From: Prorocentrum cordatum
Taxonomy: Eukaryota
Assembly: GCA_963575745.1 (NCBI GenBank)
Contig: CAUYUJ010000313.1
Location: 1-64,000 of the forward strand
Length of the DNA stretch: 64,000 nt
Direction: 5' to 3'
Within the stretch, counting starts at the first letter, position 1. Each line of letters opens with the position of its first letter. Both the position numbers and the translations under genes were made by a program. Positions 1 to 64,000 of the stretch are shown in pieces. Under the pieces are notes generated by a model. The model made no database searches and was not told the DNA's origin. It saw only the letters and a program-made list of their open reading frames with translations.

Positions 1-107
1 CTACGGCTACCACTACTACCATTATTACGATTCAGACTACTACAACTACGACTACGACTACGACTACTTCTAGTACGACTACTACTACCACCACTACTGC
101 TACTACG

Positions 108-151
<44 letters not shown>

Positions 152-397
152 GTCTACGTCTACTACTACTGCTACTGCTGCTGCTACGACTACTTTTACT
201 ACTTCCCCCAATACTGTTACTACTCCGAATTCTACAACTATCACGAGTACTGCTACTGATACTACAAGTACCAAGACGACCACGACTACAACGACGAGTG
301 CTACGACTACTATTACTACTTCTACTACTACTACCACTACTACTACTACTACTACTGCTACTACGACTACGACTACGACTACTACTACGACTACTAA

Positions 398-430
<33 letters not shown>

Positions 431-544
431 GACAAAACTACAACTACTACTACTACTACCACTGCTACTGCTACTAAACCGGCTACGACTGAGACTACGA
501 CTACGACTGCTACTACTACTACTACTCCCACCACGGCTACTACG

Positions 545-578
<34 letters not shown>

Positions 579-636
579 CTACTACTACTACTACTACTAC
601 TACGACAACTACTACGACTAATACTACGACTACTGG

Positions 637-693
<57 letters not shown>

Positions 694-752
694 CACTACC
701 ACTACCACGACCACTACCACTACCACTACCACTGCCACGGCCACTACCACGT

Positions 753-808
<56 letters not shown>

Positions 809-1172
809 GTTACGGCTACTACTACTACTACGACGACTACGACCACTCCTACTACTACTACTACTACTACCACTACTACTAGCTACTACTATACTACTAC
901 TACTACTACGACTACTACGACTACTGGCTACTACTACTACTAACTACTACAACTGTTATTACGATTACTACTACTACTACTACTACTACTACAACTACTA
1001 CTACTACTACTATACTACTACTACGACTACTACTACTACGACTACTACCTACTGCTACTACTACTACTACTATACTACCACTACTACTAATACTACTACT
1101 ACTACGACTACTACTACTTACGACTAACTATACTACTACTAACTACTACTACTACGATTACTACTACTACTA

Positions 1173-1209
<37 letters not shown>

Positions 1210-1557
1210 GCTACTGCTACTACTTCTAACTAATATTACTACTCTACTACTACACTACTACTACTACACTATTACGTAACTACTACTACTACTACTACTA
1301 CTGCTATGACTACTACTACTACTACTACTACTACTAACTACTACCAATACTACTATTCTACTATACTACTACTACTACTACTACTACTACGCTGCAACTA
1401 ACTAACGACTGCCACGCCTACCTAACTGACACGACCGGGGCTACTAGTACTACATAACACTAAGGCCTGCAAAAACGACTACTACTGCTACAACTACTAC
1501 TGCTACGACTACTACCCACTACGACTACTACCTATACTACTACTACTACTACTACTG

Positions 1558-1598
<41 letters not shown>

Positions 1599-1648
1599 GC
1601 TACTGCTACTACTACTACTACTACTACTACTACGACGGCCCCTTCGGA

Positions 1649-1679
<31 letters not shown>

Positions 1680-1731
1680 GGTACTACGACTGTTACTACT
1701 ACTACTGATACTGCCACTACTACTACGACTG

Positions 1732-1768
<37 letters not shown>

Positions 1769-1930
1769 GGCTACTACTACTACCACTACTACACCCACTA
1801 CGACTGCGACTACCACCAATACTACTCCTACCCGCACTACCGCATACGACTGCTACGGCTACTACGACTACTACTACCACCGCTACTACTACGACTACAA
1901 CTACGACTGTTACTACTACGGCTACTACTA

Positions 1931-1991
<61 letters not shown>

Positions 1992-1998
1992 GACTACT

Positions 1999-2095
<97 letters not shown>

Positions 2096-2118
2096 GACTA
2101 CTACTACTACTACCACTA

Positions 2119-2163
<45 letters not shown>

Positions 2164-2227
2164 GAACACCTACTACTCCTATACTACTCTACTACTACTA
2201 CGACGTCTCTAACTACTACTACTACTA

Positions 2228-2261
<34 letters not shown>

Positions 2262-2352
2262 ATACTACTACTACTACACTACTCTACTACTACTACACTA
2301 CTACTACTACTACTACTAAACTACTACTACGACTACTACTCAACTACTACTT

Positions 2353-2401
<49 letters not shown>

Positions 2402-2707
2402 GGCTACTACTACTACTACTACTACTACCACGACCACGACCACTATTACTACTACTCCTACTAGTACGACTACTACGATCACTACTAGTACGACTACTAC
2501 TATTGTTACTACTACCACTACTACGACGAGTACTACTACTACTACGGCTACTACTACTACTCCTACTACTACTGCTACTACTACTACTACTACTACGACT
2601 ACTACTACGACTACTACGACTACTACTACGACTACTACTACTACTACCACTGCCACTGCTGCTGCTACTACTAGGTCTACGACCAGTGCTGCACTAATAC
2701 TACTAAG

Positions 2708-2790
<83 letters not shown>

Positions 2791-2973
2791 TACTACTACT
2801 ACTACTAACTCTACTACTAACTACCACTGCCGACTGCTGCTGCTACTACTACTCTACGACCAGTGCTGCACTACTACTACTAAGACTACGTACTAGTACT
2901 AAGACTACGTACTACTACTACCACTACTACTACTAAACCTACTACTACTACTACTGACTACTACTTACTACTT

Positions 2974-3008
<35 letters not shown>

Positions 3009-3045
3009 ACTCTACTTCTACGACACTACTGGTACTGCCACCTAT

Positions 3046-3095
<50 letters not shown>

Positions 3096-3158
3096 GTACT
3101 ACTACTACTAATACTACTACTACTACCTCTACCACTACCACTACCACTACTACTACTA

Positions 3159-3211
<53 letters not shown>

Positions 3212-3325
3212 GCTACTGCTACTACTACTACTGCTACTACTACTACTACTACCACCACCACCACTTTTTCCACTATTTCCACTAATACGTTTACTACTGT
3301 TTCTACTGCTACTGCTGCTACTACG

Positions 3326-3360
<35 letters not shown>

Positions 3361-3515
3361 GACTACGACTACCACTACTACTTCGGCCACAACTACGACG
3401 AGAACGACGACGACTACTACTACTACTACGACGTCGACTGCGATGACGACTACGACTACGACTGCGCCTACGAGTTACGACTATTGCTCTACTACGACTG
3501 CTACAAATACTTCTT

Positions 3516-3585
<70 letters not shown>

Positions 3586-3601
3586 GACTACTACTGCTAA
3601 A

Positions 3602-3648
<47 letters not shown>

Positions 3649-3829
3649 AACGACTCTCACTAGTACGACGACTACTACGACCACGACTACGAATACGACT
3701 GCGACTAGGACAACTACTACTACCACAGCTGGGACGATTACCACTGCCACAACTACCACTACTACTATCAGTACTACCATTACTAGTACGACTACGACTA
3801 CACTACAACTACGACGACTACTACTACTG

Positions 3830-3860
<31 letters not shown>

Positions 3861-3896
3861 GACTACTACTACTTGTACTGCTACTACTGCTGATAA

Positions 3897-3935
<39 letters not shown>

Positions 3936-3936
3936 G

Positions 3937-3977
<41 letters not shown>

Positions 3978-4110
3978 CACGACTAGTACTGCCAGTGTCA
4001 TTAGGATTACGACTACTCCGACGGCCACGACGACTACGACGAGTAGTGGTAGTACGACTACCACTACTACTGCTACTCACACTACTACTACTACTACTAC
4101 TACTACTACG

Positions 4111-4151
<41 letters not shown>

Positions 4152-4180
4152 CACTACTACTACTGCTACTACTACTACGG

Positions 4181-4245
<65 letters not shown>

Positions 4246-4277
4246 GACCTACTACTACTACTACTACTACTACTACG

Positions 4278-4339
<62 letters not shown>

Positions 4340-4403
4340 GACTACTACTACTACTACTATTACAACGACTACTACTACGACTACTACTACTAGTACTAGT
4401 ACA

Positions 4404-4443
<40 letters not shown>
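1..4443. repeat. (ACT)n/(CTA)n microsatellite array, degenerate
   Basis: Continuous ctactacta with scattered ACG/GCT/CCA variants; source of the poly-V/T/L/Y/S ORFs. Confidence 0.98.
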
Positions 4444-4446
<3 letters not shown>

Positions 4447-5411
4447 TACGACCACCCTTCGGGTGATAAGGAGGTTCGGGGGGGGAGGAACCAACGTCTC
4501 ACTCGATCGGTCTCCCTCGATCGATCTCACAATCGATCTCACTCGATCTATCTCACAATTGATCTGACTATCGATTTCACAATCGATCTCACAATCGATC
4601 TCACAATCGATATCACATTCGGTCTCACTATCGATCTCACTATCGATATCACAACCGCCCTCACAATCAACGTCATCATCATCATCATCACCATCATCAC
4701 CATCATCACCATCATCACCATCATCATCTCACAATCGATCTGACTATCGATCTCACAATCGATCTCACTATCTATCTCACAATCGATCTCACATTCGGTC
4801 TTACTATCGATATCACAATCGATCTCACAATCGACATCATCATCATCATCATCGTCAACATCAACATCATCATCATCATCATCATCATCACCATCACCAT
4901 CATCAACATCATCATCATCATCACCATCATCATCATCACCATCATCACCATCATCATCATAATCATCCACATCATCATCGGGTCACCGACGGGACACCGA
5001 CGGGACACCGGCGGGACACTGGCGGGACACCGCGCGCCACTGGCCGCCCGGAAGAGACACATTTTGTCCGGCATCGCCTCAGCCACGGACACCGACGGGA
5101 CACCAGCGGGACACCAGCGAGACACCGTGCGCCACCGGCCGCCCGGAAGAGACACATTTGGTCCGGCCGCGCCTCAGCCACAGGGACACCGACGGGACAC
5201 CAGCGGGACACCGGCGGGACACCGCGCGCCACTGGCCGCCCGGAAGAGACACATTTGGTCCGGCCGCGCCTCAGCCACAGGAGACTTTCCTCTCGCCCGC
5301 CCACGCAGCTTCGCCTCGCCCGCGCGCACGGTACGCACGAACACGAAACCGAAATCGATTTCCCAGTAGGGGGGCTCTCCGTTCCACTTCGATCTCACCC
5401 CCTCACCTCCG

Positions 5412-5412
<1 letters not shown>
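4444..5412 (-). mobile_element. Composite non-autonomous element, copy 1, inserted in (ACT)n; internal 12-bp TCGATCTCACWA and 9-bp GGGACACCR satellites
   Basis: Shares an identical 28-bp end (CTATACGACCCACCCTTCGGGTGATAAG) and a ~120-bp opposite end (CCCACGCAGCTTCGCCTCGCCCGC...CTCCGA) with 7354-8222; flanked on both sides by (ACT)n. Strand inferred from Helitron-like ends. Confidence 0.6.
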
Positions 5413-6375
<963 letters not shown>

Positions 6376-6820
6376 ACTCCGAAATCCCGAGAACAATGTT
6401 TTGGCATGCTTCAAGGTCTTCAAACGGTTGTCTTCCAACGAGGCAGTTCCCTCAATGGAATTGAACCGTTGTAGGGGCTTAAGAAGAGGGAGCTTGGAGG
6501 GAGGGTTAATTCCAACATATTTGACGACTCTTGGGTTTACACTGGTCCTCCTCCTCCTCCTCCTCCTCCTCCTCCTCCTCCTCCTCCTCCTCCTCCTGCT
6601 CCTGCTCCTCCTCCTGGTCCTTCTACCTCCCTCCTCGTTTCGATGCGGTTTCCGTCATCGAGGATCCCTCGGGGATCCCTCGGGGATCCCCTCCCCCGCA
6701 CGGGCGGGCGGGCCGTGCCCCACGGGGGGCACGCTGCGGGCCTCGAGGCTGTCCGCGAGGCCGAAGACGGGCCGCACCTCCTGGAGCGGTGCGCGCTGGG
6801 AGGAGGGGCCGGGCTCACGG

Positions 6821-6937
6821 CGGGCATGTCCCCCTACAGACAGATTCGGGGCAATAAAAAGAAAATCAAAGAGTCGCCCCAAGACCACAGGTTTACTATT
6901 TTTGAATACTCCTCCTGCAGAGGGACACGCCCGACTT
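6821..6937. mobile_element. Small MITE-like element with imperfect terminal inverted repeats, copy 1
   Basis: CGGGCATGTCCCCCTACAG (6821-6839) is a 16/19 inverted match to CTGCAGAGGGACACGCCCG (6915-6933); 6896-6937 matches 59941-59982 at 37/42. Confidence 0.5.
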
Positions 6938-7353
6938 AAGGCCGGGAGGCCCAGAGAGGCCTCCCGTCTGCCTCCTCCTTCTCCTGCGTTGGGCCCAGCG
7001 TCGCCGGCGTGCGACTCGGGCGAGGGCCGACGGCCTCGGACTGCGAAGGCGGCCGCCGGCAAGAGAGGCGACTCCCTCAGGCGATCAGCGTGTTATCCAT
7101 GCCTCGATGCTGAATGGCTTAGTCTTGGGCCCCCTGGCCGACTTACCCCCCTGGGTTGGGATATGTGCTGTTACCTCAGGGTCTCGCGGGGCATATCCCC
7201 GCCTGTGGAGATTGGAGGGTGGAGCTGAGACATGGCCCGTGGGGATAGGGATCGGGTAAACGATGTTGACGCACGGCAGAACTTTCCGAGGGGGCGGAGT
7301 GGGGGCATGGATGATCATCACGGATAATCATCACGCCTCTGAAGACCAGGTTC

Positions 7354-8222
7354 CTATACGACCCACCCTTCGGGTGATAAGATTGTGGGGGGTGTAGGGG
7401 GGGAACCAACATCTGACTCAATCGATCTCACTATCGATCTCACTCAACGAGACACTACGGGACACCGCGGGACACTTGTCGATCTCACTATCGATCTCAC
7501 TATCAATCTCACTCAACGGGACACCACGGGACACCACGGGACACCACGGGACACCACGGGACACCGCGGGACACCTGTCGATCTCACTATCGGTCTCACT
7601 ATCGATCTCACTATCGATCTCACTCAACGGGACACCACGGGACACCACGGGACACCTCGGGACACCACATCGATCTCACTATCAATCTCACTATCAATCT
7701 CACTATCGATCTCACTCAACGGGACACCACGGGACACCACGGAACACCACCGGACACCATGGGACACCGCGGGACACCGCGAGCCACCGCCGGACGCACG
7801 GACGGACGGGCGAGCGGGGGAGAATCATTGGTCTTGACTTCGCCGTAGCAACGGCGGACACCACGGGACACCACGGGACACCACGGGACACCACGGGACA
7901 CCGCGGGACACCGCGAGCCACCGCCAGAAGGGCAGGAGGGGGAGAATCATTTGTCTTAATTTCGCCCTAGCAACGGAGGACACCACGGGACACCACAGGA
8001 CACCACAGGACACCACAGGACACCGCGGGACTCCGCGAGCCACTGCCGGAAGGGCGGGAGGGGGAGAATCATTTGTCGTGACTTCGCCCTAGCAACGGCG
8101 GGTTCATTCCTCTCGCGTGCCCACGCAGCTTCGCCTCGCCCGCACGCACGACACGAACGAAAAGAAACGATTTCCTGGTTGGGGGTCTCCGTTCCACTGC
8201 GATCTCACCCCCCAACCTCCGA
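7354..8222 (-). mobile_element. Composite non-autonomous element, copy 2 (TCGATCTCACTA and GGGACACCA minisatellites)
   Basis: Same termini as 4444-5412 with different copy numbers of the internal satellites. Confidence 0.6.
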
Positions 8223-9279
8223 TCTCGTCCATGCCCTTCTTCCCCTGGCGCCACGAGAGGAAGGCGGCAGCAGGGGCGTGGCTCGAACGGCGATCGCCGA
8301 TCCCAATGCGCCCTAGAGGGCAGCCGCGCACGGGACGCCGCGGGCGTGCGCCGCTCAATTGGTCGTGCGCCGAACCGGGAAACTCACCAGAGCAGGAGGC
8401 GCGGGGGATCTCGGGGGAAGAGACACACGCACATCCACCGCCCCTGGCCAGCCCCAGCCATGGCCCTGGAGCGGCGTAGACGCCCCCCCTCGCTGGGCCA
8501 GTGCAGCATGCACACCGATCTTGGGCCCAAGGTCGGCCTGGCGAAGAAAGATGGACTACCACTTGGGGCGTGAGGCCGAAGTAAAACGGAAGCCCCAGCT
8601 GGAAAGCCGATCTCGATCTCGTCTCGCGTGGTCCGCGCGTGCTCCTGCACTAGCGAAACCCATGTCACGCCCAAACGGGTCGATTCCAGGAGCGTCGGGG
8701 CGTGCCCGTGGTTGCCACGCGACTTTCCCGCACTTGTCCCGTGGTTGTTTGGTGATTGTCTCGTGGTTGTCCTGTCGTTGTCCCGCGTTTGTCCTGCAAC
8801 TGTCCCGTGGTTGTCCTGTGTCGCCTGGTTGTCCCAGGATTGTCCCGCGATTGCCACGGAGCTGTCACGCGGTTGTCCGTCGCTGTCCAGCGGTTGTTCC
8901 GTAATCGTTCTAGGGCTGTCCCGAAGTTTTTCCGTCTATAGACAGAAAGAGAGACCGATAGCTAGATTCTGGGATCTGTACATCTTGAGAATGGGATATG
9001 CGAAAACATAATGAGACCGATGGGTAGCGATACCTACAATACCAATGTTCCCCAAACCTTGCTTGCACATAGGGGTTCATACTTGTGGAATAAAAAGGTT
9101 GGGACTGACGGTCCGTTTGACGGCTATGTTGCCGCATTCGCCGCCCCGTCCCCGCTTCGTCGGCGCCCGTCGTCTGGGTTTGACGGTCGGTTTGGTGGCT
9201 ATGTTGCCGCCGTCGCCGCCCAATCACCGCCCCGTCGGTCTGGGCATGACGGTCGATTTGGCAGCTATGTTGCCGCCGT

Positions 9280-9551
9280 CGCCACCCCGTCGCCGCACCG
9301 TAAGCTGCACCGCATATACTCTGTTGTTCGAAAAATATCATATCCCTCCCCCCTGGAATTAACATGACCCTTCGCGCATTGCAGTTTACATACGACTCTA
9401 CCCCATCGCCCATCCGAAAAATGAGTTGGCGCCCTCCCAAGCAGGCAGGCACCGATCCCGCTGATTTTCTGCAACCAGAAACTATGCGCAGAATCGTTTA
9501 TCAAAAGCGAGCAAATGTTACCAAACGGTTCTTTTTTTGTTATATATATAC

Positions 9552-9582
<31 letters not shown>

Positions 9583-10050
9583 CGGGACGAAATGCACACG
9601 CGCGCGTCGTCGCGCGCGCATGCCAGAATCCCTCAACAACTCCTGAAATGTCGTAAGGATGTCGAGATCGAGGGTCCCGGAAACATATTGAAACAAACGA
9701 TCGCCCAGCTATGATTTATATAGGTATAAAGGAAAATGCGTTCGGCATCTTGCGGGCTCTTGAAATATCAATCGATGTTTCAAAATGCTCACAACATGCT
9801 AACAAGCGGGCCTTTAGCGCGCGCATTTCGAAATCGAGGACACACACAAAGAACAAAAAAAATGCGCGCGCTGTGGCAAGAATCCTCTGCCCCCGCCACC
9901 CCCCCCCCAAAAAAAAAATGACGAAACGCGCACACGCGCGCGTCGTCGCGCGCGCATGCTCAAACCCTTAAAACCGCACGGGTCGTAAGGAATTCGAAAT
10001 CGAGCGCCCCGGAAACGCGAACAACAAAAAATGGCTGTGCAACGTCAATG
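9280..10050 (+). repeat. Dispersed repeat family with CGCGCGCGTCGTCGCGCGCGCATGC palindromic motif (segment)
   Basis: Motif at ~9599 and ~9935; 9280-9620 aligns by eye with 38290-38590. Confidence 0.7.
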
Positions 10051-10106
10051 TTTACTTATATATATATACATATATATATATATATACATACATACATATA
10101 TATATA

Positions 10107-11504
10107 CTAGAACCATCGCGCGCGCTTCGCGCGCGCTCAGGTTCTAGTTGAGGTCGCCGCTCAAGTGCGATGCCCGCGACAATTCTTACCACGAAGACGG
10201 CGGCGTGCACTGCAAGCCACGTATTCCGGAAGCGCACTTCTGGAACATGGGAACGGAGATCCCCGATCCTCATCGTTCGCACGCCATGTTCCACAAGAGC
10301 GTTCCCGCAGCATGGGGCGCCAGAGGCTCCCCCGCCCTCCCCCCCCGGACTATCCTGCCGAGGAGCTCTTGGGTTGCGCAAGGCCGGTCTTGCGGGTTCC
10401 CTGGGGCTCTCTGGGCCCGCCCAGGGCTGTCTGGGAGCGAGCCTGGAGGCGCGCTGGGCCCTATTGGAACGCCGGAAAGCCGAAAAGACAAGGAGGCCAA
10501 GATCCTCCAATTCCTACGTGAAATGAACGATTTTAGCCTGTTGGGACCCTCTTGGGGGTGCTCCTGGAGGCGTCTTGAACCATGTTTGAAGCCTCTTGGG
10601 AGCTACCTGGGGCCTCCTGGGGCTCTCTTGAGGCGGAAGCCCTGGGTTTTCCGCACGCGGTCCGTCTCTTGGACACCTCTCGGGTCTGTTTTGGGACACT
10701 CGTGGGCTGCCCTGGGCGTTTCTTGGGCCAGCCTTGGGCTCTCCGGGACCGCCTCGGGGCGGCCCTGGGCGCTTCTGGAGCTGTTTGGGGGCGGTCTCGG
10801 AGGCCTCCGGGGCCGCCTAGGACTGTCGGACAGCCGCAAAGATCAGAAGGCCAAAACCCTTTCCAAAACTATTGTACAACCATGAATGGTTGGCCTGCTG
10901 GGGCCCTCGTGGGAGTGCTCTTGGAAGCGTTGGGAGCCATGTTGGAAGACTTTTGGGGGCTGCCTGGGACCTCCGGGGTCACTGTTGAGGCGGGAGCCCT
11001 GGGTGTTCGGTACGCGGTCCCTCTCTTGGGCCTTTCTTGGGTTTGTTTTGGAGCCTTCTTGGGCTGTCGTGGGCGCTTCTTGGGCCAGCCTTGGGCTCTC
11101 TGGGGCTGCCTTGGGCTTGTCTTGGGGGCCCCTGGGGCTGCTTGGGGGCGGACGTGGAGACCTCATGGGCTGTCTTGGAGCGTCGCACAAGCGAAAAAAA
11201 AAAACAGAAGGCCAAAATCCAGCCGAAACCCTCGGAAAACCATCAAAATTGGCCTCCCGGGGCTCTCTTGGGAGTGTTCCTGGAAGCGTATGGAGCCATG
11301 TTGGAGGCCTCCCGAAACCTCTACCGCGTGTTTCGGCGACATGGGTCGAAGATGGGAACCATTCCTGGTGCTGAAACGTCACCAGGGTCCGTCCAGAGCT
11401 GCTCTGGAGACGCCCCGGAGCCGCTCTGGAGAGGCCCAAGGGGGGTCCCCCCATGGCGAGTCGAGGCAGTTGGCCAGAGGCCCCCGGCCCCGAACCCCGA
11501 CAGA
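10107..11504 (-). mobile_element. Non-autonomous Helitron inserted in a TA-rich microsatellite
   Basis: Minus strand reads host A | TC (11504-11503) ... GCGCGCGC-GAA-GCGCGCGC hairpin (10136-10118), then 11 nt ending in CTAG (10107) | host T. No TSD. Internal ~350-bp CCCAAGAG-rich subrepeats; no Rep/helicase ORF. Confidence 0.75.
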
Positions 11505-11617
11505 TACATATATATATATATATACATACATACATACATACATACATACATACATACATACATCCATACATCCATACATCCATACATCCATACATCCATA
11601 CATACATACATACATTC

Positions 11618-11648
<31 letters not shown>

Positions 11649-11711
11649 CATACATACATACATACATACATACATACATACATACATACTCACACACACA
11701 CACACACACAC
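11505..11711. repeat. (TA)n-(TACA)n-(CA)n compound microsatellite
   Basis: Direct inspection. Confidence 0.95.
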
Positions 11712-12887
11712 AAAAAAAAATCTGCGCTCGCGCTCTTGCGAGTCCAAAAAAACAAAGGGTGCTTCATCATTTTCATTAATATCGGCCACACGGACCTCCC
11801 GCGCCGCATGTCGACATCATTAGAATGCGTTTTGATTGCGTGTCGGGGGGGGGGGGGGGGCAATCCGCGTCAACAAATACAGTGCGGGCGGGTCCACTCG
11901 CGCGCGTCGGCCGCGCGCGCGTCGAACTCCTTCCAAAACCTTTTCATCACCGACGCGAAGGCGCCGTCATCGTCGTCGGCGTGACCAGCGTCGGCGCAGT
12001 CACTGGCCTTGTCATCGGCGACGTCACCATCGCCACAAACATCGCCACGACCATGATAGTGTCTACCGTTGCCGACGTTGCCATGATACCGCGCCCGCCC
12101 AAGTCGCCGACTCGCACTGACGTGCCCGCTGGGAAGTACACAGCGGTCAGCGCCACGGCGGACGCGTCGGTCGCGTCAACTAGCAGGCCGCTTCGCGCGC
12201 GCGCATGCGCGGGCTAACACGGCCGCAGAGATGCACCAGCCAATGCCAGGCATTCATCGCAATCGCCGCCGCATGGGTTTTGCGCATCAAGCTGCGGGGG
12301 GGAGCGGGCGGGTGGCCGCTCGAGCACTGGATTTGACAACTAACTCACTGCGGAAAGAAGATAGTTGCACTACATAAACTGCACCACATGAATTCTCCGT
12401 TCTAGGAAAAGAATAGACTCGACCCCCCCCCCCCCCCCCCCGATTAACGACCCCCCTGGGTTGCGATGTCATTTTTCTTCTACAAACTCGCCCATCCTTA
12501 CTGTGAGTTCATACGACCCCAGCCAAGCCGACATCGCCCCCCCCCCACCCCCCCCCGCCATTCTCTTCAAAAAATACGATGCGCGCACACTTCTTCATCT
12601 GAAGAAAGCAAGTTACAATAATCCCTGACACGACGTCATCACGCGCGCGCGTGTCAAAATCGCACCAAACACCGTGTGGCTGCAAGCATTTCAGCTTAAA
12701 AAACGAGACATCTAAAATGTGTTATCATATAAAAAATGTTGCAAATGGCCTGACCGCGCGCTCGTGCGAAAATCATGGCGTACATATATATATATATATG
12801 TATATATATATATGTATATAGATGTGTGTGTGTTGTGAATATATATATATATATATATATATGTGTATATATATGTATACATATACA

Positions 12888-12918
<31 letters not shown>

Positions 12919-14640
12919 CGCAAGATTCTTATAAATTCTGCCAAATCCAACGATTTCATGTCAGCGCGCAGTGCCCGCGATACTCCTGTCATGCGCCGAG
13001 GGCGCGAATCCTTTGCAAAAAAAACACAGCGCGGGCCACGTGCGCGCACCGCCGCGCGCGCATGATCAGTCTGACGGAATTGTTGAACCTTGTCAGCATC
13101 ACCGCGATCACCTGCCTCATCGCCACATGGACATCAGCATCGTTCGTGACGTCACCCTTTTGAACATCGTCGCTGGCGCCATCTTCGTCACTGTCGCAAA
13201 CGTTGCCGACGTCATCTTGTCATCGCGACCGTCCGAGTATCGTCGATATGCCCACCTTCATCGTCGACTCGCGGTGACGAGCATCGGCAGTGAGGATGTT
13301 ACCATCGATGTCGTCATCGGTGGCGCCACCGCCCCCCGCATCATGAGTTTTGCCAAACAAGTTGCGGGTGGGAGGGTGGGACGTTTGCGCGAGCAGTGGA
13401 GATGACGATTTCAAGTTCAGCAGAGTGGATTGCCACACATAGATTCTCCGCTCGAAAAAAAATCGGTTCTACCACCCTCCCCCCCCAGACTTATCGACTC
13501 CCCGGGAACCGATGCAAAAAACATATGATTCTGACCCAATGTCCATCCTACCTGTGAAGTCATACTGTCCCTGCCAGGCTGGTATCGGTACCCCCCGCCA
13601 TCCCTCGCAAAAAATACGATGCGCGCACAATCGTTGATCAAAAACCTTTTCAAACATCCCATGTAAAAATTTGACGAAATGCACACGCGCGCGTCGTCGC
13701 GCGCGCATGCCGGAATCCTTCAAAAAACCATCGGTTTCGACAGGATTTCAAAATCGAGCGTCCCAAAAAATAACGTAAAAACCACCAGGTTTCGCACACG
13801 GATGTTCAACAAAAGCGTGCGCGCGCTCTCTTGCGAATTCTCAACAAAATAATAAGTTTCTCAACACGTTCATAAAATGCTAACAAACGGGCTTCGCGCG
13901 CGCATGGCGAAATCGTTATGAAAGCCCTTGCGCGCGCGCTGGGGTGGCACGATCCGTGTCGAACAATACCATGCGAGCCACTCTCGCGCGTCTGCCGCGC
14001 GCGCATTTCCAATTCCTTCCAAAACCTTCATCACCGACGCGAAGGCGCCGTCATCGTCGTCGGCGCGATCAGCATCGGAGCCGTCACTGGCTGCCCCGTC
14101 GTCGCTGTCAGCATCGTCACCAGCATCGCTACTACCATCATCGTGTCTTCTATTGTCGACGTTGCCATGATACCGCGCCCGCCCAAGTCGCCGACTCGCA
14201 CGGAAGTGCCCGATGGGATGTGCCGAACGGCCAGCGCCACCGCGTTCGCGTCGGTCGCGCCAAACTAGCTGGCCGCTGCGCGCGCGAGCATGCGCGGCCG
14301 CAGAGATGCACCAGCCAACACCCAGCACTCATCGCAATCGCTCCCGCATGGGTTCTGCACACCAAGTTGCGCGTGGGTGGGTGTGATGATTGCGCGAGCA
14401 GTGAAATTCAGAACTTCAAGCTCGGCAACTGAATTGCAAAACATAAATTGCACCACATATATGTGGCCCCAGATAGACTGCACAACAAAGATTGCGCGAC
14501 ATAGGTTGCATCACACAGATTGCGCAACATCTGTAGCACCACATGTGCTGCACCACATACCCTGCACAACATGCATAACACCACATACACTGCACCCTAG
14601 CATTTGCCCCATATAGAATGCACAACATGGGGTGTACAAA
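11712..14640 (+). repeat. Dispersed CG-palindrome repeat family, two near-complete units plus a partial one
   Basis: 11890-12390 and 13975-14460 are clearly homologous (…CACCGACGCGAAGGCGCCGTCATCGTCGTCGGCG…ATACCGCGCCCGCCCAAGTCGCCGACTCGCAC…); further copies at ~39190, ~40185 and ~42940. Confidence 0.8.
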
Positions 14641-14707
14641 AAATAATGCACCAACAAAAAAACAAACAAACAAAACGCCTCAAAGAGAACACCCTGACAT
14701 ATTGGAA

Positions 14708-15000
14708 CCGGGTCGAAGGGGGGGGGGGGGGCAACACATTGACCGCCCCTAGAGAAACGGAGGGAGGGCCTGGACACCAGCCTCCTTAATGGGGGGGGGT
14801 CGAACCGGGGCCCCCCCCCCGTGTCCAAAGAAGAAGAGGGGATTCGAACAGGGGGGGGGGGCTGAAACGCTAAGGGGGGTTCGAACCAGGGAAGCCCCCC
14901 CACCCACCCACCCGTGTCCCACGGAAGGGGGGGGGTCGAACCTGGGGGGGGCCACCCCCCCTGAAGTGCGCGGGGGGGGGGTCGAACTGGGGGGGCCTGA
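14708..15000. repeat. G-run minisatellite with repeated GG(T)TCGAAC core
   Basis: About six GnTCGAA(C) units separated by G and C homopolymers. Confidence 0.7.
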
Positions 15001-15318
15001 GCTGCATGGGGAGGAAGGTTCAAAGCAGGCCCCCTCCCCCAATGTGCGCGTCGTCGTCGTCGTCGAGCCTGGTCAGGGCGCACGCTGACATTGTTTACAA
15101 ATCCGTAGGTCTGGCGCGTGGGCGCCAGATCCACGGATCAGGCAAGATACCCCCCGAAACATGAGGCCAATGCGGCTTGATTTGGCGATGGAACGCGCCG
15201 ACTCCGTATGGAAACAGGACCCGTCGCTAACCCACGCGCCTTAATCCATGGTTGCGTCTCCCTGACTCTGGCGATCCGCACAGCCAGAAAAAGTGCGCTT
15301 CGCACCCGCCGCTCTGAG

Positions 15319-15581
15319 CTCCTCCTCCTCCTCCTCCTCCTCCTCCTCCTCCTCCTCCTCCTCCTCCTCCTCCTCCTNNNNNNNNNNNNNNNNNNNNNNN
15401 NNNNNNNNNNNNNNNNNNNNNNNNNNNNNNNNNNNNNNNNNNNNNNNNNNNNNNNNNNNNNNNNNNNNNNNNNNNNNTCCTCCTCCTGCCTCCTCCTCCT
15501 CCTCCTCCTCCTGCCTCCTCCTCCTCCTCCTCCTGCCTCCTCCTCCTCCTCCTCCTCCTCCTCCTCCTCCTCCTCCTCCTC
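15319..15581. repeat. (CCT)n microsatellite spanning a 100-N scaffold gap (15378-15477)
   Basis: Direct inspection. Confidence 0.97.
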
Positions 15582-15603
15582 TCCGTAGCCATTTTGGCTC
15601 AAG
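15582..15603 (+). other. Complete dinoflagellate spliced leader (DinoSL) at the 5' end of LINE 1
   Basis: Exact match to DCCGTAGCCATTTTGGCTCAAG; not followed by a GT/GC donor, so not an SL RNA gene. Confidence 0.97.
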
Positions 15604-15767
15604 TCCGTAGCGTGGCTCAGTGGCCACCAGCGGGCGAGAGTTGAGGCAGAGGGGACCAGCGGCCCCTACCGACATACCACCCAAGGTTTCGCTACGGCAT
15701 TGGGGTGTTATCCCCCGCTGTACGAAGACACGACTACTTCGTTTTCGCTCTCTGTTACTTCAGGCAC

Positions 15768-16817
15768 ATGGGAAAAGGCGCTTTCTCTTGGTGCACGGCC
15801 TGCGGCAATTGGGCCTACAATTTCAGAATCAGGAGGAATGGCGGCAAGTGCGGGAAGTGCCAGGCCCACATCTCTCTTCCCGCGCCGTGGTGGGAGCAGC
15901 CAGGCCAGCAGCAGGGCCAGCAGCACCACCACCAGCCATCCTCTCCTTCGACGGCTACGCCAGACCCGTCGGCGATGCTGGCCTTGCTCGCCAGCTTGCC
16001 GATGTTCGCGGGTGAGGCCAAGACGCTCCTCGCCGCCAAGGAGCGTTGCGACGCGGCAGCCGTGCCGACGCCGCCCACGGCCCACACCTCCTACACCGCC
16101 ACCGCCAAGGAGCTTGAGAAGAAGGACGCAGCGCTCAAGTCGGCGGCCGAGGCGGTTGTGGCAGCGGAGGCCACCCTGGCACGTGCCCAGCAGAGGGCCG
16201 AGGAAGCCACGGTGGCCCAGATCGTCGCGCAGCAGGCCCATGACAAAGCGGTCGCTGCTGTCGCGGCCAAGGCAAACATCAAGCAGGTCCCCGACGGGTA
16301 CACTGCAGACGGCAAGCGCGTGGTCTTCGCCGTGGACGACGCGCTCTTCTCCGACCTCAGCGAGTTCGACGAGACGCAGCAGGCCGAGCTCCGCGCGTTC
16401 GAGGCGGAGATCAAGCAGAGGATCGACCAGGTGGCGGCGATGCAGGCGGAGGTGCACGCGCAGTACGACAAGGTGCGCGCCCTCCGCAACTCCCCGCCGA
16501 AGCGCCAGCGGGTCGACGAGGAGGGAGGCGCCGCCGCGCCCGCGGCAGGCGCTGCCGCAGCGGCTCCCGCAGAGCCGGCGGCAGCCGCAGCCGCCGCCGC
16601 CCCTCCTGCCGCCGACCCTGGCGCCGCGGTCTCCGCCCAGGCCAAGGAGGACGGCCTCATGGCGGCCCTCGCCAAGGCCCGCTCCGACTCTGTGGCCAAG
16701 GCGAAGGGCAAGGGCTCGGCCAGTGCTTCGAGCGCTGGCCCTGGCGCTGCTGGTGCTGCTGGCAGCGCCCCTTCTGCCGCTGCTGGGGCCGCTGGCCCTG
16801 CCCCAGCCCGCGGGTAG
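15768..16817 (+). CDS. LINE ORF1 protein (349 aa): N-terminal C-x2-C-x15-C-x2-C zinc ribbon, Ala/Glu/Lys-rich coiled coil, PKRQR NLS-like motif, Ala-rich tail
   Basis: MGKGAFSWCTACGNWAYNFR...GGKCGKC, DGYTADGK and EFDETQQAEL are conserved in ORF1 of element 2; strong GC3 codon bias. Confidence 0.85.
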   Translation: MGKGAFSWCTACGNWAYNFRIRRNGGKCGKCQAHISLPAPWWEQPGQQQGQQHHHQPSSPSTATPDPSAMLALLASLPMFAGEAKTLLAAKERCDAAAVPTPPTAHTSYTATAKELEKKDAALKSAAEAVVAAEATLARAQQRAEEATVAQIVAQQAHDKAVAAVAAKANIKQVPDGYTADGKRVVFAVDDALFSDLSEFDETQQAELRAFEAEIKQRIDQVAAMQAEVHAQYDKVRALRNSPPKRQRVDEEGGAAAPAAGAAAAAPAEPAAAAAAAAPPAADPGAAVSAQAKEDGLMAALAKARSDSVAKAKGKGSASASSAGPGAAGAAGSAPSAAAGAAGPAPARG

Positions 16818-16896
16818 CAGCGCCCCACCGCAGCCAGCGGGCGCTGGCTGCCCACCGCGGACGAGTTCTTCCCCTACCTGTTCAACGGCGTCCCTG

Positions 16897-19800
16897 ATGG
16901 CGGGGTCTCCCCAAACTCAGAGAGATGACGAGCAAGGTTCCGACTCCAAGCTCTTCTTCGCCAACATCTCCGAGTGGGGCCCCACCGCGAAGGGCTTCAT
17001 GAGAGGCCAGGCGCCCTCCTACGACCTCGTCGCGTTCTGCGAGACGCACGTCCTAGGAGAGCAGCTGGCCACCGCCAAATCCGATCTTGGCAAGGACGGG
17101 TGGAAGGTGACGGCCACCCCTGCAGTATTGACTGGAAGGTCTGATGCTGGCAACACAGGTGGAGAATGGGTAGTCTCGCGCAAGTCAGTCTGCACCACCT
17201 CCTTCGAGTCCTGGCGCCAAGCAGAACTTCAACGCACAGGTAAAGATTGTTTCCGAGGATTCGCTCCTCTCTTGTGGCACACGCGCGTCGGCAACATAGC
17301 GGTTGTCTCCTGTTACTTGCTTCCTGGCCACAAGTTCAAGGGCCCGAACGAGCAGATGCTGATCCGCCTTGCCTCGTTCTTGAAGCAGATCAAAGATCCC
17401 TGGATCCTGGTTGGCGACTGGAATGCGGTTCCGTCTGATTGGGCCAAGACTGCCTGGATCTCCAAGCTCGGGGGCAACATCTGCGTGCCCATCAACGGCC
17501 AGGTCACGTGTAACAAGGGCCGCGGCTCCCTCATCGACTACGCGATCGTGAAGGAGGGCCTCGCCGACAGCATCCGTGTGCATATTGTCCCTGAGGTCCC
17601 ATGGCGTACGCACGCTGGGATATGCGTCACGCTCAAGGCGGGCAAGAAGGCGCGGTGGCATCGCAGCCTCAGAGCCGCCCAACCTCTGCCGGCACTCCCG
17701 AGGCCTGTCCGCGCGGCTGACCCGAACAGCAAGCGGCAGAAGGCCATCGCCCAGGCGAAGCAGCGCCGCCGCCAGGAGCTCGACGACTACCTGCAGGAGG
17801 CGTACGCCGACCTCTACGACCACGATGAAGCCCCTCCAGCACCAGCTGCAGGACCTGCGTTCAACATCCCCTTGGCGTGCTGGCAGGCCGCCAAGGACAA
17901 GCCGTACGAAGGCGCCCCCGCACATCGGCCTCATTTCCTGCTCGATCGGGATCCCGAAGTACGTGACGATGTTGGCCTACGCTACGGGCGATGGGTCCAA
18001 GCAGTGGAGGAGGCAACGATAGCACACCACGAGCTTCCAGCAGGTGATGCCAAGAAGTGTCGTGGCAGGGCACAAGGATACGATATTGAATGGAAAATCA
18101 CGCGAGCCACCCCGTCCAGGCCCCACTTGAGAGATCCGCTACTCGAATGGTGGAACCTGTGCACGTCACTACTCTCGAGATTGGGCATCTTCCGACGGAC
18201 GGCTCGAGCTCACGACAACGCCTACACGATGACCAAGCTCCTCGAGTTGCTGGACGTTGGCCTGGACAGCGACTTCCAGAAGCCCTTCGGCGACGACGAC
18301 CAGTTCTGGACCTGGGTTGCGGCGATCCAGCAGATTGGCACTGCCGACGATGAGGATTTCGACACCATACTCCAGCAGGCGGAGTCCTACAAGAGCAGAG
18401 CCATCGGCCTCTCGTTGTCCAAGGCTCGCAAGGGATTCCAGGCCTGGGCCACCAAGATGTGGAAGGAGTCGCCAGGAATTCTACACCGCCACGTGAAAGG
18501 GGTACCTGACAAGCCCGACGAGATCATTGCTGACTCCAAGGTCTTCGCCGCCCCTGATGAGATGATGGACAAGCGTGCAGATGATTGGAACGAGATATGG
18601 AGCGACGACACGATGGTCCCTGCCAAGATCATCGACGGCCTCCAGTACGTCATGGACAGGGCCGACACCCAGGACCTCGAGCAGCTCACCGCCGAGCGCA
18701 TGAACAGCGCGCTGGGCTCCATGAGTGGCAAGAAGGCCAAGGGTGTCGACGCCATGGGCCCCATCGAGGTGCAGCGGCTGCCTGCTGAGGCCCGCCAGGA
18801 GCTGCTCGAGCTGGTGAAGCACATCGAGCGCGTCGCCATGTGGCCGCACCAGCTCTTCATGGTGATCGCCGCCGTCGCCCCCAAGCCGAAGGGGGGCGAC
18901 GGGATCCTGGGCCTGCTCCCGTTCCTGCCCAAGTTGTGGAGCAAGATGAGAAGTGCTGACTCCCTGGACTGGACGGTGGCCATGGACGAGCATTGGGACA
19001 CAGCGATCCGTGGCTCGTCTGCCCTGCAGGCTGCCTTGGTCCGATCTCTCCTCGATGAGACCTGCCAGGAGATGAAGATTTCATGTGCTACCTTGCTCCT
19101 GGACTTGGAAAAATTTTATGATAGTATTTCGATTGCCAAGATGTGTGCAGCAGGTGTTCGCCAAGGTCTTCCTGCTCTCATCCTCGCGCTGGAGTTGCAG
19201 CTGTTCCTTGCCCCGCGGCACCTCAAGGACAGGCTCTGGCTGAGCAAGGCGATTCAACCTGAGAAGAGTCTAGTGGCAGGCTCGCTGCAGAGTGGACGCT
19301 TCGCGAAGGCGTTCATGGGCCCCATGCTGGACAGGGCCCACATCAACTACGGGCTCAGGATCCTACTCCGCACCTTCGTTGACGACACGGTGGTTCGGGC
19401 AGAGGGGACAGCGCACGAGGTCGGCTCGCTGATGATCGACTCCTGCACGTCCTTGGCCAGCGACTTCGTGGACGCAGGGCTCAAGATAAGCCCGAAGACG
19501 GTGGTCGTTGCTTCGTCCTCGAGCTTGGCAGCCCGAATCACTGCCGGCCTGATCGATGTTGACATCCCTGTGACACCTGTCCGCCACGCTGTGGACCTCG
19601 GTGCTGACACGACCTCGGGCCGATCACGGACCAAGAAGCGCACCTCCGCCATCATGAGGATGAGGCGCCACGCCAGCCTCCGCGGCATCACCAAGGGCCT
19701 CTGGAGCATGGGGTCCAAGCCGCAGGGCACCTACACGCACCAGACGTTCGGGATCCCCGGCTACGAGCTGGTGCAGATCCGCCGCCAGGCCGCCCAGAGT

Positions 19801-20991
19801 GCCGTCGGCACGGGGCCTGGCCGATGTTTGACCACGTCGCTTGCCGCCGCCTTTGACCGACGAGACCCAGCGAAGGCACTTCGACGTGAGCAGGTCCTGG
19901 CATGGCTGCGATTGTGGCGAGAGTACCCAGAATATCACACACGTATTGCGAGATCGTGGGATAGCATCCGTAGCCGCCTACGATTAGCGGGTTCGCGAAG
20001 ATGGAGAGTTTCGAAGGGCCCCATTGCAGCTACGATTTCAACCTTGCTCGACATTGGTTGGGACCCCGTTAGCCCGATGGTGTGGTCTTCGGATGAGCAG
20101 TTCGAGTGGCACATCCCGTCTGTGGCGCCCCCAGAGTTCGACAACTTCCACGGAGACTTCACGGACATCCTTGATGACATTGAGGCCACGATTGACAGAC
20201 AGTTGTGGCGTGCGGCGGCCCTCCACGAAGCTGCCTCGGACCTCTCGGAGGGCGCGGACATGTACCACGTCTCCAGGGAGCTCAGCCGCCTCAAGCCAGA
20301 CCTCGAGGGCGACAACTGGGCGTTGGACGTGGTGGTCGTCACGGGCGCCCAGTGGACTCGTGAGCGCTTGCGCGCGGCAGGCTACCGTATTGATGGCCTC
20401 TGCCCCCGCTGTTCCAAAGCCCCCGAGGATTTGTACCACCGAGCGTGGGCCTGCGAGGCCAATGTTGGCCATGAAGATTTCGAGAAGAGCCAGGTTTTGG
20501 CCGAGAAAGCCCGGGTGAACCATGAGAGCTGCCCGAGTTTTTGGCTCCGCGGGGTCCCTGGCCGGGCCGAAACGGTCCCGACCTTCGCGGATAAGCCTCC
20601 CATCCGAATTTCGTTTGGCACCCTTGCAGCCGTTCCCAGAGACGCCGAAGGTTTTGTGACCTTGTTTGGGGACGGGTCGGGTGGGAGGTTCTCGGACGAC
20701 CCTCGGCGTCGAAGGGTCGGCTCGGGTCTGATCGGTCTCGCCCCCGAAGGGGCTGTCTGGCGTGCCGTCTGTGGTCTGGGCTGCAGCATCGAGGGCCGAA
20801 GACAGACCGTGCCGCGCGCTGAGATAACCGCCTTCGCCGAAGCCCTTGAATCCAGCGATGGCGACGTCCGTTTCGTTACTGACCATCGCCCCCTCCTGGA
20901 CTCCTGGACCAAAGGCTTCTTCTTTTTTTTTTTTTTTGTTTCTGATCGTTTTCTTGGGGTGGTCATAATGTCTGAGGCCTGCCGAGCATGA
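16897..20991 (+). CDS. LINE ORF2 polyprotein: APE endonuclease, reverse transcriptase, CCHC-like knuckle, N-terminal part of RNase H; disrupted after ~20915
   Basis: APE motifs ANISEWG, AFCETH, VGDWN, LIDY; RT motifs PKPKGG, LLDLEKFYDSI, FVDD (19375-19386); CPRC...HRAWAC; RNase H GDGSGG, VPRAE, VTDH. The start ATG is inferred; the frame is open from 15700. Confidence 0.92.
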   Translation: MAGSPQTQRDDEQGSDSKLFFANISEWGPTAKGFMRGQAPSYDLVAFCETHVLGEQLATAKSDLGKDGWKVTATPAVLTGRSDAGNTGGEWVVSRKSVCTTSFESWRQAELQRTGKDCFRGFAPLLWHTRVGNIAVVSCYLLPGHKFKGPNEQMLIRLASFLKQIKDPWILVGDWNAVPSDWAKTAWISKLGGNICVPINGQVTCNKGRGSLIDYAIVKEGLADSIRVHIVPEVPWRTHAGICVTLKAGKKARWHRSLRAAQPLPALPRPVRAADPNSKRQKAIAQAKQRRRQELDDYLQEAYADLYDHDEAPPAPAAGPAFNIPLACWQAAKDKPYEGAPAHRPHFLLDRDPEVRDDVGLRYGRWVQAVEEATIAHHELPAGDAKKCRGRAQGYDIEWKITRATPSRPHLRDPLLEWWNLCTSLLSRLGIFRRTARAHDNAYTMTKLLELLDVGLDSDFQKPFGDDDQFWTWVAAIQQIGTADDEDFDTILQQAESYKSRAIGLSLSKARKGFQAWATKMWKESPGILHRHVKGVPDKPDEIIADSKVFAAPDEMMDKRADDWNEIWSDDTMVPAKIIDGLQYVMDRADTQDLEQLTAERMNSALGSMSGKKAKGVDAMGPIEVQRLPAEARQELLELVKHIERVAMWPHQLFMVIAAVAPKPKGGDGILGLLPFLPKLWSKMRSADSLDWTVAMDEHWDTAIRGSSALQAALVRSLLDETCQEMKISCATLLLDLEKFYDSISIAKMCAAGVRQGLPALILALELQLFLAPRHLKDRLWLSKAIQPEKSLVAGSLQSGRFAKAFMGPMLDRAHINYGLRILLRTFVDDTVVRAEGTAHEVGSLMIDSCTSLASDFVDAGLKISPKTVVVASSSSLAARITAGLIDVDIPVTPVRHAVDLGADTTSGRSRTKKRTSAIMRMRRHASLRGITKGLWSMGSKPQGTYTHQTFGIPGYELVQIRRQAAQSAVGTGPGRCLTTSLAAAFDRRDPAKALRREQVLAWLRLWREYPEYHTRIARSWDSIRSRLRLAGSRRWRVSKGPIAATISTLLDIGWDPVSPMVWSSDEQFEWHIPSVAPPEFDNFHGDFTDILDDIEATIDRQLWRAAALHEAASDLSEGADMYHVSRELSRLKPDLEGDNWALDVVVVTGAQWTRERLRAAGYRIDGLCPRCSKAPEDLYHRAWACEANVGHEDFEKSQVLAEKARVNHESCPSFWLRGVPGRAETVPTFADKPPIRISFGTLAAVPRDAEGFVTLFGDGSGGRFSDDPRRRRVGSGLIGLAPEGAVWRAVCGLGCSIEGRRQTVPRAEITAFAEALESSDGDVRFVTDHRPLLDSWTKGFFFFFFFVSDRFLGVVIMSEACRA

Positions 20992-21309
20992 GTCGGGTTT
21001 TGAATAGCAGCGGGGAGCAGCGGGGGAGTGTTTGCGAATATTAGATCCTTTGGGCCAGGATTCCAGGCCGCCAAGCGTGATCGTGGGTCACTGGCCCCGA
21101 ATAGAATAATTGTAGTTTTTCTTTTTTTTTTTTTTTTTTCGGGTCCCTCCCCACCAAGAGGAGATAGGAGGACTTCCCATCTATTACATCTATCTCTTCC
21201 TCTCTCGCGTACGCAGTTGTTTTTTTTTCTATCTTACAAAAAAAACCTCGGGACATTGAAATCAATTATATCTAAATAGAATTTTTTTTATTATATGAAT
21301 TGAGCAGAA

Positions 21310-22000
21310 GACGCCTTGGCCAGCGAAGCTGCCGAGCTTAGCTGGACTGAATTCGTGATTTCGCCCCCCCCCCAGACCGATGTTCGGGACTCCGAGGCCG
21401 CCCTGGTCCGTCGGAGGGCGCGGAGAGCCCTGGCAGCGAGCATCCAAGCCGATCCCTGGACCTGCGAGCGCCCTGGAATCGAGGGGGGGGGCCCGTTACC
21501 TAAGCTTGCCTGTGCCCTGCGTGACTCAGAGCATTCGTGGTCCCGTGCAGGGACGAAGTATATATGTAGGCGTTGCAATTTGTTCTCGAATCAGGATTCG
21601 ATTTTCCAAATGTGTGCCTCCCGTTGCAGGCCCGGGCAGACGCCCGACTTCTCCCCCGTTCGTGCTGCGCTTTTGCGCTTTTCCTTTCTGTTTTCTTCTC
21701 TTTTGTTCGGTGGTTTCTGTCGGGGTTAGGGTAGAGGGTAGATGAGTAGGTAGTTTGATTTTTCGTTTAGAGAGCTTCCAGGGGCGCACCACTCTGCAGA
21801 AGAAGATGCGCATATAAATTGGTTTTCTGCACGACTTGCGGCAAGTCGTGCACCACCGACCCGAGATGGTTGGTCTTGCGATGTAATCCAACGGCCAAGG
21901 GCCGTCAGAATCTGGCGGCCATCAGGTCGGGGCGGTATCCGCACCCGTCGGGACCGCCAAGAGCGGTGAGAGAGGCGGAGTCACAAGGACTTGTTGGCCT
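21310..22000 (+). pseudogene. Fragmented C-terminus of element 1 ORF2 (end of RNase H and two zinc-finger-like motifs)
   Basis: DSEAALVRRRARRALAASIQADPW and FCTTCGKSCTTDPRWL...YPH align with element 2 (DAEAALVRRRARRALVASILADPW; FCTVCGKTATSDPRWL...YPH); interrupted by T-rich patches. Confidence 0.85.
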
Positions 22001-22186
22001 CGGTGCAAGGGGGGGTGGAACGGCCCAGACGACGTCGACGAGTGGTCGCGTTCCACCCCCCGAGGGAGTGGCTCATGTTGCCACTTCCGAGGGTTAAAAC
22101 TGAGGCCTCAGTTTTAACCCTCATGCGGTCCATGGCGCCGTTTGTGGACGTACGCTGTCCTTTCATCTGATCGCTCCTGATCGCTC

Positions 22187-22460
22187 CTCCTCCCTCCTCC
22201 TCCTCCCTCCTCCTCCTCCTCCCTCCCTCTCCCTCCCTCCACCACCTCCTACTCCTCATCCTTCCCTCCTCCCTCCTCCCTACTTCCTACCTCCTCCTCC
22301 TCCTCTCCTCCTCCCTTCCTCATCCTCTCCTCCGCCTCCTCCATCCTTCCTCGCCTCCTCCTCCTCTCCTCCTCCTCCGCCCTCCTCCTCCTCCTCTCCC
22401 TCTCATCCTTGCTCCCTCCTCCTCCTCCTCCTCCTCCTCCTCCTCCTCCTCCTCCTCCTC
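22187..22460. repeat. Degenerate (CCT)n polypyrimidine tract between the two LINEs
   Basis: Almost purely C/T; becomes perfect (CCT)n next to the second SL. Confidence 0.95.
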
Positions 22461-22482
22461 TCCGTAGCCATTTTGGCTCAAG
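22461..22482 (+). other. Complete DinoSL at the 5' end of LINE 2
   Basis: Exact TCCGTAGCCATTTTGGCTCAAG, followed by ATG rather than a splice donor. Confidence 0.97.
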
Positions 22483-22631
22483 ATGCCCGCATTCGGGGGC
22501 TCCGCGCCGCCGTGCCAAAATCTGAGCTGCCAGAACAGCACCCTTGAGTACTCGGAGATTTCGGGAGAATCGCACCGCCCAGCTGCCAGCGCAGTTGGGG
22601 TTAGAGCTCCCAAGCGTTCAGTCACGCAGTC

Positions 22632-23694
22632 ATGGCGCCGCGCCCATTCTCCTGGTGTACTTGCGGCAACTGGACCTACAACTTCCGCCTGCTGCACAAC
22701 GGCGGGATGTGCGGCAAGTGTGGGGCGCAGGTCACACTATTCCAGCCCGACGCTGCAGCGGCGAAAGGCAAAGGTAAAGGAAAGAAAGGCATCCTGGGCA
22801 ACAAGGGCGGCAAGGGCGAGGCTAAGTCGGCTTGGAACAACACTGGAGGAGGCAAAGGAGGCCCTTACCCGTGGTCCAAGGAGCCTGACGTCTCGCAGAT
22901 GCTCGCCATCCTCTCGAACGTCCCCGCCCTCGCGGCGCACGCCGACGTGTTCCGCCAGGCTGACATTTCCTTCAAGGCGAGCAAGGCGAAACCGGTGTCG
23001 CCCAACCAGGAGGTGTACCGCTGCAGCCAGACGTTGGAGAAGAAGGAGATGGCGCTCCAGAAGGCCTCGGCAGGACGTCGTCAAGCTGGAGTCGGCTCTC
23101 CAGGAGGCGAAGCTGTGGCTGCACCAGACGGCGGAGGAGGCCCTCTCCGCAAAACGGGCCCACACCATGGCTGTCAAGGCCCTCGCGGACTCCACGGGCG
23201 CCGCCAAGACGCAGGACGGCTACACCGCAGACGGCAAGAAGATATACCTGGCGTTGGACGAGTTCGACTTCGCAGCCAGCGACGAGTTCGACGACACCCA
23301 AAAGGCGCAGCTCCAGGCCATCCAGAAGCAGGTGGAGGAGCACTGCAAGCAGGTGGCGGACCTCCAGAAGACGATGCAGGAGGCGCTCAAGAGCGTCAAG
23401 GAGATCCGCGCAGCCCCAGCGAAGCGGCAGCGTGGCCAGGACGGCGCCGCCCCTGGCCCAGGCGCAGCCGAAGCCGAGGGCCCTGACGAAGACCAGGCAC
23501 CTACTGCAGCGGAGGACGGCCCCAGCTTCGCCGTCTCAGAGAGCGACATCGCCGCCAAGATCGCGAGCGCCAGGGAAGCCACGCTGGCCAACATGGGCGA
23601 CTTCCCTCCCCTGGGCACTGGCAATGGTGCTAGGGGCTCTCGCGATGGTGCGCCCAGACCTGCAGCAGCGGCAGCGGCCGCGCAGCGAGGGTGA
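22632..23694 (+). CDS. LINE ORF1 protein with one frameshift near 23070
   Basis: Frame 22632 gives MAPRPFSWCTCGNWTYNFR...GGMCGKC...LEKKEMALQKAS; homology continues in the 22483 frame (QDVVKLESAL...DGYTADGKK...PAKRQR...QRG*). Confidence 0.82.
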
Positions 23695-26600
23695 CCTACT
23701 CAACGGAGTCGGAGGAGGCGGCCACTCGCGACTAGGCGGCGCTACCGCTCAGCCGCCCCTCCCACAGTATGCGGCGAGTAGCGACACACGGGCTCCAGTT
23801 CCAGAGAACTACGACGCGACGTACTTCCTCTCGAACATCTCGGAGTGGGGCCCGCAGGCGGAGGGATTCATGAAGGCCCAAGCTGAGCAGTACGACGTGA
23901 TAGGCTTCGCGGAGATGCACCTGCGAGGCGTGAAGATCCTGGACTTCACCGAGAAGATCAGCAAGGACGGCTGGAAAGCCGCCGTCACAGCCGCAGCACC
24001 GTCGGGCCGATCGACTGAGGGCACGACGGGCGGCGAGGCGATCATATCCAAGCGCTCACTGGCCACGACGTCGTTCGAGGGGTGGCGCAAGCACGAGATA
24101 GAGCGATCGGCAGTCGACCCTTTCCAAGGCTTCTGCCCCACGACGTGGCACACGAAGGCAGGCAACATAGTGGTCATCTCCGCGTACATGCAGCCGAAGC
24201 ACGGCATGAAGGGCGCCAACGAGAAGATGATGATCAAGTTAGCCAGCTTCATCAACATGATATCCGACCCGTGGGTTGCCCTGGCCGACTGGAACAACCC
24301 ACCAGAGGCATGGGCTGGAACCAAGTGGCTTCGCAAGATTGGCGGCCAGTTGATCCTCCCTGAGAACACGAAGACCACGTGCAACCTGGGGTGCGGCTCC
24401 CTCATCGACTACGGGGTCTGCAAGAGCGGGTTCGGCGGCTCCCTCAAGCTCGAAGCCGCGCCTGAGGTCCCCTGGAAGACCCACGTGGGCCTCCTGCTCT
24501 CTATACGTGCGGGGAAGCAGCACTGGTGGCACCGAGCTATGCGGATACCGAAGCAGCTCCCGTCGGCGGGACGACCAGTGAAGAAAGCGGACCCGAACAG
24601 CAAGCGCCAGAAGTCGATGGTCGAGCGGCGCCAGCGCGCAAAGGCCAGACTCCAAGAGGAGCTCCAGGAAGCCTACGAAGAGCTCCACAGCTGGCCGACC
24701 ACGGCGGACACTGACAGCAACGACTCGGTGACTTTCGACATTCCGCTCGAAGTATGGCGGGCCGCAGCCGCCACGGTGGCAGGCCTGGGAGAGGACAATG
24801 AGGGTAACGAGGTGAAGGAAAAGTACGCCGATTCGAGCAATTCCCCCTCCTCCCACTTCCTGCTGACCCGCGACCCCGAGGCGCAGGAGCAGGTCGCCAG
24901 AGCGTTCGGCGACTGGGTGCAGACAGTAGAGAAGGCCACGCTCAAGCACCACGACATCCCCGAGACCGACTGGAAGCAGTACGAAGGCAGGGCCAGCGAG
25001 TACAAGATTACCTGGCGCAGGACCCGTGCTGCCCCAGCCCGCGCACATATGCGGGATCCGATGCTGGAATGGTGGCACTTGGCCACGGCGATCATAGCCA
25101 GATATCAGTTAATGAGGCGCAAGTTCTCGGAGCAGGACTATATGCGCATGGCAAACAGGATGAAGGAGCTGCTGGACGCTGCCACCGACAACAACTTCCT
25201 CGCCAAGTATACGGAGCCAGATGACAAGAGGGTCCTAGATGACTGGACCAAGGCCATTGCCGAATTGAACGGGCAGCACATCGACGCGCTCCAGGGCCTC
25301 CTGGAGATCGGCCTGAGGTTCCAAGCCCGTGCGGTGGGCATAGGACTCGCCAACGGCAGGCGGGCTTTCGCCAGTTGGGTCACTCGCATGTGGAAGCAGG
25401 CTCCAGGTGTGCTTCACCGACATGTGAAACCAGCTGCCTCTCGGCGAGACGAGCACTACGGGGACGCGGGCAGCACCTACGCCACGCCGTGCGAGATCAT
25501 GGACCGCCGCGCCGACTATTGGGAGAACGTCTGGTCCGACTCCGGCGCCGACCCCAAGAGTATCCTCGACGGCCTGAAGTATGTCGCGGAGCAGGCCAAG
25601 AGGGAGGACGTTCACCCGCTCGAGCTGGAGCACCTCGACCACCTGCTAGCGAAGCAGAACCCGAAGAAGGCCAGAGGCATTGACAACCTCGGCCCGCTGG
25701 AGGTGCAACGACTTCCAGAGCCAGGACGCAGACAGATGCTGGAAGTCCTCAACCTCTGCGAGAAGCACCTCATGTGGCCTTACCAAATCTACACGGTCAT
25801 AGGCGCGGTCGCCCCCAAGCCGAAGGGAGGCGACAGGATCCTGGGGTTGCTCCCGTACACGATGAAGGTGTGGTCCAAGCTCCGTTACCCGTTGAGCGAG
25901 AGGTGGAGCGACAGGCTTGGCGAGTTCTGGGACACGGCCATCAAGGGAAGTAGCCCGCTGCAAGCCTCACTGGCGAGGGCCTGCATGGACGAGTGCTGCT
26001 TCACCATGGGCATCAGCTGCGCGACCATCCTTCTAGATTTGGAGAAGTTCTACGACAGCATCTCCATCACAAAGCTCTGCCAGGCCGGCCTGAGGCAGGG
26101 CTTCCCTGCAGTCATCCTCGCGATGGAGCTCCAGATCTTCCTCGCCCCGCGATACTTGAAGGAGCGCCAGTGGATCAGCAGGCCGATCAAGATCGGAAAG
26201 CCGCTAGTGGCAGGATCCCCACACGGCGGCAAGTTGGCGAAGGTTCTCTTGGGCCCCATCCTCCAGCGCGCCCACGACAAGTACCAGTTCAGCATCATGA
26301 TGAAGACGTTCGTGGACGACACGATCATCCGCAGCGAGGGCACGTCCAGCAACGCGGAGACCACTCTGGTCCAAGCTGGCACCTCCATCGGCCACGACAT
26401 GCAGCTCGAGGGCCTCACGATCAGCCCCAAGACAGTCGTGGTCGCCAGCACGAGCAGCATCGCCAACAGAGTGGCACGAGCACTTCGGAGAAAAGGCATT
26501 CGGGCCACCTCGGCCCAGGCTGCCGCGGACTTGGGGGCCGACGTTGCCTCGGGACGGGCTCGCGCCAGGGCCACAGCACGCAGGCGAATGGTGAAGGCTA

Positions 26601-28653
26601 GCAGACGGTCCGCAGCCATTCACAGAATCAGGAGAATAGCCCGATTAAAGAGAGAATCGCAAGGTCTATGGAGAACGGGTGCCATGCCGTCTGGGACCTA
26701 CTCACACCAGCACCACGGGCTTCCTGAATACGAAGTGCTACGCCTCCGACGTCAAGCTGCTGCAGCCGCCTCTGGCGTGGGACCAGGGAGATGCTTGACG
26801 ACTGCCCTGGCCATCGAGTACGGCGACGACGACCCCGCTAAGAGTACCAGGCGACAGCAGATAGCAGCGTGGTTGACCATGTGGCGCCAGTGCCCAGGCA
26901 TCCATGACAGGATTCGGCAATCCTGGGACAAGATCCTCGACCGCATACGGAAGGCGGGCCAACGCAAGTGGAGGATCGTCCGAGGCCCAGCGGGAGCAAC
27001 CATAGCCACCCTCCTCGAGATTAACTGGGACCCGATCTCGGCGACTCAGTGGGGCACGGACGCTGGCAAGAGTTGGCTGATCCCAGCAAGAGAGGACGAG
27101 GGATCAAGAAGCTGAACGCGGACTACTCGGAGATCTTCAGCGATATCAACAACTCAGTGGACAGAATTCTCTGGACTCGGGCTTCGAGACATGAAGCAGG
27201 TAACGACCTCCACAGCGGAGGAGATTTCAGCATGATCAAGCAGGAGCACCGCCGTTTCGCCAACAAGGAGCAGCACAGCGAGATCGCGCTCAACACGGTG
27301 GTCACGACGGGCGGCCAGTGGACACGTACACGGATGGCTGCCGCAGGATACGAAGTTTCCGCAACTTGCCCGAGATGTGGAGATCAAGATGAATCTATTT
27401 TCCACAGAATATGGACGTGCGCAGCCAACTGCGACCACGACGACTTCACGGACAGCGACTTCCTCACCGCACAGGCGTTCGCGAACCACGAGGCCTCCCC
27501 GTCTTTCTGGCTCCGCGGCGTCCCCGCGGCAGCTGACACTATACCCGTCTTCGACGAGACCCCACCCATCACGGACAGCTTCGGGGACATCTCGAGGATC
27601 CCACGCGACGAGGAGGGATTCGCTGAGATTTTCGGAGACGGGTCGGGCGGTGAGCATAGCAGTGACTGGCGCCGCAGACGCGCGGGCTTTGGTTTTGTTT
27701 CTCTGGCCCCTGGTGCTCTGGACCCTATCGTTGGTGTTTCGTCTTCCCTGGAAGGGCGGGTCCAGACGGTCCCGAGGGCCGAGCTCTCTGCTTGTCTCGC
27801 CGCCCTGGAGCGAATCCCAGGGAAGATCCGATATATGACGGACCACCTGGCCCTGGCCCAGGCCTGGTCCAAAGGAGTCCCGCTCCTCCTTGCCTCCTCG
27901 TCCCCTCCCGCGAACGTCGACCTTTGGACCAGGATCCTGGAGGCTGCGGGAGATAGAGTCATTCGCGTAGTGTGGATCCCTGCCCACGTTGAGGCCAGGG
28001 ACGTGAATACCGAGGAGGCCCTTCGCAATGCTGTAGGCAATGCGTGTGCTGACGCACTCGCGGGCCTAGGAGCCCAGGCGAGCCAACGGTGCCGTCTCAC
28101 GAATCCCGACACCGACCGCCGCGATGCCGAGGCCGCCCTGGTCAGACGACGGGCTCGGAGAGCTCTGGTCGCGAGTATCCTTGCCGATCCCTGGACCGCG
28201 ACTCGGCCCGAGGCCCCTGTGGCCCAGCGTCTCCCCATTCTGACCAGGAGTTTGCGAGCCAGCGAGCACCAGTGGCGGAAGGTTGGTGCGAAGTATTTCT
28301 GCACGGTCTGTTCCCAGTTCGAAACCAGGGAGTCAAATCGAGAAGGGTGCCAGTCAAGGTGCTGCCCCAAGCCCCAGGGCCAGGGCATCTCACCGCTTCG
28401 CGGCCCCCAGATTGTGTCGGGGAAGCTTTTGTGTTCGAGCCACAAGCTCTCCTTCTGGGGCCGCTTTGGATTAACGTTTTGCACGGTGTGTGGCAAAACT
28501 GCCACGTCCGACCCAAGGTGGTTGGTAGACAGATGCAGGGCCTCCCCCAAAGGTGCGCAAAACCTCGCGAGGATCGCCCGAGGTTTATATCCGCATGTGG
28601 GGGGGCCCCCGCAGCACGTTCGGGACGCCGAGATTTCCAAATTCGTCCAGTAA
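23624..28653 (+). CDS. LINE ORF2 polyprotein (APE, RT, CCHC-like, RNase H, C-terminal zinc fingers) with one frameshift near 27100; start uncertain
   Basis: SNISEWG, GFAEMH, LADWN, LIDY; PKPKGGDRILGL, LLDLEKFYDSI, FVDD (26309-26320); CPRC...HRIWTC; complete RNase H motif set GDGSG / RAE / TDH / WIPAH / GNACADALA. Confidence 0.92.
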
Positions 28654-28809
28654 CTCGTCTGGCTTTGATCCAGTTTTCTTGGGGGCTCTGCTGGTGGCGT
28701 AAATGGCAAAGTGATGCGACGCCCTTCGGGAGGCCAGTAAAAGATCACGAGCGCCATCCAGCAGGGCTCCCCGGAGACATAAGACGGAGGCGAACTGGCG
28801 TTGGTGTCG

Positions 28810-29340
28810 CAAAGGAAGGAAGAGATAAATGGAATGAGGAATAAGAATGAGCAAGAAGCTGAATAAAAAGAAGGAAGAACAGAATAAAGAAGAATAAAGA
28901 ATTAAAACGAAACAGACAAAGCTAAGCAAGAAAGGAATTAGAAGACGACGAAGAAAAGAAATACAAAGAATAAGAAGACGCTTAGCAAGACAGAAGAAGA
29001 AAACAGAACGAATGAAAAGCATAAGGTAACCCGAACGAGACTGACCGACTCATCGAAAAAGTTTTAAGAGAACAAGAAGTAGAAATAACTAAGAAAGAAA
29101 AAAAAACAAAAATAAATCAACAAACACAGCATCGCGGAATAAGAACGCTAACTCAGAAAAGAAGAAGAAAAGAATAAAATAATAATGATGCATCCGCCGA
29201 CGCAATAAGCCTAAGCAGCAATCAAGACTTAATTACTAATAATAATAAAATACGAAGAAACTCAAAATAGTTAAGTAATAAAAATAATAAGCAGAACGGA
29301 AGACACTCAGAATAATACAGACGAATCAATACTAATACTA
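28810..29340. other. A-rich low-complexity tract after element 2 (degenerate tail or noisy consensus)
   Basis: GAA/AAT-rich with no stable period. Confidence 0.5.
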
Positions 29341-29469
29341 CATCATCCAGCCAAATCCTCCTAACTCCAAGAATCCTTGATCTCCTACCTACGATATAGT
29401 CACTCCACCTCCTAATAATGCAATCTAATACCTTCTCCGGACCCCCCTCCTCCTCCTCCCCCGATTCCT

Positions 29470-29658
29470 TCTCATCATCATCCGCCTCCGCCTCGTCATC
29501 CTACTAGTCGCCGTCAGCATCGTCATCGACAGCATCATCAGCAGCATCAGCATCATCAGCAGCATCAATATCGTCAGTATCAGCATCCTCATCAACAGCA
29601 TCATACTCAGCATCATCATCATCAGAATCAGCCTCAGCATCAACAGTATCAGCATCAG

Positions 29659-29723
<65 letters not shown>

Positions 29724-30841
29724 GCATCGTCATCATCAGTATCATCATCAACAACAACAGCATCATCATCAGCAGCATCACCATCATCACCAGCATCATC
29801 ATCGTCACCCGCATCATCCTCAGCCTCAGCATCAGCATCAGCGACCGCGTTATCATCGTAATCGTCGTCATCATCATCAGCAGCATCGTCATCGACATAG
29901 TCATCAGCGTCATCACCATCATCATCATCGTCATCATCATAATTAGCATCAGCAGCATCATCAGCGCCATGATCATTAGCATCATCATCAGCAGCAGCAG
30001 CATCAATTTCCTAGTCACCAGCAGCAGCAACATCATCATCCGCGCCATCAGATCAGCATCACCAGCAGCATCATCATCAGAATCGGCATCAGCATCATCA
30101 GCCTCATCATCCGCAGCATGACCAGCATCATTATCAGCAGCATCAGCAGCAACAGCATCATCAGACGCATCCGCAACAGCGACATAAGCGTAATCATCAG
30201 CACCGTCAGCATCATCAGCATCATCGGCGTCGCCGTCAGCATCGTCGCCATCGTCATCCTCAGCATCGTCAGCATAAGCATCATCACATCATTATCATCA
30301 CCATCATCAGCATCATCATCATAGACTCAATCATCAGCATCACAAACATCATCATCAGCATCATAACCATCACCATCATCAGCAACAGCATCTTCATCGT
30401 CAGATTTATTATCTGAATCAGCAGCAGCATCAGCATCATCACTCTCATCATCTGCATCATCAGCAGCATCGACATCGCCATAAGCATCAGCAGCATCAGC
30501 AGCAGCAGCAGCATCAGAAGCATCAGCAGCATCAGCATCAGCAGCAGTATCATCAGCAGCAGCATCATCAGCATCAGCATCATCAGCAGCATCGTCATAA
30601 GCAGAAGCAGCATCAACACCACCATCATAAGCATCAGCATCAGCATGATCATCAGCAGCATCGTCGCCATCATCATCAGCAGCATCGACATCATCATCAT
30701 GAGCATGAGCATCAGCATCAGCATCATCGTCATCATCATCGGCAGCAGCATCATCAACCTCATCGACATCACCCTCATCAGCATCAGCATCATCATCATC
30801 ATCATCATCATCCTCCTCCTCCTCCTCCTCCTCCTCCTCCT

Positions 30842-30872
<31 letters not shown>

Positions 30873-30906
30873 ATCATCATCATCATCATCATCATCATCG
30901 TCGTCG

Positions 30907-30956
<50 letters not shown>

Positions 30957-31251
30957 AGCATAGTCATCAGCATCATCAGCATCATCGTCATTCTCCTCAT
31001 TCTCAAAATTATCTGTCTCCTCCTCCTCCGTCTCCTCCTCATCCACCGCATCATTATCCTCCTACTCCGCCTCCTCCTCCTCCTCCGCCTCCGCCTCCTC
31101 CTCCTCCGCCTCCTTCCCTTCCTCCTCGTTCCCCGCCCCCGCATCCTCCTTTTCTTCCACCTCCTCCTCATCCTCCTCTGACTCCTCCTCATCATGAGCA
31201 TCATCATCATAACCAGCATCATCAGCATCACCAGATTCCCTCTCCTCCTTC

Positions 31252-31305
<54 letters not shown>

Positions 31306-31810
31306 CCATCACCATCACCATCACCATCACCATCAGTATTATCAGCATCATCATCAGCATCATCATCACCAGCATCATTACCATCAGCATCATCATCATC
31401 AGAATCATAATCCTGATCGTCGTCATCATCATCGTCATCATCATCATAATCATCATCCTCCTCCTCCTCCTCATCATCATCATCATTATCATCATCAGCA
31501 TCGTCACCATCATCATCATCAGCATCACAGCAGCAGCATCATCATCGTCCCCCATCATCTCCCTCCGTCCTCCCTCCCCTCCTCCTCCTCCTCTTCCTCT
31601 TCCTCCTACTCCTCCTTCTCCTCCTCCTCCTCCTCCTCCTCCGCCTCCTCCTCCGCCTCCTCCTCCTCTCATCATCATAACCGTCATCATCAGCAGCATC
31701 AGCAGTATCAACATCATCATCGTCAGCATCAGCATCACCATCATCATCCTCGTCATCCCCACCATCGTCATCATCATCAGCAGCAGCATCATCATCACCA
31801 TCAGCATCGT

Positions 31811-31844
<34 letters not shown>

Positions 31845-31918
31845 ATCATCATCACCATCATCTTCATCATCAGCAGCAGCATCATCAAGATCATCATCAA
31901 CATCATCATCATCACCAC

Positions 31919-31957
<39 letters not shown>

Positions 31958-31959
31958 GC

Positions 31960-32007
<48 letters not shown>

Positions 32008-32172
32008 GCATCATCATCGTCATCATCATCATCCCATCCCTCCTCCTGCTCCTCTTCCTCCTCCCTCCTCCTCCAATTCCTCCTCGTCCTCCTCCTCCTC
32101 TTCCTCTCCCTCTCATCATCGTCATCATCATCAGCATCAGCATCATTATCATAAGCATCAGCATCGTCATCG

Positions 32173-32205
<33 letters not shown>

Positions 32206-32221
32206 GCATCATCATCATCAT

Positions 32222-32264
<43 letters not shown>

Positions 32265-32326
32265 GTCATCATCATCATCAGCAGCAGCAGCATCATCATC
32301 ACCATCAACACCATCATCATCAGCAG
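29470..32326. repeat. Compound (CAT)n/(CAG)n/(CCT)n microsatellite
   Basis: Direct inspection; source of the 799-aa poly-Met and poly-Ile/Asp ORFs. Confidence 0.97.
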
Positions 32327-32849
32327 ATTAGTATTATTCCGCATCCTCGAGCGTAGCCGAGGGGCGCGATCCTCGAAGTTCAGCCACACCTGCTTCCTCC
32401 CACGCCTGCCACTGCGGCGGGGCGCGAGACCTGGTGCCTCACTGTGGGCAACACAGAAGTGACACGCCTGCTCGGACAAAGGAGGATTCGGCAACGATAC
32501 CAGCGAAGTCTGAAGATAGCTGGCGTGGACACAAACTAGAATAGAAATACGCGATGGACGGATGATCCTGAACCTGGCAATTGGGCATCTCGGGGTAGGG
32601 TTCTCCTCCTCCTCCTCCTCCTTCTCCTCCTCCCGCCTCCTCGTCCGCAGGCCGGCACGTCCTCGGTGGACGTGGAGCACCACGCGTTGGCGCCCTTCAC
32701 CTCCACGTGGAGCAGCTTCGGGCCCCCCTCTGTCTGCGCGCGGACGAGGAGGCGCAAGGAGGACGGCGAGGCCGACGAGAGGGGAGCGGAGCCGACGAGG
32801 AAGAGGAAGAGGAAGAGGAAAAGAAACCGGGGGCGGAGGATGAGACGGA

Positions 32850-32850
32850 G

Positions 32851-32889
<39 letters not shown>

Positions 32890-32909
32890 CAACGACGGAC
32901 GCCGACGCT

Positions 32910-32945
<36 letters not shown>

Positions 32946-32972
32946 CACGACGACGACGACGACGACGACGAA

Positions 32973-33003
<31 letters not shown>

Positions 33004-33032
33004 TCGACGACGACGACGACGACGACGACGAC
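32850..33032. repeat. (GAC)n microsatellite with (GACGCC)n patch
   Basis: Direct inspection. Confidence 0.95.
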
Positions 33033-34039
33033 GGAGGGAGGGGGAGGAAAAAGGACGTAGCAGGGAGAAGGGGAGGAGGGAGAGTAAAAGAAGGAAGGGG
33101 AGCAAAGAGGAGGGAAGAGGAAGGAAAGCGAGAGAATGATGGAGGAGGGGCAGGAGGAGCGAGCGACGCCTGACAAGGGAGGAAAGACCAGACGAGCCTC
33201 GACGAGGAATCCGGGAGGAGAGGCCAGGGAGCATGGACGACGGAGGAAGGAGGGAGGAGGGAGAAGAAAGGAGGGACGCAGGAGGGAGATGCTTGGAGAC
33301 ATCAGGCGGATGAGCAGGAGGAGGAAGAAAGAATCACGAGCAGAGGCAGGAGGAGTAGAACCAAGGAACAGCGGAGGAGGGAAAGGGACAGGGACGGAAA
33401 CGACAAAGAAGAAATCAGATCCTGAATCTTGATCCGCGCTGTCGCAAGATCGCCACTCTAAACGACGGGGGAAAATCACCCATCCTGAAATAAGGCCCTC
33501 GCTGCAGCGGAAGCACCATGCTTGGAAGACGAAGGACGTCCCGCCGATCGAATAACCGAAACAAACAACAGGTTCTGCATGTAAATGAAAGACGCGATGG
33601 CGGGAGCAACGCTGGAGCTTGCCAGGGGAGCGCCCAGAAGAGCACTCTCACTGAGCCATTCTAGAGAGACGGGGGGTAGGGGCAAGGGGCAGGTGGTCTC
33701 CCTGGAGGTCTTCGGGGTCTCGGGGAATCTACGGAGCCACACTACAAAACGGCCCAAAACCACAATCCTCGAAGATTATCCTCACGAGGGCCAATCTCCT
33801 TGTACACGTCGTCTCTCCTCCAGGGCAAGGGCAGGGACAGAAATGGGGACACGGGAAGAGGGATCGATCCGCCTCTGTGTCCGAAGTCACCTTGCCCAGG
33901 GGCAACAAATCCAGCTTGAACCCGTTCTGGAGCTCTACAACCAGCGCGTTGCCGGTGCGGTCGTCGTCCTGTCCCCGCCGATAGCGGCTCGCATCCTCGT
34001 CGTAATGATTAGTCATGCTGTTTCTGGTGCCTCTCCTCC

Positions 34040-34312
34040 TCATCAGCATCATCAGATTCATCAGCATCACCACCACCACATAGCATCATCATCATCAACA
34101 ACATCATCATCATCGTCAGCATCATCATCAGCAACAGCATCATCATCATAATCGTCATCAGAATCAGCATCCTCATCATCATCATCTTCATCAGCAGCAT
34201 CATCAGCATCATCAGCAGCATCAGCATCAGCATCAGCATCAGCATCATCCCAATCCTCGTAACCATCATGAACAATCTCATCAACAACAACGACAACGAC
34301 AACAACAACAAT
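34040..34312. repeat. (CAT)n/(CAG)n/(AAC)n microsatellite
   Basis: Direct inspection. Confidence 0.92.
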
Positions 34313-35339
34313 CATTTTACCCGAACGCGTGGTGTTCTCCCCAGTGCCAGGGTTTTCATACGACACCAGGCAATACCCCCACTTCGTGGGGGGGCATTAC
34401 AAGCTCTACCAAATATCCAAACGACTCTTCGCGACCACCCAAACCCAGCTTCCCGCCCTATGACGTTGGGACACTTCACTTCGTGGCGTGCGGACGACCG
34501 TGGCTACTACACTGGCGTGGGGTACACACCCACAGAACTTGGTCACTTATTCGGGGCGGTGTATGTCCCGCAAAAAAACGAATCTGTCCCGCATGGTATT
34601 ATTTGACAGGGATGATGGCCCTGGCAGGTGCGCAACCGTTGTCGCAGAAGTTCGAAAAAGTTGCTCGCAAAAGCCCGTTTGACAGAAATGTTTAAAAAGT
34701 GTTGGGTTTCCTACGAATCCGCAAGAGCGCGCGGGATGAGATTTTGACATTTTTTTGTTGAAAAACCATTGGTTTTTTGATGTTTTTATGTTAAAATCGC
34801 TCCGAACACTAAGCTTTTGGAAGGATTTCGTCTTGCGCGCGCGAATGTCCACTTTACCTTATTTTTTGCAAGGGATTCTTGAAATTTGATTATATTTGAA
34901 CAAGAAATTTCATTTTATAGTGTTTTTTGCAAGGGAAAGCGGATTACAACAAAACAACCGGATCTTGATCAACTCGAATTACCTGAGGCTTCCTCACGAA
35001 AATGATGAAAACGTGGCTGCGGCCTAGGCGCGGCGGGGGGGGCGCGCACCAGGGGGCCCAACAATAATTATTCTTTAGAAGTAATAATGTTCAACCACAA
35101 CAACAACAAGAATCCGATTACCCTCATGCGCGATGTTTCCACACGAAGCATGCGACCATCATGATAACCATCCACATCATGGGAGACTCTTGTTCTACAT
35201 CGGGGTCCGTTATTCCCACTCCCAGATCTCCCGCCCAATGAGGTCTTGCAAACACCTTCTCCGAAGAATTTCGACATATTCCGCATCGAAACACATGCCC
35301 GCGCCTTGCTGCGCCGATGCGAGACCGCCAGTGGAACCC

Positions 35340-36310
35340 CAGTCAAGGGTAAAGCACAAGGAAGTATCGAACAACAGGATTGCCTTGGTGGGGATGGGTG
35401 CTGTCGGCGGTGAGGCAAGGACCTGGCCCTGAATAGAAAGGGAAGAAGTCTCGAGCAGGGCTGCTGTTGTTGCTGGGAGCGGCACCGATGCTGAAAAGAG
35501 TTCGGCGCCAGTCCCGCGTAAAACGGAAAGAAGTCTCGGGCGGGAGCGCTGGTTTTGTTGGGACGGCGGCTTTCGGCGGCGAGGAGGAACACCGCCTTGA
35601 GTACGAAAGGAGAAAGCCTCGAGCGGGAGCCGTGGTTTTGTCGGGACGGGGGTTGTCGGCGGCGAGGAACAGCCAGGAAAAGGAGAGAAAATCCCGAGCG
35701 GGAGCGTTGTTCTTGCTAGAAGCGGCGCCAATTCAAAAGAGAGTTGGGCACCAGTCCAGCGTAAACCGGAAGGAAGTCTCGGGCGGGAGCGCTGGTTTTG
35801 TCGGGGCGGCGGTTTTCGGCGGCGAGGACGAGCACCGCCTTGAGTAAGAAGGGAGGAAGCCTCGAGCGGGAGCCGTGGTTTTGTCGGGACGGGGGTTGTC
35901 GGCGGCCAGGAACAACACCATCTTCAGGAAAAAGGGAGAAGCCTCGAGCGGGAGCGTTGTTCTTGCTGGGAGCGGCGCCAATTCAAAAAAGAGTTGGGCG
36001 CCAGTCCAGCGTAAAACGGAGGAAGTCTCGGGCGGGAGCGCTGGTTTTGTCGGGGCGGCGGTTTTCGGCGGCGAGGAGGAGCACCGCCTTAAGTAAGAAA
36101 GGGAGGAAGCCTCGAGCGGGAGCGTTGTTTTTGCTGGGGGCGGCGCCGATGAGAGAAAGACTAGCGCGCCAGTCCAAGGTAAAACGGGAGGAAGTCTCGA
36201 GCGGGAGCACTGGTTTTGTTAGGACGGCGGCTTTCGGCGGCGAGCAAGAACACCAGCCCTGAGCAAAAAAGAAGGAAGCCTCGAGCGGGAGCGTTGTTGT
36301 TGTTGGGGGG
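35340..36310. repeat. Higher-order tandem repeat: ~83-bp monomers anchored by CGRGCGGGAGC, grouped as ~245-bp trimers
   Basis: Anchor recurs at about 35452, 35537, 35620, 35695, 35780, 35863, 35945, 36028, 36113, 36197 and 36282, with three alternating monomer types. Confidence 0.85.
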
Positions 36311-37159
36311 GCAGTTTTGGCGGTCCCCCAAACCGCTCGAGCGTGAGCCTCATTTTCATTGAAAATGTAGCCGGCGCCTCGGCGAGAGCGCCAGGGCGCC
36401 TGTAAGGGGTCCAACAATAACAATTGTTCAATAACCAACCTTCAACAACAGCAGCAATCATTTAAAGAGTACTCGTTCTTACCTGCTCGCATGCCGTTCA
36501 ACACGTATATCCCAAACCCTCGGTACCCGCTCTATTCGCCGTCGATCGTACCCCGCTTGAGGGTACATCTTCCCTACCTGCCGCGTGTAGGTGGCGCAGC
36601 CCCTAAAACAGGGGAAGAGAGGACGGATGGAAGCGGGAGGGGGGAGGACAGAGCACGAGAGAGATTAGCAGGAAGGGGCTAGGAGCAGAAAACACGTGGC
36701 AGAACCAGACGGGCAGATCGGGCGGGTAGACCCGAACGGGCGGGTCGAGAAGGCGGGCCCAGGCGGCCAGGTCGAGAAGGCGGGTTGCCGAAGGGTGAGC
36801 ATGAATAGCGAGGAAACCTAAAGCGATAGCGCGATTCCTAAGTAAATCATGAGAAAGGCCCGAGCGACTTCGTGATTCCTAGATGGAATAAATTGCGAGA
36901 AAGTCCCACGCGAGAGAGCGATTTCTGCATAAATTGTGAGGAAGCCCAGCGCGAGAGCGCCATTTGGGAATAAATTGTGAAGCAGTACCAGGCGGGAGCC
37001 GGTGTTGTTGTAAATAAGGAAGCCAACCACAAAATTCTGAGACTCAAGAGCTTCCCTGATTCAAAACCTGGTGCGAGCCCCGGGAAGGGCACTTCGATCA
37101 AAATACACCATGTGCACCGAAGAGGGGGATCAACAATAATCGTTTTTAGAAATGGGAAT

Positions 37160-37320
37160 ACAACAACAACAGCAACAACAACAACAACAATTGCAACAAC
37201 AACAACAACCAAACATAATAACAACAAAAACAACAAAATAAAAATCAGGGTCATTAGCATCATCAGTATGATCACCATCATCATCATCAGCAGCAGCATC
37301 AGCATCAGCATCAGCACGAG

Positions 37321-37358
<38 letters not shown>

Positions 37359-37790
37359 CCATCACCATCAGCATCACCACCGTCATCATGACCAACTCCA
37401 TCACCATCACCATCACCAGAATCATGAGCATCATCATCATCACAATCAGCAAACAACAAACATTATCATCAGCATCATCATGGTCAACGACATCAACATC
37501 GTCAATACAATCACCATCGTACATCGCCCGTTGCCACCATCACCATCATCATCATCACCAACTACATCATCATGTTCATCATCATCAGCATCATCGTCAT
37601 CAGCATGTTAATCGACATCAGCAGCATCATGATCATCATCATCATCAGCAGCATCAGCATCATCATCGTCATCATCATCATCATCATCATCATCATCACC
37701 GTCGTCATTATCAGCAACATCAGCATCGACGTCATCAGCATCATCAGAGGCGTCATCATCATCAGCAGCATCAGCATTACCAACATCATT
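37160..37790. repeat. (AAC)n then (CAT)n microsatellite
   Basis: Direct inspection. Confidence 0.93.
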
Positions 37791-37839
37791 CCCCAAACAG
37801 TGCTTGCCCTTAGGGGTTCTTACTTCTTTTCTATCTAAC

Positions 37840-40800
37840 TGCCGTCGGTATTGCGGCTAAGTGTCGCCGTCGCCGCCCCGTCGCCGCTTCGTCGCCGCCC
37901 GTCTTCTGGGCCTGCCCGTCGGTCTGACGGCTACTTGTGGTCGCCGTGGCCGCACCGTCGCTCTGGGCCTGCACGTTCGTCTGTTGGCTATGTGGTCGCC
38001 GTCACCGGCCCGTCGCCGTCTGGGTCTGGGTTACGCTGCACTGCGTTGCGTTACTGCGCATTGCATTCCATTGGTGTCAATTGCTGTGTTTGCATTGCTT
38101 CGCCTGGGTTTGCAGTTCTCTGCGTTGCATCGCTTGGCAATGGTTCACAATGTTTCACACGGCTCCTCAGTACCGCTCATTGGTTCGCATAGCTTTGCAT
38201 TGTATTGCACTGCTTTGTAGTGCGTGGCATTGCTCGGTATTGGTGCGCATAGCATGCCACACAAGGCAGAGTGGGAGGCTTATGCCACACTGATTGCAGA
38301 ACATAGAATATACCGCACAGATTGCTCAGCACATATTCTAGGATCTACCCCCCCCGATTTAACCAATCCCATTTTCGTATTGTAGAGTACATATGACTCT
38401 GCCCCATCGCCCATCCTGACCATGAACTCGTACCATCCCAGGCAGACCGGTAACGGTTTCCCCGTCATCGTCTGCAAATAACTACTATGCGCGCGCACAC
38501 GTGTATCAAAAATCACACATGTTCAAGATTCCGTTTACAAAAAAATGTGACGAAGTGCACACGCGCGCGTCGTCGCGCGCGCATGCCGAAATCTTTGGGG
38601 GAACAAAACCGTTGGTTTCGCAGGGATTTCAAAATCGAGTGAAAACGCTGTTTTGCATCAAGAATGTTCCAACAAAGTTTGAGTTCACGCTCCTGTGAAT
38701 ACACAAGGTTTTTCAACATGTTCATGGAAATTTACCAGATGGGACTTTCGCGCGCGCATGTCAAAAACCGTTCGAACGCACTTGCGCGCGAGCTGTCGCA
38801 AGAAGCCCTCGCAAAAAAACATGACGAAACTCACACGCGCCCGTGGTCGCGCGCGCGTGCCGATGGTCTTTTATCACAAAAAACTTCATAAGAATGTTAA
38901 GATGCACGACAACATATAGAAGCACATGGGTTTGCAACATCCGTGTTCAACAACGAACGAGTCCGCGCTCTCGAAAATATTCACGGAAACCACAGGTTTT
39001 CCAACATGTTCATGACATCTGGCCGAACGGGCGTTTCGTGCCGCATTCATTTGAACGCCCTTTGCGCGCGTGCTGGGTGGAACGAACCGTGTCAAATCAT
39101 TCCACGCGGGCCACTCGAAGGTCCCCCCAAGCGAGGCCAGTACACATCGTCGCGCCCCCTTCCGGGCCAAGGCGATCAGCCGCGGAGCACTCTCGCGCGT
39201 CGGCCGCGCACGCACGTCGAACTCCTCCCAAAGCCTTCATCACCAGCGCGAAAACGCCCTCATCGTCCACGGGGTGATCAGCATCGGCGCCGTCACTGGC
39301 CGTGCCGTCGCCTATATCATCACCGTCACCAGCGTCGCTGAAATCATAATCGTGTCCACCGTTGTCGACGTTACCACGATACCGCGCCCGCCCCACTGGC
39401 CGATTCGCACTGCTGTGTCGCCAGGGAGTGCCCCGAGGTCACCGCCACCGCGGTCGCGTTTGTCGCGCCAAACTAGCTGGCCGCTGCGCGCGAGAACATG
39501 CGCGGGCTAGCGAAGCCGGACAGATGCACTAGCCAGCACCAAGTACTCATCGCAGTCGCCAACGCATGCGTTTTGCAAAAAAGTGGCGGGCGGGTGGGTA
39601 GGATGATTGCACGAGCAACGTTGACAACTGCGAGCTCCATCAAAGAATTGCACCACATGGATTGCATCACATAGCTTACACCGCATGCACTGCCCATCCC
39701 TGTACTGGACCACATATAGTGCACCGCATATAATTCACAATCTATATTGCACGAAATAGCTTACACCACAAATAAGTTTTTTTCTAAAACAGTAATAGGA
39801 TATACCCCCCCTGCCTTATCGGTCCGGCTTTTCGCATTGCAACTGACATATGATTATGACCCTGCGTCAATACTACATATCAAATCATACCATCCCAAGC
39901 GAGCCGGAATCGCCCCCCCCCCCGGTCCCCTTTTCCCAAAAATGTGCGCGCACACTCGCTCATCAAAAAACATAGGTATTCAGGATAATAGGGACCGATG
40001 TACGCACGCACGCGTCGTCGCGCGCGCATGCCAGAATCTCTTCTTCAAACAGTAGCTTTCGCAAGGATGTCATTCTCGATGTCCTCGTAACAAATCTAAA
40101 CAACTAGTTCTGCAACGTATTAAACACACAATTCGCACATGGGCCGTTAGGGGGCACGTTCCGTGTCAAACACGGCCACGCGGGCCACTCGCGCGCGTCG
40201 GCAAAGCGCATGTCGAATCCCTCCCAAAACCTTCATCACCGACGCGATGACATTGTCATCGTTATCGGCGGGCGTGATCAACATCGGTGCCGTCATTGGA
40301 CTTGCCGTCGTCATCGCCCCCATCGTCACAATCATCGTTCCTCTCATCATCGCGTCTACCGTTGTCGGCGTCGCCAGGATACCGCGCCCACCCAAATCAC
40401 CGACTCGCACTGAAGTATCCGCTGGTTGGAAGTGCCCAGTGCCCAGCGGTCAGCGACACCGCGGCCGCGCCAGTAGCCGCACTAGCTGGTCGCTGCGCGC
40501 GCGAGCGTGCGCGGACTGGGGCGGCCGCAAAGATGCACCAGCCAACGCCAAGCACTCATCGCGATCGCCGTCGCATGGGCTGTGCAAACCAACTTGTGGC
40601 TGGGTGGGTGGGACGTTTGCGCGAACAGTGGAGTTGACAACTGCAAGATCGGCGGGGCGAATTGCACCGCATAGATTGCACCACACAAATTGCACCACAT
40701 CGCGTACACCACATGTGTTACCCAACCGCTATTGCACCACGCAGCTTACATCCCGCCGCTCCCACCACATATATTCTCCTTTCCTGAAAAAACAGGATAT

Positions 40801-43520
40801 ACAACCCTCGCCCCCCTGGACTTAAAGACCCCCTCTTCGTATTGCAATGTACATATGATTCTGCCCCATCGTCCATCCGAACAACGAATTCATACGATCC
40901 CAGCCAAATCGGTATCGCCCCCCCCCCGTGCCCTTGCGAAAAGTACTATGCGCGCACACTCGTTTATCAGAAACCATAAGTTGTCAAGAATCCCTTGCAA
41001 AGTTTCGGACAAAATCGAGTTCCCCAAAAAACATACAAAAAGCATAGGATTTAGCAACACTGGCTCAAAAAAAACGTACGCGCGCGCTCTTGCGAAATTT
41101 AAAAATGGTTGTTGTCCGAATGTTCACGAAAATGCTACCAAACGGGCCTCGCGCGCGCATGTCGAAATCGTTCGAACGCCCTTGCGCGCGTGCCGTCGCG
41201 AGAACCCGCTGCAACAAATGGGACGCACTGCACGCGCGCGGGTCGTCGCGCGCGCATGCAAAATACTTCAAAAACCTTCGGTTTCGGACGGAATTCAGAA
41301 TCGACTGTCCCAAAAACATACAAAAGCACAAGGTTTCGCAACACGGATTTTCAGCAAAAGCGTGCGCGCGCGCTCTTGCGTCGTCGTCATCGTCGTCGCC
41401 GTCCTCCCTCCTCCCTCGTCGTCGTCATCGTCGTCGTCGCCGTCGTCGTCCTCTGTCTGTCGTCGTCGTCGTCCTCCTCTTTGGCGTCGTCGTCGTTTCC
41501 GTCGTCGTTGTCGCCGTGGTCGTCCTTCCTCCTCCCTCGTCGTCGTCGTCCGTCGTTGGCGTCTTGTCGTCGTCCCTCCTATTTCGTCGCCGTCGTCGTC
41601 GTCGTCGTCTTCCCTCCTCCCTCGTCGTTGTCGTCGTCGGCGTCGCCGTCCTCCCTCCTTTTTCGTCATTGGCGTCGTCGCCGTCCTCCCTCGTCGTTGT
41701 CGTCGTCGTCGCCGTCGTCGTCCTCCCTCCTCCCTCGTCGTCGTCGTCTTTGTTGGCGACGTCGTCGTCGTCGTCGGCTTGGTCGTCGTCGGCGTCGTCG
41801 GCGGCGTCGTCGTCGTCGGCGTCGTCGTCGTCGTCGGCGTTGTCATCGTCGTCGTCGTCGGCGTCGGCGTCGTCGGCGTCGTCGTCGTTGTCGGTGCCGT
41901 CGTCGTTGTCGGTGTCGCTGCCAAGTGCAATTTGGTACCTACCGTCACGGTCTCAAGAGGCTTTGCGACCAAGTTGCGGGTGGGAGGGTGGGATGTGTGC
42001 ACGGGTAGTGGAGAAGACAGTTTCAAAACAGCCAAAGTAAATTGCACCAGGCTGCTTGCACCACATATACTCTCCCTCCCCAAGGAATAATAGGATCTAG
42101 CCCACCCCCCCGGGGTTCACGGGCCACCTGTTCGCATTGCAATTGACACACGACCCTGCCTCATCGTCCATCCGAAATATGAATTCGCACCATCCCAAGC
42201 AGGCCGGTATCGGTTACCCCCCCACTCATCCTTTGGAAAAATGCGATTCGCGCACGCTCGTTTCACAAAAAACATAAGTTTCCAAAAACCCTTCGCAAAC
42301 AAAGAAAAGAAGTGCACGCAAGCGCGCGTCGTCGCGCGCGCATGCCGGATTCATTCTCGAAACCCTGGGCCCCATAAAGAATTGAAATCGAACGCCCCGA
42401 AAACACACAAAAAATACATGGTTTCCCAACGGGGTTCGCACTCTTGCAGATTCTGAAGCAACCCATAGGTTTTTCAACACGTTCGTAAAATGCTACCCAA
42501 CGGGCCTCTCGCGCGCGCGTCGAAATTGTTCGAGCGCCCTTGCGCGCGTGCTGTCGCAAGATTCCTTTTTACCAGGACGGAAAAAAAAAACGAAGTGCAC
42601 GCGCGCGCGCGTCGCCACGCGCGCATTCCGAAATGTGTCTCAAACCTGCGGCTGTGTACGGGTTTCAAAAACGGGTGTTCAAAAAACATATGAACACACA
42701 CACACACACACACACGATGTTGCAACATCAGTTTTCAACCCCCCCCCCCCCCCCCCCCCCCCCAACAAAAAAAAAAAAAAAAAAAAACACGCGCGCGTTC
42801 ATTTGAAGAAACCATAGGTTTCAAACTTGGTCGCCAAATTCTGCCAAACGGGCCTCTCGCGCAGCATGTCGACTTCATCCGGACGCCCTTGCGCGCGCGA
42901 TGGGGGGCACGCCCCGTGTCAAATAATGCCACGCGGGCCACTCACGCGCGTCGGCCCCACGCGCACGTCGAACTCCTTCCCAAACGTTCATCACCGACGC
43001 GGGGACATCGTCATCGTTGCCGGCGGGCGTGATCAACATCGGCGCCGTCATTGGCCTTGCCGTCGTAATCGCCACCATCGTCACCATCATCGACACTCCT
43101 ATAATCGTCGCAGCGGTACCGTGCCCGCCCATGTCACCGAGTCGCACTGAAGTGCCCGCTGAAGTGCACAGCGGTCAGCGCCACCGCGGCCGCGCCAGTC
43201 GCGCCACATCAGGTGGTCGCTGCGCGCGCGAATGCGCGGGCTAGCGCGGCCGCAGAGATGCACCAGCCAGCGCCAAGCACTCATCGCGATCGCCGTCGCA
43301 TGGGTTTTGCAAACCAGTTGCGGGTGGGTGGGTGAGATGTTTGCGCGAGCAGTGGAGTTGACAATTCACTGGGAGCAGTGGTAGATTGTACCACATGACT
43401 GCATCGCATCGCTTGCACCACATAGATGACACCACATAGATCAGATCGCACAAGTGACACCGCATAGCCTGGACTCCGTAGATTGTACCACGTAGAATGC
43501 TAGAACACACTGTGTGGGAT
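37840..43520 (+). repeat. Cluster of three or more diverged units of the CG-palindrome repeat family, with a (GTC)n tract at 41380-41915
   Basis: Palindromic motif at ~38562, 40011, 41233 and 42322; core block at ~39190, 40185 and 42940 is homologous to 11890 and 13975. Confidence 0.8.
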
Positions 43521-43539
43521 CCAGCCTGGCTAAACGCAT

Positions 43540-43926
43540 CATCACCGCCATCATCATCATATTCGTTACCATCCTTACAACAGCCAGCATCGTCGTCATC
43601 ACCAACATCATCATGATCATCGTCATCATCATCACCACCAACATCATCTGTATGGTCATCAGCGTCGACAATCATCATGACAATATTCACATCGCCATCA
43701 ACCTCACACTCGTCGTTAACAGAATCATCTTTATCGCGATCATCGTCATCGTGATGGCCTTCTACCATTGTCCCCAGCATTGCCATCATAATCACCGTCG
43801 TCATCACCAGTGCCGTCATCAGCATCGTCATCATCGGCATCATCACCAGCATCATAAACATATTCAGCATCGCTAGCATCATCATCATCATCATCATCAG
43901 AAGCATCATCACCATCATCATCACCG

Positions 43927-43958
<32 letters not shown>

Positions 43959-44046
43959 GCATCAGCATCATCGTCATATTCATCATCAGCATCATCATCA
44001 TCAGCAGCATCATCATGTTCATCATCGTTCTCTCTCTCTCTCTCGA

Positions 44047-44085
<39 letters not shown>
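43540..44085. repeat. (CAT)n followed by (CT)n microsatellite
   Basis: Direct inspection. Confidence 0.93.
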
Positions 44086-44086
<1 letters not shown>

Positions 44087-47000
44087 GTCATCCCCCTCCC
44101 TACCAAACCCACACCCCACCCACCCCACGCCGCCAACCCGTCTGCCTCACCTCCCGCCATCTTCCCTCATCAGGAGGAGACTGGCCTTGACTACGCAGCG
44201 AAAGAAGAAGCTGCACGCGATATGGGCTCCAAACCCGGATTGCCATTGGCTGACCCCCTTCCGCCTCCCCCGCCCTCCCTCACCCTAGTCCGCAGGATCC
44301 ACGACTATCGGGAGCAGGCACAGCCTGTTCGACAACAACGCCGTGCCCCCCCTTTTCCGCTCAAGGGAATCCCTGGTGCTCACACCTTTGATCGTCCCGC
44401 AGGCGTCTCGGCGCCCGACCCCTCCTTTCCTCCTCTCTGGGGCTCTCCACAACGATCGCTTCCAAGCCAAACAGGAGGCCATTTTTCGGAGACGGCCATG
44501 GGTCAGGGCCGAGCCGAAGAGGCAGCCGCGCAGGGCCCTGCCTCCTCAGCCCAGGCTGTAGCCCACCCCCAAGATGGTCGCCCAGAGAGTGCCCTCCTCT
44601 GCTGAGCTCGGGGTTGTGCCTAAGACCCCTCCTACAACCAGGCCTCTCCCCGAAGTTCCTCGCCTCCGCCCCGAATTCTCGAGTACTGTCCCCGGACCAG
44701 TCTCCCCACCGCCAGGTGGTTTCGACAACCCTCCGCCTGTCCCGCCAGATGTTTGATGGGGCCCAGGGACACACAAACAAATACACACACCTCCCAGGAC
44801 TCCCCATATTTTCTCATGTGTTCTGGGATCGACGATTAGTTGTGTCTGTGGTGTTCCCCTCCTGAACCTCATGGGTCCGTCGTGCCCAGCAGCCTCCCGA
44901 GGCCTGGCAGGGGAGCTCCCCATCTGACGCACCCTCCCTGCCTTTTCGCCCCCAACCTCGACTTCTTCCGATGATCGCGCCTGCTGCATGGACTAAGCGC
45001 GTGCAAACGATCACCCCAGGTGGCAGGGGAGCGCCAAGGTCAGGATATGGACACTCGCCCTATCATCCGCGACGGTGCCTCGCCGTGGGATCGGGCAGGC
45101 CTCCAGCACCTCGCCAAAGGCGTCTCACCTTCGCCATCCATTTCTCCAACGGTAAAGCTCCGTCCATGGCTCCCACGGAGAAGGCCGAAGATCTTCCGCA
45201 CTCCTTCGTTGAGAGTACTTTCTGCTTCTCCTGCAACACAGGAAGCAGCTGAGGCCGAACCATCCGAAGAGATTGAGAAGCCCTCTCGCACGGACATGTC
45301 CCGCAAGAATGCTGCAACCCGCATGCTCCATAAGTCCAAAGCGACTTCCAGGGGAGGCGAGTTTCGGCTTTACACGTCTCGTCACCGCACGGCAGGTGCC
45401 GTGGCCATCATCGGACCACAGCACGTGCCGACACGAGCGAGGGGTATTTTGTGCAGCAGGCCGAGGCCCCCTGAACCTCTAAGAGGTTCCTTGCAGGTGT
45501 GCCAGGCCAGCAGCGCGGCTCCAGGTGCTCTTCCACGTCTCCCGCTCAGCATCGGGCCCGCAGTTCTCACTGCAGCCAGTCTAGGGCCCGTTAATAGCCA
45601 AACTCGCATGCCCTCCCGCTGTGTCTTCCCCATATGTTTGAGGCGCCCGACGGTGAGGACTAGCCCGGCGGCGCACGCCTCACGATCTCCTGCCCTGGCG
45701 ATGACTTGTGTACTTCCCGTCACCCAGCTCCTCATTGCTCTACCCCTTTGCTCAATATCGAAAGCGATGGAGGCTTCGGGGGTTGGGTTATCCGACTGTG
45801 CCTCTTCGCAGCCCGGCAGACAGGTGCTCAAGGCACCTCTCTCCAATTGCCCCATCGCTATTCTGTATGTTTCTTCATCCCGACGTGTCATAGCCATGTC
45901 TGCCCGAGCTGAGGCAACGAAGAAACTACAGGCCATCCTATACCAGCAGATCCGCCTCCGCCTGCAGTAGGCTCCTCTGATCCTTGCGCCTCCTCTCCTC
46001 AGCCTTTTCCACCAGGCGACTCTCGAGGTGGGACGCCGGTGCAGGGATGACGTTACCACCACGGCACGCGTACTTTCGTTAAGTGGTTTCCGACCAGCTG
46101 TGTCGCCACCTGGAGGCTGGCGGACGGCTCGGACCATCCCTGTGTTTGAACCCAAACCTGAGCCTCTCCTGGCAACGAAGCCTGAACCTGGGAATGGATC
46201 CGCGTTCCTGGCCGAGCCACTCTGTCATCGGCAGCGGCGGCGCGAGGAGGCGAGGGTCGAGCCTGAGCCCACTGGCAAGCGCCCCAAATCCTCCAAAGAG
46301 TGAGGATGCAAGCACTGAGTCAAGGTTGGTGGGGTCATAGGTTGGGGGAGGAAGGATTCCAGTCCGCAGGCTTCTCCAGAAGAAGAGCAGAGCTGAGAGG
46401 CGGTGCGTGCCACTGGTTAGAGGTGCGCGCCAGGTTGCACGGCATGCCTGAGACCTCCTTCCTCGTTTGTGCGACTCTCTTCTTGCCTGCCTCCTCCTCC
46501 TCCTCCTCCTCCTCCTCCTCCTCCTCCTCCTCCTCCTCCTCCTCCTCCTCCTCCTCTGGAATCAAGCTCGAAGCTCGAGTCTGCATCGGTCGGTCATGAA
46601 GCCTGACAAAGTGAATGGGAAGGCTAGCACGTGACAATTCAATATATTGGTGCTGCTGCTCGCAAACCTGTTTTTGTGTTGACTCTTGGCATGAGGTATC
46701 TGGAGGAGGGTGGTGCTAGCGGGAGAAGGGTCTCGTACACAGGCTGTTCTTTACAGAATCGCAGAGCCCGGTAGCTCCGCATGCGCCTGTCACTCCCGAG
46801 GCACAAGCCCAGTCGCACCGCGATTGTGGACCTCCATCCTCGCCTGTACATCGTTCCTCCCTCAGGCCTCCTCCTCCAGAAATCAAGTTCGAGGCATGCG
46901 TCTATACTATCTTCTAGAGCGACGGATCACGCATTCTTCTCTCGGCAAGGCGGTCCTCGCCTAGTCTCCTCCCAGCCTCTCTTAAGTTCCCATGCCTCTG

Positions 47001-48054
47001 GCAATCTCACACCTCCCCTAAAGAGGTCTCTGGGAGACTCTTGTGTCCCCCTAAGCATGGCCTCTGCACGGTCGCGCCTCTCCAGACGTCCGTGCGCCAT
47101 GCTTTTGCGATTCCGCGTACGACCCTGCTCTATGGCATCAGGTATATAGGAGGGCTGGCTTGCATGAAAAGAGAGTCTCGCTGCACAGGCTATTATGAAA
47201 GCTGCGCAGAGCCTGGGGCTCCGCACGAGCCTCTCCTTCTAGAGACGCAGGAACAGTCGCACGGCGGCTGGATACCTCCATCCTTTCCTGTACTTCTACT
47301 CCTCAGCTCCTCCCCTTCCCTGAATGGAATGTATCGGCCTTTGCAATCTCACACCTCCCCGCGGAGTTCTCTAAGAGATTGCGGCGCCCACCAGACATGG
47401 CCTCTGCGTGGGCCCGCCTCCCCCGGCCCCATGCGGCATGTCTATCTTTGCACGCTGGCCCAAGCAGCTCTTTCGCAAGTCAACTAACCAGGAGATTGGG
47501 ACGGCAGGCCATGACTCATATGGAGGCACGACGGTTTAAACCGCCTCACCCTGCACTCGTACCTAGGCCACAAGAACATCCCTCAAGAACATGAGACCCT
47601 CCGTCGGCCAGTACAAGCAGAGCATCCAAAGGTACCCTCTCCAGGATGTACAAGAACATCCGACAAGCACGAAGAACATTAGGGTACCCTCCCCAAATCG
47701 ACCTCGAAAATATGCCTCGGTCCGACTGTATCCTATCCTCCCTCTTCTCACTACACTGTCCTCCTCTCTTCCTCGATGCTTGATGGCCACAGGGCCCATT
47801 TCCCTGCTGCCTACACAGGCACCTTTTGACGCAATGTAGCTGCTTACCAGGACAAAGCTTGACTACACTAGTCACCGCACCGACCTACTTGGCAGAGGAT
47901 AGCCCCACTGTGGCCTCCGATTACAAGCGCGTGCGCGTCTCGGCGTGAGCTGCCACCTCTGGCTGGGGGCGCTTGTCGTAAGAAAGGACCCAGCCACGTG
48001 CAGTTGCGAGTACCGCAGTCGTGAACATCGTCTTCGGTGGAATTCTTTCTTATG

Positions 48055-48380
48055 GGGGCGCGAAACGTGCGAGGGGTGTGCCAAAGTGGGATGGCGGCGG
48101 CACGCGGGCGATGCCACTGGTGCCTTCGGCGGAGCTCCCTCTGGGGCCTTCGGTCGAGCGCCCTATGGGAGCCGCGAAATGTGTAAAGGGTGTGCCCGAA
48201 TGGGCGCGACGGGCGCATGCGAGCACTGCCCATTTTGGGGCCCTGCCTGTGGGGGCCACGAAACGTGCGACGGGTGTGCCGAAATGGGTGCGGCGGGCGC
48301 ATGCGGGCGCTGCCTTTTGGGCCTTCGGTGGAGCTCTCTCTCTGGGGACAACACGAAACGTGTGAGGGGTGTGCCAAAAT
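48055..48380. repeat. Diverged ~100-bp tandem repeat (GAAACGTGCGAGGGGTGTGCC core), about 4 copies
   Basis: Core at ~48062, 48176, 48260 and 48355. Confidence 0.7.
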
Positions 48381-51271
48381 TGTTGACTGGCGCGGAGGGC
48401 ACCAGCAAGGAGGGAGAGGAGGGAGGAGGGCGAGGAGGAAGGAACGCGGGGCGCGGGGCGAGGCAAGAACGGAGAGGGGTACGAAAACAGCGTGGCGAGG
48501 AGAGAGGCGATGGAAGGCAATGGTCAGGTCGCGAAGGGGCAAGAGGGCGTCAAGCCGACATTCGCAGACGAGCGAGAAGCGGAGTGGGCGCGTCTACCCT
48601 TTCCCTGGAGAGCAGAAAATCGACCCTCATAAGCATCACCCCGGAAGCCGTTTAGCAAACGCCCCCAAAAAGGGAAAACAGGGCAGGGCTGATCAGTAAA
48701 GGGCCAGGGCCTTCTAGCAGATGTCGATTGTCGGGTCCAGGTGGTTTTTCCTCCCTCGGTTCCCACCGACCACCAGACCGAGACGTTCCACAGGCACCCC
48801 CGGAAGGTCGAGGAGGCCGGGAGGGGGGGGCGGAAGGCAGACGGGCGGCCTCGAAGTGCACCTCCAGCCCGCTCATGACGACCTGGACGTTCAGGGCCGC
48901 CAGGCCTGGGTAGTTCGCGTCCTCGGGGGGGGCGCTCGGCCGCGAGCGTCACGAGCGCCAGAAGAACAGAAGCGGCGCGATCCTGACTCCTGCTGGCCGC
49001 TCACACCCTTGGAGAGCCCGACGTCGTATTCGTGATGGCCGCTCGCAGGCCGCTGGCGAGCATGTGGGCGCTCCTGCGGTAGCCTGATTACTGGGCTGCT
49101 GGAATAGATCTATATATATATATATGTGAATTAATTCCAAAGCAGCGCTTGCATGTACGGCTTGTTACCTGTGTTCTACGAAACTAGCCTGTGCTGTACT
49201 GTCGCAGCACTTGCCTGTCGCAGTCGGCCGTTCGCGCTGATACCTTCTAGCTGGTGCCCCGTGGCGCCCTACGGTGCCCTGTGGGTCGTGGTCGGCCGTT
49301 CGCGCCTGGTGCCCTGTGGTTGGTGTCCTGTGGTGACCTGTGGGTCGTGGTCGGCCGCTCGCACCTGGTGCCCCAGGGTTGGTGCCCGAGGGTTGGAATA
49401 CCCAGTTGGCGCCCTGTTGGAGCCCCCGTGGCTGGCGCCGTACGGTGCGAACACCTGCACGCCTCAACCGCAGGCGGCTGTCACCCAAGTGATACCAAAG
49501 CCCGCGAGCACTGCAGGGAGAGAAGAGGTGGAGGAGATGTATGACGGGGAGCAACAACTCGGTTCCTGTGAAGGCGTGCGTGTGCGCGCCCGTCGGGGCC
49601 AAGGCTGAAGTTCTCCAAGGAGACCCCAGAGGGCCACAATGGCTCAAAACGCACACAGTCTCGATCCTAGATTGCCTCCCTGATTTCCTCCATCATCCCC
49701 CCAAGCCCCCTCCTCCTCCTCCTCCTCCTCCTCCTCCTCCTCCTCCTCCTCTTCCTCCTCCTCTTTCTCCTCCTCCTCCTGCTCCTCCTCGTCCACCTAT
49801 CCTCCTACATTCCGAACCTCCTATCCGCCTACCCTCTTATCCTCCAATCCTGCTATCCCGTAGACCTGCTATCCTGCTATCCGCCTGTCCTCCTATCCTC
49901 CCATCCTCATGTCATCATATCATCACATACTCACATCCTTCGTTCCTCAGATCCCCGCATCAACATATCATCAAAAAGTGGTCGCCGCATATCCACACAT
50001 CGTCCTATCCTCCCTCACAACTTCGTATCATCATAACCAACTAGCAGCATTGCGACATGACCACATAGCCTCAGATCATCATATCATCATATTTCCATAT
50101 GCCCATACCATATCGTCATATCGTCACATCCTCGCTTCATCATATCAGCATACCGTTACGTCATCATGTCATCATCTCCTCATATCATCAGATCAGCACC
50201 TCATCATATCCAGTAATCCCTAACACCATGTCTGGATGCCATCGATCCCCATACCCTCATGCCATCATCCCCCAGGCCCTGATACCCTCAAATCCTCATA
50301 CCTCTGATCCCCATATCATTCAACCCGCACGTCCTCATACCTCACATCAGCACTACCCCATGCCATCATACCCTCGTACCCGCACATGTTCCTACCCTCA
50401 TAACCTCATACACCCATATCCTCATCTCCTCATATCCTCAAATCCTCGAGCCACCGTATCACCCTATCATAACATCATCATATCATCAGATCCCTTCTCC
50501 TTCTCATTCTCCTCCTCCTCATCATCCTCCCCCTCCTCCTCCACCTCCCCCTTCTCCTCCTCCTCCTCCGCCTCCTCCGCCTCCTCCGCCACCTCCTCCT
50601 CCTCCGCCACCTCCGCCTCCTCCGCCGCCGCCTCCTCCTCCGCCTCCGCTTCCGCGGTGCGTGCCTCGCAACTGCGGAGACCAGACCTGCAGCATCCTGC
50701 AACATCCTCATCATCCTCCTCCTCATCCTCGTCCTTCTCCTCCTCCACGGCGTCCTCCTCCTCGGCGTCCTCTTCCTACTCCTCGTCCTCCTCCTCCGCC
50801 CCCGCCTCCTCTTCCTACTCCGTTTGCTCCTCCTCGTCCTCTGGCGCCTCTTCCTCCTCCTCCTCCTCCTCCTCCTCCTCCTCCTCCTCCTCCTCATCAT
50901 CATCATCATCCGCCTCCTCCGTATTCTGAGCATTCGCACTCTTGGTATCATTAGCAGCATTCACCTTCGTATTCCTACAAGATGTGTAGGTATCTATGTA
51001 TTAAGATGATGAACGAGTTGTTGCTATTCGTGCCAGTGTTGCCATTATCGTGGTTATCCGTATTATTATCAATGTTAGTAGCATTATCAGCGGTATCAAA
51101 AATATGGCCAATGGTATTCGTAGTAGTAGCCGAATTCATAATATCAGGACTACGATTGTTATTCGTGCTAATATTATTTATAGATGTGGGGTCATTAGTA
51201 ATAGCACGACGATTAATCATGTTAAAAGTATTACCCGAATGTTAAAGAAGTGAAATACCACGTGCAGTCCA

Positions 51272-51289
51272 AACTACGACTACGACTGG

Positions 51290-51355
<66 letters not shown>

Positions 51356-51404
51356 CTACTACTACTACTACTACTACTACTACTGCTACTACTACTGCTA
51401 CTAC

Positions 51405-51482
<78 letters not shown>

Positions 51483-51483
51483 G

Positions 51484-51554
<71 letters not shown>

Positions 51555-51582
51555 GACTACTACTACTACTACTACGACTACG

Positions 51583-51655
<73 letters not shown>

Positions 51656-51765
51656 GACTACGACTACTACTGCTACTGCTACTGCTGCTACTACTACTAC
51701 TACGCCTACTACTACGACTACTACTACTACTACTACTACGATTACTACTACTACTACTACTACTG

Positions 51766-51817
<52 letters not shown>

Positions 51818-51830
51818 GATTACGACTACG

Positions 51831-51870
<40 letters not shown>

Positions 51871-51935
51871 TACCACTACTACGATTCCGAATACTATTAT
51901 CACTACCATTCTTATTACTACTACTACTACTACTA
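51272..51935. repeat. (ACT)n microsatellite ending at a 100-N gap (51936-52035)
   Basis: Direct inspection. Confidence 0.97.
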
Positions 51936-52035
51936 NNNNNNNNNNNNNNNNNNNNNNNNNNNNNNNNNNNNNNNNNNNNNNNNNNNNNNNNNNNNNNNNN
52001 NNNNNNNNNNNNNNNNNNNNNNNNNNNNNNNNNNN

Positions 52036-52895
52036 CCAAGAGGCCTCCAAGAGCACTCCCAAGAGGGCCCCCGGAGGCAAAATTCATTGTTTTTCCTTAG
52101 GTTTTTGAAAGATTTTGGAGCTTCCACCTTTTCGGTTCCCGACGCCCCAAGACGGCCCCAGAGGCCCCCAAGATCGCCCCAAGAGTGCCCAAGAGGCCCC
52201 CAAGAGGGCCCCAAGATGGCCCAAGAGGGCTCGAAGACGGCCCAAGAAGCCTCCAAGACGGTCCAAAAGGGCCCCAAGAACGCCCCTAAAGGGGCCCCAG
52301 AGAGGGAACACGAAACAACATTTCGAGCCCTCGGCCCTAAGAAGCCCCCACGAGGCCCTAAGAGGCCCCTAAGAGGCCCCAAGAGGCCCTCACGAGGCCC
52401 TCAGGAGGCCCCCAAGAGTCCCCCAAGCGGCCCCAGGAAGCCCCCCAAATGCCCCCCCGAGCACGCAAGCAAGTGCAAGCGATGCTACAATGTGCTCTCC
52501 TTTCGGTAGACTCCCAACGGGGCCCCTACAGACTTGCAACAAGCGTCAAGAACCTGCCCAAAAAGCACTGTCCAGAAGCGTTCACAAGTGCCGCGAACAT
52601 CGCCCCGAGACAGCCCAACAATCCGCTAAAATCGGCCCAAGACGGCCCAAGATAACCCCAAGACGGCACAAGAGAGCACCAAGACCGCCCAAGAAGGGGG
52701 ATTCTGCCCCTAGGAGCACCTCAGAAGCCACCAACATCCCGCCAATAAGTCCCCCAAGACGCCCCAAGAACCACCCAAGAAGCCCAACAAGAAGCCCCAA
52801 CGACCCCCAAACGGCCCTACGGGGCCTCAAGAGGCTTCAACACTGCCTCCAGGAGGTTCCCGAGACGCCTGGCAAAAGAACCCCCAAAGCGCCGC
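52036..52895 (+). repeat. CCCAAGA/GGCCCCAAGAG-rich dispersed repeat, similar to the Helitron interior and to 58455-59000
   Basis: Dense CCCAAGA units; the reverse complement (TCTTGGG) fills 10340-11400. Confidence 0.7.
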
Positions 52896-52896
52896 A

Positions 52897-53304
52897 TTGA
52901 CACCAGGCCCTCGGGCAAACGGCAGACATGAGACTGTATGGGCCGGCGGAATGAGCGAAGCGATTAAATTAATAATGGTTATATGTTTACCAGTATGGGT
53001 AGTAGTGGCAATCATAGTATCCTTCGTATTAGTAGTAGTGTTACTATTCGTAGTACTTGTAGTCTTAGTATTAGTAATAGCAATAGTAGTACGACTATTA
53101 TTGACACCAGGCCCTCGGGCAAACGGCAGACATGAGACTGTATGGGCCGGCGGAATGAGCGAAGCGATTAAATTAATAATGGTTATATGTTTACCAGTAT
53201 GGGTAGTAGTGGCAATCATAGTATCCTTCGTATTAGTAGTAGTGTTACTATTCGTAGTACTTGTAGTCTTAGTATTAGTAATAGCAATAGTAGTACGACT
53301 ATTA
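52897..53304. repeat. Exact 204-bp tandem duplication
   Basis: 52897-53100 equals 53101-53304; the ORF track shows the same 68-aa string twice. Confidence 0.93.
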
Positions 53305-55499
53305 CTACTTCATGTAGCAGTAAAGATGTTAGTAACAGTCTTAGTATTAGTCGTAGTGCTATAGTTAGTGATACTAGTCGTAGTCGAATTGGTATTGTTA
53401 GTGTTACTAGTTTTAGTGAAACGATCTGCTCCTATTATCCTTAGTGGCATTAGCATTAGTACTAGTATTATGACTCGTTTCAGGAATAGTATGAGGAGCA
53501 TTATTACTAGTGTTAGTATTTCTAGTAGTTATATTATGTGTTAACATGATGATGAATATTATTACTCGTAATGTCATGTTTGCTGATATTACTCATCCTG
53601 TTATGATCATATGATCCTTAGTATGATGCATGCTACGTCTAGTACTACTAGTAGTATCACTAACACGATTACCCGTTGTTATTATTATCAGTAGTATTAT
53701 CATTAGTAATGTTATTAGGATAATCCATATGAAAATGACTCGTATGTTTATTAATGTTCGTATCATTGGTAGTTTTATTACGTGTTATGATGGTGATCAT
53801 GAGTAATATGATTCTAGCATTGCTGATAATATTCCTCCAATTATACTTATACGAAAACTAGTATTACACATTGAATGTCATTAGTAATAGTATTATTGTT
53901 GTGATTATGATCCCTCCTTCTCCGCCGCATCCTCCTCCTCCTCCCCCTCCCCCTCCTCTTCCTCCTACTCTTCCTCCTCCTCCTCCTCGTCCTCCACTTC
54001 CCCCTCCTCCTCCTGGTGATCCTCCTCCTCCTCCTCCTTCTCCTCCTCCTCCTCTTCCTCCGCCTCCTCTTCCTCCCCTTTGGGGTCCGTGTAAACGTCG
54101 TCGACGGTCACGCCATGGATGGGCGTGCCGGCGTGCGTCGCGACGATAGACTGCGGCGCGTGCCGAAAGGGAGGGGGACTCAGTTGCGGCCTGAGGCCCT
54201 TCCCCCCCCCCCTTACCCAGGAAGGGGACGTGTCAGGAGGCAGCAGGAGGGGAAGAGGGATCGGCAACGGGGAGGCGAAAGGGGAAGAGGATACAGGATC
54301 AGGAGACGGGCTTCGGAGTTCAAAGAGAGAGGGGGGGGATTGTTTTTTGTGGCGGCCAATTCAACAGGAAACTCCCCGGGGAGGGAGGATCAAGAAAATC
54401 GCTGTTGCTAGGTTCTTGTTGCTCGCCTGTCGTCCGCTTGCTCCTCGCCTTCGGTCGTTCGTTCGTTGGGCAGCCCGCCCTTGCTGCAGCCTGGCCCCGA
54501 GCCCAAGCCCAAACCGCACCCCGAGCTGTAGCCTGAGATGCCATCCGAGCCGCAGCCCGAACCCGAACCTCAGCAGCCCAACCCGCTTGTTTTTCCTGCT
54601 CGCTTGCCCTGCGGCTCTCGCATTCGCCTCGCTGTCGCGGCGTTCGGGCGGCGATCGGGTTTCGGCACGCTCGCAGAGCGCGAAAAGCAGAACGCAGGAG
54701 GATGAGGAAGAGAAGAAGGAAGAGGAGGGGGAAGGAAATGAAAATGGTAATGGAAATGGGAATGGGCATGGAAATGGTGAGTTCGCGAAGCGACAAACAT
54801 GTGGGATGCGGCCTCTGGCTCGTTACTTCGATAACGAGAACCCATTCGGCCAGGCCCATCACCCAATCATGTGTAAATGGTCTGCGCGTGTCCTGATACG
54901 TTTATTTGTGCAGGGCTCGGGAGGCGTAAACGCCACACGACCCACAAAACCAGAGCCCAAGATCACCGCGAAATCTGAAATCGCGCGTGGAATGCAGCCA
55001 ACCCCTCGTACAGTGGACCTTGAAACCACCCGGGGGGGCCATTAAAACGTCCATCGACACAAACGGAAAGCAAGATGACTTCAGCCACTCTGTCGCTTTT
55101 GCTTGGAAGCGGCCCCTCTGCAAACAGAACGCGAGCGGCCATCCTCACGCAATGTGTGAGAGGCACAAAAACGAGCAATTGTGGCAGGGGCGGACAGGAA
55201 GAAACAGGCGAATGCTTTTTCCCATCGCATCCCTGGGCCGAGGGTCAACAATCATACAATCCGTGGTCGCTCGGATGAGACGCCCCCCCCCCGAACAACC
55301 CGCGCACGCTGATCGCGAAGCAGCACTATCATTCTGTCCGCCTCATCCACCTAAGCTGCGCGCGCAGCAGATCCTGCCAATACGTCTGCACGTTCGCTGC
55401 CCTCGAGCATCCAGGGCGCACGTCCGTTTCCAAGGCCTTCGCCTCGAGACGCGCGGTGAATTCAATTCATGGACAAGACATCGACTCCTGGACCCCGTT

Positions 55500-58200
55500 G
55501 GCAATGCATCATACTCCCCACCGAAGCCCACAAGTCGACTCCAGATGCTGCATCTCGAGACCCCCGACACACCTGCGAGCCGAAACTGGTCTGGCATGCC
55601 CCGTTGCCCGCCTGGTGAGCGAGCGAATCCCGCGCTCCTCCCGCAACGAGTTCGGCAACTGCAAGCACTCCGCGCTTCTGCCGCCGCTTCCAAGCGCCGC
55701 TGGATCGCGCGGCGAGATTAGCGCAACGCCCACGCCATCTCCAGGAAACCTCGGACTCCGCGCGCCGGGCCCCCCCCCCGACGCGCCCCCGCACGCAAGG
55801 AGTGGCTCCTCGCAAGTGCCTGTGGCCAGAATGGTGAAGCCATCGTCGATGTCATCGCTGTCCCAATTCGGGCCAGGAGTCCACGACTGAGACACTGCGG
55901 GGGGCAGGAACCGCGAGACAAGATGACGGCAAGAGACCTCTGCGCCAGAAACACGCAAACTGTCCACGCTGCGCCGCGGCCTCCGGAAAATACCTGTCAG
56001 AGTCTGCATAAACCTCACTGTCCTTATCATGAGGACACGCCGAACATCTGGAATGGCGTCTCACGGTGACGCCCCCCATCTGCCAAACTCTTGAAACGCC
56101 ACTGCTGATCGACATCAACTCCTCCGAATCTCGACCTCTGCCAAATCTAATCAAAGGGCGATTGCCGGAAGTGCCGCAGCCCGTGGCCCACACTTGGGCG
56201 CCGCACGTAACCGACGCAGCATGGCCCAAGGAAGCACAGTCACCCCCAACCCCCCAGCCACACCAACCCCCCAGCCACCCCCACCCCCACTCCGCACCCA
56301 CCCACCCCATCCACCCACCCACCCACCCACCCCACCACACCCCAGCAATACCCGCGCCTGCATGGTGAATTGACGCATCATGACATTAAAACTCACGCAC
56401 TGGACCGGCGAAATCTGACATGATGCCTGTCGGGCCCTCGTCGCCTGTCATGAGCTCGCCCGAGAATTTCCACTCGATGATATCGGACTATGGCTCCTCT
56501 GGCGAGCCACGCTGCCGATGCGATGGACAGCGCAACTGCCAACCACGCCGCAACAGAAGAATGATCACCGCACAGAGAGGTCCCAGCACGCTTCGCGGCC
56601 GACCAGCCCGTTGCCTCTGGCTGAACTCGGCGACTACATGATCCCATAATCGTGCGGCGGCTGGCCTGATGCCACTCGCCGCCGCCCAGATACGCAGCCA
56701 CTCAGCAAGGCAATCTCTGCCCGACCTGACTGCTGGATCCTGCTGCGGAGCACGCACGTCCAAGGCAGCAGTCAAACACGCCCCCCCCCCTGCTGGATCC
56801 ACAAACTGAACCAAGATGCCTGCGAAGCCGAAAGAGCGCGGCGCCAGGTGCACTGTGCACTTGGTGCCCGTACCTGGCCAATGTCTGACCTGCTCAACTC
56901 TCCAGAAGGGGGGGTCGCTTGATATTGTCGCGAAGCCTTGCCTCATGTCGATGTACGTGCTGTTCTTGACCCTGGTTCGATGATTCCCCCCGGCTCTCGC
57001 GGCTCTTGCTGCTCTCTAACCTGCCTCCATGCCGATTCCAAGAAAGGCAGTTCCAGGGGCAGATCGAAGGTACAGTCTCCGCCTCCGTAGTGCAGCGACA
57101 ACATATTTAGTTTGCATGCGATTGGTGGCCAGAAGAACGTTCGCAGATTCTCCGCAGCCAAGGTTGAAAATGCCTGCGACCGCTTTGATCACGACCCGAC
57201 TGACAAGCTTATCCGACCCCACTGATGATACACTCAGGTCATCAATCCGGATCTTCAAGTGTAGCTGCAAATTGACTGTCGCTAACCCCTGGAGCACCAC
57301 ATGCGTAGCACATGTCTCAAAGCGCGTGCCGCTCCAAAGCCCCATTGGCGATCGAACGACCTGGCTCGAACGCGCAGGACGTGGAGCCCATCTACGACAA
57401 CACACGCGGGGCTGCGCATAGCTGCAACTCGAGTCTAATTATGAGTGCGGAGTATACTAGACTGGCCCATTCCACTACATCGTAGCAGGACTGAATGTCC
57501 ATCGGCGCGTTTAGGATACTCCGAACACACTGTAGACTTTCTCGTACAACGTCTTGAAAGGCTTCTATCAGCGCCGAGTTACCTGCCAGAGCCGCGTCCC
57601 AACTCTCACTGGATTGTTGCGTCCACGGCTTCATCACGGACTCACGAGTCTTGGACCAAATCACGGACGTCATGCAAATCAATCCTATCACTCGATCCCC
57701 CGACGCTTGTAGGAGTGCAAGACGCCCTTCCACAACCAAAATCTGTCACGGCCAAATCATGGATTCCTCAATTTGAGGAAACGTCTCAACAAACTCCTCT
57801 CGCCCTGCCATTGGCAACCGTTGGACATCCAGCGGCGTGACCCGTATCTGCTTGAGTGATGACACGGTAATTGATGCGTCGACGCCATGAGAGATCGTCT
57901 CGCCGCTCTTGAGGGTGACTTCCTCCGCCGTCACCGGCACGTCCCTTGGGGATCGAAGAAGAATACCGGTTGCCTCCGCAGCATTGACCCACCTAGGGAA
58001 CTCGATCAAGCTGCCCGTGACTGCTCTACTCTGCGCCTTTCGTGCGAGTCCGAAGGCGCCCCCCTCGAGGTGCTCCATGACGGGGATGGTGGCCTTGATG
58101 ATACTCTGCAAAGACCAAAACCAGATCTCCCACCACGGATCGGCTGCACAAAGAAGACTGCGGATCTGCTGCTTCGCACCGTTGGCATTGCGCTTGTGCA
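55500..58200 (-). pseudogene. Decayed ORF2 of a related non-LTR retrotransposon (RT and post-RT region)
   Basis: Minus-strand fragments SGDRVIGL...VIWSK...WDAALAGNSAL...DIQSCYD...IIRLELQLCAAPR, LKIRIDD, and CLTAAL...DPA...LAEWLRIW...WD...GPLCAVIILLLRRGW align in order with elements 1 and 2; many frameshifts; boundaries approximate. Confidence 0.8.
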
Positions 58201-58454
58201 CTAGTAATTGCTAAACCACTGTGTGCACCTGCGCCCACCAACTTGCAACTCGATCACACACTCAAAGTTGACAAAACTTGATCGGACGATGCAGCTCACG
58301 TACCTGAAGCGAAGGGACCACGAGCTTGACCGTCAGACGCCTGTCTAAGTCCCACCAGCCCTCTGGGCGTAGGTGGTCTAGAGACGCTCCTCTGCCAACC
58401 CGCTTTTTTCCCCTTCGGAGAAGGGTTTACCCCTCCTCCTGCGTCCTCGCTGAA

Positions 58455-59000
58455 GCATCCAAGATGGCCCAAAATGGCTCCAAGAGGGCCCCTGAGAGTC
58501 CGAGATGAGCTCCAGGATAGCTCATGATAGCGCACGATGCCTCAAGATGGTTCCCAAGAGGCCCCAAGAAGCCCCAATAACGTTCTAAGACGGTTCCAAT
58601 AGGCCTCCGAGACCTCCAAGGAGGCCCCCGAGAAGCCAACATCCTGCGTAAACCTACGGAAAATAAACAATGGTTCCCTTCTCTCCGTTTCGCTTCCGAT
58701 GGCCATCCGAGTCCTCAAGATGGTCTGGAGAGGCCCAAGAGAGCCCCACGACGGCCGCAAGAGCGCCCAAAAGCGTCCCAAAAAGAGTCCAGGAGGCGAT
58801 TGTCGGTGCTCCCGAGGGGGGAGGCTAATTGAAGCTCCCCTCTTGTTTGATCGATGTCCTCCAAGATGGCCCCAAGATCACCCCTGGAGCTCCCAAGAGC
58901 GCCCCAAGAGGCGCCCCAAGAGGCGCCCAGACGGCCCCAAGGGGCCTCCAAGAGGCTCCCAATGGACCCCACACGAGGCTTCAAGAAGATCCCCGAGGTA
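58455..59000 (+). repeat. CCCAAGA-rich dispersed repeat followed by a CCT/GAC tract
   Basis: Same unit vocabulary as 52036-52895. Confidence 0.65.
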
Positions 59001-59569
59001 CCCTATTATGCCTCCTTCGCCTTCTTCTCCTCCTTCTCGTCCGCCTCGTCCTCGCCCTGCTCCTCCTCCTCTTCCGCCTTCTCCTCCTCCTCCTCTTCTT
59101 CCTCCTCCTCCTCCGACGACGACGACGACGATTCCTTCTCCATCCTCCCCTCTTGGGGTATATGACGGCTTCCCCCGCCCACTTTTCTTCTGCATGCTCC
59201 CCCACGTCGCTAATCACCTCGATTCCCCTGGGCATCGTTTCTGGATGGGCTGGTGGGGTTGGTTTCCATCGCAGCCGCAGGCGAAGGCGCACAGCGGCGT
59301 CACAAGTCAGCTCGGGCTACGAGCAAACCTAATTAACCTAGCGCGCGCACTGGCGGCTGCAGAACTACCGCCGAGGGACGCTGAGCTGCGCCGAGGGCTG
59401 AGGCTGCAGGAGCTGCCAGGAGAGCCAGGCAAGCGTGCGGGCATCCCAGAGGCGAGACCAGCAGGAAGGATGAATTGTCCTGCTCCGATGTGTGACGATG
59501 CTCCAGAATCGTGCGCTCCACTGTGGAGATCCAAGATGCGTGCGCCAACCTCGCAAACCTGCGGAATAC

Positions 59570-59591
59570 CTTCAGCCAAAACGGCTACCGA
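59570..59591 (-). other. Degenerate DinoSL (19/22)
   Basis: Minus strand TCGGTAGCCGTTTTGGCTGAAG versus TCCGTAGCCATTTTGGCTCAAG. Confidence 0.75.
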
Positions 59592-59854
59592 GTCAGCGAC
59601 AAAACGCCACGCGGGCTCGTAAGACTGAGGGCCAATATCGACCATCTCACGATCAGCCTGCCGCGAAGACTCGGGAATATGAGAATCTGTGCTCGCCAGA
59701 CAAGACCTGGGTCCCAGGGGAGTCCTCGAAATCTTGTGCGGTTGGGTGTGTGGGCGATGTCTCTCCATACTTTGACCTCGAGACTATGTGAGACCGGGAA
59801 GAGGTCGGCCTGGATGAGTGAGACACAAAGGGAGAAGAGGAAGGAAAAGAGTTG

Positions 59855-59982
59855 AGTCAGGCATGTCCTCCTACAGGCTGATCTTGTAAGAAAAAAGAAG
59901 AACAGAAGAGCACGAGAAATCGTCACCTGGCTATTTTTTACTATTCTTGAATACTCCTCCCGTAGAGGGGCATGCCCGACTT
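59855..59982. mobile_element. Small MITE-like element, copy 2
   Basis: AGTCAGGCATGTCCTCCTACAGG ... CCCGTAGAGGGGCATGCCCGACT imperfect inverted ends; homologous to 6821-6937. Confidence 0.5.
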
Positions 59983-60734
59983 GAGAGAAGAGGTCAAGGT
60001 GGGGCCCCTCGTGGGTTCAGCAGGAGCCTCCCCGGGCCCATGCCCAGAGTCGGACTCATGCGCCCACGGGTCCTCGTCTTCCCCAAGGGCGACCCGGAAA
60101 AGATCACTAAGGATGTCCTCGTCCTGAAAAGGATGTCCGAAATATGATTCGAGGATTTCCTAAGGTGAGTTGGCCTCGGATGAGGATGAGTTGGCCTCGG
60201 ATGAGGACGATTCCTCGTCCTCCTCCGAGGCCAACTCACACTGAGCAGCAGCATCGTCGGCAGTTAAGTTGCCGTTTCGGCGTGCTCCTCCCCAGAAGGA
60301 GACTCCTGCACTCGCGAATGTCTCTCGTGAACACGCTGCCTACGCTCATGTTCCTCCTCACGAGCCCGTGATGCCTTCGAGCCAAGGGGTGCTCGCCGCT
60401 TTGGAACAGGACACCTGTGGTAATCGCGCTGGGAGGCCCAGAGCACGCACAAGTAACTGAGACCCAGATCCCCGAATTCAGACCTGCAATTCGACGTGAA
60501 TTTTCCAGGGCACCTGAACGACAGGTTTTACATTGAGAATGTGAGCTAAACAGCTGTTACTCGCAACTACAAAGTCAATGAGAAAGCATGTCTTGCTGGC
60601 AGTGCAAGTGGTCGTGAGCCCTCCCGTGACGATCCGACCCCGATGGAGATGATGAAATCGCTACGAGCAAGGGTGGCAGATGGGAAACTGAAGTCCCCGA
60701 CGATTGGACACGAAAGCTGGAGGGCCCTGAGAGG

Positions 60735-60845
60735 CAGAGGGAGGAGGAGGAGGAGCAGGACGAGGAGAAAGAGGAGAAACAAGAGGGGGAGGAGGAGGAG
60801 GAGGAGGAGGAGGAGGAGGAGGAGGAGGAGGAGGAGGAGGAGGAG
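60735..60845. repeat. (GAG)n microsatellite
   Basis: Direct inspection. Confidence 0.95.
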
Positions 60846-60914
60846 CGGCGGCGACGACGGTCGTGAGGAGGAACGATTTGGGGGACAGCTCAGGGGTCGA
60901 AACATCGACCTGGG

Positions 60915-61210
60915 ATTGGCGATACCTTGCCGACGGATCGGCGATAGGCCCCCGATCGCGGCACCGCACGCCTGGGCGGGAACGGGGCACCCAGGCCCCG
61001 ATCGGCGACAAATCGGCGATGGAAGGTCGATGGTCACCACCCGCCCTCATCAAGGCAACTCCCTGGGGGCATCGCCGCCGGATGGGCCGGTGGGCGTGCG
61101 CGAAGAGTCCAAAGTGGTCAAATTGGTGGTACCTTGCCGACGGATCGGCGACAGGACCCCCAAAGCGACACCCCCAGGCCCCGATCGGCGACGAATGGGC
61201 GATGGGGGAC
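60915..61210. repeat. Diverged ~210-bp duplication with GATCGGCGA subrepeats
   Basis: TACCTTGCCGACGGATCGGCGA and CCAGGCCCCGATCGGCGAC each occur twice. Confidence 0.7.
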
Positions 61211-62699
61211 GCCTCCCTCACCCCATGAGGCGATCCGCCCTCACGTCGCCCCTGGATGCATCCTCTTCGCTCCTCCGACACGCGGGGGCGCCGACGACGA
61301 CGGCGACGACCTCCAGAGGCCTCCTGGGACCTCCCGAGGGGCCTCAGGACTCCAGGAGGCGCAGGAGGCTGGCCCCCGCCCCACCTGGGCCATGCTGCTC
61401 CCCCCCGTGGGCCAGCCCCACCATTCCTCGAGTAGGGGATCGACTATAGAGTTGACTGATCCTGAAATAAACTGTCACGTCGAATCTGTAGAGGAGTACA
61501 TAAAATGTTCATGCATCTACCACAGCTTCTACGCATGTTCCCTGGATTCGACGAGAAAGATCCATTTTGTGGTAAATCAATTCTGTAAACGATCCCCTAC
61601 CCGAACCCCAGACATCCGGCTGCTCCAATTTTTCCGATGCGTGGCCCGGGAGGTCTGGACCGCTTCCCCAGGACCGGTTTTTCATCCCGAGTCGGCTTTG
61701 AACGGTCTCGGGGCCCGGTGAGGGCTCCTGGAGGTGGAAAAAGCAGCCACACACCGCCCGCTCCAAATCTTTCTGGAGCGTCGGCTCTCTGGGACCTCCC
61801 CTGGGCTCCATGCTCTCCCCTCGACTGGGGGTCCCTGCTTCTCCCCCCCCCGCAGGGCCCCCGAGCGGAGCGGCGCGGGCGGCCCGCCTGCACCTCGCCG
61901 GCGGAGCAGGCCACGTGCACCGGGAGGAGCCAGGTGCAGCGGAGGAAGGTCTGCCTCCCCCGGGCGGCGAGGGCGGGGGGCCGGTCGGAGGGAGAGAGGA
62001 AGGAGGGAGGGAGGGAGGGAGGGAGGGAGGGGGAGAGCGAGCGAGGGAGGGAGGGAGGGCGAGTGGAAGGAGGGAGAAAGGGAAGGACGGAGGAGGGGAG
62101 GGGGCGAGTCGGAGGGAGGGAGGGGCTGGTCGAAGGGCGGCGGGGATTTCATTGGCTGACGCCCAGTCTCAGCTCCCAGCATCAAGGCCGCCCAAGGGCG
62201 GCAAAAAATGGCCATGAGGCCGAGCTGACAAGCACAACGCGCGCAAGAGGGCGCAGCCAAACAAAGCTGGTGAAGTGTCCTGGAAAGCAGGAGCGGGAGG
62301 AGAAGGTCCTTGCGACAGAATGGCTGCAACACACCCGTGGGGCCGAGCTAGACTCAACGACGTGGGAACACCCCTGGTCAGGCAACGAGGTCCCTGACCA
62401 GACACGAAGCCCACTGGCACTACAGGTTTCACTACGTCCAGGGATGGAGGGGGCAGGCTGGAGAGAGGGAGGGGAGGGAGGCGGGGAGGGAGAGGGAGCA
62501 GGTCGGAGAGAGATAGGGGGCAGGGGGGATTCTGCCGCTGGTGGCGAGGCACACCAGGAGGGAGGGTCGGGGCTGACAAGAAGGGAGGGAATAGCACAAG
62601 AGGGGCTGGTCTTCCTGGCGCCGCCTGGCGCCAAAGGCGTCAGTGTAAAGTAGACCACACGTTTCCCAATACCCCCCACTCGTCCGACCCGAGAGGGAG

Positions 62700-63045
62700 G
62701 GGGCAGGTCGTCTTCGCCAGCGGACGACTTCGGCGCGGTCGTCTTCGCCGGAGAGACGGTCAAGCGAAGACGACCGCCAGCGAATGCGACTCGTGCAGGG
62801 AGATAACACTGTAACAGCCGTGGAGATATCACCATGTCCCCCAACAGCACCCCGTGCGAGACCCTCCACTGCCCGCCGCTTTGTTCCGAGCACAAAACGT
62901 AGAAGAACCTGCTGGTCTTGAAGCCTTTGCTTGCCCTCGAAGAGGAAGTCCAGAGCTTCCCTAAGACTTACAATCAACCCGTATTATAAGGATGCGCGGT
63001 GAGGACGCACGGGCGTTGGGGGGCCATGTCAAAGTCTTTCGAACG
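62700..63045 (-). pseudogene. Possible highly decayed RT fragment of a different LINE
   Basis: Ordered weak motifs SKDFD, VSHGVLLGDMVISPRLL and GEDDL resemble D.sKAFD, GV.QGD.LSP.LF and YADD. Confidence 0.3.
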
Positions 63046-64000
63046 AGGTTGGCCCGCGAAAGTCGCTAAGGATGGGCCGACGGGGCAAGGATGCAAGGGT
63101 AGCATCGGAAAGTGATTAATCCTTACTATGCGTGTTGAGACGCCCTCATATGAGTGCCACTCATGTAAGACCATCCTCGAGACGCCCTCATATGAGTGCC
63201 CCTTCGACGGAGGCCCCAGCCGTTGGGAAAAGCCGGACTCACAAGTCGCACAACATATGCGTGGCCCGCAAAGGATCCCACTCAGCGCACCGAGGCCGGA
63301 AAACTGTGGACCCCGACCAGACTCAGAGGCCGCTCCAGGCTCCAAGTAACAGGCCTTGGGGACCTCCGAAAGGACAGAGCACCCGCCACAACGCGAAAGA
63401 AGCCGTCTCCAGCGCCAAAAGGACGGCCCCTGGCCAAGCCAACGCGGAGGCTGGAGGGGAGGGGAGGGGAGAGGAGGGGGAGGGGGAGGGAGACACCACC
63501 CCTCAGACGAGCCATCAAAGGCAGACCCCGTGGAACCCTCCAAGACGGCTCAAGCCAGAACCCCTCCCAAAAATCTGACCCCACCCCCCACTTCCATGTG
63601 AGATTCGGAGCACACACTGGGACATCCTGGGCCCCAAGATGGCGTGCAGGCCCTCGAGGCCTCGGCCGGGAGGCCGCCTCAAGCCCGCCTCCAGGAGCAG
63701 AGGCATGCTGCGCCGCGCCCGCCTCCGCAATCGGAGAGACCGTACGCACGGCCACCTGCCGCTCGTGAGGCTGCTGGAGGCCCAGCCTGGCCAGGCGGAG
63801 CCGACGAGCCTGGCGCCGTGACTGCGAGGGCCATGGCTCGTGTTCCCAGAGGCCCGCGAGCGGCTTGGGAGGGGGAGGCGGCGCAGGGCCAGCCCGAGTC
63901 AGGCCAAACACAGACCCGTCCCTGCGAAACCGGGGCCACGTGCTGGAGCCCGAGCTTTGGAGACGCACGTCTGGGGCGCTGATGCGAGAACCGCTTTGGG

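What the first reader, a model, noticed from the sequence alone, without database searches (positions are those of the whole stretch)
15582..28800. Spliced-leader-headed LINE family: two diverged retrotransposons each start exactly at a complete DinoSL
Seen: perfect 22-nt DinoSL at 15582-15603 and 22461-22482, each 149-164 nt upstream of an ORF1 ATG. The two 5' UTRs are otherwise unalike, the proteins are clearly diverged, and neither SL is followed by a GT/GC donor. Known: DinoSL is trans-spliced onto dinoflagellate nuclear mRNAs, and SL relics mark retroposed host genes. SL-gene-targeting elements (CRE/SLACS, NeSL) use a restriction-like endonuclease, whereas these encode APE. Inference: the element RNA is itself trans-spliced and copied full length to the first SL base. 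The SL would then replace an internal promoter or 5' ribozyme as the way to define the 5' end and obtain a cap. An unmutated SL on two diverged elements suggests it is refreshed each cycle. I do not recognise this combination as a described family, but cannot exclude prior description.
Basis: partly seen in the sequence, partly recalled or inferred. Interest (0 to 1): 0.93.

Follow-up and report, generated by a model that had tools for sequence, protein, structure and literature searches.

The report
Spliced-leader-headed LINEs inserted in microsatellites
Two diverged dinoflagellate jumping genes (LINE retrotransposons) each begin exactly with the 22-base leader that the host splices onto its mRNAs and each sits in a (TCC)n simple repeat, which suggests that they copy themselves from leader-capped mRNA and aim at microsatellites.

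Summary
Perfect 22-nt DinoSLs lie at 15582-15603 and 22461-22482 (none expected by chance). Each heads an APE-RT-RNase H non-LTR retrotransposon, with the ORF1 ATG 164 or 149 nt downstream. The two ORF2 proteins are 46% identical and the 5' UTRs are unalike.

Element 1 has it on both sides.

SL scans of three public collections gave two further SL-headed LINEs. One is complete: (AG)n | SL | ORF1 | APE-RT-RNH | A6(AG)n, and only 24% identical to element 1.

Among 95 non-viral, non-SL-gene genomic SLs, 20 directly follow a microsatellite, against 1.7% of control windows.

Element 1 also has a decayed second SL just inside the perfect one.

Best reading: the template is a mature trans-spliced mRNA copied to its first base and inserted into microsatellites, with the SL renewed each cycle. 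Not tested: RNA 5' ends, a genome-wide census, dependence on host transcription.

SL-gene targeting is excluded. I found no prior description in the papers searched. I rate it a new variant of a known kind, interest about 0.65.

The parts
15319..15581 (+). (CTC/TCC)n microsatellite, 5' flank of element 1 (holds the assembly gap 15378-15477)
15582..15603 (+). complete DinoSL, first 22 nt of element 1
15604..15619 (+). decayed second SL (TCCGTAGC, 4-nt gap, GTGGCTCA) directly behind the perfect SL
   Evidence: local alignment score 21, reached by 0 of 2000 shuffles
15604..15767 (+). 5' UTR of element 1 (164 nt)
   Evidence: no Rfam match
15768..16817 (+). ORF1 of element 1: N-terminal C4 zinc finger (WCTACGNW..CGKC), coiled-coil-like middle, ends in RG
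16897..20991 (+). ORF2 of element 1: APE (about 17014-17566), RT (about 19018-19498), zf-RVT-like (about 20335-20461), RNase H cut off near 20916
20918..21380 (+). AT-rich unrelated stretch that replaces part of RNase H in element 1
21381..21995 (+). frameshifted remnants of the ORF2 C-terminus of element 1
   Evidence: tblastn hits at 21310-21666 and 21813-21995
21996..22183 (+). 3' UTR of element 1 with two strong hairpins (perfect 15-bp stem at 22089-22122); runs into (CTC)n without an A-run
   Evidence: z = -5.7
22184..22460 (+). (CTC)n array: 3' flank of element 1 and 5' flank of element 2
22461..22482 (+). complete DinoSL, first 22 nt of element 2
22483..22631 (+). 5' UTR of element 2 (149 nt), no SL relic
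22632..23694 (+). ORF1 of element 2, frameshifted near 23070
23624..28653 (+). ORF2 of element 2 in two frames (23624-27115 and 27025-28653): APE-like, RT (about 25814-26432), zf-RVT (about 27301-27423), RNase H (about 27628-28075), Cys-rich C-terminus
28654..29330 (+). 3' UTR of element 2 (to about 28810), then a purine/A-rich tail-like stretch of about 520 nt
29340..29505 (+). degenerate TCC-rich stretch behind element 2, possibly the rest of the target repeat
   Evidence: about 79% to the (CTC)n arrays
56524..60845 (-). third, more distant LINE in fragments, 5'-truncated within APE. Its homology starts at most about 100 nt behind a (TCC)n array (60845-60740 on the minus strand)

Best explanation
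Elements 1 (15582-22183) and 2 (22461 to about 29330) are dead copies of two families of one deep dinoflagellate lineage of APE-type non-LTR retrotransposons. The architecture is ORF1 with an N-terminal zinc finger, then ORF2 with APE, RT, RNase H and a Cys-rich end. Their retrotransposition template is a mature mRNA that has received the 22-nt DinoSL by trans-splicing, as other nuclear mRNAs do. Target-primed reverse transcription copies it to the first SL base, so every full-length daughter begins with the SL. When a daughter is transcribed, a new SL is spliced on. Most simply this happens at the AG that ends the encoded SL, so the SL is replaced without leaving a relic. This keeps the outermost SL perfect while everything else diverges. 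Insertion goes, in one orientation, into microsatellites: (TCC)n for the window's families and (AG)n for the relative L268. Host mRNAs mobilised in trans would land the same way, which would explain why DNA-encoded SLs elsewhere so often abut microsatellites. Shown: the anatomy, the exact SL boundary, the flanks, and recurrence in other assemblies. Inferred: trans-splicing of the element RNA, renewal at each cycle, the acceptor used, dependence on host transcription, and targeting by the endonuclease.
For: The SL is perfect and non-random. The elements are LINEs: Pfam finds APE, RT, zf-RVT and RNase H; neither element has direct repeats of 30 nt or more; a family profile matches L1 ORF2p at 7.5e-11 and RNase H1 at 3e-7 among solved structures. 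The SL sits exactly at the boundary with an unrelated flank in 4 of 4 SL-headed LINEs seen. These are e1 and e2; L268, with (AG)n | SL | RanBP2-finger ORF1 | APE-RT-RNH; and L017, with SL | ORF1 | APE. e1 and L268 ORF2 are colinear at 24% identity, E = 6e-24, and e1 and e2 are 46% identical, yet the SL is identical. The 5' UTRs are unalike. e1 has a decayed full-length SL right behind the perfect one (0 of 2000 shuffles). L155 has an SL, two standard relics and an ORF1-like zinc-finger ORF. No Rfam family, so no known ribozyme, matches the 5' UTRs. For microsatellites: (TCC)n lies directly 5' of e1 and e2; it lies at most about 100 nt 5' of the truncated third LINE; and it lies 5' of a truncated e1-family contig in run X1 (table 7, place 21976). 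All four are in the TCC orientation, while (TCC)n arrays cover about 2.2% of the + strand (my sum of the rows). The same repeat is on both sides of e1, L268, L206 and L210. 20 of 95 genomic SL contexts are microsatellite-preceded, against 173 of 9973 control windows.
Against: There is no RNA evidence. No listed run is on record as RNA, and all laid runs were contigs, so a spliced rather than encoded SL on element transcripts is not shown. The external LINEs were found by searching for the SL, so they cannot say what share of full-length LINEs carries one. In the window the count is only 2 of 2. A lineage that cycles many times through the usual internal acceptor (AG at SL positions 6-7) should pile up 15-nt relics, yet e1, e2, L268 and L017 have none of these; this needs the extra assumption of exact replacement or of selection. 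L017 has no microsatellite upstream, and 75 of 95 SL contexts have none by my criterion. e2 ends in an A/G-rich stretch, and only degenerate TCC-rich DNA follows it. No host gene was recognised near the copies (0 of 34 ORFs with a Pfam hit), so co-transcription is unsupported here.
Confidence: 0.72

Rival explanations
1. The SL is a DNA-encoded, vertically inherited functional module of the element, such as an internal promoter or start-site element or a translation tag. It would be kept perfect by selection in master copies and not re-added by trans-splicing. This would resemble the SL mimicry of giant-virus SL cassettes.
For: Giant-virus contigs encode the SL directly behind a conserved AT-rich promoter motif many times (earlier scan finding e1-5545970), so an encoded SL can be transcribed as such. 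The four LINE heads lack standard relics. Song et al. 2017 (PMC5585692, abstract and passages read) propose that DinoSL relics supply promoter motifs to retrogenes.
Against: A LINE cannot carry an upstream promoter, and no evidence here shows initiation at SL base 1. e1's decayed inner SL shows that an SL was added on top of an existing one. L155 carries two standard relics ahead of an ORF1-like gene.
Confidence: 0.15
2. The elements target SL RNA genes or SL arrays, as CRE/SLACS/CZAR and NeSL do, and the SL is target sequence.
For: Only the presence of an SL at the junction.
Against: The upstream flank is a microsatellite, not an SL gene promoter. The SL is complete and is followed by element UTR rather than by the GT-intron seen in 37 true SL genes. 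The 3' flanks are the same microsatellite, not SL gene remainder. The endonuclease is APE, and Pfam reported no restriction-like domain.
Confidence: 0.02
3. The reverse transcriptase switches template at the 5' end of an SL-less element RNA onto another SL-bearing RNA. The result would be chimeric, like U6/L1 chimeras.
For: Template switching at 5' ends is known for LINE RTs (recalled, not tested here).
Against: Switching onto SL RNA would copy its intron part, and switching onto an mRNA would copy its body. Here exactly 22 nt are joined to the UTR in 4 of 4 LINE heads.
Confidence: 0.03
4. The microsatellite is not a target but the element's own 3' tail, so that SL heads abut the tails of upstream copies in head-to-tail arrays. 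Alternatively it is made at the 5' junction during integration.
For: e1's 3' UTR runs straight into the (CTC)n that precedes e2. The repeat next to each SL is the most perfect part of its array.
Against: The DNA upstream of e1's (CTC)n shows no LINE similarity. In L268, L206 and L210 an A5-6 run lies between the 3' UTR and the downstream repeat, as expected for a poly(A) end joined to a target. The DNA beyond L268's 3' repeat is not an SL.
Confidence: 0.2

Closest known systems
DinoSL-relic retrogenes of dinoflagellates (Slamovits and Keeling 2008, recalled and cited in papers read; Song et al. 2017, PMC5585692; PMC12014239)
   Same: A DNA-encoded SL at the 5' end marks reverse transcription of a trans-spliced mRNA. 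Song et al. note that the GO term 'RNA-dependent DNA replication' is enriched among SL-tagged genes.
   Different: Those are host genes copied in trans, usually with truncated 15-nt relics. Here the SL heads the autonomous elements themselves, is complete, and stays so across families that are 24-46% identical. The microsatellite junction is not mentioned in the passages I read.
SymbioLINE elements of Symbiodiniaceae (de Mendoza et al. 2018, PMC5890265)
   Same: Dinoflagellate LINEs with ORF1 and an RT-bearing ORF2, in many diverged lineages.
   Different: That paper's main text does not contain 'spliced leader' or 'DinoSL'. Its hallmark ORF1 is a DNMT; here ORF1 has a zinc finger and no DNMT hit. 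The relationship of the RTs was not tested.
SL-gene-specific LINEs: CRE1/2, SLACS, CZAR (trypanosomatids), NeSL-1 (nematodes); recalled
   Same: A LINE physically joined to spliced-leader sequence.
   Different: Those have a restriction-like endonuclease and insert inside SL RNA genes. Here there is APE, a complete SL, microsatellite flanks and no SL gene remainder.
Microsatellite-specific LINEs of the R1 and Tx1 groups (Waldo, Mino, Kibi, Koshi; Kojima and Fujiwara; recalled)
   Same: APE-type LINEs inserted in one orientation in a given simple repeat, with the repeat on both sides.
   Different: Those are animal elements with no SL. Clade membership of the present elements was not tested.
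L1Tc/ingi Pr77 (PMC1874656, listing and abstract seen) and ribozyme-processed LINEs such as R2 (recalled)
   Same: Solutions to the LINE problem of making a defined, translatable 5' end.
   Different: L1Tc lives in a trans-splicing host and makes unspliced transcripts from an internal promoter; R2 cuts itself out of a co-transcript. Here the 5' end coincides with the host SL, and no Rfam ribozyme was found.

Membership tests
APE-type non-LTR retrotransposon (LINE) | Reverse transcriptase domain of the non-LTR type | tested here: met
   RVT_1 in e2 (4.6e-8, above cut-off) and in e1 (1.8e-4, below cut-off). L268 scores 2.1e-11. A family profile's best solved match is L1 ORF2p at 7.5e-11.
APE-type non-LTR retrotransposon (LINE) | Apurinic-like endonuclease N-terminal to the RT | tested here: met
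   Exo_endo_phos in e1 (5.7e-7), L268 (2.7e-9) and L017 (7.1e-8). In e2 it is supported only by 46% identity to e1 across the domain.
APE-type non-LTR retrotransposon (LINE) | No long terminal repeats | tested here: met
   0 direct-repeat families of 30 nt or more in either element.
APE-type non-LTR retrotransposon (LINE) | 5'-truncated copies and variable 3' tails or target duplications | tested here: inconclusive
   One truncated copy in the window and one truncated e1-family contig. Target duplications cannot be read inside microsatellites.
SL-gene-targeting LINEs (CRE/SLACS/CZAR/NeSL) | Insertion inside an SL RNA gene, with SL gene sequence on both sides | tested here: not met
   The flanks are (TCC)n or (AG)n. 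No GT-intron follows the SL.
SL-gene-targeting LINEs (CRE/SLACS/CZAR/NeSL) | Restriction-like endonuclease C-terminal to the RT, no APE | tested here: not met
   APE is present and Pfam reports no restriction-like domain.
DinoSL-relic retrogene (processed host gene copy) | DNA-encoded SL at the 5' end of the copy | tested here: met
DinoSL-relic retrogene (processed host gene copy) | Encodes a host protein and no retrotransposition machinery | tested here: not met
   The copies encode APE, RT and RNase H.
Microsatellite-specific LINEs (as in R1/Tx1 groups) | Same simple repeat on both flanks, fixed orientation | tested here: met
   Both flanks for e1 and L268. For e2 the 3' flank is only degenerate TCC-rich DNA. 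The orientation is TCC-sense in 4 of 4 (TCC)n junctions.
Microsatellite-specific LINEs (as in R1/Tx1 groups) | RT phylogeny places the element in the R1 or Tx1/L1 clade | not testable with these tools
   No Repbase or Dfam reference set is on hand, and only solved structures could be compared.
SymbioLINE-Dnmt (de Mendoza 2018) | ORF1 encodes a cytosine methyltransferase | tested here: not met
   0 Pfam families in either ORF1.

The most novel reading that the evidence does not exclude
A deep, dinoflagellate-wide lineage of LINEs has given up the internal promoter. The elements ride on host transcription, take cap and 5' end from SL trans-splicing, with the encoded SL's own terminal AG as a self-renewing acceptor, and integrate orientation-specifically into microsatellites. 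The same machinery would make the SL-tagged retrogenes, which would explain why about a fifth of DNA-encoded SLs abut a microsatellite. It would also link the two hallmarks of dinoflagellate genomes, rampant retroposition and abundant simple repeats.
Probability: 0.4. Interest if true: 0.82.

Novelty: new variant of a known kind. Interest (0 to 1): 0.65.

Why it matters
LINEs must make a full-length, capped RNA from inside their own sequence. Known answers are internal promoters, ribozymes, or the promoter of a targeted gene. A LINE lineage whose 5' end is the host's spliced leader would be a fourth answer, fitted to a genome with few promoters and general trans-splicing.

It also names a concrete candidate for the unknown machinery behind dinoflagellate retrogenes. 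The reviews I read only say 'presumably LINEs' or 'Ty1/copia'.

It yields a testable signature as well: SL | insert | A-run, flanked by one microsatellite. With this signature retroposition events can be dated and counted in any dinoflagellate assembly.

Tried and rejected
- **No whole genome.** None is held for the window, so the decisive census of 5' junctions could not be run.
- **Sequencing runs.** No listed holder is on record as RNA. All four laid runs were Logan contigs, which cannot show RNA starts. X8 is only guessed to be RNA.
- **ORF1 search.** The big protein collection gave 1 relative, P0001.
- **ORF1-finger scan of metagenome contigs.** It gave 164 pattern matches and 0 confirmed, about what chance gives.
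- **LINE ORF2 profile scan of viral contigs.** It gave 140 pattern matches and 0 confirmed.
- **tblastn of the window's LINE proteins against the first 139 SL loci.** It gave 0 hits at 1e-5.
- **Search of five MAGs behind SL loci with e2 ORF2.** It gave one weak match, L140, E = 2.6e-5, not followed up.
- **Pfam on ORFs behind SLs.** I scanned 80 of 177 ORFs, picked by hand as the longer ORF per locus; the 27 ORFs of loci after L208 were never scanned. Most had no hit.
- **L155 and L197.** They have RanBP2-type fingers close behind the SL, but no APE was found on these short contigs. L155 is used only as a hint.
- **phmmer of e2 ORF2 against solved structures.** It gave 0 hits; only the family profile matched.
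- **Idea rejected.** I considered that (TCC)n serves as the polypyrimidine tract of the trans-splice acceptor. I rejected it as a general rule because other SL junctions follow (AG)n, (AC)n, (GT)n, (TA)n, (TCA)n or (GGGT)n.
- **Third SL-like site.** The site at 59591-59570 (-) is followed by GT but does not resemble the introns of true SL genes seen. It was left unexplained.
Full report
**1. Observation**

The 22-nt DinoSL TCCGTAGCCATTTTGGCTCAAG occurs without mismatch at 15582-15603 and 22461-22482 on the + strand. A 3-mismatch copy lies at 59591-59570 (-). None of 100 dinucleotide-preserving shuffles gave any match.

The SLs are followed by TC and AT, not by a GT/GC donor. ORF1 ATGs follow after 164 nt (15768) and 149 nt (22632).

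**2. What the two units are**

- Element 1 has ORF1 at 15768-16817 and ORF2 at 16897-20991.
- Element 2 has ORF1 at 22632-23694. It is frameshifted near 23070, as the 76%-identical relative P0001 shows.
- Element 2 has ORF2 at 23624-27115 and 27025-28653, frameshifted near 27100.
- Pfam finds Exo_endo_phos, RVT_1, zf-RVT and RNase_H.
- There are no direct repeats of 30 nt or more.
- A profile of the family (A4) matches human L1 ORF2p best among solved structures (7.5e-11), then cellular RNase H1 (3e-7).

They are therefore APE-type non-LTR retrotransposons.

The ORF2 proteins are 46% identical over 1106 aa, and ORF1 31-38%. At the DNA level only the RT aligns at length (65%), and the 5' UTRs do not align.

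Both ORF1s start with a C4 zinc finger (M..FSWC..CGNW.YNFR...NGG.CGKC), followed by a coiled-coil-like middle.

Element 1 lost part of RNase H to an unrelated AT-rich stretch at 20918-21380. Its 3' UTR folds into two strong hairpins (z = -5.7).

Both copies are dead, but the families are multi-copy. Contigs 85-99% alike were laid from four runs. A 96%-identical protein bears the source name Prorocentrum cordatum.

No Rfam family matches the window or the 5' UTRs.

**3.

Both SLs are directly preceded by (CTC/TCC)n: 15319-15581, with an assembly gap inside, and 22184-22460. The junction is the same in both...CTCCTC|TCCGTAG.

Element 1's 3' UTR runs into the second array, so element 1 has the repeat on both sides. 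Behind element 2's A/G-rich tail-like stretch (about 28811-29330) comes degenerate TCC-rich DNA.

Two truncated copies show the same flank:
- A third, distant LINE on the minus strand is 5'-truncated within APE and begins at most about 100 nt behind a (TCC)n array.
- One contig of run X1 joins (TCC)n to position 21976 of element 1, which is a 5'-truncated family member (table 7).

All four junctions have the element in the TCC sense. (TCC)n-type arrays cover about 2.2% of the + strand (my sum of the rows).

The DNA upstream of element 1's array shows no LINE similarity.

**4. Outside the window**

No genome is held, and LINE-based scans found no relatives. I therefore scanned three collections for the exact 21-nt SL.

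This gave 276 distinct contexts:
- 136 lie behind AT-rich promoter-like motifs in giant-virus contigs.
- 37 are SL RNA genes, with the SL followed by a GT-intron.
- 103 are others.

Among the others are two further LINEs.

L268 is a whole 9096-nt contig filed under a bacterial MAG. Its layout is:
- an (AGAGAC/AG)n repeat;
- the SL;
- ORF1 with a RanBP2 zinc finger (1.6e-7);
- ORF2 with APE (2.7e-9), RT (2.1e-11) and RNase H (4.8e-6);
- a 3' UTR;
- AAAAAA(AG)n.

Its ORF2 is colinear with element 1's at 24% identity (E = 6e-24).

L017 reads SL | 286-aa ORF1 | ORF2 with APE, without a repeat upstream.

These two were found through their SL, so they show recurrence, not frequency.

L155 carries an SL, two standard 15-nt relics and an ORF with an N-terminal RanBP2 finger, a coiled coil and an ...RRG end like the ORF1s here. 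No APE lies on that 1.8-kb contig.

**5. The microsatellite junction is general**

Of the 103 other contexts, 95 had enough upstream sequence. In 20 of these (21%) the 20 nt before the SL are a simple repeat (period up to 6, self-match at least 0.75).

The controls were:
- 173 of 9973 control windows in the same loci (1.7%);
- 0 of 92, 1 of 91 and 0 of 87 windows at three offsets downstream.

Three of the 20 (L137, L217, L238) look like misfiled viral promoters. At least four more lie just under the threshold (L001, L197, L230, L239).

The repeat types vary: AG, AC, GT, TA, CT, TCA, GGGT, GACA.

Of the five externally found repeat-preceded loci with 3 kb or more downstream, three show the same repeat again: L268, L206 and L210. 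Each time it is preceded by an A5-6 run. L001 and L004 do not show it; L004 continues into bacterial genes and may be chimeric.

L206 and L210 hold non-LINE ORFs. They look like host mRNAs retroposed into (CA)n.

**6. Mechanism**

The simplest account has four steps:
1. A source copy is transcribed.
2. The RNA receives the SL by trans-splicing.
3. ORF2p nicks a microsatellite and copies the RNA to its first base.
4. The daughter starts with the SL.

Three things speak for renewal rather than mere inheritance:
- The SL is identical across families at 46% and 24% protein identity, while the UTRs are unrelated.
- Element 1 has a decayed full-length SL (TCCGTAGC, 4-nt gap, GTGGCTCA) right behind the perfect one. 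The alignment score was reached by 0 of 2000 shuffles, against 806, 377 and 1225 of 2000 for e2, L268 and L017.
- L155 carries standard relics.

An open point is why the four LINE heads lack the usual 15-nt relics. If the terminal AG of the encoded SL is the acceptor, the SL is exchanged without trace. This is inference.

Nothing here shows element RNA. No host gene was recognised nearby either (0 of 34 ORFs), so 'the SL replaces a promoter' remains a hypothesis.

**7. Rivals**

- **SL-gene targeting** is contradicted by the flanks, the complete SL and the APE.
- **Template switching** would not give exactly 22 nt in 4 of 4 heads.
- **An encoded, selected SL module**, as in the viral cassettes, cannot be excluded without RNA data. 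It does not explain the inner relic.
- **The repeat as the element's own tail rather than its target** is weakened by the A-run between 3' UTR and repeat, and by the non-LINE DNA upstream of element 1.

**8. Literature**

Six searches, and term look-ups inside 11 papers, found no statement that dinoflagellate LINEs begin with the SL or that DNA-encoded SLs abut microsatellites. The papers were PMC12014239, PMC7245778, PMC8045281, PMC5585692, PMC10235124, PMC3942190, PMC3229502, PMC11453091, PMC5890265, PMC7789003 and PMC10666404. For each I read only the passages around the terms.

Song et al. 2017 report that 'RNA-dependent DNA replication' is enriched among SL-tagged genes, so such elements are probably in their lists unrecognised. 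De Mendoza et al. 2018 describe SymbioLINEs without mentioning the SL.

Supplements were not read. Subscription papers are outside the library.

**9. Verdict**

The finding is widened to SL-headed, microsatellite-inserting LINEs. I rate it a new variant of a known kind.

Noticed in passing
L021-L139 (IMG/VR giant-virus MAG contigs), e.g. L031, L044, L126: The DinoSL is encoded many times per contig. Each copy sits directly behind a conserved AT-rich promoter-like motif (ATTGATAAATCAATTTTTTATTTTT... or ATTGAAA...TAGTA) and ahead of different genes. L044, L084 and L223 also hold 50-nt tandem SL units. This matches the earlier scan finding e1-5545970.
   Followed up: no
L087:5319-1 (-): A contig that begins with the SL and then encodes a viral RdRP_1 polymerase (4.9e-7). 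It looks like the SL-bearing dinoflagellate +ssRNA virus mentioned in PMC10235124.
   Followed up: no
L009 around 6001-6021 (-), a 209-kb contig filed under a Rhodospirillaceae MAG: A lone 21-nt SL is flanked on both sides by the same 19 nt (TTTTGCTTGCAGGCGTGAG), like a minimal insertion with a target duplication.
   Followed up: no
L146, L177, L184: The SL is preceded by tandem palindromic units (GGACCCCGGGGTCCTTTAAAA) in three metagenome contigs.
   Followed up: no
L206 (-) and L210 (+): SL-headed non-LINE inserts of 3.3-3.5 kb, each flanked by (CA)n on both sides with AAAAA before the 3' repeat. The ORFs of 539 and 806 aa have no Pfam hit.
   Followed up: partly
window 59570-59591 (-): A degenerate SL (3 mismatches) followed by GTATTCC. 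It is SL-gene-like at first sight but unlike the introns of true SL genes seen elsewhere. It lies between fragments of the third LINE.
   Followed up: partly
window 36-4446, 5412-6378, 29514-32322, 51273-51935: Kilobase-scale trinucleotide arrays, (ACT)n and (TCA)n. There is also a perfect 204-bp tandem duplication at 52896-53304, and 100-N gaps at 15378-15477 and 51936-52035.
   Followed up: no
window 14700-15010: Repeated units made of long G-runs and C-runs around GGTCGAAC(C) motifs, just upstream of element 1's flank.
   Followed up: no
window 19632: Contigs of runs X1, X4 and X8 carry 30 extra letters here relative to the window copy of element 1 (table 5c). The window copy therefore has a 30-nt in-frame deletion, or the others have an insertion.
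   Followed up: no
window 15635 and 22517: Contigs of X8 (4 at each place) and X2 (1 at 22517) share the SL plus the first 30-35 nt of each element's UTR and then diverge (table 7). Other subfamilies may share only the leader-proximal part.
   Followed up: no

What the first reader, a model, noticed from the sequence alone, without database searches (positions are those of the whole stretch)
22187..22482. (CCT)n target may double as the polypyrimidine tract of a self-regenerating trans-splice site
Seen: both elements have the identical junction (CCT)n-C|TCCGTAG, in the orientation that puts a pure pyrimidine tract on the sense strand. The SL contains two AG dinucleotides (positions 6-7 and 21-22). 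Element 1 also runs into CCT repeats at its 3' end. Known: spliceosomal acceptors are typically pyrimidine tract plus AG, and microsatellite-targeting APE elements exist in other lineages. Inference: inserting into, or carrying a tail of, (CCT)n supplies a ready acceptor. Splicing at the terminal AG of the genomic SL swaps old SL for new and restores the 5' end exactly. This fits the absence of stacked 15-nt CCATTTTGGCTCAAG relics.
Basis: inference. Interest (0 to 1): 0.85.

Follow-up and report, generated by a model that had tools for sequence, protein, structure and literature searches.

The report
Spliced-leader-capped LINEs in CCT microsatellite
Two dead copies of related dinoflagellate jumping genes (LINEs) each begin with the host's 22-letter mRNA leader and sit directly behind a CCT repeat, which looks like their preferred landing site; whether that repeat also works as a splice signal remains untested.

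Summary
Two exact 22-nt DinoSL copies (15582-15603, 22461-22482, + strand) each follow a perfect (CCT)15 plus C. Chance gives about 9e-6. Each heads a full-length but broken non-LTR retrotransposon: a CX2C...CX2C ORF1, then an ORF2 with APE endonuclease and RT domains plus an RNase H domain (scored in E2; that region is disrupted in E1). The two share 46% protein identity. The nearest database relative is named Prorocentrum cordatum. Element 1 also ends in CCT-type repeat.

Best reading: these are (CCT)n-targeting LINEs whose trans-spliced mRNA was copied to its very 5' end. A third, SL-less remnant on the minus strand lies within 100 nt of a sense (TCC)n. A 5'-truncated copy in two sequencing runs is also preceded by CCT-rich sequence.

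The splice-signal part was not tested, because no RNA data could be had. It is weakened by four points:
- Of 116 genomic SL sites elsewhere, 25 abut simple repeats, but only 1 of those 25 is pure pyrimidine.
- An SL-headed family elsewhere does carry an SL plus 15-nt relic.
- Element 1 carries a decayed full-length second SL, so its 5' end was not always restored exactly.
- The first AG after the tract is SL position 6-7, not the terminal AG.

The "re-splice at an identical genomic SL" idea was already raised in 2008 for a PCP gene.

The parts
15319..15581 (+). (CTC/TCC)n array upstream of element 1. It holds a 99-N gap (15379-15477). The last 45 nt (15536-15580) are a perfect (CCT)15, then C at 15581.
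15582..15603 (+). Exact 22-nt dinoflagellate spliced leader (DinoSL) at the 5' end of element 1
15604..15620 (+). Decayed full-length second SL (TCCGTAGC----GTGGCTCAG), 15 of 18 aligned bases identical
15768..16817 (+). Element 1 ORF1, 349 aa, intact. It has an N-terminal CX2C...CX2C putative zinc ribbon and an Ala/Gln-rich middle part.
   Evidence: Pfam only below cut-off
16900..20991 (+). Element 1 ORF2: APE endonuclease and reverse transcriptase. The frame breaks in a T-rich stretch from about 20911.
   Evidence: PF03372 29.9 bits, above its cut-off; PF00078 21.7 bits, below its cut-off
21310..21995 (+). Element 1 C-terminal ORF2 remnants (homologous to element 2 residues 335-533 of its last ORF piece). 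They are separated from the rest by segments that contigs of run X1 lack.
21996..22183 (+). Element 1 3' UTR, strongly structured. It includes a 34-nt palindrome (22089-22122) that occurs in many other contexts.
   Evidence: z -5.25; loose ends at 22090, 22123, 22130, 22132
22184..22460 (+). CTC/CCT array between the elements: degenerate at 22184-22414, perfect (CCT)15 at 22415-22459, C at 22460
22461..22482 (+). Exact DinoSL at the 5' end of element 2, followed at once by ATG
22632..23694 (+). Element 2 ORF1 (same CX2C...CX2C head), broken by one frameshift near 23070
23432..28653 (+). Element 2 ORF2 in two frames (23432-27115, 27049-28653): APE-like region, RT, zf-RVT, RNase H
   Evidence: 86% identical to intact P0003
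28654..29500 (+). Element 2 3' side: about 140 nt UTR, about 540 nt A/G-rich low-complexity run (possibly a decayed A-rich tail), then about 170 nt of decayed CT-rich/CCT-like sequence before a (TCA)n array
   Evidence: read from sequence; boundaries inferred
60740..60845 (-). (TCC)n in sense orientation, at most 100 nt upstream of the third, degenerate relative
55906..60639 (-). Element 3: old, degenerate, SL-less relative with collinear APE C-terminal, RT and C-terminal hits

Best explanation
Elements 1 and 2 are dead, full-length copies of two related families of an APE-type non-LTR retrotransposon (LINE) of a Prorocentrum-like dinoflagellate. Shown: the domain make-up, the exact SL at each 5' end, and the identical CCT junction. 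Strongly inferred: the element RNA was SL trans-spliced like other dinoflagellate mRNAs and reverse-transcribed to its very 5' end, so each new copy carries the SL in DNA. Inferred: the endonuclease and target-primed reverse transcription place copies, in one orientation and at one phase (top strand ...CCTC|), into (CCT)n.(AGG)n microsatellites. On this view the flanking repeat is a target footprint, and the two elements are successive hits in one array. How the lineage keeps a single SL is open. The simplest account is amplification from a few master copies whose acceptor AG lies at the element's boundary. Re-splicing at the terminal AG of a genomic SL is a possible but unproven variant.
For: LINE identity: PF03372 above its cut-off in element 1; PF00078 and PF00075 above their cut-offs in element 2; the nearest Atlas clusters all carry RVT_1, Exo_endo_phos or RNase_H. 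The two families share 45.9% identity over 1106 aa, yet share an identical 68-nt (CCT)15-C-SL head, with chance about 9e-6. Target rather than SL-linked signal: SL-less element 3 lies within 100 nt of the only (AGG)n run of 6 or more units on the + strand, which reads as (TCC)n in its own sense orientation. A copy truncated at 21976 in runs X1 and X4 is preceded by ...TTCCATTCCTCCTCCTCCTCCTCTTCCT. Element 1 has the repeat on both flanks. Typical LINE features: a structured 3' UTR (z -5.25), and word depth of the last 220 nt of 215 against about 33 over the body in X1, though a dispersed palindrome in that bin may add to this. Wider pattern: 22 of 109 genomic SL sites in metagenome contigs abut a simple repeat, against 5 of 170 control positions (Fisher p 3.5e-6). 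In MAG contigs the figure is 3 of 7. Two copies of another SL-headed CX2C-ORF family, 73% identical, both follow (CA)n. This points to family-specific repeat targets.
Against: There are only three copies in one 64-kb window plus one contig end, and no whole genome was available. No empty site was seen, and no target-site duplication can be read inside a repeat. Element 2's 3' flank is an A/G-rich run, with only decayed CCT-like sequence behind it. Element 3's boundary is not exact. The perfect 15 units next to both SLs, with degenerate repeat further upstream, could mean the repeat is made at insertion or carried by the element rather than being pre-existing target. CCT arrays are common here (about 10 arrays), and most are not followed by a recognisable element. 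With the upstream-only control the SSR enrichment is weaker: 22 of 109 against 4 of 60. Some (TA)n-like cases could be AT-rich viral promoters rather than microsatellites.
Confidence: 0.6

Rival explanations
1. The (CCT)n flank is the polypyrimidine tract of a trans-splice acceptor, read-through RNA is spliced at the terminal AG (SL positions 21-22), and the old SL is swapped for a new one. Every copy is then a potential source with an exactly restored 5' end.
For: The tract plus two AGs is there. Neither element carries a 15-nt relic, although the families are 46% diverged. Element 1's SL plus decayed full-length SL is what a cycle using the terminal AG of the upstream SL would preserve. Bachvaroff & Place 2008 (PMC2488372, passages) found a 21/22 genomic SL exactly at the 5' RNA end of a PCP gene and named this option. 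They also report flexible choice among AG acceptors.
Against: No RNA evidence: no RNA holder was listed and the junction was masked. The first AG after the tract is 6-7, in a UAG context; the terminal one is AAG. Relics truncated at 6-7 are the published norm (PMC5585692, PMC7245778, PMC12014239, passages), and 15 of 121 SL sites here show them. L091 carries SL + 15-nt relic + the same decayed full SL as L012, so AG 6-7 is used in such an element. Only 1 of 25 repeats in front of genomic SLs is pure pyrimidine. No consensus upstream of dinoflagellate acceptors is known (PMC2488372). There is no branch-point A inside the tract. Both copies are dead, so no regeneration is needed to explain them.
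Confidence: 0.2
2. The DNA-encoded SL itself gives the 5' end. Transcription starts at or near SL position 1, or the SL's TTTT/TTTG motif acts as a core promoter, so the RNA carries an SL-like head without trans-splicing.
For: This is the second option named by Bachvaroff & Place 2008. Song et al. 2017 (PMC5585692, passage) propose TTT(T/G) in DinoSL relics as a promoter motif that helps retrogenes survive. A viral contig carries two DNA-encoded SL copies behind AT-rich sequence (L001).
Against: Nothing in the window shows a promoter. A TATA-like motif inside the SL would start RNA downstream of the SL, not at its first base. Such an RNA would lack the SL RNA's cap structure (my own knowledge, untested here).
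Confidence: 0.1
3. The CCT repeat is not a pre-existing target. It is carried or made by the element: a microsatellite 3' tail extended by RT slippage, with head-to-tail arrays, and/or a repeat added at the 5' junction by template jumping onto another tail.
For: Element 1's 3' end runs straight into the repeat without an A tail. The repeat in front of element 2 is at the same time element 1's tail. Both SLs are preceded by exactly 15 perfect units while the repeat further upstream is degenerate or interrupted. Microsatellite-like 3' tails are known in other LINE clades (PMC6007223, abstract).
Against: Nothing element-like lies upstream of element 1's array: no tblastn or blastn hit in 14000-15318. 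Element 2's own 3' side is A/G-rich, not CCT. A tail model and a target model are not exclusive, since repeat-tailed LINEs usually also prime on the same repeat.
Confidence: 0.15

Closest known systems
Microsatellite-targeting APE-type LINEs of animals (Waldo (ACAY)n, Mino (AC)n, Kibi (TC)n, Koshi (TTC)n; names and targets recalled from Kojima & Fujiwara 2004, not seen in a call)
   Same: APE + RT element found in one orientation inside one kind of simple repeat, with the repeat on both flanks (element 1) and tandem hits in one array.
   Different: A different eukaryotic supergroup; clade membership not tested. The target (CCT)n was not found in the papers I searched. The copies carry a host spliced leader at the 5' end.
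Recycled cDNAs / retrogenes with DinoSL relics (Slamovits & Keeling 2008, recalled; Song et al. 2017 PMC5585692 and Stephens et al. 2020 PMC7245778, passages read)
   Same: A genomic copy of the SL at the 5' end shows reverse transcription of a trans-spliced mRNA.
   Different: Here the retrocopy is the retrotransposon itself, not a passenger gene. The SL is complete and there is no 15-nt relic stack.
A. carterae PCP gene with a 21/22 genomic SL at the exact 5' RNA end (Bachvaroff & Place 2008, PMC2488372, passages read)
   Same: A full genomic SL in the position where the mature RNA's SL lies. The same unresolved alternative applies: re-splicing at an identical sequence, or no trans-splicing.
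   Different: That is a host gene in a tandem array. No microsatellite flank was reported in the passages read.
SL-gene-targeting LINEs (NeSL-1, SLACS, CZAR, CRE; recalled)
   Same: A LINE physically joined to spliced-leader sequence in a trans-splicing organism.
   Different: Those interrupt SL RNA genes. Here the whole SL is the element's own first 22 nt, with CCT repeat upstream and no SL intron after the 3' end.
5'-end definition of co-transcribed LINEs by HDV-like ribozymes (R2, recalled; L1Tc L1TcRz, abstract PMC3383444 in the listing)
   Same: A LINE without a demonstrated promoter obtains a defined 5' end by processing of a longer transcript.
   Different: The processing here would be host SL trans-splicing, which also supplies the cap. 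No ribozyme family was found in the window.

Membership tests
APE-type non-LTR retrotransposon (LINE) | Apurinic-type endonuclease domain N-terminal to RT in ORF2 | tested here: met
   PF03372 at residues 39-222 of element 1 ORF2, 29.9 bits against a cut-off of 24.5. The homologous region is present in element 2.
APE-type non-LTR retrotransposon (LINE) | Reverse transcriptase domain | tested here: met
   PF00078 scores 33.3 bits against a cut-off of 29.6 in element 2, and 21.7 bits (below the cut-off) in element 1.
APE-type non-LTR retrotransposon (LINE) | No LTRs; 5'-truncated copies; structured or repeat-tailed 3' end | tested here: met
   No repeat of the UTRs elsewhere in the window. A truncated copy at 21976 in X1 and X4 and higher 3' depth. 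SL-less element 3. 3' UTR fold z -5.25.
APE-type non-LTR retrotransposon (LINE) | Target-site duplication | not testable with these tools
   Both flanks are the same repeat, so a duplication cannot be read.
Microsatellite-specific LINE | Independent copies flanked by the same repeat in the same orientation | tested here: inconclusive
   5' side: 3 of 3 copies in the window plus 1 contig end. 3' side: clear only for element 1. A genome-wide count was impossible.
Microsatellite-specific LINE | Endonuclease nicks the repeat specifically; empty sites hold the uninterrupted repeat | not testable with these tools
   Needs a biochemical assay and a comparison of strains.
SL-RNA-gene-targeting LINE (NeSL/SLACS/CZAR type) | The element interrupts an SL RNA gene, with SL exon or intron sequence on both sides | tested here: not met
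   Upstream is (CCT)n and downstream of element 1 is CTC repeat. No GT-intron sequence follows either element.
DinoSL-tagged retrocopy | DNA-encoded DinoSL directly at the 5' end of the transcribed unit | tested here: met
   Exact 22 of 22 matches, twice.
DinoSL-tagged retrocopy | Stacked 15-nt relics (CCATTTTGGCTCAAG) from repeated recycling | tested here: not met
   None behind either SL. Element 1 has a decayed full-length SL instead.
Functional SL trans-splice acceptor | AG used as acceptor in RNA | not testable with these tools
   No RNA holder was listed. Only contigs could be laid, and 15552-15592 was skipped as a repeat.

The most novel reading that the evidence does not exclude
A clade of dinoflagellate LINEs has no promoter of its own and uses the host's SL trans-splicing to cut a capped, full-length element RNA out of any read-through transcript. 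Because each new copy lands behind a pyrimidine microsatellite and begins with the SL, re-splicing at the SL's terminal AG renews the head exactly, so every copy stays a potential source. More widely, SL-headed retrocopies of dinoflagellates (LINEs and passenger genes alike) would be delivered by families of repeat-specific LINEs. That would tie the spread of retrogenes to the microsatellite landscape.
Probability: 0.2. Interest if true: 0.85.

Novelty: new variant of a known kind. Interest (0 to 1): 0.58.

Why it matters
Dinoflagellate genomes are full of retrocopied genes tagged by the spliced leader. The papers I read name LINEs only as presumed drivers, without showing one (PMC5585692, PMC12014239).

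These elements are a concrete candidate. They are autonomous LINEs that themselves carry the tag, which shows that their RNA is trans-spliced and copied full length. They also appear to have a repeat-specific landing site.

The wider association of genomic SLs with simple repeats (25 of 116 sites) would, if confirmed in whole genomes, say where retrogenes land and why. It would also link the large microsatellite content of these genomes to retroposition.

The question of how a LINE without a known promoter keeps its 5' end could be tested directly with full-length cDNA of these families.

Tried and rejected
- **RNA evidence:** no RNA holder was listed. Run X8 is only guessed to be RNA. All four runs laid were Logan contigs, the tool skipped 15552-15592 as a repeat, and no contig ran over either end of the stretch. 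The 5' junction and the SL-versus-relic question therefore stayed unseen.
- **More copies elsewhere:** tblastn of six element protein pieces against 122 SL loci gave 0 hits at E <= 0.01. phmmer of ORF1 against 480 downstream ORF pieces gave a best E of 0.039. The search for related loci found no relative in genome contigs or viral contigs. The records behind the metagenome loci are not held, so contigs could not be extended to look for RT.
- **Clade placement:** no PDB sequence match. The Atlas gave only unnamed APE/RT/RNase H clusters. ORF1 zinc-ribbon hits all fall below the Pfam cut-offs.
- **tRNA or known RNA family in the 5' leader or elsewhere:** none.
- **SL RNA gene insertion model:** rejected on the flanks.
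- **Chance or assembly artefact for the junctions:** rejected for element 2, which lies in contiguous sequence. For element 1 the N gap lies 104 nt upstream of the SL.
- **The 3-mismatch SL-like site at 59570-59590 (-), followed by GT:** it lies inside element 3's ORF2 remnant and was not taken as an SL gene.
- **Literature:** searches found no description of SL-headed LINEs, of a (CCT)n target, or of a microsatellite bias of DinoSL retrocopies. Subscription papers and supplements were not searched. One search failed on its term length and was not repeated.

Full report
**What is there.** The window is dinoflagellate DNA. The 22-nt DinoSL TCCGTAGCCATTTTGGCTCAAG occurs twice, exactly, on the + strand (15582-15603 and 22461-22482), where shuffles expect none. 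The closest database protein, 97% identical to element 1's ORF2, is named as Prorocentrum cordatum by its source. Each SL is the first 22 nt of a long element.

Element 1 has an intact 349-aa ORF1 (15768-16817) with an N-terminal CX2C...CX2C motif. Its overlapping ORF2 (about 16900-20991) carries an Exo_endo_phos endonuclease domain above the Pfam cut-off and an RT domain below it. The RNase H region is disrupted from about 20911, and C-terminal homology resumes at 21310-21995.

Element 2 has the same plan: ORF1 at 22632-23694 with one frameshift, and ORF2 at 23432-27115 plus 27049-28653. RVT_1 and RNase_H score above their cut-offs.

The two ORF2s share 45.9% identity over 1106 residues, so these are two families of one clade. 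Element 2 is 86% identical to an intact 1645-aa protein from another data set. Both copies in the window are dead.

**The observation.** Both junctions read (CCT)15-C|SL. The identical block is 68 nt long and starts exactly where the perfect repeat starts. From the window's own content, the chance that two given sites both follow a perfect 15-nt CCT-type run is about 9e-6, or 3e-6 in the same phase. Element 1's structured 3' UTR (z -5.25) ends near 22183 in a degenerate CTC/CCT array that continues into element 2's perfect (CCT)15. There is no 15-nt relic.

This is a decayed second leader that was not truncated at AG 6-7.

**Target site.** A third, old relative lies on the minus strand (about 60639 to 55906), with collinear hits to the APE C-terminus, RT and C-terminal parts. 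It has no SL. Its detectable homology begins at most 100 nt behind the only (AGG)n run of 6 or more units on the + strand, which is (TCC)n in the element's sense orientation.

When contigs of four public runs were laid on element 1, a copy truncated at 21976 in X1 and X4 was preceded by ...TTCCATTCCTCCTCCTCCTCCTCTTCCT. So copies without an SL also sit behind sense-strand CCT repeat. That fits a landing site rather than something tied to the leader.

Element 2's 3' side is less clear. It has a 540-nt A/G-rich run and then decayed CCT-like sequence. I could not survey a genome and found no further relatives in the searchable collections.

**A wider pattern.** Of 109 non-redundant sites with at least 18 nt upstream, 22 abut a simple repeat, against 4 of 60 and 1 of 110 control positions 200 nt away (Fisher p 3.5e-6 against both controls pooled). 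In MAG contigs the figure is 3 of 7. Pooled, 25 of 116 sites abut a simple repeat.

The motifs are (TA)n, (CA)n, (TCA)n, (CT)n, (GA)n, (TAC)n, (GGGT)n, (GACA)n and others. None is (CCT)n. Only 1 of the 25 is pure pyrimidine and 5 are purine-rich.

I scanned 64 of the 95 downstream ORFs against Pfam, leaving out the 31 shortest. Sixteen of the 64 matched ordinary host families. Two of these, an IMC protein and an arginine kinase, both lie behind a GATCATAT-type satellite. Many others start with CX2C...CX2C motifs like ORF1 here, but no homology to elements 1 and 2 could be shown.

Two copies of one such family, 73% identical, both follow (CA)n. This looks like family-specific repeat targeting, with passenger mRNAs carried along. 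That reading is an inference.

**The splice-site idea.** It could not be tested. No RNA holder was listed, and the junction was masked when contigs were laid. The indirect evidence is mixed.

For it:
- The tract and both AGs exist.
- Neither of two diverged families has a relic.
- Element 1's SL plus decayed full SL is what a cycle through the upstream SL's terminal AG would preserve.
- Bachvaroff & Place 2008 found a 21/22 genomic SL exactly at the 5' RNA end of a PCP gene and wrote that either the leader is spliced at an identical sequence or no trans-splicing is needed (PMC2488372).

Against it:
- The first AG behind the tract is 6-7, and relics cut there are the published norm. They follow 15 of 121 SL sites here, including 8 of the 25 repeat-flanked ones by a looser CCA-start criterion.
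- L091 carries SL + 15-nt relic + the same decayed full SL that L012 carries directly behind its SL. So AG 6-7 is used in an element built like element 1.
- No upstream consensus is known for dinoflagellate acceptors.
- The tract holds no A for a branch point. The nearest A is 271 nt and 62 nt before the first AG.
- Repeats in front of SLs elsewhere are mostly not pyrimidine tracts.
- Two dead daughter copies from master genes need no regeneration at all.

**Verdict.** The best reading (0.6) is a pair, plus one remnant, of (CCT)n-targeting APE LINEs whose SL-capped RNA was copied in full. The self-regenerating acceptor remains a possible (0.2) but unsupported addition. A DNA-encoded leader used without splicing (0.1) and an element-made repeat (0.15) are live rivals, and they are not all exclusive of the best reading.

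In six literature searches I found no description of SL-headed LINEs, a CCT target, or a repeat bias of DinoSL retrocopies. Supplements and subscription papers were not seen.

Noticed in passing
window 22089-22122: A 34-nt perfect palindrome (GAGGGTTAAAACTGAGGCCTCAGTTTTAACCCTC) in element 1's 3' UTR has loose ends on both sides, with several different flanks, in all four runs laid. One flank is a (CGA)n-like run. It seems to be a dispersed module of its own or a 3' hairpin shared by many families.
   Followed up: partly
window 59570-59590 (-): An SL-like 21-mer with 3 mismatches, followed by GTATTCC, which is the look of an SL exon plus donor. It lies inside the ORF2 remnant of element 3 (region matching element 2 ORF2 residues 466-513), so it may be chance or a captured piece.
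   Followed up: partly
window 15536-15603 and 22415-22482: Both SLs are preceded by exactly 15 perfect CCT units, while the repeat further upstream is interrupted (CCTG every 7-8 units in element 1) or degenerate (element 2). This could be chance (roughly 1 in 15), conversion between neighbours, polishing cross-talk next to an N gap, or a repeat made at insertion.
   Followed up: no
L012, L091, L036, L071, L098: Other dinoflagellate contigs carry a full SL directly followed or preceded by another complete or decayed full-length SL (SL|TCCGTAC..., ...CAAG|SL). A new leader can therefore be added exactly in front of an untruncated old one. How this happens is unexplained.
   Followed up: partly
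L058 and L066: Two unrelated SL-headed retrocopies of host genes (inner membrane complex protein, arginine kinase) both lie directly behind a GATCATAT-type satellite. This suggests one repeat-specific machinery mobilises passenger mRNAs.
   Followed up: no
L092, L112, L122: SL-headed copies of a small CX2C...CX2C ORF family (73% identity between L092 and L122) all follow (CA)n. They share a 5' UTR motif (CAGCGGAGCATTG) with L016, which follows a GGT-type repeat.
   Followed up: partly
   Followed up: no
window 20911-21152, 21224-21308, 21668-21811: A contig of run X1 joins across these segments of element 1 (T-rich runs and others). They are therefore private insertions or an alternative form of this copy. 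X1, X4 and X8 also carry 30 extra bases at 19631-19633.
   Followed up: no
window 36-6378, 29514-32322, 51273-51935: Very long trinucleotide arrays ((ACT)n about 4.4 kb, (TCA)n 2.8 kb) and a strong C-over-G skew on the + strand up to about 60 kb, where the skew flips. No Pfam family above its cut-off in 52 other long ORFs; the only row under E 0.001 is a weak MFS_1 hit (18.6 bits, cut-off 33.4). The region is repeat-rich and gene-poor.
   Followed up: partly
window 52896-53304: A perfect 204-bp tandem duplication (2.0 copies, 100% identity).
   Followed up: no
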